37,939 nucleotides of DNA from Flavobacteriales bacterium (GTDB taxonomy: Bacteria; Bacteroidota; Bacteroidia; NORP154): the NCBI GenBank assembly GCA_012965955.1, contig DTRK01000078.1:1-37939 (forward strand), read 5' to 3'. The position numbers and the translations under genes are program-made. Numbering within the stretch: position 1 is the stretch's first letter; every line of letters begins with the position of its first letter. The notes under the pieces are model-generated. The model was not told the origin of the DNA and made no database searches. It saw nothing but the letters and a program-made list of their open reading frames with translations. Shown here piece by piece: positions 1 to 37,939 of the stretch.

Positions 1-2497
1 GCCAGGTAACTGCTATGCTTTCCGTGCCATTGCCCACATCAATGGTACCGCTTGTTGCCGTCCAATCATAGGTAGAGCCGCTGGCTCCTGTCACCTGGTA
101 AATTTCAGTAAGCCCAACTCCAACCGTGTCATTTCCAGCAATGGCAGAGGTAACAGGATGTGGGTACACGGCAATGAAAATGGAATCATAGTATTGGGTG
201 CCGTACCCATCATCAGCAGTGTATCTCACTCTTTGGGTTTGCTGTGCAACAAAGCTGGAGGTACTGCTGTCTGACAGCAGTCCGTTCACATCCGAATTCC
301 AGGAGAGCATATAATCGGTATTGGCAAACCCGGCAAACACCTCCTGGCCGTATTCAACAACCTGGCAGCTATTACCATGATTTTGAAATGAAGCACGGTC
401 CTTGAGCTGGCCCTTACAGCCCGAACGGATGTTGTAGTTACCCACCAAATTATTGTATTTGGGATGGGAGGCATCCACGGGACCTGCCATCAGATCTGTG
501 ATTTCCTGTGTAGAGAGCACCTCGTTCCAAACACTTATCTCTGCAATTGACCCATTGAAATGGTTGGTGGCCACCCGGTCATCATATTCCTGCCCAATGG
601 AGACCAGGTCCGTTGTAGAGGAGGTCAAATCTACGGTAAAGGTAGCATCCAGGGTACCATCCACCCATAGCTTGAGCTGCTGGAGGGCAATGGACCAGGA
701 ATAGCCCACAAAATGCCAATTGCCATCATTCACTGGTATGCTGCCTGTATGGTACGTCCCCGGCACATAGATATCCATGGCACCGTTGTACACCCCAAAG
801 AGGCTTACGTTTCCACCCACCATGTCGTTGATGGCAAACAGCCTTTCGTCATTGGTGGGGTTATCGGTCTTTATCCATGCAAAAAAGCAATGGGACCTGC
901 CTGCAAGGTCAGCGGCCATGTTGTTGATATTGAAAAAATCAAGGGAGCCATCCAATTGAAAGATCGTTCGGGGCAATACGGTTTGGGAAAGATTGACCAC
1001 ACCAGAATCGCAAAAGGCAAGGTCCGCATTTTCATCCAAGCCAAGACCTTCCAAAGAAATGATTTCATCAGCAGGAGTACTGCAATCCATACCGGCTGTG
1101 TAAAGTGCTGACACTTCCTGCCTGGTCAAAGAGCGGTTATATATCCTGAATTCGTCCAGCATGCCGTCAAAAAAGCTGCCGTTGTTATGGCCAAACTGCG
1201 CCTGCTGTCCTGTCTGCAACAGGTCCAGATTCGAATTCCCATGGTAATCCATCAGCTCGCCATTGAGGTATATCATCGCATTGAATCCATTGTACACCCC
1301 CGCCACGTGCATCCAGGTTCCTGTGTAAAGATCGGCTTCAGCGATACCCGGCCGTTCGGCATCCCCATCGTCATCCTTGACCTTAAAACGCAGCTCCGCA
1401 TTGGCCTGGTCCAGATAGAGAATGTACGCATCCTCATCAGAATCGTAGATGGGCCCAAAAGTATTGGACATGGCAGAGGGAAGCACATCGAGGTATACCC
1501 AACCACTTATGCTCACCCCATCGCCGGAGATATCAAGGGATGAAGATAAGGGCACCACCAAAGAGTCGGAATTTCCATCAAAAGACAAGCCGCCCCCGCT
1601 ATTCCCAGTGGACCAGGAGGGGCCGTACAATGTCCCGTCATTACTGTTCCCCGACTGGTCTTCAAGGGTAAACCCGGAACCCTCGTCAAAATCCCAGTGC
1701 GCCATCAAACCATAATCGGTAAGCAGGGTTTTGAGGCCAAGCAGGTCCTGGGGGTTATCGGTGATGATACCATCCACCCCTTTGGATAGGGCATAGAGCA
1801 TGTCATCGGTATTGTTGATAGTCCACTTCCAAAATTGGATATCTAGGTTCTGGGCATATAATATCTCATCAAACCCGGAGGCATCAGAGCCTACTATTTC
1901 TCCTCCTATGAGCCACAGGTCATTGATATCCGTGATGGTGATGGGATTGTTCAAATAGCAGACCTTTAGGTTGTTGTTGAGTGCTTTGATGGTGTATAGT
2001 TGGTTGAGGTCAAAAGAAAAAATGACCACGTCATCCACCATTCCCAGGTCCTCTATCATGGAAACCGCCACAGCTTCAATATTGGCGGCTTTGAGTTCCA
2101 CACACACCTTGGCCTTTCCCCTGGCCAGAGACAATACTTCGTATAAGGTAGGTATCTGCTCTCCGGTAAAGGCGGGGCTGAACCAGGATCCTGCATCCAG
2201 GGCTTTCAGCTGAAGGTAGGTTTTGGAGTTCACATTTCCCGTACCATTGGTGGTGGCATTTACGGTGGCATCGTGTATGACCATCAGAGAATCATCAGAT
2301 GATTTCTGCACATCCAATTCCAGGTAATCAACACCCATGTCAATGCCGAGCTGGAAAGCGGGAAGGGTATTTTGTGGTGCCAGTGAAGAAACGCCCCTGT
2401 GGGCAATTACGGTAGTAGTATCACATCCATTGGCATTAAACGATGTGAATGCAGAAGCAACAAAAAACAGTACAATAGTTTTGAAAGAGTAATTCAT
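1..2497 (-). CDS. Secreted glycerophosphodiester phosphodiesterase (GDPD) fused to two LamG/ConA-like domains and the start of a PKD-like domain; 3' end lies outside the window
   Basis: Not in the ORF track because it runs off the window. Manual translation from ATG 2497 is open to the edge (~832 codons). It gives a signal peptide MNYSFKTIVLFFVASAFTSFNANG; GDPD motifs VIAHRGVSSLAPQNTLPAF, YLELDVQKSSD, VIHDATV, IPTL, VELK, WTIN, GVDGIITDNP; LamG motifs AHWDFDEGSG, WMHVAGVYNG..IYLNG, FDGMLDEFRIYNRSL and DGNWHFVGYSW..LWVDG, FNGSIAEISVWN; then STYDWTATSGTI. Confidence 0.9.
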   Translation of the reverse strand, partial: MNYSFKTIVLFFVASAFTSFNANGCDTTTVIAHRGVSSLAPQNTLPAFQLGIDMGVDYLELDVQKSSDDSLMVIHDATVNATTNGTGNVNSKTYLQLKALDAGSWFSPAFTGEQIPTLYEVLSLARGKAKVCVELKAANIEAVAVSMIEDLGMVDDVVIFSFDLNQLYTIKALNNNLKVCYLNNPITITDINDLWLIGGEIVGSDASGFDEILYAQNLDIQFWKWTINNTDDMLYALSKGVDGIITDNPQDLLGLKTLLTDYGLMAHWDFDEGSGFTLEDQSGNSNDGTLYGPSWSTGNSGGGLSFDGNSDSLVVPLSSSLDISGDGVSISGWVYLDVLPSAMSNTFGPIYDSDEDAYILYLDQANAELRFKVKDDDGDAERPGIAEADLYTGTWMHVAGVYNGFNAMIYLNGELMDYHGNSNLDLLQTGQQAQFGHNNGSFFDGMLDEFRIYNRSLTRQEVSALYTAGMDCSTPADEIISLEGLGLDENADLAFCDSGVVNLSQTVLPRTIFQLDGSLDFFNINNMAADLAGRSHCFFAWIKTDNPTNDERLFAINDMVGGNVSLFGVYNGAMDIYVPGTYHTGSIPVNDGNWHFVGYSWSIALQQLKLWVDGTLDATFTVDLTSSTTDLVSIGQEYDDRVATNHFNGSIAEISVWNEVLSTQEITDLMAGPVDASHPKYNNLVGNYNIRSGCKGQLKDRASFQNHGNSCQVVEYGQEVFAGFANTDYMLSWNSDVNGLLSDSSTSSFVAQQTQRVRYTADDGYGTQYYDSIFIAVYPHPVTSAIAGNDTVGVGLTEIYQVTGASGSTYDWTATSGTIDVGNGTESIAVTW

Positions 2498-2551
2498 ATG
2501 GTTCCGTTTTTCCATCCATAAAAACCACGGCATAACAATGGGGACCGATAT

Positions 2552-4853
2552 TTATTCCATGATCAGCTTATAAACATTATGTCTACCTGCCTTCATGATA
2601 TCCAGAAAATAAACACCACTCTTGAGCCCTTCCCTGCTGATCTCCACCCTGGGAGTATTTGGGTTTGTACGGTGCATTACCACCTTACCCTGTATGTCCC
2701 AAAGAGAAATACCCTCCACATCCTGGTAATTATCAAGCACAATGGTAAACTGGTCATTTACCGGATTTGGAAACACCTGGATCCTGCCCTCCACCAGAGA
2801 AATGGATTCTGTCCCTGTAACAACAACCATCCCAGTGTGGGTATACAAACCCGTTCCGGTACCCACCATCAATTCGTCATAGTACAACACATTGATCTCT
2901 GTGCCTTCCGGATAGGTATAGCCAGTAATCCAGGAAGAGCTACCTGGCGTCATAAGATAAATCTTATTGGCTACTGCACAATAAAGGGTATCTAACCCAT
3001 AGGTAATGGCTGTAGCCATTGTGTCAGTTGGGGAAAAACCGGAGGAGGTAAGAGAAGACCATTTATTTGTTACTACCAGGTCTTTATAATAAACATGTGG
3101 CTCATTAACACCTGCGTCCGTACCACAAGCAAATAATGTATCACCTCCAGCATTAAAATTCAAGTCTTTGATGGTTACAACGATGGTGCTACCTGATGTT
3201 GTATGGGCAGCATCCATATCCTGGTCGACGACCCAGCTTGCACCATTTTTTACCAGGCGATACACAGACCTGCCCGTTGGATAATCCAGATCATATTCTA
3301 CACCAACATAAGCCACCGTATCACTTGCTTCCAGGTTGAATATGATATCATGAACATCCACATCCTCTCCATCTACCGTGCCTTCCAGCAACTGCTGGCT
3401 CCATGTAGCACCTTCATCCAGGGAATAAAAAAGACCACCTTTTAAGGAATCGCCTAAATAATAACCGGCCATAACAATATTGGAATTGTAGGGGCATACC
3501 TCCAACGCTTCTGCCTTGGTAACATCTCCTTTCATGCCAAAAGAAGGATAATTCCATGGCGGATCTTCTGGTGTAAATACCTTTGTCCAGCTAGCTCCAT
3601 CATCATCCGTTTTATACACCCTTACATTACCTGCATAGATCGTATTGGAATCGGCTGGATCCATCGCAATGGAAAAATAGGGTGAACCGTCATCATTGGG
3701 GTATCGAGCATTGGACCAGCTGGGGGAGCTTAGGTAATCAGTAACACTCCTAACTCCAGATTTAGACGCTACCCATGCACGGTTCTTGCTTGCCGTCATA
3801 TCGATATCATCCACACGCACTGCTTCCACCCCGTCATCGATCTCAAAAATGGTCGGGCCATAGTTTTCCGAGGCACCAATACCCTGGTCAGTGGTCATAT
3901 AAACAATCTCCATGAAATTAGGATCCTGAAGCACATCGCCATCATTGGCATTGGTTTCTAATCCCGTTGTTCCAAAACCAAACCAATAGGTACTGTCCCC
4001 GCCATAATGGTTGTACATACTTGAATTATAAACAAAATAGTCAGGCCCACTGGTATATACAAAAGCAAAGCTCCTGCCCACCATCCCAGAATACGGCAGG
4101 GAATAATCAACCCATGTTGACTCATCATCTGTATATGCGATGTACTTATTGTTGACATCAGTCCCTGCAAAGAAGATCCGGCCATCAGGTCCAATTCCTG
4201 CACCATTCCAGGAAATATTAGGATCAAGTGAAGGAGAGATATCCGCATAAGTAGTGGCTGATGACAAAGCATTATAGGCATCGGAAAATTTATACAACTT
4301 GGGGTTCTTTCCTTTTTCAAAAATGTATAAAATGCTGTCCACAGGATTTACCAACAGCAAAGGAGGTTCCTTATAAGCTGATATGGCCAAAGGAGAACCC
4401 AATTGTGGGGTATTATCTGCATTAGGAGCCAATAATTCAAAGTGCAGGAATGAATCTTCGAGAAACAGCAAAATGGAATCTTTGATAAGCAATGAATGTA
4501 CACCAACCGTAAAAACAAGATCACTGGAGATAGATTCTGGAGGGCGCATGGGCAGCAATGATCGATATCATATCTCCCAACCCTGCATTGGCATCCATGC
4601 CGGCCATGACGGTAAAATCAGAAAACACAATGCTGGATCCAGTATTATACACATCTGCATAAAATCCTGAATTAGCGCTCTCGGTCGTTATATAGATTCT
4701 GGAAGTATCGACATGGGTAGAGATGCCTGCCATCCCTATAATCCGCCCTCCATACACATCCTCAACATTGGGCACATTAAGCTGTGCCAATAGGGATTGG
4801 TAACTAAAAATGCAGATGGCAATGAGCAACACGAGGGAAAGCGATCGTTTCAT
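2552..4853 (-). pseudogene. T9SS type-A-sorted BNR/Asp-box beta-propeller protein split by a frameshift near 4520-4560 (genuine lesion or assembly error)
   Basis: The 5' part (ATG 4853 to TGA 4521) has a signal peptide MKRSLSLVLLIAICIFSYQSLLA|Q but stops after 110 aa. The overlapping 3' frame (4558..2552) has no signal peptide but has Asp-boxes (YKTDDDGASW, YSLDEGATW) and a CTD (VFPNPVND...SGVYFLDI...YKLIME). Confidence 0.75.
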
Positions 4854-5086
4854 GGGATTTGTATTAATGGGTTTATCAGATAGATTGCATACGTAATCAC
4901 CACCCATTGTGTTACAAAAAATATGTCGATCAACAGACACAGAATCATGCGATGATACCCAAGTTTTTTGGTCTTTTATATAAAACCGCTCTGCTCTGGC
5001 AACCCAGAGACCGAGAATAACTCTTGCATCGTGCTGGGTTGGGTGAAGATGTTCTTTCGGATTAAGGTGTTTTCCATCAGATTTTG

Positions 5087-5094
5087 TAACTTTG
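5087..5094 (+). promoter_or_regulatory. Bacteroidota housekeeping -7 promoter box
   Basis: TAACTTTG matches TAnnTTTG, ~65 bp upstream of ATG 5161. Confidence 0.6.
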
Positions 5095-5160
5095 AATATA
5101 ATTTTTGTGCGCGGCCTCCAGCGAGCACCTCTTCTTATACGAACATAACAATCACGCTTT

Positions 5161-8100
5161 ATGAAGTCACTAATCTCTATGTTAATATCCGTATTACTGG
5201 CAGTAGTATTTCTTACCTCGATGTGCCAAACTACTCATGCCGCCTGTAGCGCTGGCGAAGTCGAGGTTACAATAGAGGTAGTTACCGATACCTATGGCTA
5301 TGAATGTTATTGGGAGCTGGTGCCTAGCGCCAGTCCTTGTGGTACAGGAACCATATTTACAGGTGGTAACCTTACTGTTGGATGCTCAGGTGGCTGCCTC
5401 CAGGCGCAAGATCCGAGTGGCTATGCGAACAACTCGACAATAACAGAAGGCCCGTGGTGCTTGCCCTTGGCCAACAACTATGATATTGTGTCGGTTGACG
5501 ATTGGGGAGATGGAGGAACCACATTTAACGTATACATGGATGGGGCACTTACAAACACCTTCACTGCAAGCGCTGTGTGTACCGAGACTTTTACGTTTAC
5601 AACTACATCAGCGCCCAACAACAACCTTACGATGAGCGCTGGCTTTTATAATACTTCTTCAGATTCAGCGTATATCAGATATTATACGCAAATTCCTGAA
5701 CAACAAGCAGCGGCAACTACGCTAATGTTTGGTGGCCATGTTAAGAATAATGGAGTTTTAGTACAGAACAACACGAACTTCTTTACGGACATTACGGGGC
5801 CGGTTACCTACTCCGGAAGTAGCACAGCAATCACATTGAATCCAGGCGTACAGGCTTCATTTGATATTTCAACGCCCTTTACGCCTTCTTTACAGGGTAC
5901 GTACGGTGTTACTTTCAGCACTACTTCTTCAGCTACCGACGATGTCCCGTCGGACAATTCCCTTACAGAATCCTTCATTGTGGGTGATACCACTTATGCA
6001 CGGGACAATGGCGTATCAGCTGCAACATACTGGTATGGAGCTGCAACGCTATACCATGCAGGACACAATTTTGAAGTATATGCCGCCGATACGGTGAGCT
6101 CAATATCATTGTACTTGTCATCTTTTTATTCTGCAGGCAACCCAATAAATTATCATCTTTGGGATGGTGGTCGGACCACTATCCTTGCAACAGCTACACA
6201 CATTGTTGCTGCGGGAGAACCAGACTCATGGGTGACATTGGGATTGGACAGCGGACCCTATGGCGTCGCGCCGGGTACCTACTTCGTGGGCATTGAAACC
6301 TTTACTGATACTGCTACTTATGAAGTTGACGGGACAACCAGCCCTCCAGGGGTATGCTGGGGAGACATTAATAAAGATGGTACCTGGACAGCTAATGACC
6401 AGACAATATTGTTAAGGGTCAACCTCAACTCAGCAGCTGGAGGTGGATGTAATATTTCTGCTACTACCAGTACAAGCAATGTATCTTGTAATGGAGGGTC
6501 GGATGGTTCTGCGACAGCTACTGTTACGGGTGGTACAGCTCCGTTTAACTATGTATGGACTCCAGGTGGAGGAACAACTGCCACAATCAATGGGTTGTCT
6601 GCGGGAACGTATTCGGTAGTTATAACTGATGCTGCAGCATGTGTTACTACAGGATCTGCAACCATTACAGAACCTGGCGTTTTTACTGCAACTACTACAG
6701 GTAGCAACCCATCCTTCTGTGGTGGCTCAGACGGAACCGCAATGGCAATACCAACAGGCGGGGTAAGCCCTTTTTCCTATTCCTGGGACAGCAGCACCGG
6801 GAACCAAACTACCCAGATAGCCATTGGGCTAGCGGCGGGAAATTACTCTGTCACAATTACTGACGGTAATGGCTGCACAGCCCTTGGTAGTACAGCTCTA
6901 TCAGACCCGGGTGGAACAACGCTCACAAGTTCAAGCACCGATCCAACCGCATGTGGACTAACTGATGGCACCGCAACAGTGACAGCAACAGGAGGGACTG
7001 CTCCTTATACATATGCCTGGGATGATCCAGCAAATCAAACCAATCAAATAGCAACTGGACTGAGTGGCGGTACTTTCTCCGTAACCGTTACAGATGCTAA
7101 TGGATGTACAGCAATGACGTCAGTTACACTTACTTCAGCTTCTGGACCAACTGTAAACACCACCGGAACGAATCCAACGTCATGTGGATCAACGGACGGC
7201 ACAGCAACTGCTACAGTCACAGGAGGATCTACACCGTACACCTATGCCTGGAGCTCTGGTGGAAATACATTGATAGAAACCAACTTAGGAGCAGGTACTT
7301 ACACCGTTACCGTTACCGATGCTGATGGGTGCGCCGCCACTTCCTCAACTACATTGACCTCCTCAGGAGCACCGACATTAACAACTACAGCGACCGATGC
7401 GAGTTGTTCATCACCAACTGGTACGGCTTCGGTATTTGCAACAGGAGGAACGACTCCGTACTCTTATTTATGGAGTAATGGGCAAACCTCTTCAATGGCC
7501 ACGGGACTAAGTCCGGGCTCTCATTCTGTGACGGTAACAGACAATGTGGGTTGTGCATCGATTGCTTCGGCCACGGTTGGTTCATCAGGCATAGGGCCAA
7601 CGCTGACTTTTATCACATCTAATCTGAATTGCTTTGATGATGGGAGTGGATCTGCAGCGGTTGCTGCATCAGGAGCAACATCACCATACACTTACTACTG
7701 GAGTACGGGTGCAACAACTTCGATTATCAGTGGTATGGATGCTGGGATCTACGATGTGACAGTTAGCGACAACCTGGGTTGTCAAACGATACAGTCAATT
7801 ACGCTAACGGAGCCAGCCGAAATAGTATCGATTTCTACGGTTTCGAACGCAAATTGTGGTGCTTCGGACGGTGTTGCTTCTGTGTTTTCAACAGGTGGAG
7901 TGTCACCATACAACTATCAATGGGACGCAGCCGCTGGAAATCAAACCACCGCAACAGCGACTGGTTTGAGCGCAGGCACTTATGACGTCACGACCACGGA
8001 TGCCAATGGTTGCCCAATGCCTTCACAAGTAAATGTGAGCAATATTGGAGCTCCTTCCTTAACGTTAGTGGGAGCTGATGCAGTATGTTTTAACACAAAT

Positions 8101-8778
8101 ACAGGTTCTGTTACCTCTGTAGCAAGTGGGGGAAGTGCTCCTTATACCTACTCTTGGAATACCGGGTCGAATGGAGCTAATCTATCCAATGTATCAGCTG
8201 GTACCTATACCTTGACATTGACGGATACTTCTGGATGTATCGCAATACAATCGGCAATCGTTGATGAGCCCCCTGTATTCTACGGAACCACTTCATATCT
8301 GAATGTCTCTTCTTCTTCGAGTTGCGATGGACAAGCTACTATCAGCCCATTCGGTGGAACAGGCGCTTATACCTATAGCTGGGATGATCCTGGAACACAG
8401 AGCAATGCAACCGCAATTGGGCTGTGCCTTGGCACTTATAATGTAACAGTAACAGATGCCAATGGGTGTAATTTTACCTTACCTGTCTACGTGGATTCTA
8501 TTGCCATGGGTGTAACCTCACTTGAGGCTCATCAAACAATTGAAGTGTATCCAAACCCAGCAGTAGGTACGGTAAATATTTCCTGGGATATGCCTTCCGA
8601 AGAGTTGGTAATTATACGCCTATTTGGTTTGGATGGACAAGAAATTCATAGTGCGACAATCACCGATAATGCAGCCTATGTCCATAAAGTAGAGCTTACA
8701 GGTTATGCAAAGGGACTCTATTTTATTCAGGTGGCTACCTCCAACAATTTGATCACCCATAAGTTGGTTCTCCATTAA
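5161..8778 (+). CDS. T9SS type-A-sorted surface protein with nine SprB repeats
   Basis: Signal peptide; N-terminal TDTYGYECYW/DDWGDG domain; repeated C..xDGTATxTxTGGTxPYTYxW...GxYxVTVTDANGC units; CTD VYPNPAVG...AKGLYFIQV...THKLVLH. Confidence 0.92.
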   Translation: MKSLISMLISVLLAVVFLTSMCQTTHAACSAGEVEVTIEVVTDTYGYECYWELVPSASPCGTGTIFTGGNLTVGCSGGCLQAQDPSGYANNSTITEGPWCLPLANNYDIVSVDDWGDGGTTFNVYMDGALTNTFTASAVCTETFTFTTTSAPNNNLTMSAGFYNTSSDSAYIRYYTQIPEQQAAATTLMFGGHVKNNGVLVQNNTNFFTDITGPVTYSGSSTAITLNPGVQASFDISTPFTPSLQGTYGVTFSTTSSATDDVPSDNSLTESFIVGDTTYARDNGVSAATYWYGAATLYHAGHNFEVYAADTVSSISLYLSSFYSAGNPINYHLWDGGRTTILATATHIVAAGEPDSWVTLGLDSGPYGVAPGTYFVGIETFTDTATYEVDGTTSPPGVCWGDINKDGTWTANDQTILLRVNLNSAAGGGCNISATTSTSNVSCNGGSDGSATATVTGGTAPFNYVWTPGGGTTATINGLSAGTYSVVITDAAACVTTGSATITEPGVFTATTTGSNPSFCGGSDGTAMAIPTGGVSPFSYSWDSSTGNQTTQIAIGLAAGNYSVTITDGNGCTALGSTALSDPGGTTLTSSSTDPTACGLTDGTATVTATGGTAPYTYAWDDPANQTNQIATGLSGGTFSVTVTDANGCTAMTSVTLTSASGPTVNTTGTNPTSCGSTDGTATATVTGGSTPYTYAWSSGGNTLIETNLGAGTYTVTVTDADGCAATSSTTLTSSGAPTLTTTATDASCSSPTGTASVFATGGTTPYSYLWSNGQTSSMATGLSPGSHSVTVTDNVGCASIASATVGSSGIGPTLTFITSNLNCFDDGSGSAAVAASGATSPYTYYWSTGATTSIISGMDAGIYDVTVSDNLGCQTIQSITLTEPAEIVSISTVSNANCGASDGVASVFSTGGVSPYNYQWDAAAGNQTTATATGLSAGTYDVTTTDANGCPMPSQVNVSNIGAPSLTLVGADAVCFNTNTGSVTSVASGGSAPYTYSWNTGSNGANLSNVSAGTYTLTLTDTSGCIAIQSAIVDEPPVFYGTTSYLNVSSSSSCDGQATISPFGGTGAYTYSWDDPGTQSNATAIGLCLGTYNVTVTDANGCNFTLPVYVDSIAMGVTSLEAHQTIEVYPNPAVGTVNISWDMPSEELVIIRLFGLDGQEIHSATITDNAAYVHKVELTGYAKGLYFIQVATSNNLITHKLVLH
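6448..8490 (+). repeat. Nine tandem SprB-type protein repeats (~73-77 aa each); boundaries approximate
   Basis: Units start NVSCNGGSDG, NPSFCGGSDG, DPTACGLTDG, NPTSCGSTDG, DASCSSPTG, NLNCFDDGSG, NANCGASDG, DAVCFNTNTG, NVSSSSSCDG; diverged at DNA level. Confidence 0.85.
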
Positions 8779-9025
8779 GATCATTTTACAGGACAATCAC
8801 TCTGTCATAAGTCGGGGAAAAACTCCAAAAGTCTGGCATATATTTCGCTCAGAGCCTTCCTAAATCAACTGATAATCTCCACGATGAGAATTATCACATT
8901 GATTTTGAGTTCTTGAAAAAGAAGGGCCAATGGATGGAATTCCCAACCGGTTTCCACGGATATTTTCAATGATACCATGTTTCAGCTCTTTTCACTGTAC
9001 CGTTCCAATAAATACAGTATTTGCT

Positions 9026-9033
9026 TAGTTTTG
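9026..9033 (+). promoter_or_regulatory. Bacteroidota -7 promoter box
   Basis: TAGTTTTG (TAnnTTTG) 23 bp before the TTG start at 9057, supporting that start. Confidence 0.6.
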
Positions 9034-9056
9034 CACCACACCAGTAATACCTTATC

Positions 9057-12000
9057 TTGAGATCACCATTATCAAAGAAGTCTTCATTTCTCACTTTTCT
9101 GTTGTACCTGATTTACCAGGTGTGTCTTGCCCAGCAGGTCAGCTTTCAAGTATCTTATGATGTTGGATTGCTCGATTTGTTTGCCAATGTAAAGCAGACC
9201 AATGACAACGGTTATATCATTGGTGGATCGCCCGTGAGCTTTTTGCCTCTTGGCGGATTAATCAAAACAGATACCGCGGGAGCAGTAGTATGGGCCAAAA
9301 CATACGATGAAGGATTCCTTGGACCTGCCTACTCTATCTCCGATGTTCAACAAACCATCGATGGAGGATACATTGCAACAGGCCAAATCGGTAATGGTGT
9401 AATGCTGATGAAAACGAATGCCACCGGTAGTGTTACATTTACAAAAAGGTTCGGTGGTAGCGACACGGATTACGGATCGGTCGTCAAGCAAACTTCTGAT
9501 GGAGGCTATATCATTGCAGGATCTAGCTTTAGCTTTTCCTCAAAGGACTCCGCCAATTTCTATCTGTTAAAAACCAATAGCTCTGGCACTTTGCTATGGG
9601 ATAAGGTGTATCAAATAAGCACCATCGACGATGAGAATGGCATAGCCCTGGAAGAGCTGGTGGATGGCTATCTCGTTGCTGGCTCAACCCCGCAGGTGTT
9701 TGGATCAGATACTACACGAGATGCGGTGTTAATCAAGACTAACCTCAACGGTGACGTCACCTGGGCCAGGACCTATGGATCTGACACGTATTCGGAAGAA
9801 ATATATGATGTCAAACTCATCAGTACCAACGAGATATTGATTAGCGGATATACCACTGAACCCTCAACTGGCTCAGTGAGTGATGTTTTCATAATGAAAA
9901 CGGATACCACTGGATCGGTAACGTATAGCACAAGTTATAATATCGGGTTTGAAGATTTGCCCTACTCAGTGCAAGAAACCAGCGACGGGGGCTTTGCGGC
10001 GATGGGCTGGACCATCACCAATCTATTCCCTTTGACTATAAAGACATTCTTGTTAAAGACATCCAATACCGGTACCGTTCAAATCTCTATGCAATATGGA
10101 GCGGGCATTGGATCTATATTTGGCAAGGGCGAACAAACCAGTGATGGAGGTTATGTGCTGGGCAGCATGCAGGGAAATACATCCTGGGATTTTCATCTGT
10201 ATAAAACTGACAATACCGGATCAACGGTATGTAATCAAACCAGTACCAGTGCATCCCAAAATGCCTATGTTCCACCGGCAACCACGCCTGGTGTGAGTAC
10301 TTTTTCCGGAGGTTCTACGAGTAATAGATCCGCAAGTGCCAATAACGTGACACCTACAACCACGGTACTTTGTATTAACGCTCCCTGTTCACCTGCTCCT
10401 GACCCTACGCTAACCATAACTGATGCCAATGTTTGTTTATCGGAAACAGGTGTTATCTATACCACGCAGAGTGGGTTTGACTCCTATACCTGGACCGTAA
10501 CCGGAGGTACTATTGCTTCTGGACAGGGTACCAATAGTATTACCGTTGATTGGGGAACTGGACCTAGTGGAACTGTTGATCTATTAATTGATAGCTCAGG
10601 CTGTGCTGGTAATCTAATCACAGAGAACGTAAGTATTGCTGATCCCGCCCCAACTCTCTCAGCAACTGACACTGATGTTTGCGAAGGCGAAACGAGCGTC
10701 ACATACACTACCCAAACTGGCTTTACCACCTATACATGGATAGTTGCCGGCGGAACTATTGCAAGTGGATCCGGGACTAACAGCATAACCGTGGATTGGG
10801 GGTCACCAGGTGCTGGAACAGTGAATTTAACTGTGGTGGATGCGTTTGGGTGTACCGGATCACTTTCAGCCACTGAGAACGTCACGATAAACGCAAGTCC
10901 TACTCCGACGCTGACTGTATCTGATACTGTCGTTTGTGAGGGACAAATTGGTGTTACCTATACTACTCAATCAGGTTTTTCAACATATACCTGGACGATA
11001 GGCGGAGGGACAATTGCAAGTGGTTCGGGAACCAACAGTATTACCGTGGATTGGGGTACCGGCGGAGGTGGTACTGTCGACCTAACAGTGATTGACGCAA
11101 ACGGATGTTCCGGATCACTTTCAGCCACTCAGTCAATCTTAATTAATCCCAGCCCTAACCCCACTCTAATAATCTTCGATACCATTGCATGTGAAAACCA
11201 GACAGGTGTGGTCTTTACGACCCAATCATTTTATACAGCATATATCTGGTCTATTACAGGAGGTGCTGTCAGTTCTGGTGTAGGAACGGATAGCGTCAAT
11301 GCTGATTGGTTTTCACCAGGAGGTGGAACCATTTTTTTAACGGTGGTAGATACCAATGGATGTTCAGGATCTCTTTCGTCCCCTCAATCAATTGTTATCA
11401 GCGCTAACCCTGCACCAACGCTCTCCGTTTCTGACACGGCAGTTTGTGAAAATGAGACTGGTCTAATCTATACAACCCAAGCTGGCTACACGACCTATAC
11501 CTGGACCGTTAGTGGAGGATCAATTGTCAGTGGAGCTGGCACCAATAGTATTACCGTCAACTGGGGAACTTCCGGAGGCGGAACAGTAGATTTAACGGTT
11601 GACTCAAATGGTTGTTCGGGGTCATTGTCAGCCACAGAAACCGTAAACATTTATGCTGCGCCAACAGCTAATATTACACCTTCCGACAGTACTAATTTTT
11701 GTACGGGTGATAGTGTTCAGCTCATGTCTGATACAGCTACAACTTATTTTTGGTTGCTCAATGGTGGTTCAACAGGTTTAACATCACCGGGAATTTACGT
11801 CACTGTCGCAGGAGACTATCAGGTGATAGTAACCAATACAGCAGGCTGTCCCGACACTTCCTCAATCACAACAGTCATTGAAAACCCCTCTCCAATTGCC
11901 AATATTATAGTACTAGGCTCAACAACATTCTGCTCAGACGATAGCGTAATATTACAGGCTGACACCGCCTTAACTTATTTGTGGTTTCTCAACGGTATCA

Positions 12001-13880
12001 GCACTGGACAAACCACCCAAACCATCACAGTTGCTGGAGCTGGAGATTATCAGGTTGCAATCTCAAATGCATTTTGCCAGGACACTTCAGCTATAGTAAC
12101 CGTGGCCGTGAATGCTATCCCAACAATTGATACCTCAGCAACAATCATTGATTCCAGTAATTGCGGAAACAGCGATGGGTCAATTACGGTAATCGTGGCC
12201 AATGGCACTGGACCGTTCACGTATGAATGGACCAATAGCTCCAGTACAGTTGTGGGTGGAGACTCTGCTAAACTGGTGAACATGCCTGCGGATTCCTATA
12301 CGCTCGTAATTACAGACTCACTTGGATGTACAGCTTCAAGCACATTCACCATCAACGATATTGGCGCACCTCCAACGCCAGTCGCCTCTGCTGATGCAAG
12401 TTATTGCCAGGGCGATCCAATTGCTGATTTGACAGCTGCAGGATCAGGAGGAACGTTAATCTGGTATTCGGACGCACTGCTCACCGACTCCATTGGCACG
12501 GGATCACCATTCTCTTCAGGCGCCATAGTATCAGATACCTTTTACGTAGCAGAGACCATTGCCGGCTGTGAAGGTCTGGCAGATATGGTAATCATTACCA
12601 TTAATGCAACTCCAGCTCAACCTGTGGCAGGAGCTGACAGCACCTATTGCCAGGGAGACGTCATAGCTGATCTTACCGTTACTGGTGGTGGCGGAATTTT
12701 CACCTGGTATTCTGATCCAGCGCTAACGACTTCAATTGGAACAGGCAGCCCATTCTCATCAGGAATAACTGTTACTGATACGATCTTTGTGACCGAGGAA
12801 GTGGGAGGATGTGAGAGCATTCCAGACACGGTAATTATCACTTTCATCAACGCACCTATTGGTCTGACGACTGGAGGAGATTCCAGCTATTGCCAGGGAG
12901 ATGCAGTTGCCGATCTTACAGCAACGGGATCAGGTGGAATAATCACATGGTACTCCAACAGTGGGCTAACAGACACGGCTTTCACCGGCTCACCTTTTGC
13001 ATCAGGTGCCTTTACTGATACCACCTTTTATGTGACCGAAACCTCAAATGGATGTGCAAGTGCAACTGACTCAGTAACCCTGACCTTCACACCCCAGCCA
13101 ACGGTTGTTCTCACATCTAGTGCTGATACAATTTGTCCTGGAGGGGATGTGACACTAACAGCTAACGGAGCAGATTCATATCTATGGAGCACGGGTGATA
13201 CTGCTGTATCTATAACTGTCAGTCCGATTATAAATACTGTCTACACCGTAATTGGAATGACAATGGCTGGATGCACGAGCGCAGCGGATACAACAACGGT
13301 AAGCATAAGCGCTGGAGGAGTAGTTGCCGGATTTACGGCCAATCCAACCACTGGAAGCATTCCTTTGGACGTTGCGTTCACGGATACTAGCATCGGAGCA
13401 GTATCATGGGCTTGGGATTTCTCTTATGACAGCATATTCTTCAATACTGAATCAACCGACCAGAATCCAAATTACACATACACTACCGGAGGAAATTTTC
13501 AAATAATCCTGGTAGCCTCTGACGCCAATGGTTGTTCTGATACGGCATCGATGACCCTGAACTTGGATATAACCGAGGAAGTCTTTATACCAAACTTATT
13601 CACCCCGAATGGAGATAACAGTAATGATGTTCTTTATGTGCGGGGAAATGGAATCGACGATCTGTTGCTGATAATCTATGACCGCTGGGGCGAGAAGGTA
13701 TATGAGGGCGCATACTCTCAGGCATGGGCCTTGGAAGACACATATCCCACGGGTATAGGTTGGGATGGTACATTCAATGATCAGCCGATGAACCCAGCTG
13801 TGTTTGTATATGTTCTAACAGGGACATTTATAAGTGGTGAAGCGATCGATCAGAAGGGAAACATAACATTAGTTAGATGA
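9057..13880 (+). CDS. Large adhesin-like protein with T9SS type-B (gliding motility-associated, CHU_C) CTD: N-terminal beta-propeller, PKD-like/Ig-like stalk, one SprB repeat, PKD
   Basis: TTG start; signal peptide ending CLA|QQ; QTxDGGYIxxG propeller blades; five PKD-like units; three YCQGDxxADLT Ig units; PKD FTANPTTG..PLDVAFTD..WAWDF; CTD FIPNLFTPNGD..IYDRWGEKVY..WDGT..GNITLVR. Confidence 0.92.
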   Translation: MRSPLSKKSSFLTFLLYLIYQVCLAQQVSFQVSYDVGLLDLFANVKQTNDNGYIIGGSPVSFLPLGGLIKTDTAGAVVWAKTYDEGFLGPAYSISDVQQTIDGGYIATGQIGNGVMLMKTNATGSVTFTKRFGGSDTDYGSVVKQTSDGGYIIAGSSFSFSSKDSANFYLLKTNSSGTLLWDKVYQISTIDDENGIALEELVDGYLVAGSTPQVFGSDTTRDAVLIKTNLNGDVTWARTYGSDTYSEEIYDVKLISTNEILISGYTTEPSTGSVSDVFIMKTDTTGSVTYSTSYNIGFEDLPYSVQETSDGGFAAMGWTITNLFPLTIKTFLLKTSNTGTVQISMQYGAGIGSIFGKGEQTSDGGYVLGSMQGNTSWDFHLYKTDNTGSTVCNQTSTSASQNAYVPPATTPGVSTFSGGSTSNRSASANNVTPTTTVLCINAPCSPAPDPTLTITDANVCLSETGVIYTTQSGFDSYTWTVTGGTIASGQGTNSITVDWGTGPSGTVDLLIDSSGCAGNLITENVSIADPAPTLSATDTDVCEGETSVTYTTQTGFTTYTWIVAGGTIASGSGTNSITVDWGSPGAGTVNLTVVDAFGCTGSLSATENVTINASPTPTLTVSDTVVCEGQIGVTYTTQSGFSTYTWTIGGGTIASGSGTNSITVDWGTGGGGTVDLTVIDANGCSGSLSATQSILINPSPNPTLIIFDTIACENQTGVVFTTQSFYTAYIWSITGGAVSSGVGTDSVNADWFSPGGGTIFLTVVDTNGCSGSLSSPQSIVISANPAPTLSVSDTAVCENETGLIYTTQAGYTTYTWTVSGGSIVSGAGTNSITVNWGTSGGGTVDLTVDSNGCSGSLSATETVNIYAAPTANITPSDSTNFCTGDSVQLMSDTATTYFWLLNGGSTGLTSPGIYVTVAGDYQVIVTNTAGCPDTSSITTVIENPSPIANIIVLGSTTFCSDDSVILQADTALTYLWFLNGISTGQTTQTITVAGAGDYQVAISNAFCQDTSAIVTVAVNAIPTIDTSATIIDSSNCGNSDGSITVIVANGTGPFTYEWTNSSSTVVGGDSAKLVNMPADSYTLVITDSLGCTASSTFTINDIGAPPTPVASADASYCQGDPIADLTAAGSGGTLIWYSDALLTDSIGTGSPFSSGAIVSDTFYVAETIAGCEGLADMVIITINATPAQPVAGADSTYCQGDVIADLTVTGGGGIFTWYSDPALTTSIGTGSPFSSGITVTDTIFVTEEVGGCESIPDTVIITFINAPIGLTTGGDSSYCQGDAVADLTATGSGGIITWYSNSGLTDTAFTGSPFASGAFTDTTFYVTETSNGCASATDSVTLTFTPQPTVVLTSSADTICPGGDVTLTANGADSYLWSTGDTAVSITVSPIINTVYTVIGMTMAGCTSAADTTTVSISAGGVVAGFTANPTTGSIPLDVAFTDTSIGAVSWAWDFSYDSIFFNTESTDQNPNYTYTTGGNFQIILVASDANGCSDTASMTLNLDITEEVFIPNLFTPNGDNSNDVLYVRGNGIDDLLLIIYDRWGEKVYEGAYSQAWALEDTYPTGIGWDGTFNDQPMNPAVFVYVLTGTFISGEAIDQKGNITLVR
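10400..11660 (+). repeat. Five tandem PKD-like repeats (~84 aa); boundaries approximate
   Basis: Consensus PTLxxxDTxVCExxTGVxYTTQxGxxxYTWxxxGGTIxSGxGTNSITVDWG seen five times. Confidence 0.85.
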
Positions 13881-14947
13881 TGAATTTGACAAGTTGTTCG
13901 CTAAACCGTCTTATGACGATTGTTGTAATAATATTCTTAGTTCTTCCTTTTACCATAAGCCGAGCTCAAGACTACCATTTCTCGCAATATAGCTCTACCC
14001 CTCTTGCTATCAACCCAGCTTATGCTGGAACATATGGAGGTACACACCGCATCATCTTGAATTATAAGGACCAGTGGAAAGCGTTTGGAGCCCCTTATAA
14101 AACGTATGCCTTTTCTTATGATTTTGTCTTGTTTAAAGATAAGTGGGATAATATGACCCTGGCTGGAGGCCTGCTCTTAACCCAAGACGAAGCTGGATAT
14201 ACTAATTTCAGAAACACCAATGTATCGCTTACCGCAGCGAGCATGATAAAGCTGAATGATCACCATGCGGCGTCAGCAGGTTTACAAGGTGGTTTTGCTC
14301 AGCGATCAATTGACTTAACGGAGGCTACTACGGATAATCAATTCGATAATGGCACTTATAGTTCAACCAACAATCTTGGTGAAACGAATTCATTCGGGAG
14401 TCAGTCAAACGGAGATTTCACTGCTGGAGTGTCCTGGATGTTTACCAAGAACACCAAAAATAGATTTGCAGAAGACCAGATCAAGGCTCGCATTGGTATT
14501 GCACTGTATCACTTAAACAGGCCGCCGCAAGAGTTCTATGATCTCAATGACAGCAGACTCTATTCCAAATTCAGTATCAACGGGGAAGGGTATATTGGAC
14601 TTAAAGGATCGCGTTTAGGCTTGGTTCCGTCATTCTTATTCGCAAATCAAGGTCCCACAAAGGAAATCCTGGTCGGTTCTATGTTTCGATATCGAATTAA
14701 AGAAGGCGGAATTACCAAGGGATTACCTCAGGAGGCAGGTGTGGCTATTGGTGGTTATGCGAGATTTGGTGATGCATTCATCCCAGCATTTACGCTTGAG
14801 ATTGCCAATTTTGTTTTGGGAATTTCTTACGATGTAAATATGTCTGACCTCAAAACTTCTACAGGTGGACAAGGTGGCCTAGAGGTATCTCTCAAGTTTG
14901 TCAATCCCAATCCATTCATTAGAGCCAAAACTTCGACTCTGCTCTAG
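13877..14947 (+). CDS. PorP/SprF family type IX secretion system outer-membrane protein
   Basis: QDYHFSQY...INPAYAG, NYKDQW, GISYDVNMSDL, GGLEVSL; overlaps the stop of the type-B CTD gene (ATGA), the established type-B cargo/PorP-SprF pairing. Confidence 0.93.
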   Translation: MMNLTSCSLNRLMTIVVIIFLVLPFTISRAQDYHFSQYSSTPLAINPAYAGTYGGTHRIILNYKDQWKAFGAPYKTYAFSYDFVLFKDKWDNMTLAGGLLLTQDEAGYTNFRNTNVSLTAASMIKLNDHHAASAGLQGGFAQRSIDLTEATTDNQFDNGTYSSTNNLGETNSFGSQSNGDFTAGVSWMFTKNTKNRFAEDQIKARIGIALYHLNRPPQEFYDLNDSRLYSKFSINGEGYIGLKGSRLGLVPSFLFANQGPTKEILVGSMFRYRIKEGGITKGLPQEAGVAIGGYARFGDAFIPAFTLEIANFVLGISYDVNMSDLKTSTGGQGGLEVSLKFVNPNPFIRAKTSTLL

Positions 14948-14959
14948 GTATCGCAATTC

Positions 14960-15444
14960 AGATATTCCTTGCCAGGTTTAGCACGTTCCCCAGTTCATTT
15001 TCGGAGCTAATGGATAACGGTTGCACATTCATCACAGAGTATAGGTTGGATCGACCTCTGCCGCCAACTTTTTGAAATTGAGATTACTATAACTGTCATG
15101 CTGCAAATATCCCAATCCGGTCATTTGGCAGATCCTCTAAAAACCTGAAATTGCTGTCTTCCGGATCAAGGTATAACTATTCCATTTCCCGGGTCTTAAT
15201 TTTAATACTTGATCTTCCGTCTTCAGGAATGCCATATACGCAATCTATTTGATACACTTGGTTGTCGATGCCCTCGCTCATCTCAAATTTGGCATTTGTT
15301 TTAAACGTATTCTGTTGGCCAGCTTTAGATTCCAACACTGCGCGAAGAATTATTAAAATTGTTTTGTAATAATTAAGAGAAATATCACCGTATATACTCC
15401 ATAAGAGCATAGAAGCAGGATGGATTACTGAGCTGTTCAATCAT
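14960..15444 (-). pseudogene. Possible decayed gene remnant downstream of the aminopeptidase
   Basis: ATG at 15444 directly follows the aminopeptidase TAG but stops after 19 codons. The 87-aa frame 15440..15177 reads on past its TAG (LYLDPEDSNFRFLEDLPNDRIGIFAA). No family recognised. Confidence 0.3.
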
Positions 15445-16482
15445 CTACTTTGCAAACGACTCTTTCAAGTAGGTGAGGTATTTCGAAAAATCGCCAGCAA
15501 AACTGCTATCAAATTCTTCCTGGAACATGTTCTGCTTTCCCCGATAGCGTTTGAAACTCATAAAATAAGTGTTGTTGGGTATATAATCCAGGTCCAGGAG
15601 ATAGGAATAACTATCGCTCCCATGAAAGGAAATAGTATCAGAACTTTGCAGAATTGACCTGATGAGTTCATTCTTGAGTGCCCTCTTTTTTCCCTCAGGG
15701 TATGACGCTCCCACAAAGCCTCTATAAAGTTCTTCAAGAAGGGCGGTGCCCCTTGTCATGTGATCACTGTATTTCTCTATGTCATTCAGGGCTCCTATAT
15801 ATCGCTCCAGCTCGATTGAATTCTCCCCAAACTTGTGCTTCATGAATACTATTGCACCATTGTCACCAACGAAGGTAGCCAGGTTTTCATTGAATGCATC
15901 CTCCCCTTTCACATAAAGGGTTCCATGGGTCAGCTCATGAATGACCAGCCTAGCCAATCCCCCTGACGACTTCCTTAACATATTGGATAGGATAGGGTCA
16001 TTGAAGAAACCCAAGGTGGACCAGGCGTTGACGGCACCGAGATCCGTGTCAAAGTCCAGGGCTATTAGCTCCTCCTCTTCCCTAAGCGCTTTCTCCTTGA
16101 CAAAAAATCCTTTATACCCGAGTCCTCCCAGGAACGGAAAATACCATTCGTATTGCTCCAACTCAAAAGGTTTGGCGGCTGTGAGGACCCACAGCGCTGG
16201 TTCCCCTTTCTGGTCATATAATTTCTTGTAACTCTCCGAGTTATTGAGTCCCAGTGAATCTATCGCGAACTCCCGTATCTCCTGAATGAGACGCAACTTC
16301 ACCTTTTGATCCTCCGGATAATCAGGATCATCTAACAGCTCATTAATAGGAACGGCATCGTAAAGAATATGGAACTGTCCTATCCCCTGGTGGATTCCAT
16401 ACTCAATCAAGTCTCCATACAGCAAACCGCCAATCAGAGAGACCAGCAGTGCCGCATAGATGAACTTATTCCGTCTTCTCAT
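15445..16482 (-). CDS. Putative zinc aminopeptidase (Aminopep family)
   Basis: N-terminal anchor; W.FPFLGGLGYKGFF, AWSTLGFFNDPILS, IHELTH (HExxH), FNENLATFVG, NNTYF. Confidence 0.88.
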   Translation of the reverse strand: MRRRNKFIYAALLVSLIGGLLYGDLIEYGIHQGIGQFHILYDAVPINELLDDPDYPEDQKVKLRLIQEIREFAIDSLGLNNSESYKKLYDQKGEPALWVLTAAKPFELEQYEWYFPFLGGLGYKGFFVKEKALREEEELIALDFDTDLGAVNAWSTLGFFNDPILSNMLRKSSGGLARLVIHELTHGTLYVKGEDAFNENLATFVGDNGAIVFMKHKFGENSIELERYIGALNDIEKYSDHMTRGTALLEELYRGFVGASYPEGKKRALKNELIRSILQSSDTISFHGSDSYSYLLDLDYIPNNTYFMSFKRYRGKQNMFQEEFDSSFAGDFSKYLTYLKESFAK

Positions 16483-16486
16483 AGAA

Positions 16487-18007
16487 CTACGGATCTATAA
16501 TCCTTCCCCGCACCTGGGGTAAAGAAACAGCGGCTTCTTCACTGACCACACCATCCGCAAAGTCTTGCACCTGGCTCAATCCAACAAGTTCGAGATCCAC
16601 AAAATCAGATCGATTGAGCATGGTTCCCTTTTTTTTCAGCTTGACCAGGAACATTCTATCAATAACCTCGAATGCGTAAATAGGGGAATTGGGAATGAAC
16701 ACATACCAGGAGGTATCGCCTTTCAAAACAATCCTCCGAACCAGTACACCTGATACAGGTAAAGATTGCTGAAATGACTCAAGTTCCGCATCCCCGCTGG
16801 GATCACATGTGACATATATCGTTTCACCAGTATAATTCTCACTTTGCCCAATTTTGGGAATCAAAAAGGCCATTATGTTTTTCGGCATTTGTATGGGAGC
16901 GATATATCCTTGAATCAATTTGAAGTTCTCGAAGCTGACTGCCAGATACAGGACCATGTAAACATTGAACAACCATGACTGTATAAGAAAATGATTGGCG
17001 GCACTCTTTCCGTAGAGCAAGAAATAGGCGATATATGCCACATTGAAGATTGCTACCAGGCCCAATATGATCTTGTACTTGAACGAGGAGCTGTTCAACC
17101 TGACTGTCCGGTCAAAGAAAGATGATATGTTTATAAGATTGTTCTTCATTGTTACCCACAGGTGAATGCAGAACAATAGAAAGAGTGTCGTGATCAGGTA
17201 AAACTGCTGCGCAATTGGGTTGATGAGCCAGAAATCATAAAACCCATGACCCAAAGCGGCAAGCGCGAGAAAGATCGGGAGGGCATAATTCTTCCAGGCA
17301 TAGTTCCGGTGCTTCGCAATTGCCATACCGTAGCATATAATGGAGGTGAAGAACATATGAGCAACAGATGCGTAAAGGGCCCTTCCGTACACAGCAGTGA
17401 GGTTACTCCCGTAGATGTACTGGATATTCTCTATAAACGCGAATCCCAAGGCGGAAACCGAACCATACAAGATATAATCAAATGGTTCGTCCACCTGATC
17501 TGTAACTTTCAGTATTATCAAGAATGGAATAATTTTAACGATCTCTTCTACCAGGCCAATGGCAATTACACAATACCACCAGTCGTTCCAGAAGTTTCCG
17601 TTCAGTTCAAAATTCAGTGATTGCTCAATAGCGTCTGTCATCGGATACACCAGGAAGATGGTCGCACAGGACATCAGGAAAGTCCAGAAGATAAAAATCA
17701 GGCGCTCGTGCTCAAAGATATCCAGCCATGTCAGGTATTGGTACCACATCAGGGAAATTGCAAAAGACAGCAACACGCTTATTACATATAGTGTCTCATC
17801 CCCACCAGTATCCAGTGATCGTCCAAATGTTGAGAAATTCACATATAAGAGCGGCAATATTACGAGGATGGCAAACCACAAGGTCTCATAAAATTTCTCT
17901 GATGCAAGGAAAGTATCCAGCTCTCCTGCCTTCTTCCAGGCCCCGATAAGGTCTCTGAACCAGTACTGTACAAACAACAAAGAAATAGCGATTGTGAGAA
18001 ACCCCAT
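16487..18007 (-). CDS. prsW: PrsW family intramembrane metalloprotease with extra N-terminal helices and a soluble C-terminal domain
   Basis: GLVEEIVK, YGSVSALGFAFIENIQY, AHMFFT, HGFYDF in a multi-pass hydrophobic protein. Confidence 0.88.
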   Translation of the reverse strand: MGFLTIAISLLFVQYWFRDLIGAWKKAGELDTFLASEKFYETLWFAILVILPLLYVNFSTFGRSLDTGGDETLYVISVLLSFAISLMWYQYLTWLDIFEHERLIFIFWTFLMSCATIFLVYPMTDAIEQSLNFELNGNFWNDWWYCVIAIGLVEEIVKIIPFLIILKVTDQVDEPFDYILYGSVSALGFAFIENIQYIYGSNLTAVYGRALYASVAHMFFTSIICYGMAIAKHRNYAWKNYALPIFLALAALGHGFYDFWLINPIAQQFYLITTLFLLFCIHLWVTMKNNLINISSFFDRTVRLNSSSFKYKIILGLVAIFNVAYIAYFLLYGKSAANHFLIQSWLFNVYMVLYLAVSFENFKLIQGYIAPIQMPKNIMAFLIPKIGQSENYTGETIYVTCDPSGDAELESFQQSLPVSGVLVRRIVLKGDTSWYVFIPNSPIYAFEVIDRMFLVKLKKKGTMLNRSDFVDLELVGLSQVQDFADGVVSEEAAVSLPQVRGRIIDP

Positions 18008-18208
18008 AAAGCTGGTCTTAATCTTTCTTAAAAGTATAGAAATTTAGCTGAACAACGCAGCCGTATGTGGATCTAAAAACAACCCAAGCCACCTTGTGTT
18101 TTACCGTTTTCTACCATACGATCCTGAGATGCTCTTATGAGTTAATATAACCTGGCGTATGAAACCTTAATATATTAGTTTACGTCTTAAGAGACAAATA
18201 CAATAACA

Positions 18209-19003
18209 ATGAAGTATCCACAAGTTAGCCGTTATCTCTTTTTTATTGCGCTAACACTCTTTAGCTGCGGGAAAGACCCCGAAAATGTGCCCGGCCCTTC
18301 ATCTTTGAGTAATGAACCAGCAGAAATCATGGTGGTAATGCTGGACTCCATTCCCGATGGTTCCGGGTACACCTATATCGCTGTACCAACGGGGACAGGG
18401 CCGTTCCCAGCAATATTATACAACCACGGTGGCCTGGGCCCGAATGTTGGAGGTAATTTAAGAGAAACAGCAAGGGCACTGGCCGAAGCAGGATATGTTG
18501 CCAGATCAGAAAAACGGGCAGAAACGTTCCCTATTGCGGGTCACCTCGTAGAAGTGGAACAAGCCTTTGCCGATCTCAAAGCTCACCCTGATGTGGATAT
18601 CCAACGAATGGGAATGATTGGTTTTTCCAGAGGGGGACTATTGACCTTACAAGCTGGAATTATCCATTCAGACGAGTTGTGTGCAACAGTGTGCATGGCT
18701 CCCGCAGCAGCGGGGATAGAACTGAGCAATACGCTTGCCGACGTTTCGATGTTCAACGACTCTTTACTGATAATGGTGGCTTTGAACGACTTGTATCAAG
18801 CCAATCATGTGCAGCTTGCGCAGGATGTGCAAAACGCCATGGTGGCAGCAAGCAAAAATTCAAGGTTGGTTCAGTATCTTGAGTTCGATGCCAACTTCGA
18901 TAGCATTATCGATTCTAACGATGATGGACACGAGCTTTTTTGGGAAGTTCGTGAACCTTACTGGTCAGATTTAATACAATTTCTGGACAGACAGCTCAAA
19001 TAA
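18209..19003 (+). CDS. Dienelactone hydrolase-like alpha/beta hydrolase lipoprotein
   Basis: Lipobox LFS|C; GPFPAILYNHGG; nucleophile elbow GFSRGG; candidate acid in ALND and His in GHELF. Confidence 0.85.
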   Translation: MKYPQVSRYLFFIALTLFSCGKDPENVPGPSSLSNEPAEIMVVMLDSIPDGSGYTYIAVPTGTGPFPAILYNHGGLGPNVGGNLRETARALAEAGYVARSEKRAETFPIAGHLVEVEQAFADLKAHPDVDIQRMGMIGFSRGGLLTLQAGIIHSDELCATVCMAPAAAGIELSNTLADVSMFNDSLLIMVALNDLYQANHVQLAQDVQNAMVAASKNSRLVQYLEFDANFDSIIDSNDDGHELFWEVREPYWSDLIQFLDRQLK

Positions 19004-19035
19004 CGTGACTGACGCCTGAGCCCCGAGTTAGTTAA

Positions 19036-19740
19036 CTAGTCAAAATATGCCATGTATTTCAAGCCGTTGTCCACGTATTTAGGGTCATGGGTTGTCGGAA
19101 TGCCATTTTTGGGGTAGGTGTTACCGGTATTGTGGTAATGGAAGGCATCCTTGTAGCGCTTCTTCCTCAGGAGATGCCCATATTCCAGCTTTATCCACTT
19201 GGCTCCCCAGTCCAGCGCATCGTCTCCTCTTAAGTCTTTCACTTTCACCTCCAGATGCAAGCACTTATAGCCCATCAGTTGGAAAGGCCCCCAGGATTTT
19301 GCTAAATTCTTGAGCGCATCATCAGGTGCATCTGCGATCATCTCATGCGTGATCATCTCAAATGTTCTGCCTTTTTGATCTCTCACTTTTTTGAGCTTTT
19401 TGAAAACGTGACGTTCATATCTGGGCTGTACAGGCTTCTTTCCGGAGCACTCCAACACAATCAGCGCCTTTAGATAGGATGCAGGCAGCCCGTATTTTTC
19501 AGCAGCCTTTTCAACCCCGCTGCCATAATTTGATTCGGTCAATTTGAAAGCGCTCATCGTAGTTCGCCCCCCCTTCTTGAAATATGCTCTCAGGTATTTT
19601 TCAGCCTTGTCCGCATAATGACGCACGGTTGTACTGTCTTTCACGAAATAGACACCCACACCCATGGCCCCAAACAAGAGAATAGTGATCAGGCAACCGA
19701 TCGTGCTGACGCGCTTTTTCCTTCTTCTTCTCTTAGCCAT
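19036..19740 (-). CDS. Membrane-anchored N-acetylmuramidase (DUF3380-like lysozyme fold)
   Basis: Polybasic N-terminus plus one TM helix; LKALIVLECSG (candidate catalytic Glu), RYERHVF, SWGPFQLMGY, AFHYHNTG. Confidence 0.72.
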   Translation of the reverse strand: MAKRRRRKKRVSTIGCLITILLFGAMGVGVYFVKDSTTVRHYADKAEKYLRAYFKKGGRTTMSAFKLTESNYGSGVEKAAEKYGLPASYLKALIVLECSGKKPVQPRYERHVFKKLKKVRDQKGRTFEMITHEMIADAPDDALKNLAKSWGPFQLMGYKCLHLEVKVKDLRGDDALDWGAKWIKLEYGHLLRKKRYKDAFHYHNTGNTYPKNGIPTTHDPKYVDNGLKYMAYFD

Positions 19741-19785
19741 AAATAATAATTCAAGTGAATACGCTCAACAAAGATGGCGATTTTA

Positions 19786-21747
19786 CTAATCTTCTTTGGT
19801 CACCTTTTGCGCCTCAAGGCGCTCAAGCTCCTGAACAGCCCCTTCCCAGTCCTCCATCAAATCCGCAAGTTTCTTTTGTTTGGCATCATAGTTACTGAAG
19901 AAGCCAGGCTCTGCTGACAGCTCCTTGAACTTAACGGGATCCAGCAGATCATCATCATATTGCTTCAGCTCTTTTTCCAATTCATCGACCTCCTTTTCCA
20001 GTCTGCCGCACTTGTTTTTTAACTTTCGATGGGACTTCCGCAATGCCTTCTTCGCCTTGTAGTCCATCTGGTGTGCCGACTCGGTTTTGTCCTTTGTTGG
20101 CTTTGCCTTTAGCCTGGCCATTTCCAGCGCCTTGAGGTCCGTGACATTTCTTGCTTCTAAAAACGCGGTTACATCTCCTATGTATTCTTTGATCTGCTGG
20201 TTCTTGAATTCATAGACCTTATCCGTGAGGGACTGCAGAAAAGCTCTGTCGTGAGACACGATAATCAAAGTTCCGTCATAATGCACCAAAGCCTGTTTCA
20301 AAATCTCCTTTGAGCGCATATCGAGGTGATTGGTGGGCTCATCCATGATTAGCAGGGAAACCGGCGTCAAAAGAAGTTTGCACAACGCCACTCTTGCTCG
20401 CTCACCTCCGGAAAGCACGGAGATCTTCTTCTCTACCGTATCACCTGAAAATAAAAACGATCCCAAGAGAGCGCGGACTTGTGAAGACGTCTGCTCAGTA
20501 GCTGACTTATCCACTGCTTCTAAGACTGTCATTTTATCATCTAGCAGATCAGATTGGTTTTGGGCATAATATCCCACGTTCACCAGGTGGCCAAGCTTGA
20601 GGTCTCCCTTATAGTCTAAATCACGCGCAATGATCCTGGCCAGCGTTGTCTTGCCCTCTCCATTTTTACCAACAAATGCGACCTTATCCCCTTTATTCAC
20701 GGAAAGTGAAACATCTTTCAATACTTCCAGGCTATCGTAATTCTTATAAATGTTTTTCGCTTCGATGGTCACCTTGCCTGAGTGAGGAGCTGGAGGAAAG
20801 CGAAACTTCATAGTTGAATTGTCAGTAGCATCAATCTCTACCCTATCCAGCTTGGCAAGCTTTTTAATTAGGGTTTGGGCGAATGCCGCTTTACTGGCCT
20901 TGTACCGGAATTTCTCAATGAGTTTTTCGGTTTGCTTGATGTGTTGATCCTGGTTCTTCTTAGCCTGTAACTGAATGGAAAGTCGCTCTTCTCTCAGCTG
21001 TACGTACTTGGAATAAGCTGCCTTGTAGTCGTAAATTTGCCCACTTACAATTTCTATGGTTCTGTTGGTCACCGCATCGAGAAAGGTCCTGTCGTGCGAC
21101 ACAAGTATTACGGATCCAGGATAGTCCTGCAACCAGGCTTCCAACCAGATTATAGATTCGATATCCAGGTGGTTGGTAGGCTCATCGAGAAGTATGCAAG
21201 CGGGTTTTTGAAGCAATATCTTCGCCAGCTCAATACGCATTCTCCAACCACCGGAAAAGGTGTTGGTTTGCTTATCAAAATCCTCTACTAGAAATCCCAG
21301 TCCTTGCAATACCCGGGAGCACTCAGCTTCCAGGTTATACCCATCCATGGCAATAAAGGCTTCCTCCATCTCCCCAATAATTGCGATCAGATCAATGTAG
21401 GCATCACTCTCGGTATCTGTACGGGTTGCCAGTGCATTCTGGGCTTCTTTTAAATCCCACTGGAGCTTTTTGACCTTTTTGAAGGCAGTTTGTGCTTCGT
21501 CAATTACGGTTTCCCCATCAGTAAAGTCGAGATCTTGTGTCAGATAAGAAATTTCGTAGTTCTTGGAGGTGCTGATGCTTCCCGCATTTGGTGCAAGGTC
21601 ACCGGACATCACGTTGAGAAGGGTTGACTTGCCGGCACCATTCTTACCGACCAGTCCAATGCGCTCCCCCTTATTGACCATGAAGGTGATATCATTGAAG
21701 AGGGATTGCCCTCCAAAATAAACCGTGATTTTGTTCAACTGTATCAT
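19786..21747 (-). CDS. ABC-F family ribosome-associated ATPase
   Basis: Two NBDs (GKNGAGKST/FSGGWRMR/LLDEPTNHLD and GKNGEGKTT/LSGGE/MDEPTNHLD), interdomain linker, C-terminal coiled coil, no TM segments. Confidence 0.95.
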   Translation of the reverse strand: MIQLNKITVYFGGQSLFNDITFMVNKGERIGLVGKNGAGKSTLLNVMSGDLAPNAGSISTSKNYEISYLTQDLDFTDGETVIDEAQTAFKKVKKLQWDLKEAQNALATRTDTESDAYIDLIAIIGEMEEAFIAMDGYNLEAECSRVLQGLGFLVEDFDKQTNTFSGGWRMRIELAKILLQKPACILLDEPTNHLDIESIIWLEAWLQDYPGSVILVSHDRTFLDAVTNRTIEIVSGQIYDYKAAYSKYVQLREERLSIQLQAKKNQDQHIKQTEKLIEKFRYKASKAAFAQTLIKKLAKLDRVEIDATDNSTMKFRFPPAPHSGKVTIEAKNIYKNYDSLEVLKDVSLSVNKGDKVAFVGKNGEGKTTLARIIARDLDYKGDLKLGHLVNVGYYAQNQSDLLDDKMTVLEAVDKSATEQTSSQVRALLGSFLFSGDTVEKKISVLSGGERARVALCKLLLTPVSLLIMDEPTNHLDMRSKEILKQALVHYDGTLIIVSHDRAFLQSLTDKVYEFKNQQIKEYIGDVTAFLEARNVTDLKALEMARLKAKPTKDKTESAHQMDYKAKKALRKSHRKLKNKCGRLEKEVDELEKELKQYDDDLLDPVKFKELSAEPGFFSNYDAKQKKLADLMEDWEGAVQELERLEAQKVTKED

Positions 21748-21790
21748 CTCATAAGGCTAATCACCACCTGCATTATTTGATACTTGGGTT

Positions 21791-22657
21791 CTACTTATTC
21801 TTAAGATATCCATTGAGCAAGATGCAAGTAACGATGACAAGACTCCCTAAATAAAAGCCCGGTTTCATGTACTCAGATTGACCAAAAATTGCCACGGCCA
21901 GTACAATCGCATAGATCGGTTCCAGATTCAGGCTTATGGCAATCGAAAAAGGAGTTAACACTTTCATCAGCTCAACCATCATTACAAATGCGAAAGAGGT
22001 ACACACCAACCCGAGTATAAGGAGATAAGACAAGTCTGGTGTGGATAACGTCATCATACCCAGATTCAGCTCACCTGATACAAACAGATAGACACTGAGC
22101 GCCGCCACTCCCCCCAACATTTCATAAGTAGTGATCACAACAGCGTCGTAATTTTTGATGAAACGCGCATTGATCACAGAAAACAGACAACCCAGGAAAG
22201 CTGCCAGAATCCCCAAGGCAATTCCCAGCTTGTATTCTACCTCCACGTTGAAGATAAAGTACAAACCACATATCACCAACAGGCCAAGCAGGACCTCGTA
22301 TGGAATCAGCTTTCTCTTGAGAAAGATGGGTTCCAGGAAGGCCATAAAGAAGGTGGTCGCCGAGAAACAGATGAGCGCTACGGACACGTTGGAGACCTTG
22401 ATTGCCATGAAGAAGGCCAACCAATGTGCAGCCGTGATGGTTCCATTCAACAACATCTTGGCAGCTGTCTTGCCAGGCAATTTGAATTTGATTCCCCTTA
22501 CCAACAGATATAATGACAATCCTAAAAGAGCAATCAGCATGCGCCACCATACCAAAGGTTCAGCCCCTATGCTGATCAGTTTGCCCAACACGCCTGTAAA
22601 GGCCAGAAGCAGAACCAATAAGTGTAAGTATATCTGACTGGTCAATGTCTTTTTCAT
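21791..22657 (-). CDS. EamA/DMT family transporter
   Basis: ~10 TM helices, FTGVLGKLI, HWLAFF, NLEPIYAI; start moved to ATG 22657 because a promoter-like box lies inside the longer 22690 ORF. Confidence 0.9.
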   Translation of the reverse strand: MKKTLTSQIYLHLLVLLLAFTGVLGKLISIGAEPLVWWRMLIALLGLSLYLLVRGIKFKLPGKTAAKMLLNGTITAAHWLAFFMAIKVSNVSVALICFSATTFFMAFLEPIFLKRKLIPYEVLLGLLVICGLYFIFNVEVEYKLGIALGILAAFLGCLFSVINARFIKNYDAVVITTYEMLGGVAALSVYLFVSGELNLGMMTLSTPDLSYLLILGLVCTSFAFVMMVELMKVLTPFSIAISLNLEPIYAIVLAVAIFGQSEYMKPGFYLGSLVIVTCILLNGYLKNK

Positions 22658-22665
22658 AAGGAGCG

Positions 22666-22673
22666 CGAAGGTA
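22666..22673 (-). promoter_or_regulatory. Near-consensus -7 promoter box for eamA
   Basis: Minus strand TACCTTCG (one mismatch to TAnnTTTG), 8 bp before ATG 22657. Confidence 0.45.
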
Positions 22674-22732
22674 GTGCAAAGTATCCTCAAATTGTTTGCC
22701 AGATTTCATTAGTAATTGGCTAAATTCATGGT

Positions 22733-24253
22733 ATGAAAATAATGTGGAGCCTGCTAATTTGCCTTGTTATCGCCCTACCCTCTTTCTCCACGGGAGATGG
22801 AGATGAAAAGCTACGCCTGGCAATTCTCTACTTTGATAATTCAGGCGATAGCGAGAAACTGCAAATGCTTCGCAAGGGAATGGCGGATATGCTCATTACC
22901 GATTTATCCAAGGTTAAGAGTCTTGATATTGTGGAGCGTGCCAGATTGGAGGAGATTATGAAGGAGCAAGAAATGTCCAACTCAAAAAGCTTTGACAACA
23001 ATACTGCTGTTTCGATGGGTAAACTGCTGGGAGCAGAGACCATTCTCACCGGATCGTTCTTTGAAATGATGGGTACACTGCGTGTAGACGCACGCTTTAT
23101 AGATGTTGAAACCGGCAAAATATTGAAATCAGACGGTGTACAAGGCTTGGTTAGCGACTTCTTTACTCTGGAGAAGGACCTGGTTGATAAGATCATTGTG
23201 AATTTGGAATTAAAACTTACCGATGATGAGAAAGCATACCTTAAACTAAATCGGGAAGGCGAGCAATTAAGTTATGAGGATGCACTGACATTCTCTGAGG
23301 GCTTGGACCTCATGGATTTGGGCAAGAAAGATAAAGCCAGGGCCAAATTTGAAGCAGTATTGACAAAGCATCCAAAATTTGAGCCCGCCAATAATGCTAT
23401 CGCTAAATTAAATGAAGCTCCTGTCGTTGTTGCGAGCTCTGAAGTCAAACCAGCAAAGGTAATGAGGGGTACTGGAGACCCGCTGAAAGGACTCAATGTA
23501 TCCAAATCCCTATCTAATAATGATATTGGGAAATACTATGCACTCATCATAGGCATTGATCAGTATAGCGGAGAATGGACCAAGCTAAACAACGCAGTGA
23601 ATGACGCAACTACTATCGAAAAAACGTTGAAGGCCAATTATCGATTTGACGAGTTCCAAACATTATATAACTCTGAAGCAACGCGATCTGCAATTATGAA
23701 AAAACTAGAGTGGTTGGTGAACAATGTAAAAGAGGAAGACAATGTATTCATCTATTATTCAGGCCACGGAGAATTCAAAAAGTCGATGAATAAAGGATAT
23801 TGGGTACCTCAGGATTCGAGGACTAAGTCGGTGTCGGAATATATTTCCAACAGTGATATACAAACGTTTTTAGGTGGCATTAAATCCAGGCACACACTCC
23901 TGGTATCTGACGCCTGTTTTAGTGGTGACATTTTCCGTGGCTCTACGGTATCTGTTCCGTTTTCTGATACTGAGAAGTACTATGAAAAGGCATACAGTCT
24001 GCGCTCCAGACATGCGATTACCTCAGGCGGCATAGAGCCTGTAATGGACGGAGGCAAAGACAATCATTCCGTATTTGCCTACTACTTGCTGAAAGTATTG
24101 AAGAGCAATGACAAGAAATACCTGGATGCCTCTCAGCTATATGAGGGCTTAAAAATACCTGTGATCAACAACTCGGAACAGTCGCCGAACTTCAGCCCCA
24201 TTAAGAACACCGGAGACGAAGGCGGACAGTTTATCTTTATCCGTAAGACTTGA
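22733..24253 (+). CDS. Exported CsgG/FlgO-like domain + TPR + caspase-like peptidase C14
   Basis: Signal peptide; LAILYFDN..ADMLITDL..IVER..GKLLGAETILTGSF..RVDARFIDVETGKI; TPR-like helices; YALIIGIDQY, NAVNDA, YYSGHG (His345), SDACFSG (Cys395), HSVFAYYLL. Confidence 0.9.
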   Translation: MKIMWSLLICLVIALPSFSTGDGDEKLRLAILYFDNSGDSEKLQMLRKGMADMLITDLSKVKSLDIVERARLEEIMKEQEMSNSKSFDNNTAVSMGKLLGAETILTGSFFEMMGTLRVDARFIDVETGKILKSDGVQGLVSDFFTLEKDLVDKIIVNLELKLTDDEKAYLKLNREGEQLSYEDALTFSEGLDLMDLGKKDKARAKFEAVLTKHPKFEPANNAIAKLNEAPVVVASSEVKPAKVMRGTGDPLKGLNVSKSLSNNDIGKYYALIIGIDQYSGEWTKLNNAVNDATTIEKTLKANYRFDEFQTLYNSEATRSAIMKKLEWLVNNVKEEDNVFIYYSGHGEFKKSMNKGYWVPQDSRTKSVSEYISNSDIQTFLGGIKSRHTLLVSDACFSGDIFRGSTVSVPFSDTEKYYEKAYSLRSRHAITSGGIEPVMDGGKDNHSVFAYYLLKVLKSNDKKYLDASQLYEGLKIPVINNSEQSPNFSPIKNTGDEGGQFIFIRKT

Positions 24254-26346
24254 GGGTGCTTTACCACAACATTGTCAGATCCAGCCTCAAACTCCTACTG
24301 GCACTGAGCCTTATCGCTCCACATTCGGCCTGGGCGGAGAAGACCATTGCCATTTCTTATTTCGACAATACTTCAGGAGATGTCAGGTTCAACCCTCTCT
24401 CTAAGGGAATTGCAGATATGCTGATCACCGATCTCTCTAAAATCCCGGAAGTGAATATTGTTGAAAGAGAAAAATTGGAGAAACTGCTACAAGAAATTGA
24501 GCTGGGTAGTTCCAAGTATTTCGATCAGAAGACAGCTCAAAAATTGGGTAAAGGATTAGGCGCGGAAGCCATACTCACCGGAGCCTTTTTGGTTCTGGAT
24601 GAACAGCTACGCATCGACGCGCGTTTGGTGGATGTTGCTTCGGGAAATATCCTGACCGCCGAGTCCGTGTCTGGCAGCAAAGATGATTTTTTCGCCTTGC
24701 ATGCAAAGCTTGTTCAGCTACTGGTCAAGGAGCTTAAAATGGATTACAAAGCAGGTGCCGGAGCCAAAGCAAAGAATGTCACGCTGGATGCGGTGGTTGA
24801 CTACTCTACCGCCATCGACTATTACGACAAAGGACTATCCGCTGATGCGAGTGCCATATTGGCCAGTACCGTTAAAAATAATCCCGGATTTACCTTTGCA
24901 AAGAACAGGCTTGAAGCCATAAAACAGTGGCTGGTAGATATTGAAGCTGAACGGGAGCGCCTAATCCAGGAGGAGACAAAAAAACTACTGTCCAATCTGG
25001 ACACTGAAAATGCCCAGGTAGGACAACAGATAAACCAGATATGGACGTCCATGATGACAGCTCAAGCATATAGCAAGATCATCGCTATCAACAAACAGCT
25101 GGCACAGAAGAGCCTGTCTGACGATTTCAGAATATATGGAGAAGCGTCGCCAATTACATTTGGTGAGATGCGATACTTTTACGATGCCTTTTCTTTTTAC
25201 ATGTTGAAGGACTACAACAACACCCTCCTCGCTGGCGAAGCCTTTATCAAGCGGTATCCTATTAGCATGTACTTCGCGGGAGTCAAGGCCAATATGGATC
25301 AGTCCATTGCGGAACTTGAAGCTCGGGAGAAAGGCAAAGCGGTAATCAATGAGCGCCTGCAATATGCCGAATTTGAAACATATGTCAATAAATTTGACTG
25401 GATGAATTCACGCTGGCGACTTGATTATATGAGTAGGGAAATGTACGAAAATTACAAGGCAATCTTCATCAAACGCATCTTCAACTTCGGCGACAAATTG
25501 CTGATTGCATATATAAATGCAGGGGGTGAAGAAGCAGATGAACTACTTGAGTTCAAGGGTGTGGCAATGCATTTTCTGGATGAAGATTTGATGCGGAAGA
25601 TCAGTGAAAAGGCCATTGCAATTTACAGCGAGACGAGCATGGAGGAAAAAGGCTATCAGATTGAAGAATCGATAGATCGCGATTTGGCGGAGATCCAGAA
25701 AACCAACGCAACCGTTGAGGAAGCACGCTCCTCAATGAAGAGTGCCCAGCCTGAAGAACTGCTGCGAATGGTAAAGCACTTTCGCAATTTGTCGAAGGGC
25801 CTGGATTGGCAGCTGTTGCTGGACATCAGCACGAAGTTTATCAAGTTACCATTTGATGAAAAGAATGCTAATTACCTCCGAACGGCTTGGGAAATGCAGG
25901 TCGTAGCTCTCGCCCATCTCCGCAGGCTTGACGATGCAAAAAAGCAGCTTGAGGCCTATAAGGTGGTCAAGGAACTCAATGATCCAGACCCTAAAAAACA
26001 CACTAAGTCCTATCGGGATTTGCGTTCCACGCTCAGCGAGGCGAAGAAATCCATTGCTTCGGCAGATCAAAATGTGCTGCCCCTGGCCATCTACCGCTCC
26101 AGGGCGGAGATATACCGTTACAGCCATCAATTCGTGGATGAAGCTTACACGAGAAGGGCGATGTTAGACAAGTTAGAGCTTGATGAAGATCAGGGGAGCC
26201 AACAATTGTTCATGCTATTAACAGCTTACAGTAACCTGGGGTATTTCGATAAGGCCAGGGCGGTGGCCAAGGAACTCAAGACTAAGTATCCTACAGGGAG
26301 TTACACGGATAGTGTGGATTCAATGTTGAAATATATGCCTCAATAA
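24250..26346 (+). CDS. Exported CsgG/FlgO-like domain + long TPR/alpha-solenoid protein
   Basis: TTG start overlaps the upstream TGA; signal peptide ending SAWA|E; N-domain paralogous to the upstream gene; TPR-like FIKRYPISMY and YSNLGYFDKARAVAKELKTKYPTGSY. Confidence 0.85.
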   Translation: MRVLYHNIVRSSLKLLLALSLIAPHSAWAEKTIAISYFDNTSGDVRFNPLSKGIADMLITDLSKIPEVNIVEREKLEKLLQEIELGSSKYFDQKTAQKLGKGLGAEAILTGAFLVLDEQLRIDARLVDVASGNILTAESVSGSKDDFFALHAKLVQLLVKELKMDYKAGAGAKAKNVTLDAVVDYSTAIDYYDKGLSADASAILASTVKNNPGFTFAKNRLEAIKQWLVDIEAERERLIQEETKKLLSNLDTENAQVGQQINQIWTSMMTAQAYSKIIAINKQLAQKSLSDDFRIYGEASPITFGEMRYFYDAFSFYMLKDYNNTLLAGEAFIKRYPISMYFAGVKANMDQSIAELEAREKGKAVINERLQYAEFETYVNKFDWMNSRWRLDYMSREMYENYKAIFIKRIFNFGDKLLIAYINAGGEEADELLEFKGVAMHFLDEDLMRKISEKAIAIYSETSMEEKGYQIEESIDRDLAEIQKTNATVEEARSSMKSAQPEELLRMVKHFRNLSKGLDWQLLLDISTKFIKLPFDEKNANYLRTAWEMQVVALAHLRRLDDAKKQLEAYKVVKELNDPDPKKHTKSYRDLRSTLSEAKKSIASADQNVLPLAIYRSRAEIYRYSHQFVDEAYTRRAMLDKLELDEDQGSQQLFMLLTAYSNLGYFDKARAVAKELKTKYPTGSYTDSVDSMLKYMPQ

Positions 26347-26397
26347 CCACCCTGGTTACTCGCTCCGCGATCAAACTTGTCCCTTGAGCACAGCAGC

Positions 26398-26429
26398 GCC
26401 CCTGTACAGTGGAACAGGGGCTTACTTTT
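26398..26429 (+). terminator. Intrinsic terminator-like hairpin between convergent operons
   Basis: GCCCCTGT (26398-26405) / ACAGGGGC (26414-26421), perfect 8-bp stem, followed by TTACTTTT. Confidence 0.6.
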
Positions 26430-27921
26430 CAACCGTCAGCATATACTCCGCTACCGCCATCCTCGTCTCCTCTGACAGGTAGTTCTGAGGTGGCATCTCA
26501 GGATAGTTCTCCCGCCTGCGGATCGGGTTGGTAATATAATCCACAATGCCCTGGGGATTGTTGTTGTATATCGCCTGGAGGTCTCTGGTTGGAGGGCCAA
26601 TCATCCTGATACCATATGCATGGCAACCTGAACATACTCCATAAAAGGTGAGTTTCCCCTTCTCCTCGGCTGATATATCTCTAGGAGGCACCGGTTCGGC
26701 CAGCATATAAGACTTCACGGCAATGGATGTCCGCACCTGACATTGGCCGTAATCTTCCAGACCAAAGGTGCGGTACTTGTTTTTGTCCAGGATACAACCG
26801 CCACTACCTCCTCCAAAGTGGATGATATCTGGTCCTTTGGATTCCATTTGCGTAGCCATCAATGCTTTCAACTGCCCCCCGGGATCATTACCGTTGTTGC
26901 TCATAAAGTTATCGAGGATTACCAATCGGTCGGGATTAGGCTCCGATTCCGGATCTGTGGCCACATTGGCAACCAGGGTCAGATCTGTGATCGTGATGCC
27001 TGCATTATTATTTCCTGTAATGATATTTCCTTCCAAAGTCACATCGTCTGCAGCCATTATCAATATTCCGGTTCCCTGTGGAATTCCTGATACAATAGAT
27101 CCGGGTGCAGCGAAATTCTCGAGGTTGTTATCCACCACAAAGTTGTTTCGAACAATAATATCAAAGCAAGTTTTGATCGGCAGCCCAGGAGTGATAAAGA
27201 CCAGAAGCCCTCCCGTGTTGTTGTGGGTATAATTGTTCTCCACCAGGCAGTGTCTGGAATTTTCAATCTCAATTCCCGCAACGCTTTCATAGGTCTCATT
27301 GTGTAACACATCAATGTTGTCACACATGCCCACGTAAATTGCAGCATCTTCAATTCCCGACAGCACATTGTGTTCTACCAGACCGTTCTTTCCAAACTCA
27401 GGGAATATCCCATACACCCCGGCATCTACCACCCAGTTATTGCGAATGACGAAGTTATTTCCCGCCTGGCCCATTATTCCATTGCCCTTGTAATTGATGA
27501 TCTTAAAATTCTCTATTATGATGCCATTACCAGAGTAGAGAAACCCGTCGTTCAACTCTTTCCCCCCATCCAATGTGGGCCATTCCCCCTCAATGATGAT
27601 TCCCTGAAAGCTAATGTCATCCTTGTCGATGTACACGGTTTCCCTGTAGCTACCAGGATAAACCCTGATTAAGTCTCCAGGGTTCGCTTTTTTCACGGCA
27701 TCCTGAATCTTATCCCCATTGCGGACCTCTATGATCTCACCTTTAAATCCTGCCAGTGCAGTATCCGCTCCTGCCAGGCCAGGGGTGTAACCACCTTGAG
27801 CTTCGTACAACTTAACTGGAGTGAGTGCAGTGGATGTCGGTTTGCTCTTAAAAAGAAACTTTCCAGCTAGTATTCCGACAGCCAACAAGACCAGCCATAT
27901 CATCAGCATTTTCCATTTCAT
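26422..27921 (-). CDS. Parallel beta-helix protein (TIGR03805-like) with C-terminal class I cytochrome c
   Basis: N-terminal anchor; IQDAVKKANPGDLIRVYPGSY, YGIFPE, DAAIYVG, GIEIENS, NTGGLLVF..PGLP; heme motif CSGCH (26620-26634) with downstream MPPQ Met. Confidence 0.87.
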   Translation of the reverse strand: MKWKMLMIWLVLLAVGILAGKFLFKSKPTSTALTPVKLYEAQGGYTPGLAGADTALAGFKGEIIEVRNGDKIQDAVKKANPGDLIRVYPGSYRETVYIDKDDISFQGIIIEGEWPTLDGGKELNDGFLYSGNGIIIENFKIINYKGNGIMGQAGNNFVIRNNWVVDAGVYGIFPEFGKNGLVEHNVLSGIEDAAIYVGMCDNIDVLHNETYESVAGIEIENSRHCLVENNYTHNNTGGLLVFITPGLPIKTCFDIIVRNNFVVDNNLENFAAPGSIVSGIPQGTGILIMAADDVTLEGNIITGNNNAGITITDLTLVANVATDPESEPNPDRLVILDNFMSNNGNDPGGQLKALMATQMESKGPDIIHFGGGSGGCILDKNKYRTFGLEDYGQCQVRTSIAVKSYMLAEPVPPRDISAEEKGKLTFYGVCSGCHAYGIRMIGPPTRDLQAIYNNNPQGIVDYITNPIRRRENYPEMPPQNYLSEETRMAVAEYMLTVEK

Positions 27922-27933
27922 GGGTAGTGTGTT

Positions 27934-29109
27934 CTATTTATTTTCATTTCTTACCAATCCTGGCTTTAATCCAGAAGGCAATCTTTGTGGGATCTGGGGC
28001 ATAAACCCCTCATCCGTTAGCGTCTCCAGGAAATCTACCAGGCGATCCAACTCTCGATCGCTGAGATCAGGTTCCCAGATGTGCCAGTGCAATTTCAAAT
28101 CCTCACCTTCAGGTACAGCATGGCCCCTGCCCTTGGTGTAAAAGGCTACTGTTTCCTTCAGCGTTTCAAAGGTGCCAGAATGCATATAAGGAGCGGTACG
28201 GGCCACATTCCTGAGGCTAGGCACCTTAAATCCCGCACGAAACTTAGGATCTGCATATGTCTTTTGTGCGCCTTGGTCCAGTGGGAGACCATCTGGCTCG
28301 GGTGTACCCAGCACCGCCACTTGCTGATTGGTAAACAACGGCGGCGTATGACACTCTGCACAGCGTGCAACAAAGGAGCGGAAGATGTTCAACCCCTCAA
28401 TCTCATTTTCGTTGAGCGCCTCATGATATCCATGTGCATAGTGGTCGTAGCGGCTATTGAGTGAAACCAGTGACGACTCAAATGCCGTGATGGCTGTGTG
28501 TACATCTTGTACGCGAATATCTTTTTGCGCTGACGGGAATGCGTCAGCAAACAAGCGACGATACGCTGGAATATTATTCAATGTAGCAGCCAGTTTCGCC
28601 GGAGTGTTACCCATCTCCTCCGCCGAATAAAGCGGTCCTTGCATCTGCTCCTCAAGCGTAGAAGCTCTGGCGTCCCAAAACAACGACTGTAAAAATGCTA
28701 CGTTCCAAAGGCTCGGTGCACCTCTTTGCACTATTGCCCCATCCATTCCAACTGCCCTGCCTTTGCCATCGCTAAAGCCATAATTGGGATCGTGGCAGCT
28801 ACTGCAAGCCAGGGATCCGTCAACAGATAAGACCGGGTCAAAAAACAAGTAACGACCTAGGTCAATTTGTTGGGGACTGAACCCATCACGTATTGCAGGA
28901 AGTCCTGTTTTCAACCCGCCCACTCCACTGCCCCGCAAGGATTCGTACTGCTGGTACATATTTCTGCACTTGCAGGCATTATCGTCGGTAAGTTCAAAAC
29001 CGGGAGGGCAATGCGACGCGAGTATTATCTGTTCGCTATCGCTTTGCACAGTTGGCGAAATAGCAATAATTGTAATAGCCAGGATGGTTATCACTCGAGC
29101 GGTTCGCAT
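27934..29109 (-). CDS. Diheme cytochrome c peroxidase/MauG superfamily protein
   Basis: Signal peptide; LGRYLFFDPVLS, CSSCH (28792-28806), FWDARASTLEEQ..P..EMG, CAECH (28348-28362), FKVPSLRNVARTAPYMHSG. Confidence 0.92.
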   Translation of the reverse strand: MRTARVITILAITIIAISPTVQSDSEQIILASHCPPGFELTDDNACKCRNMYQQYESLRGSGVGGLKTGLPAIRDGFSPQQIDLGRYLFFDPVLSVDGSLACSSCHDPNYGFSDGKGRAVGMDGAIVQRGAPSLWNVAFLQSLFWDARASTLEEQMQGPLYSAEEMGNTPAKLAATLNNIPAYRRLFADAFPSAQKDIRVQDVHTAITAFESSLVSLNSRYDHYAHGYHEALNENEIEGLNIFRSFVARCAECHTPPLFTNQQVAVLGTPEPDGLPLDQGAQKTYADPKFRAGFKVPSLRNVARTAPYMHSGTFETLKETVAFYTKGRGHAVPEGEDLKLHWHIWEPDLSDRELDRLVDFLETLTDEGFMPQIPQRLPSGLKPGLVRNENK

Positions 29110-29226
29110 ACCTTGATTTTGAAAAAATTAAAGTATCGAAGATACTATTTACATCGCTAACAACAGAGCATCAAATACGTCTTCACGTCACAACCCTGGG
29201 ACGTGAATATCTCCACAAGAAGCACA

Positions 29227-30225
29227 TTATGGATGCTGCCAGCACCTGCCAGAAGCGTTTTTCGTCTGACGTTTGCAGCGGGTGCCGGATAGTGTAGTGG
29301 CGCTGCAGCGCATGGCTGTAGCGTTCTTGCCCTGCTTGACTGATCTGGGAACCTGACTCTGATGAGCATGGCAATATCCATTCTGGTTCTTTGTGCGGTT
29401 GTGGCAGCGTTCTCCTGTAGCAGCAGCCCTTCCACGACATTGTTCAGAAGTAGCCGCTTTATGATTATTGGAGAAATTCAACGGCTTGAACTGCCACCTG
29501 CTGAGATCATTGCGGGATTCCAGCAATACCTCCAGATCATCAGGAAGTTCGGGGAAAAAATCTATCCCCGTTACGCTTTCTACATAATCAATCGTCACAT
29601 TATAAGTACTGAGCTTCCGGGCCCCTCTTTCATTGGGCAAAACAAATGCTATCGCCTTGACTTCCGGAGCGGTATAATCCAATATTATCTTGTAGTATCT
29701 AGGTGGTACAGTAACTTTATTGCCCCCGATATTATCAAGTGGCTCCTCCTTGAGTATTGGGCCGGTTACCACATACAAATGCTCGTTCCGCACTGCCCAT
29801 TGCCGTACCTGCTCTTCCAAACTCTTCCAAATACCGCGATTAAAGCCTGGTACTTGTGGACTCATATTGCTCATAAAAAAACTTTCAGACATGGCTTTTG
29901 CACTGAATTTCATATCTCCGGCAGGAGCCAAATGGCCACGATCATATCCAGAACCTTTATAATCTGGCAGCTCTGCTGAGCCAGTCGTTACCTGAGGATC
30001 AATGCGAAAGTCGTTGGATCGTCCCTTTGTACCTCCCGTGGCTTTCCTGGTAAGCTCGTACGCTACCCACTCTGCCTGCTCATGCTCTTCAGCATAGGAT
30101 AGAGAATAAAAGCTGTGCTCCACTATCTGCCCAGTTGTAGAGGTAGGCAGATAGTTAAAGGTCTGGGCCCATCCCCATAAGGGTATTGTCAGCGTCAGCA
30201 ATAATGTATGGATACGTCGCTTCAT
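29227..30225 (-). CDS. Secreted DNA/RNA non-specific endonuclease (NucA-type) with two C-terminal CCCH fingers
   Basis: Signal peptide ending GWA|Q; AEWVAYEL, GYDRGHLAPA, SNMSPQ..FNRGIW..LE, VTGP, TGIDFF; tail C-x9-C-x10-C-x2-H and C-x8-C-x10-C-x2-H. Confidence 0.93.
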   Translation of the reverse strand: MKRRIHTLLLTLTIPLWGWAQTFNYLPTSTTGQIVEHSFYSLSYAEEHEQAEWVAYELTRKATGGTKGRSNDFRIDPQVTTGSAELPDYKGSGYDRGHLAPAGDMKFSAKAMSESFFMSNMSPQVPGFNRGIWKSLEEQVRQWAVRNEHLYVVTGPILKEEPLDNIGGNKVTVPPRYYKIILDYTAPEVKAIAFVLPNERGARKLSTYNVTIDYVESVTGIDFFPELPDDLEVLLESRNDLSRWQFKPLNFSNNHKAATSEQCRGRAAATGERCHNRTKNQNGYCHAHQSQVPRSVKQGKNATAMRCSATTLSGTRCKRQTKNASGRCWQHP

Positions 30226-30305
30226 CTGATTTATAAGTCAAAAATAGTCTACGATATTACCATCGTAACGCTGTATATAAAAACTTGCCAACATGGAATT
30301 GTGGA

Positions 30306-30500
30306 ATGTTAGACGAGGATGGCATGGGTTTTCAAAAGGTATTAGATGTTTTGGAAGTTGAGGAGGTAATGATTTGTGCAAAACACAGAGATCTCTAACC
30401 TGGAACAACGTACTTTTTATTTGAACTACCCTACCAAGCAAGCAGACGGCTACAAGGATGAGATAGTCAGCAGCAAGATAAGAAAATGGAGAAATTGAAT
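30306..30500 (+). pseudogene. Decayed partial copy of the gene at 32914-33681
   Basis: Translates MLDEDGMGFQKVLDVLEVEEVMICAKH versus LMDENAKGFQKVLDVLELEEEAMIRAKY in the intact gene; stop at 30398, then shifted TFYL versus AFYL. Confidence 0.65.
30327..30356 (+). repeat. 30-bp exact direct repeat, copy 1
   Basis: GGTTTTCAAAAGGTATTAGATGTTTTGGAA identical to 33160-33189. Confidence 0.92.
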
Positions 30501-30519
30501 AAACCTTGGTAATTTCTTT

Positions 30520-31806
30520 TTACTCTATAACCAAAGGAGCTCTTTGCTGCATGGCATTATTACCCAGTTCAACAATATAAATTCCTGAACTTAACACAGG
30601 AATTGCAAATCTATTATTTAGAATACTTTCTCTAAATACTTCTTTACCAGATAAATCGGTGATTATGACATAGGCATAATCTATTTTCGAATTCCAGTTT
30701 AACATTGAACCAGATGCAACGGGGTTAGGGTAGAGGGTCAATTGATTTACATTCCTTTCAACCGGAGTGGAGATACTGGTAAAGCTACCATTCCATTTAA
30801 AAAATTGATTGGTAAATCCGGTGTAATACCCAGAATTAGAAGTTAGCTCAATGTCCAAGGCATAAGCCACACCTATAGAATCATTAAAACTCCATGAAAG
30901 CCCTCCATCTACAGTCTTGTAAATATGCACACCTCCAAACAAACCGTCAACAACTACAACTCCATTAAGTTCATCAATAAAGTCAAATAATACCAGTCCA
31001 GTATGTGGAATTTGAACGGATAAATCTAGGGTATCCCATGATACACCACCGTTGGTAGATCGATATAGTTTCATAAAATTACCTGATCCCCAACCCGAAC
31101 TTGCTGCGAATGAAGTTGAAGGAGAAACCTGGTCTACCGCTCCTACTACGGAGTACCAGGTCGTTAAATCTGTTTGTGTAAAAGTTACTCCACCATCAGT
31201 AGTTACAAACATACTTCCCAGGTACGCAAATGAGCCATCGTGAATTCCAATGATGCCGTTGTTGGCATCGTAAAAATCCATTGATTGGGTATTAAAATAC
31301 ATATTAGCGGGGCCAATGCTAGTGGTATCCCAGCTAATACCACCATCAATTGTGCGGTACAAGATATTTCCAACAGACCAAAAACCAATATTCTCATCAA
31401 TAAACTGCATAAAAGAATTCCCGTAACCGACAATAGTTGAATCAGGCGTAATGTTTTGCCATGAAGAACCATTATCGATAGTTCTATAGATAATACTAGG
31501 CGTTGCCAGGTTGTTCATATCCCTGTACACAGCAAAACCCACACTGTCTTTTGGAAAGCTCACATCCATAAAGTCCACGCCTGCAACCGGAGCCGGAATA
31601 GAATCCCAGGATGCACCACCATCGGTGGTCTTACTGAAAAATGGTGGATTCGTCATCAATGCGTAACCGATGTCATCTGTTATAAAGTCAAATTTTTCAA
31701 CAGAGTTATTTGGTGTGGTGTTCATCTCAGACCATTGAGAGAAAGCTGTACCGCGGAATACTGTCAATAATAGAAGAGCTACTAATATATGTGAAGTCGT
31801 TTTCAT
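30520..31806 (-). CDS. T9SS type-A-sorted YCF48/BNR-like beta-propeller protein
   Basis: Signal peptide ending AFS|Q; six (K/R/V)(T/S)xD/NGGxxW/F Asp-box blades with F.D...G; CTD LYPNPV...SGIYIVEL. Confidence 0.88.
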   Translation of the reverse strand: MKTTSHILVALLLLTVFRGTAFSQWSEMNTTPNNSVEKFDFITDDIGYALMTNPPFFSKTTDGGASWDSIPAPVAGVDFMDVSFPKDSVGFAVYRDMNNLATPSIIYRTIDNGSSWQNITPDSTIVGYGNSFMQFIDENIGFWSVGNILYRTIDGGISWDTTSIGPANMYFNTQSMDFYDANNGIIGIHDGSFAYLGSMFVTTDGGVTFTQTDLTTWYSVVGAVDQVSPSTSFAASSGWGSGNFMKLYRSTNGGVSWDTLDLSVQIPHTGLVLFDFIDELNGVVVVDGLFGGVHIYKTVDGGLSWSFNDSIGVAYALDIELTSNSGYYTGFTNQFFKWNGSFTSISTPVERNVNQLTLYPNPVASGSMLNWNSKIDYAYVIITDLSGKEVFRESILNNRFAIPVLSSGIYIVELGNNAMQQRAPLVIE

Positions 31807-31918
31807 AATTTTTGCGTTTAATTTATAAGCTAAAATTAGCCATGATAATCAGAATAGCGATAAGATATTTCTGACGTTTTATGGTAGATTTTTCACCGAT
31901 TTAAAACACAAGTTTTAG

Positions 31919-31926
31919 TATTTTTG
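31919..31926 (+). promoter_or_regulatory. -7 promoter box for the araC-family gene
   Basis: TATTTTTG overlaps the TTG at 31924, favouring ATG 31933 as the start (near-leaderless mRNA). Confidence 0.5.
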
Positions 31927-31932
31927 AGTTGG

Positions 31933-32796
31933 ATGGACATCAAGAACGTCATACCGCTTCATAACTTTTCGGTTGATAACGATACTAGTGGAGCTTTTAA
32001 GTTAATCTCTCTTGAATCTAGAACAGGGTACGATACATCGGTTCCTCACCGTCACAATTACTACGAAATATTTCTGTTTGAAAAGGGTGGAGGGACGCAC
32101 GAAATAGATTTTAACCTTATTGCTATTGAGGATCGAAGCATTCACTTTGTTTCTCCAGGTCAGGTACATAAAGTGAATAGAGAGCTGGATTCCAGAGGAC
32201 ACCTTATATTGTTCAGTAGAGATTTCTTTTATTCAAACAGTATTAACCAAAACAGCTTATTCGATATTCCGTTTTTGAACAATAATTTTCCTGAGCCAGT
32301 TATCAATCTTACAGGATCTGATTATGATGAGATATTAAGTTTAATATTGAGCATGAAGGGAGAATACGCTAACGAACAAGAGTACCAGAGAGACGTTATT
32401 CAATCGTATCTAAATTTATTGATCATTAACTGTAAACGACTATTTGACAAGCAAGTAGGAGATATAGGGATATACAACAAAGCTTTACAGGATTTTAAAC
32501 GTTTGTTGGAGAATGAGTTCGATAAAAATCACCAGGTAAGTTATTATGCGAATCAGGTGCACGTGAGCGTAAAGCAGTTGAGCGCGATCACCAAGAAAGC
32601 GGTTGGTAAAACGGCTTTAGAGCTAATACACGATAGAATTATCCTGGAAGCTAAACGATTGCTAAGATATTCAGACCACAGCATAAAGGAAATTTCGTTC
32701 TTCTTAAATTTTGATGATCCTTCTCACTTTGGTAAATTCTTTAAGAGCAAACAAAATCAGACTCCAAAAGAGTATAGAACGGGCGCTGAATCTTAG
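31933..32796 (+). CDS. AraC family transcriptional regulator (cupin + HTH)
   Basis: PHRHNYYEI, FVSPGQVH cupin; VSYYANQ, RIILEAKRLL, IKEISFFLNFDDPSHFGKFFK..TPKEYR. Confidence 0.93.
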   Translation: MDIKNVIPLHNFSVDNDTSGAFKLISLESRTGYDTSVPHRHNYYEIFLFEKGGGTHEIDFNLIAIEDRSIHFVSPGQVHKVNRELDSRGHLILFSRDFFYSNSINQNSLFDIPFLNNNFPEPVINLTGSDYDEILSLILSMKGEYANEQEYQRDVIQSYLNLLIINCKRLFDKQVGDIGIYNKALQDFKRLLENEFDKNHQVSYYANQVHVSVKQLSAITKKAVGKTALELIHDRIILEAKRLLRYSDHSIKEISFFLNFDDPSHFGKFFKSKQNQTPKEYRTGAES

Positions 32797-32913
32797 GGCA
32801 TCTTTTTGACAATCAACAAGGACGTAATAAGCTCATCATGACAACAGGATCACGGCAATAGGCACAGAAGAACGCACTGGACTGAGGTGCAAGCAAATCA
32901 ATCCAAATCGATT

Positions 32914-33681
32914 ATGAGGGACAGAGTTTATATTATCATGGTGTTGGCCTTAAGTCAGCTAACCCTATTGGCACAGGGGCCTCAAGCAATTTTGGAGCAA
33001 TACCTCGAACATATTGCCAATAAATCATACGCCGAAGCTACTAAGCTGCAAACGGAGAACGCCACCGTAAGGATCGCCCTATCTGCGTCCGAACTGGGAA
33101 AGTCCGAAGGCTTAGGAAAGGAAGTCGCCGTGCATCTGTTGATGGACGAGAATGCCAAAGGTTTTCAAAAGGTATTAGATGTTTTGGAATTGGAGGAGGA
33201 AGCAATGATACGCGCAAAATATGAATCTGGTATCAGCCAGGCCTTTTACCTTATTAGAAAAGAAGGGAAGTGGTATGTGGCAGCGCCCAAAGAAGTGGAG
33301 AAAACCGGGCGCTACTACATTTCCTGTATGGACGGGGAAAAAGAAGTGATATTTGCTGAATCTGAGTTGAACCCTGACCAGATCTTTAGAGATGAGAACC
33401 TCAATATTGCCTATACACTTTCCATGAAAGAGGTGGATATGCTAAAGAAAGACTCGTACGCATACATTATGATGGCTGGAAAGCTAATGACGCTCACGAT
33501 CGGAGAAGTGTCTGATAAAACCGGGCGTTCCATAGAGGCAGAGAAAATTGAAGGACGAATAACACGTGCTGAACTCATCCAACGGAGTTCTTCTTCTACC
33601 TTATACCGTTTTGATGGCACATTCCATGGAGAACGATTCGATAACGGTAAGTTCTCCGTGTCTTATGAGGTGAAAAAGTAG
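32914..33681 (+). CDS. Exported hypothetical protein with an NTF2/DUF4878-like N-terminal domain
   Basis: ATG 32914 gives a signal peptide ending LLA|Q; PQAILEQYLEHI..YAEA and LIRKEGKWYV are typical of NTF2-like folds. Confidence 0.65.
   Translation: MRDRVYIIMVLALSQLTLLAQGPQAILEQYLEHIANKSYAEATKLQTENATVRIALSASELGKSEGLGKEVAVHLLMDENAKGFQKVLDVLELEEEAMIRAKYESGISQAFYLIRKEGKWYVAAPKEVEKTGRYYISCMDGEKEVIFAESELNPDQIFRDENLNIAYTLSMKEVDMLKKDSYAYIMMAGKLMTLTIGEVSDKTGRSIEAEKIEGRITRAELIQRSSSSTLYRFDGTFHGERFDNGKFSVSYEVKK
33160..33189 (+). repeat. 30-bp exact direct repeat, copy 2 (inside CDS)
   Basis: Identical to 30327-30356, 2833 bp away. Confidence 0.92.
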
Positions 33682-33727
33682 CTACCTCTAAATTCCAGAA
33701 CCTCAATTACCTGACTATTTCTACGGA

Positions 33728-33807
33728 CAACCTTAACCCCGGTTTACCTCCTGGGGACTTGTGGACATATAGTTGAAGTGGGCAGGAGGTAATTGTATAG
33801 TAGGTTG
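33728..33807. repeat. Nested inverted repeat / long imperfect hairpin
   Basis: TTACCTCCTG (33744-33753) / CAGGAGGTAA (33783-33792) perfect 10 bp; outer CAACCT/AGGTTG; inner ACTT/AAGT. Confidence 0.55.
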
Positions 33808-33937
33808 CTTGTTTCAATGAACTACGTTGAAGAAGTTCGGAAGATTAATTTAGCTTTTGCCGTTGGTTTTGGTATTTTTGACTTTGCTGCCGTAGGCAGC
33901 TATAGATGGTAATTAGATAAATTCCCTCAGCTTTTTC

Positions 33938-33945
33938 TATTTTTG
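33938..33945 (+). promoter_or_regulatory. -7 promoter box for siaC-like gene
   Basis: TATTTTTG 18 bp before ATG 33964. Confidence 0.55.
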
Positions 33946-33963
33946 GTTTAAATTGTTTGGCAC

Positions 33964-34335
33964 ATGGAAGATTTGTTAATCGAGGGAACTGAGGAGACTC
34001 CAACGGTTCATCTGCAAGTAGGAGGTGAACTTAGCTTGAGCGGAAATTCATATCCTGAGGATGCGCTGGAGTTTTATTCACCCTTATTAAGTTGGTTGGA
34101 TGAATATAGGAACAGTCCGGCAGATAGTACCATAACGACCTTCAATATCTCCTACTTCAATTCCGCATCTACAATGCCGTTGTTAAAGATCCTCTCTGCT
34201 TTAGAGGTTATGCATAAAGCTGGCAATAAAGTTCAAGTCATCTGGAGACATGCTGTTGGCGACACGCTCATGGCCGACAAAGCTGAAGAGATGAGTTCCT
34301 TGGTTGAGCTGCCTTTTGAGATTAGAGGGGAGTAG
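33964..34335 (+). CDS. siaC: SiaC family (DUF1987) regulatory phosphoprotein
   Basis: IEGTEETPTV, LSGNSYPEDALEFYSPLLSWL, YFNSAS, VIW, LPFEI; 123 aa. Confidence 0.85.
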   Translation: MEDLLIEGTEETPTVHLQVGGELSLSGNSYPEDALEFYSPLLSWLDEYRNSPADSTITTFNISYFNSASTMPLLKILSALEVMHKAGNKVQVIWRHAVGDTLMADKAEEMSSLVELPFEIRGE

Positions 34336-34371
34336 GTTTGCTTCAAGGTTAAGAGAGAGTTTAAAATAACA

Positions 34372-34404
34372 AAGTCGCTCACGTGACGAGACTTCGATTT
34401 TTTT
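34372..34404 (+). terminator. Imperfect terminator hairpin after siaC
   Basis: AAGTC..TCACGTGA..GACTT stem followed by CGA and T7. Confidence 0.45.
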
Positions 34405-34423
34405 GAACCTCTATTTCCCTGCC

Positions 34424-34648
34424 TTAGCCTTTCCCTTGGGAGCATTTCTTAATGCAGCACTTCTCTTCGCAGTTTGAGGCACTGCATTTCCTGGCCTGCT
34501 TACAGCAAGACTTCTTGCAAGTTTTGCCTGCCTCTATCTTGAAGGTGTTGTTCCTGGAAGGGTTATGATTTTTTTACTGTGCTATTGCGGAGTTGAAACT
34601 GAATGTTCCCTGACCTATGAATAATATAGTGGTGGATAGCTCTTTCAC
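34424..34648 (-). pseudogene. Small secreted Cys/Lys-rich (metallothionein-like) peptide gene with one in-frame TAA
   Basis: 75 codons from GTG: MKELSTTILFIGQGTFSFNSAIAQ*KNHNPSRNNTFKIEAGKTCKKSCCKQARKCSASNCEEKCCIKKCSQGKG*; internal stop at 34574-34576. Confidence 0.6.
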
Positions 34649-34695
34649 AGGAGGTAAGTTTAGTGTTCTTTTTGACACAAATCGAAGAGAGCGGT

Positions 34696-36159
34696 TTAGT
34701 GAATCAATAACTTGCCTCTATCCTCTTTGTTCGCGCCTGTTAGAACGTAAAAGTAGGTTCCAGGTTTCAGCGTCTCTGCTGATATCACTTCTGAATCCGA
34801 ACTTGTCCATATCTCTCTGTGCAATTTCCCTGCAATATCATAAATCCTCAGACTAAACAGCCCGTTGTTGGGATTGTCGAACTTCAGTGTTGTTGAGGCG
34901 CTGAACGGATTCGGACTTAGAACAGCGTCAAGAGCGTGTTGGTGCCCCTCTCCTATCCCAACAGAGGCGGTGTATGGAACGGTAACAGACCGATACATAA
35001 CTACACCAGAGTCATTGTCTTTCCACACGATATGAAATGTTCCGTCTGCATAGGCAATATCAGGGCTCTGCTGAAGTCCATCCGTAGATATATTCGCCGT
35101 GTCGATATTGTCGACCATTGCTGCTGAACCAGAGTTGGAGGTGGTGAAATAGACATTGGCATTCCCAAATTCTGTATGCTGCCACACTGCGGCAATAACA
35201 TCGTCTCCGCCAGCTACACGTATGTAATTAGCTTGTGCTGTAACCGGATCGGCAGTTTGAAGTTTAGATTGAAAGTCAACAGTAAAATTATTCGACAGAT
35301 CAGTTTCCGAAATATACACCTTGGACTTACCGCTTCCTGCGCTCATATACACTGTGGTGAGCTGATCGTCCATAAGTACAGCATCAGGGCCAGTGGATGG
35401 ACAAGCGAATATGATCCATTCTGACGTATCGATCTTGCCTGCTGCAGCAAAGGTGGCGCCCCCATCTTCCGATACCGCCGCCCATGTCTCACGCAGGTTG
35501 GCCATATTGTTTCTGAAAGTAAGTACCTGCCGCTGACCTTGAATTTGTACGTTCGCAGGACAGCAATCACATACCTCCTCCGGCGCAAGTGCCGTACCCG
35601 CCACATTGGCATTGAAGGTCAATCCACCGTCGGAAGAATTGGCAACATGATACTGAGGATCCATCCAGTTAATATCAAATTTCATGTACGCAAATACAGG
35701 TTTCCCGCCTGCTGCGATGGCCACCGTCGGAAAGCGCGTCAGGCTATCCACAGTAAGATCGACCCTGACCGTGTCATCATAAGTCTGTCCAGCGTCAATT
35801 GATCGCACTGAGTACACCCCATGTTGATCTTCTGGAATAATCTTCAAGCCAATAAATACTGTATCACCCGAAGCAGCGATCTCCGGTCCAGCCCAATAGG
35901 AAGTAAATGCATCCGAATTCATCGAGTGTACCCTCACAGGTGTATTGAATCCGCTCCCGTTCCATGTGGCAGTGTACACTGCATTGTTTACATCATCACC
36001 CCATAAGACAATAGGTGTATTGTCTGTCATCAGGGCGATCCTGGGACGGACGTTGTTGTACCCCGTTCCAGAGACGTCGAATTGAGCAGACCAGTTTTGG
36101 GTCTGTGCAACAGCAACGCCGCAGAACAAGATGCAAATGATGCTGAGTAGTTTCTTCAT
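34696..36159 (-). CDS. T9SS type-A-sorted BNR/sialidase-like propeller with CxCC and CPxxGP motifs
   Basis: Signal peptide ending AVA|Q; Asp-boxes RSIDAGQTY, SSDGGLTF, SEDGGATF; VCDCCP (35560-35571), WIIFACPSTGP; CTD SPNPFS...PGTYFYVL..GKLLIH. Confidence 0.87.
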   Translation of the reverse strand: MKKLLSIICILFCGVAVAQTQNWSAQFDVSGTGYNNVRPRIALMTDNTPIVLWGDDVNNAVYTATWNGSGFNTPVRVHSMNSDAFTSYWAGPEIAASGDTVFIGLKIIPEDQHGVYSVRSIDAGQTYDDTVRVDLTVDSLTRFPTVAIAAGGKPVFAYMKFDINWMDPQYHVANSSDGGLTFNANVAGTALAPEEVCDCCPANVQIQGQRQVLTFRNNMANLRETWAAVSEDGGATFAAAGKIDTSEWIIFACPSTGPDAVLMDDQLTTVYMSAGSGKSKVYISETDLSNNFTVDFQSKLQTADPVTAQANYIRVAGGDDVIAAVWQHTEFGNANVYFTTSNSGSAAMVDNIDTANISTDGLQQSPDIAYADGTFHIVWKDNDSGVVMYRSVTVPYTASVGIGEGHQHALDAVLSPNPFSASTTLKFDNPNNGLFSLRIYDIAGKLHREIWTSSDSEVISAETLKPGTYFYVLTGANKEDRGKLLIH

Positions 36160-36202
36160 GACATTTTATTTTGAATCGACTCTTCTCCGCCGAACGCTTA
36201 TT

Positions 36203-36210
36203 CAAAGTTA
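36203..36210 (-). promoter_or_regulatory. -7 promoter box for the propeller gene
   Basis: Minus strand TAACTTTG, 43 bp before ATG 36159. Confidence 0.6.
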
Positions 36211-36222
36211 AGCTATTGCCAA

Positions 36223-36990
36223 TTAATGAATGAGCATTAGTCTTTCCCTGCTGATAACATCGGCACCATAAGACATCTCTATCAAGTAATACCCAGATTG
36301 AAATTCACGCACATCCCAACGAATTCTGCCTTCCTGTACCTGGATTTTCTTGAGCAATACACCATGAATATTGTAAAGGGCGAGTGAAGTGGTCTCATTT
36401 TCTATCGTGGATAAATCCAAATTCACAAAACCATAGGACGGGTTGGGATATATAAGCGGTGCCTTGTTCTTTAATGCATACTTATCAATCGAAGTAACTA
36501 TATCACAGGTATCAATCTTATTGCGAAGCTCAGCCATTCCTATTGAGGGGTTAACACCCCAGAAGATGCTTGTATCTGTACAGACAACAGCGTAGTTCGG
36601 CCAGGAGAAGAATGGAAACCACAGCGCATATAAATTTGTGATTGTATTGCCGTTTCCCTGAGTTCCACCCGTTGGATAGGAAACACCATAGGTGCTATCA
36701 AATGAGGCGAGCGCAGCGTTGTTATCCCTATCGCTGATACCCAACACTACAAGATTCCCTGCACCAGATCCATAATCCTGAAAGATCATCTCAATCTCGG
36801 GCGTATATGTCTGGCATGGGACACAGGATGCGAAGAAGAAATCCAACAGGACGGTATTGCCCTTTCCCAGCTCTTCATATAGGTTCCAGGGTATGCTATC
36901 CTGATCGTAAAGTGTAAAATCGGGAGGTGCCTGAGCAAAGGAGTGCCAGGTACTGCTAAAAATAAAAACTGCGACGAACAGGATTCTCAT
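36223..36990 (-). CDS. TlpA/redoxin-family thioredoxin-fold protein with T9SS type-A CTD
   Basis: ATG 36990 gives a signal peptide ending SFA|Q; PDFTLYD, VLLDFFFASCVPC (36814-36825), SWPNY cis-Pro loop; CTD IYPNPS...SGYYLI. Confidence 0.87.
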   Translation of the reverse strand: MRILFVAVFIFSSTWHSFAQAPPDFTLYDQDSIPWNLYEELGKGNTVLLDFFFASCVPCQTYTPEIEMIFQDYGSGAGNLVVLGISDRDNNAALASFDSTYGVSYPTGGTQGNGNTITNLYALWFPFFSWPNYAVVCTDTSIFWGVNPSIGMAELRNKIDTCDIVTSIDKYALKNKAPLIYPNPSYGFVNLDLSTIENETTSLALYNIHGVLLKKIQVQEGRIRWDVREFQSGYYLIEMSYGADVISRERLMLIH

Positions 36991-37158
36991 AGAGTAAAGA
37001 TAGGGACATTTCGAAAACGTGACTTCGGGTTCATGTTCGCCCTCATTGATTCTCTTATCGAGCAATATCAATATTGATATGAGGCAAATGCCATGGGAAA
37101 CAAAGCACCGTGAACCTATGCCATGCCTCTCAGGTAAATTTAGAGTGAAATTGCAGCG

Positions 37159-37539
37159 TTAATCTTCTATCGGGGTAGGGTTCCTATCCTCGTCCACCTT
37201 TACAAAGGTGAATTCTCCTTCCGTGACCAGTATAATTTCCTCCTTATCAAACTCCCGGTTTACCCAGGCCTCGATGTGAACAGTAATAGATGTGCGGCCC
37301 TGCTTAACAAAATTGACATAGCAACACAGTGTATCGGCAATGAACACCGGGAGCCTGAACTGTGTTGAATCAATCGCAATCGTTACCACCCTTCCCATTG
37401 CTATCTGCTTGCAGAATACCCCGCCAGCTATGTCCATCTGACTCAGGATCCATCCACCGAACACGTCACCTGACGGATTGGTATCCTTAGGCATCGCCTG
37501 CACTCTTATGGTAAGTTCTCCTCTTGGTGTTCTGTCCAT
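37159..37539 (-). CDS. yciA: Acyl-CoA thioesterase (hotdog fold)
   Basis: AMPKDTNPSGDVFGGWILSQMDIAG, GRVVTIA, GRTSITVHIEAWV, VTEGEFTFV. Confidence 0.9.
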   Translation of the reverse strand: MDRTPRGELTIRVQAMPKDTNPSGDVFGGWILSQMDIAGGVFCKQIAMGRVVTIAIDSTQFRLPVFIADTLCCYVNFVKQGRTSITVHIEAWVNREFDKEEIILVTEGEFTFVKVDEDRNPTPIED

Positions 37540-37644
37540 AAAGTTCTTGGTAAGATTATGAGCTAAAGTACAGAATTTCAGGGTATGTCTATCTGTGTAT
37601 CCACACTATCGCTTTCTCAGAGGACTAGTTAGCTGTCGATCAGC

Positions 37645-37939
37645 TTAATGATGGTGCCCCCCGGGCCCATGAACGTGGCCATGGCTGATCTCCTCATCGG
37701 TAGCATCACGGATATCAGTGATCTCTACATCAAAGTGCAAGGTCACCCCGGCAAGTGGATGGTTAAGGTCTATGGTTACCTGCGACTCTTGAATATCTGT
37801 AACAGTCGCGATCTGTATTCCGTGGTCTGTTTCTGCCTGCACCTTTATCCCCACTGCCAGGTCATCCATGCCCTTGAAAGCATCTCTTGGCACCTTCTGT
37901 ACCATGGTTCCATCCTGATCGCCATACCCTTCCTCAGTA
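37645..37939 (-). CDS. slyD: FKBP-type peptidyl-prolyl isomerase SlyD, 5' end outside the window
   Basis: Frame open to the edge (EEGYGDQDG..), IDLNHPLAGVTLHFDVEI..RDATDEEISHGHVHGPGGHHH. Confidence 0.93.
   Translation of the reverse strand, partial: TEEGYGDQDGTMVQKVPRDAFKGMDDLAVGIKVQAETDHGIQIATVTDIQESQVTIDLNHPLAGVTLHFDVEITDIRDATDEEISHGHVHGPGGHHH

Follow-up and report, generated by a model that had tools for sequence, protein, structure and literature searches.

A candidate envelope sensor-protease pair in a Flavobacteriales genome, built on a paralogous module with exchangeable output domains

Two overlapping genes of a Flavobacteriales bacterium encode proteins that share an N-terminal module and differ in what follows it, a caspase-like protease in one (p1) and a long helical domain in the other (p2), and raise the question of what a caspase and a paralogous partner might do together outside the cytoplasm. 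To our knowledge, the characterised bacterial caspase-like proteases are cytoplasmic, with roles in, for instance, the activation of gasdermins and type III CRISPR cascades; the sensing of envelope attack in bacteria, and its coupling to suicide or signalling effectors, are poorly understood. The pair lies in contig DTRK01000078.1 of assembly GCA_012965955.1, and the window analysed here is the whole stretch of 37,939 nucleotides. An earlier note, made from the letters alone, had proposed that p1 and p2 could form an extracytoplasmic platform, and we examined its claims by profile, structure, neighbourhood and tree comparisons. The features of the pair are collected in Table 1.

Table 1. Features of the p1–p2 locus, in positions of the window.
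Feature	Positions	Strand	Basis
p1, exported module-caspase protein, 506 aa, ATG start	22733..24253	+	ORF list, Pfam
p1 signal-peptide-like N-terminus, aa 1–19	22733..22789	+	sequence; cleavage site by eye
p1 shared module, aa 27–228, p1-type clade	22811..23416	+	envelope of HMM built from module alignment
p1 conserved linker motif RGTGDPLKGLNV, aa 245–256, opening the caspase cassette	23465..23500	+	alignment of 13
p1 Peptidase_C14 (metacaspase-like), aa 269–487	23537..24193	+	Pfam, alignment, PDB and fold matches
p2, exported module-helical protein, 698 aa, TTG start	24250..26346	+	ORF list, AF2 model
p2 signal-peptide-like N-terminus, aa 1–29, ...HSAWA/EK	24250..24336	+	sequence; by eye
p2 shared module, aa 31–226, p2-type clade	24340..24927	+	module tree
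p2 C-terminal all-helical TPR-like domain, aa 233–698	24946..26343	+	AF2, fold search
Terminator-like hairpin and T-rich tail, between convergent genes	26398..26431		letters

The proposed translational coupling is borne out by the list of open reading frames and by the letters of the junction (ACTTGAGGG), where the TTG start of p2 (24250–24252) overlaps the TGA stop of p1 (24251–24253) as TTGA. Both proteins begin, as the note had also claimed, with sequences resembling signal peptides, with cleavage sites placed by eye at MKIMWSLLICLVIALPSFS/TG in p1 and ...LLLALSLIAPHSAWA/EK in p2, and the AF2 models of the two proteins have N-terminal helices at 2–14 and 2–26. The N-termini of p1 relatives are likewise hydrophobic, and p2 relatives start with short signal peptides (e.g. 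MKKGFLFLIAIVFALHSYA/KT). We saw no lipobox by eye in p1 or p2, although CsgG, LpoB and FlgO do have one, and the sole N-terminal cysteine of p1 (position 10) is without lipobox context and is not conserved among relatives. A hairpin 3' of p2 (26398–26421; eight pairs, six of them G-C) is followed by TTACTTTT, in agreement with the pair ending at a terminator; since it stands between convergent genes, it may serve both. GC content is 0.42–0.47 across the pair and 0.38–0.51 over the window, so that composition is unremarkable, and the five flanking genes scanned encode an ABC-F ATPase, an EamA transporter, a NosD-like cytochrome c fusion, a cytochrome c peroxidase and a nuclease. Curli, Pel and flagellar genes are not among these five, nor is the curli operon context (csgE/F, csgA/B).

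The N-terminal modules, about 200 residues long, are clearly paralogous, as had been seen: residues 29–228 of p1 and 33–226 of p2 are 38% identical (76/200 residues, E 3e-36), and the module, searched against the whole assembly, turns up in just these two copies. Their description as CsgG/FlgO domains stands only in part. Pfam CsgG matches p1 at 26–108 (E 2e-14) and p2 at 31–119 (E 5e-15), FlgO matches p2 (E 1.8e-5) and LpoB is also matched in the pair, but the CsgG matches cover positions 9–97 (p1) and 10–104 (p2) of a profile of 210. Because only about positions 9–104 of 210 are matched, the module amounts to one half of the CsgG domain and lacks the CsgG barrel; a CsgG channel was rejected on this ground, because a TPR hairpin stands in the AF2 model where CsgG has its barrel hairpins, and for want of a lipobox and of curli genes in the scanned flanks. 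With VIA-align the p2 module matches TolB (Z 12.2, rmsd 2.8, 130 aligned), LpoB (Z 10.2) and PelC (Z 9.8); residues 30–233 of the model match the periplasmic domain of CadC (Z 11.0, rmsd 4.1, 182 aligned), and further matches are to the Vibrio LPHT ring chain 8z5n_5 (Z 11.6) and pre-pore CsgG. The fold matches of the p1 module are LpoB, GNA1162, TolB and CadC. As modelled, the module is thus the TolB-N/LpoB-like half of the CsgG fold plus a TPR hairpin, resembling the CadC periplasmic sensor. The hairpin is attached in every sequence of the module alignment. The family is widespread, with 103,620 representatives at E <= 0.001 and 37,425 at E <= 1e-10; its fusions include WD40, PorV-OmpA, FG-GAP, PEGA and FGE-sulfatase domains, and up to seven module matches occur in tandem within one protein chain.

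The remainder of p2 had been read as about 470 residues of helical repeats. The helical character holds, with residues ~180–698 almost wholly helical in the AF2 model (mean pLDDT 85.5), while the repeats themselves are less distinct: no Pfam family scores above its cut-off, and TPR_14 reaches 20.9 bits against a cut-off of 23.5. Structure matches to BamD, YfgM, SprE and YbgF have Z 10.7–12.1 where the tool's noise for helical repeats is about 13, and the Atlas returns generic TPR clusters only. At E <= 1e-10 the domain occurs in one genome out of 401 sampled across the phylum, that of the window itself, and within the order in three of eight genomes, each belonging to the genus of the window.

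The protease assignment holds. Peptidase_C14 (PF00656) matches p1 over profile positions 3–223 of 233 (E 1e-20, 74.9 bits against a cut-off of 21.4), and the dyad is intact, as noted earlier, with His345 (SGHG) encoded by CAC at 23765–23767 and Cys395 (DAC) by TGT at 23915–23917, both invariant in 13/13 aligned full-length relatives (59–86% identity). Yca1 is matched by sequence in the PDB (E 4e-11), and Foldseek matches the fold to Yca1, GSU0716, AtMC9 and MALT1 (E 1e-7 to 1e-6, TMt 0.4–0.55), although the p1 model is of moderate quality (pLDDT 67.6), with loops 397–436 and 475–498 below 50. Judging by its closest sequence relatives (Yca1), p1 would have metacaspase-type Arg/Lys specificity. 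In the linker ahead of the protease, R245, G246, D249, P250, K252, L254 and N255 are invariant in the 13 sequences; the motif is present in all four caspases of this genome, and the p1 model has low confidence there. All four caspases carry signal peptides and one and the same C-terminal cassette on different N-terminal parts, the other three cassettes being 66–73% identical to that of p1, and elsewhere the cassette (65–74% identical) sits on WD40, LRR, CARDB, PEGA and ankyrin proteins. The location of p1 outside the cytoplasm, to which the note had drawn attention, is therefore supported by its N-terminus but is not unusual here, and exported prokaryotic caspase homologs had been predicted in silico before, in the passages of PMC3501461 searched. 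Two candidate identities were rejected: a gasdermin-activating protease, given a signal peptide on p1 and no gasdermin gene in the two-gene operon or the scanned flanks, and an EACC1-associated caspase (NCBIfam NF047832, caspase_w_EACC1; 62.3 bits against a cut-off of 140).

We then asked whether the pair is conserved. A p1-type paralog gene lies directly upstream of a full p2 relative in 29 of 32 loci, the other three being cut by the contig end (L012 still shows a caspase C-terminus at the cut), and the gap between the genes is –4 to +11 bases in 27 of the 29; the pair is a strongly conserved unit. The p1 module is 48–56% identical to the upstream genes (79% in L001; 52–56% for DUF4145-type partners) and the p2 module 54–83% identical to the downstream genes where these are whole; since p1 modules match upstream and p2 modules downstream genes, the two are old, distinct paralogs. 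Gene order and tight coupling are kept across deep divergence, with p2 relatives down to ~27–40% identity. Module genes also recur in pairs in other operon types, and in 25 of the 28 further Bacteroidota genomes sampled that match the module strongly, a second match lies within 8 kb. What is not conserved is the caspase, which the note had taken as a defining part: 28/29 upstream partners have none, consisting instead of a DUF4145-like (HEPN-like) cytoplasmic domain, a TM helix and the module. A TPR-SpoIIE (PP2C) phosphatase gene comes next in 26 of the 27 loci whose downstream sequence is long enough, giving a three-gene cassette in 26/32 loci; its product is similar to SiaA (E 7e-41, below cut-off). 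Those p2 proteins with a known or inferred caspase association fall within one clade of 14 rows (SH-aLRT 100), six of them with partners unknown, which holds no row with a DUF4145-type partner. The distribution of types, with a midpoint root in place of a rooted tree, suggests that the DUF4145 type may be ancestral and the caspase type derived. The flanks of the related loci hold housekeeping-looking genes and, in some, a LytS-like kinase, all named by eye from translations.

The module itself carries interchangeable outputs, which fits the idea of a platform with an output domain. Among the 52 modules placed in a tree, a clade of 25 (SH-aLRT 96) mixes DUF4145 (10), C-terminal caspase (6), HEPN_STY4199 (3), TM-only (3), TIR (2) and N-terminal caspase (1) proteins; p2-type modules form a clade of nine rows (SH-aLRT 97), and a third clade joins the module to Glucodextran_B and a caspase; the operons of these proteins further include a TPR-module gene and a CHASE2 gene. 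The HEPN_STY4199 types have the canonical RNxxxH motif (IRRIRNTIAHN, IRLIRNSIAHN) and a TM helix ahead of the module, and among the 120 relatives listed for the TIR type 82, counted by hand, are HEPN_STY4199 plus module. One protein (P0377) combines a signal peptide, a different caspase subfamily and the module, an independent caspase fusion, and the one HEPN-type locus recovered (L080) encodes a divergently transcribed 690-aa module protein with a different C-domain, its contig ending just past the HEPN gene. In some operons the module genes are accompanied by genes for large Ig-repeat surface proteins. The DUF4145 matches are weak (E 4e-6 to 3e-3; above the Pfam cut-off in two of six proteins scanned). 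Rx4-6H is the catalytic motif of HEPN RNases, and DUF4145-type partners were rejected as such because 8/8 aligned read TYGNY(A/G)AHAQ, with no Arg 4–6 residues before the His. This degenerate motif, with a PP2C gene downstream, belongs to the form most common in Bacteroidota and looks like ordinary signalling rather than conflict. PADLOC-DB 2.0 matched no system, with a partial 'caspase' domain match for p1 and none for p2, and the L003 cassette gave domain-level matches only. The signalling look of the DUF4145 form, the weak DUF4145 matches, the moderate p1 model, the housekeeping-looking surroundings, the unremarkable composition and the lack of a PADLOC system count against the explanation that we favour.

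That explanation, which we hold tentatively and at rather less than even confidence, is that p1 and p2 are a periplasm-only, caspase-output version of a family of two-protein envelope sensors with exchangeable effectors. The constant part would be the TolB-N/LpoB-like domain and its TPR hairpin, usually encoded by two adjacent paralogous genes, and the variable part the output domain of the p1-type protein, which in relatives would lie in the cytoplasm behind a TM helix (DUF4145-like HEPN, HEPN_STY4199 or TIR). In this lineage a plain signal peptide would have replaced the cytoplasmic domain and TM helix, the metacaspase-like cassette also found on three other exported proteins of the genome would have been added at the C-terminus, and the downstream PP2C phosphatase gene is absent. 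We infer that the two proteins may co-assemble, and that the helical domain of p2 and both modules may recognise a cue in the periplasm or a structure of the envelope; this would cluster p1 and, through proximity, activate the caspase, which would then cleave its target in the periplasm or envelope behind an Arg or Lys at P1. A likely role would be surveillance of envelope attack or damage.

A somewhat doubtful alternative is homeostatic envelope signalling without conflict, in which the module pair is a co-component receptor with the logic of VtrA/VtrC or ToxR/ToxS and the fold of CadC; most lineages would signal through a non-catalytic HEPN-like domain to the PP2C phosphatase, and here the output would instead be the regulated cleavage, in the periplasm, of a regulator or envelope protein. 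This is consistent with the recurrent three-gene cassette, the SiaA-like phosphatase, the degenerate HEPN motif, the CadC-like module fold and the LytS-like kinase and housekeeping genes seen by eye beside some loci, and overlapping co-component genes are a known design, as described in passages of a preprint (bioRxiv 10.1101/2022.04.08.487670). Against it, HEPN_STY4199 domains with the canonical motif and TIR domains are found on modules of the same clade, and the p2 family is very patchy, as expressed in its single occurrence in the phylum sample. HEPN and TIR domains are typical of conflict systems. We regard it as equally doubtful that the module and its paralogous partner do the sensing in immune or conflict systems of a new, trans-envelope class. 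In these a periplasmic event, for instance the adsorption or injection of a phage or damage to the wall or outer membrane, would fire an interchangeable effector by clustering, a HEPN RNase or TIR NADase across the membrane and, here, a caspase inside the periplasm.

It is unlikely that p1 and p2 form no complex at all, the module serving generally to dock proteins at the envelope, as in LpoB, TolB, FlgT and PelC, p1 one of four exported caspases with their own targeting domains, p2 a separate scaffold at the same site, and their adjacency a product of duplication and shared localisation. The spread of one cassette over different N-terminal parts, in this genome and elsewhere, and the very wide distribution of the module with its many fusion domains fit such docking; the retention of paralog order and tight coupling over deep divergence, the pairing of module genes in other operon types and the tandem modules within single chains argue against it. 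A secretion or assembly ring like CsgG, PelC or the flagellar H-ring, serving a surface polymer or appendage with the caspase as maturation protease, is very improbable: the partial CsgG and FlgO matches, the fold matches to PelC, the LPHT ring and pre-pore CsgG, and the Ig-repeat surface proteins of some operons would fit it, but the half profile with a TPR hairpin in place of barrel hairpins, the lack of a lipobox and the scanned flanks do not, and the cytoplasmic HEPN or TIR outputs would be left unexplained.

The p1–p2 system looks like an apparently undescribed cell-envelope surveillance system; full-text literature searches, with subscription journals and supplements outside their scope, and the passages searched of PMC3501461, PMC5756287, PMC7159879 and PMC8195603 hold no description of this family. 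The locus points to a large family, the 37,425 stronger module representatives, of which one periplasmic clade is wired to HEPN, TIR and caspase outputs. If the module is a sensor, it would offer a tractable entry to envelope-level sensing, to clustering activation of effectors across the membrane and to the function of many exported Bacteroidota caspases. Homeostatic signalling, if true, would still make this a new family of co-component receptors that has a PP2C branch, and an immune role would make it an extracytoplasmic caspase arm of bacterial immunity.

Among known systems, p1 shares its C14 match, dyad and fold with metacaspases and orthocaspases (C14B: Yca1, 4F6O; Geobacter GSU0716, 3BIJ; Arabidopsis MC9), but it is exported, carries the caspase at its extreme C-terminus behind RGxGDPLKGLNV, combines it with a TolB-N-like module and has a paralog as its partner. 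Multi-domain prokaryotic caspase homologs with WD40, TPR, FGE-sulfatase and CHASE2, some predicted to be extracellular, are described in passages of PMC3501461, the main text of which, supplements aside, does not contain 'Curli' or 'CsgG'. The likeness to CadC (3LY7) lies in a periplasmic alpha/beta subdomain followed by helices; because identity is 18% over the aligned part, homology is not established. Relatives of p1 resemble the co-component receptors VtrA/VtrC and ToxR/ToxS in being TM proteins with a cytoplasmic output, and the overlap with the gene of a periplasmic partner is as described for VtrA/VtrC in the preprint passages (bioRxiv 10.1101/2022.04.08.487670), but the outputs of the module are HEPN, TIR and caspase domains where CadC and those receptors have DNA-binding domains, and in place of a lipocalin the partner is a paralogous protein bearing a helical domain. 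The module is tied to the CsgG/LpoB/FlgO/TolB-N group by its Pfam matches to CsgG, FlgO and LpoB and its structure matches to TolB and LpoB, and differs in having neither lipoprotein signal nor barrel hairpins and in its ever-present TPR hairpin. The passages searched of Kaur et al. 2020 (PMC7159879) and 2021 (PMC8195603) make no mention of a TolB- or periplasm-based version of exchangeable-effector conflict systems. The systems described in those passages are similar in combining a constant component with TIR, HEPN or caspase effectors; the present family differs in having no NTPase, vWA or EACC component and in that its constant part is periplasmic.

The two adjoining genes in the window encode coupled, exported paralogs: p1, in which a shared N-terminal module precedes a caspase domain with an intact catalytic dyad, and p2, in which it precedes a helical domain. 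Pairing of p1-type and p2-type genes is deeply conserved, and one clade of modules is joined to TIR, HEPN or caspase domains. Both open frames are as the earlier note described, and the p2 TTG start overlaps the p1 TGA stop, because the junction reads ACTTGAGGG. The N-termini resemble cleavable signal peptides (by eye, as for all signal peptides and TM helices reported here), as had been claimed, and a lipobox is absent from both, again by eye; anchoring of p1 as a lipoprotein through Cys10 was ruled out, there being no lipobox and no conservation of the Cys. The ~200-aa modules are 38% identical over 200 residues (E 3e-36) and are the only copies in this assembly (3.1 Mb, 316 contigs, 91.6% complete). 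Pfam places Peptidase_C14 at residues 269-487 of p1 (E 1e-20), with His345 and Cys395 invariant across 13 relatives, and the model of p2, which is confident (pLDDT 85.5), makes nearly all of the ~470 residues after the module helical. The paralogous module, the C14 protease with this dyad and the helical part of p2 thus hold as first described, as does a terminator after the pair, though the hairpin lies between convergent genes. The GC content of the pair (0.42-0.47) is inside the range of the window (0.38-0.51).

Several neighbors of the pair are listed in the table, and the 499-aa NosD-like neighbor also follows the pair at L001, a related locus. The stretch or part of it is listed in 19 rows from 13 sequencing studies, labelled as marine or hydrothermal-vent metagenomes; none of these rows is an RNA run.

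Coordinates of the gene pair, its neighbors and features of related loci (L, loci of relatives; G, sampled genomes, with G000 the window's own; C, contigs)
Sequence	Coordinates	Strand	Feature
Window	5161-8778	+	very large upstream ORF, 1205 aa
Window	9057-13880	+	very large upstream ORF, 1607 aa
Window	22733..24253	+	p1, ORF of 506 aa, ATG start
Window	24250..26346	+	p2, ORF of 698 aa, TTG start
Window	26398-26421		terminator-like G+C-rich hairpin, then T-rich tail; 52 bases past p2, between convergent genes
Window	26422-27921	-	NosD-like right-handed beta-helix protein fused to cytochrome c domain
Window	27934-29109	-	di-haem cytochrome c peroxidase/MauG-like gene, adjoining the NosD-like gene
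Window	29227-30225	-	signal-peptide Endonuclease_NS (DNA/RNA non-specific endonuclease, E 5e-56) with Cys/His-rich C-terminal DUF5763 repeats
G000 C86	3872-4534	+	further exported caspase; cassette RGSGDPLKGLNV ... GDEGGQFVFI
G000 C31	2512-3171	-	further exported caspase, same cassette
G000 C103	32290-32916	-	further exported caspase, same cassette
L063	1331-10383	+	second operon type: CHASE2, TPR-module and module-Glucodextran_B-caspase genes
L112	914-9479	-	second operon type, same three genes
L115	653-8000	+	PEGA-domain Ser/Thr protein kinase, then two adjacent module genes (375 and 440 aa)
G133 C69	18952-30296	+	six tandem module genes, open frames of 710-739 aa, ~2.1 kb spacing
L044	5863-10629	+	1589-aa protein, N-terminal module, FGE-sulfatase domain near C-terminus
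L057	2025-2237	+	p2-type module at end of Sericytochromatia-binned contig

The earlier note described the shared module as CsgG/FlgO, which needs correcting: the module is not a CsgG channel, since it lacks the profile coverage and the lipobox of one, and the five flanking genes scanned give no such operon context. The Pfam CsgG match of both modules covers only positions ~9-104 of the 210 in the profile, with weaker matches to FlgO, LpoB and TolB_N. The p2 model matches the N-terminal domain of TolB best (Z 12.2, rmsd 2.8, 130 residues aligned), followed by chain 8z5n_5 of the Vibrio LPHT ring, which we take to be FlgT (Z 11.6, rmsd 2.7, 125 aligned), the CadC periplasmic sensor domain (Z 11.0, rmsd 4.1, 182 aligned, over model residues 30-233 with the helical hairpin included), LpoB (Z 10.2, rmsd 2.9, 110 aligned) and PelC (Z 9.8, rmsd 2.6, 106 aligned). 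Foldseek agrees with these matches; its top match for p2, the Campylobacter motor scaffold chain 9hmf_K, was rejected as mere helical-repeat likeness (TM 0.13, rmsd 44.8). For the p1 model (pLDDT 67.6) the module matches do not differ from these, and the protease matches Yca1, GSU0716, AtMC9 and MALT1; profile, dyad and fold all place that protease in Peptidase C14. When 34 modules drawn from many phyla are aligned, a constant unit emerges, in which the motifs (I/V)A(V/I)LYF(D/E)N, LSKG(L/I)ADMLITDLS, VER..L, GK.LGA, R(I/V)DAR and V.TG precede a TPR-like hairpin (D.G....A ... P.F..A). The half-length profile coverage, the structural matches and this constant unit together mark the module as half of a CsgG fold, the TolB-N/LpoB-like half, plus a TPR hairpin, and not as a pore. 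The module profile matches 103,620 representative proteins at E <= 0.001, 37,425 at <= 1e-10 and 3,270 at <= 1e-30, with up to seven matched stretches in a single chain. The p2 C-terminal domain (C-domain) looks TPR-like in its model and is a candidate TPR domain at most; in the ESM Atlas it finds only generic TPR or unnamed clusters (0.91-0.93).

A scan with the p2 alignment, taking one genome per species, yielded 79 loci. A complete relative of p2 is encoded at 32 of these, each in a MAG labelled Bacteroidota. A p1-type module gene lies directly upstream at 29 of these 32, so that the adjacency described from the window is conserved, with a gap of -4 to +11 bases in 27 of the 29; the other three are truncated by the end of their contig, where in L012 the last part of a caspase is still visible. 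Only L001 and L012 are of the caspase type found in the window. At 28 loci, by contrast, the partner is ~435 aa long and consists of an N-terminal domain of ~170 aa, a single TM helix and the module; DUF4145 matches all six partners scanned (E 4e-6 to 3e-3), two of them above the Pfam cut-off, and the L003 partner additionally matches two models at their N-termini, PADLOC PDC-M16A and one for a type I restriction endonuclease. These partners carry a putative HEPN-like motif, YGNY(A/G)AH, that lacks the Arg. A TPR-SpoIIE (PP2C) phosphatase gene follows p2 at 26 of the 32 loci, corresponding to 26 of 27 non-caspase loci with enough downstream sequence and none of three caspase-type loci. A tblastn search of the window's own genome with the DUF4145-like N-terminal part gave no match at E <= 1e-3. 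SpoIIE-type phosphatases match at least 15 of its contigs, too many for an ortholog to be picked out.

Trees were built by quick search with SH-aLRT support and midpoint rooting only. Among 39 p2 proteins, those with a known or inferred caspase association fall in one 14-row clade (SH-aLRT 100), in which, among the rows with an assigned partner (all but six), none has a DUF4145-type one. Matching longest-contig sizes between lists of relatives suggest six further caspase-type pairs in metagenomes, as well as four pairs of DUF4145 type or similar length (430-441 aa); a HEPN_STY4199 pair (P0416/P0184, both 9673) was set aside as a single size match that could be chance. Within the phylum, the p2 C-domain is found at E <= 1e-10 in one of 401 sampled genomes, that of the window, and in three of eight genomes of its order, all in its genus. 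The p2-type module at L057 is 73% identical to that of the window over 71 residues, a similarity well above what separate phyla would be expected to show and suggestive of gene transfer or of mis-binning.

The module itself is more widespread (115 of the 401 genomes) and is joined to varied output domains. A Pfam scan of the best 150 module representatives recovered, besides DUF4145 and TM-only types, HEPN_STY4199 (P0333, P0346) or TIR_2 (P0335, P0351) joined to the module through a TM helix, and a caspase N-terminal to it (P0348). The HEPN_STY4199 types have the canonical RNxxxH motif and, by hand count, HEPN_STY4199 accompanies the module in 82 of the 120 proteins listed as related to the TIR type. 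P0377, with a signal peptide and a caspase of another subfamily joined to the module without an intervening TM helix, is an independent caspase-module fusion. The module tree (52 sequences) contains a 25-member clade (SH-aLRT 96) made up of DUF4145, C-terminal-caspase, HEPN_STY4199, TM-only, TIR and N-terminal-caspase proteins; outside it, the p2 modules (97), TPR-module proteins (100) and Glucodextran_B-caspase proteins (97) form separate clades. In their operons, seen at L063 in an Ignavibacteria MAG and at L112 in G213, the Glucodextran_B-caspase genes are accompanied by one for a CHASE2 protein and one for a TPR-module protein; L063 adds a papain-like C1 plus DUF4384 protein, L112 a Laminin_G_3 protein, and several ORFs are without a family. 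By hand count, 25 of 28 other genomes with a module match at E <= 1e-39 have a second within 8 kb on the same contig, and pairing of module genes appears to be general. The only HEPN_STY4199 locus recovered in the metagenome scan has a divergent 690-aa module protein with another C-domain alongside, on a 4.4-kb contig that ends 172 bases past the HEPN gene, before any downstream partner could show. The six tandem genes in G133 belong to a module class that scores more weakly and has expanded locally. L115, where a 921-aa (open-ended) Ig-repeat protein follows the module pair, ties such a pair to a further signalling type.

The caspase of p1 is likewise found in other settings. All four Peptidase_C14 ORFs in the assembly have signal-peptide-like N-termini and share a C-terminal unit consisting of RG(S/T)GDPLKGLNV, the caspase domain and GDEGGQF(I/V)FI(K/R)(K/R/T). 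The other three units are 66-73% identical to that of p1 over 260-261 residues; their N-terminal parts differ, by eye one being repeat-rich, one WD40-like plus Ig-like and one almost absent. In the protein collection the unit occurs at 65-74% identity on WD40, LRR, CARDB, PEGA or ankyrin proteins, and we interpret the p1 caspase as a probable mobile exported cassette. The RGxGDPLKGLNV segment may, speculatively, be a lid or a self-cleavage site. Since an earlier survey already contains in silico predictions of exported prokaryotic caspase homologs, export alone is not the novelty; the same survey notes a Bacteroidetes genome with 28 homologs and the frequent company of FGE-sulfatase, a domain seen at L044, with bacterial caspases (PMC3501461).

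A TM helix separates the nucleotide- or RNA-directed output domains from the module, and the caspases are on the same side of the membrane as the module. Our tentative reading, which we consider quite possible and short of probable, is that the modules and the p2 helical domain would bind either a cue in the periplasm or a structure of the envelope and then cluster, and that clustering would activate the attached output domain, giving periplasmic proteolysis after Arg or Lys at the locus in the window. TIR, HEPN and caspase domains are all known to depend on dimerisation or oligomerisation. Systems without a caspase also keep p2, which makes it likelier to work as a partner to the module than to be a substrate dedicated to the caspase; a complex prediction with the p1 module (26-235) and mature p2 (29-698) gave 0.00 in both runs, which amounts to 'no answer' and weighs neither way. 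The PP2C gene, the degenerate HEPN motif, the CadC-like fold and flanks that look housekeeping by eye would favor a role in homeostatic signalling, which we think unlikely on balance. Still less probable is that p1 and p2 form no complex and share docking only, in keeping with the promiscuity of both module and caspase cassette. A CsgG/PelC-like assembly ring agrees with the fold family but is highly improbable given the missing barrel, the missing lipobox and the cytoplasmic outputs of relatives.

The boldest reading, which we consider unlikely, is that these loci represent a class of immune systems that is new, senses the envelope and has a caspase arm outside the cytoplasm. Neither the pair in the window nor the L003 cassette matches a PADLOC system, and no description of the system was found in the literature searched by full text, with supplements and subscription journals outside the scope of the search. 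CadC resembles it by fold. Two kinds of system are closest in logic, conflict systems with a constant component and variable effectors (PMC7159879, PMC8195603) and the co-component receptors VtrA/VtrC and ToxR/ToxS; from both the system differs in its parts.
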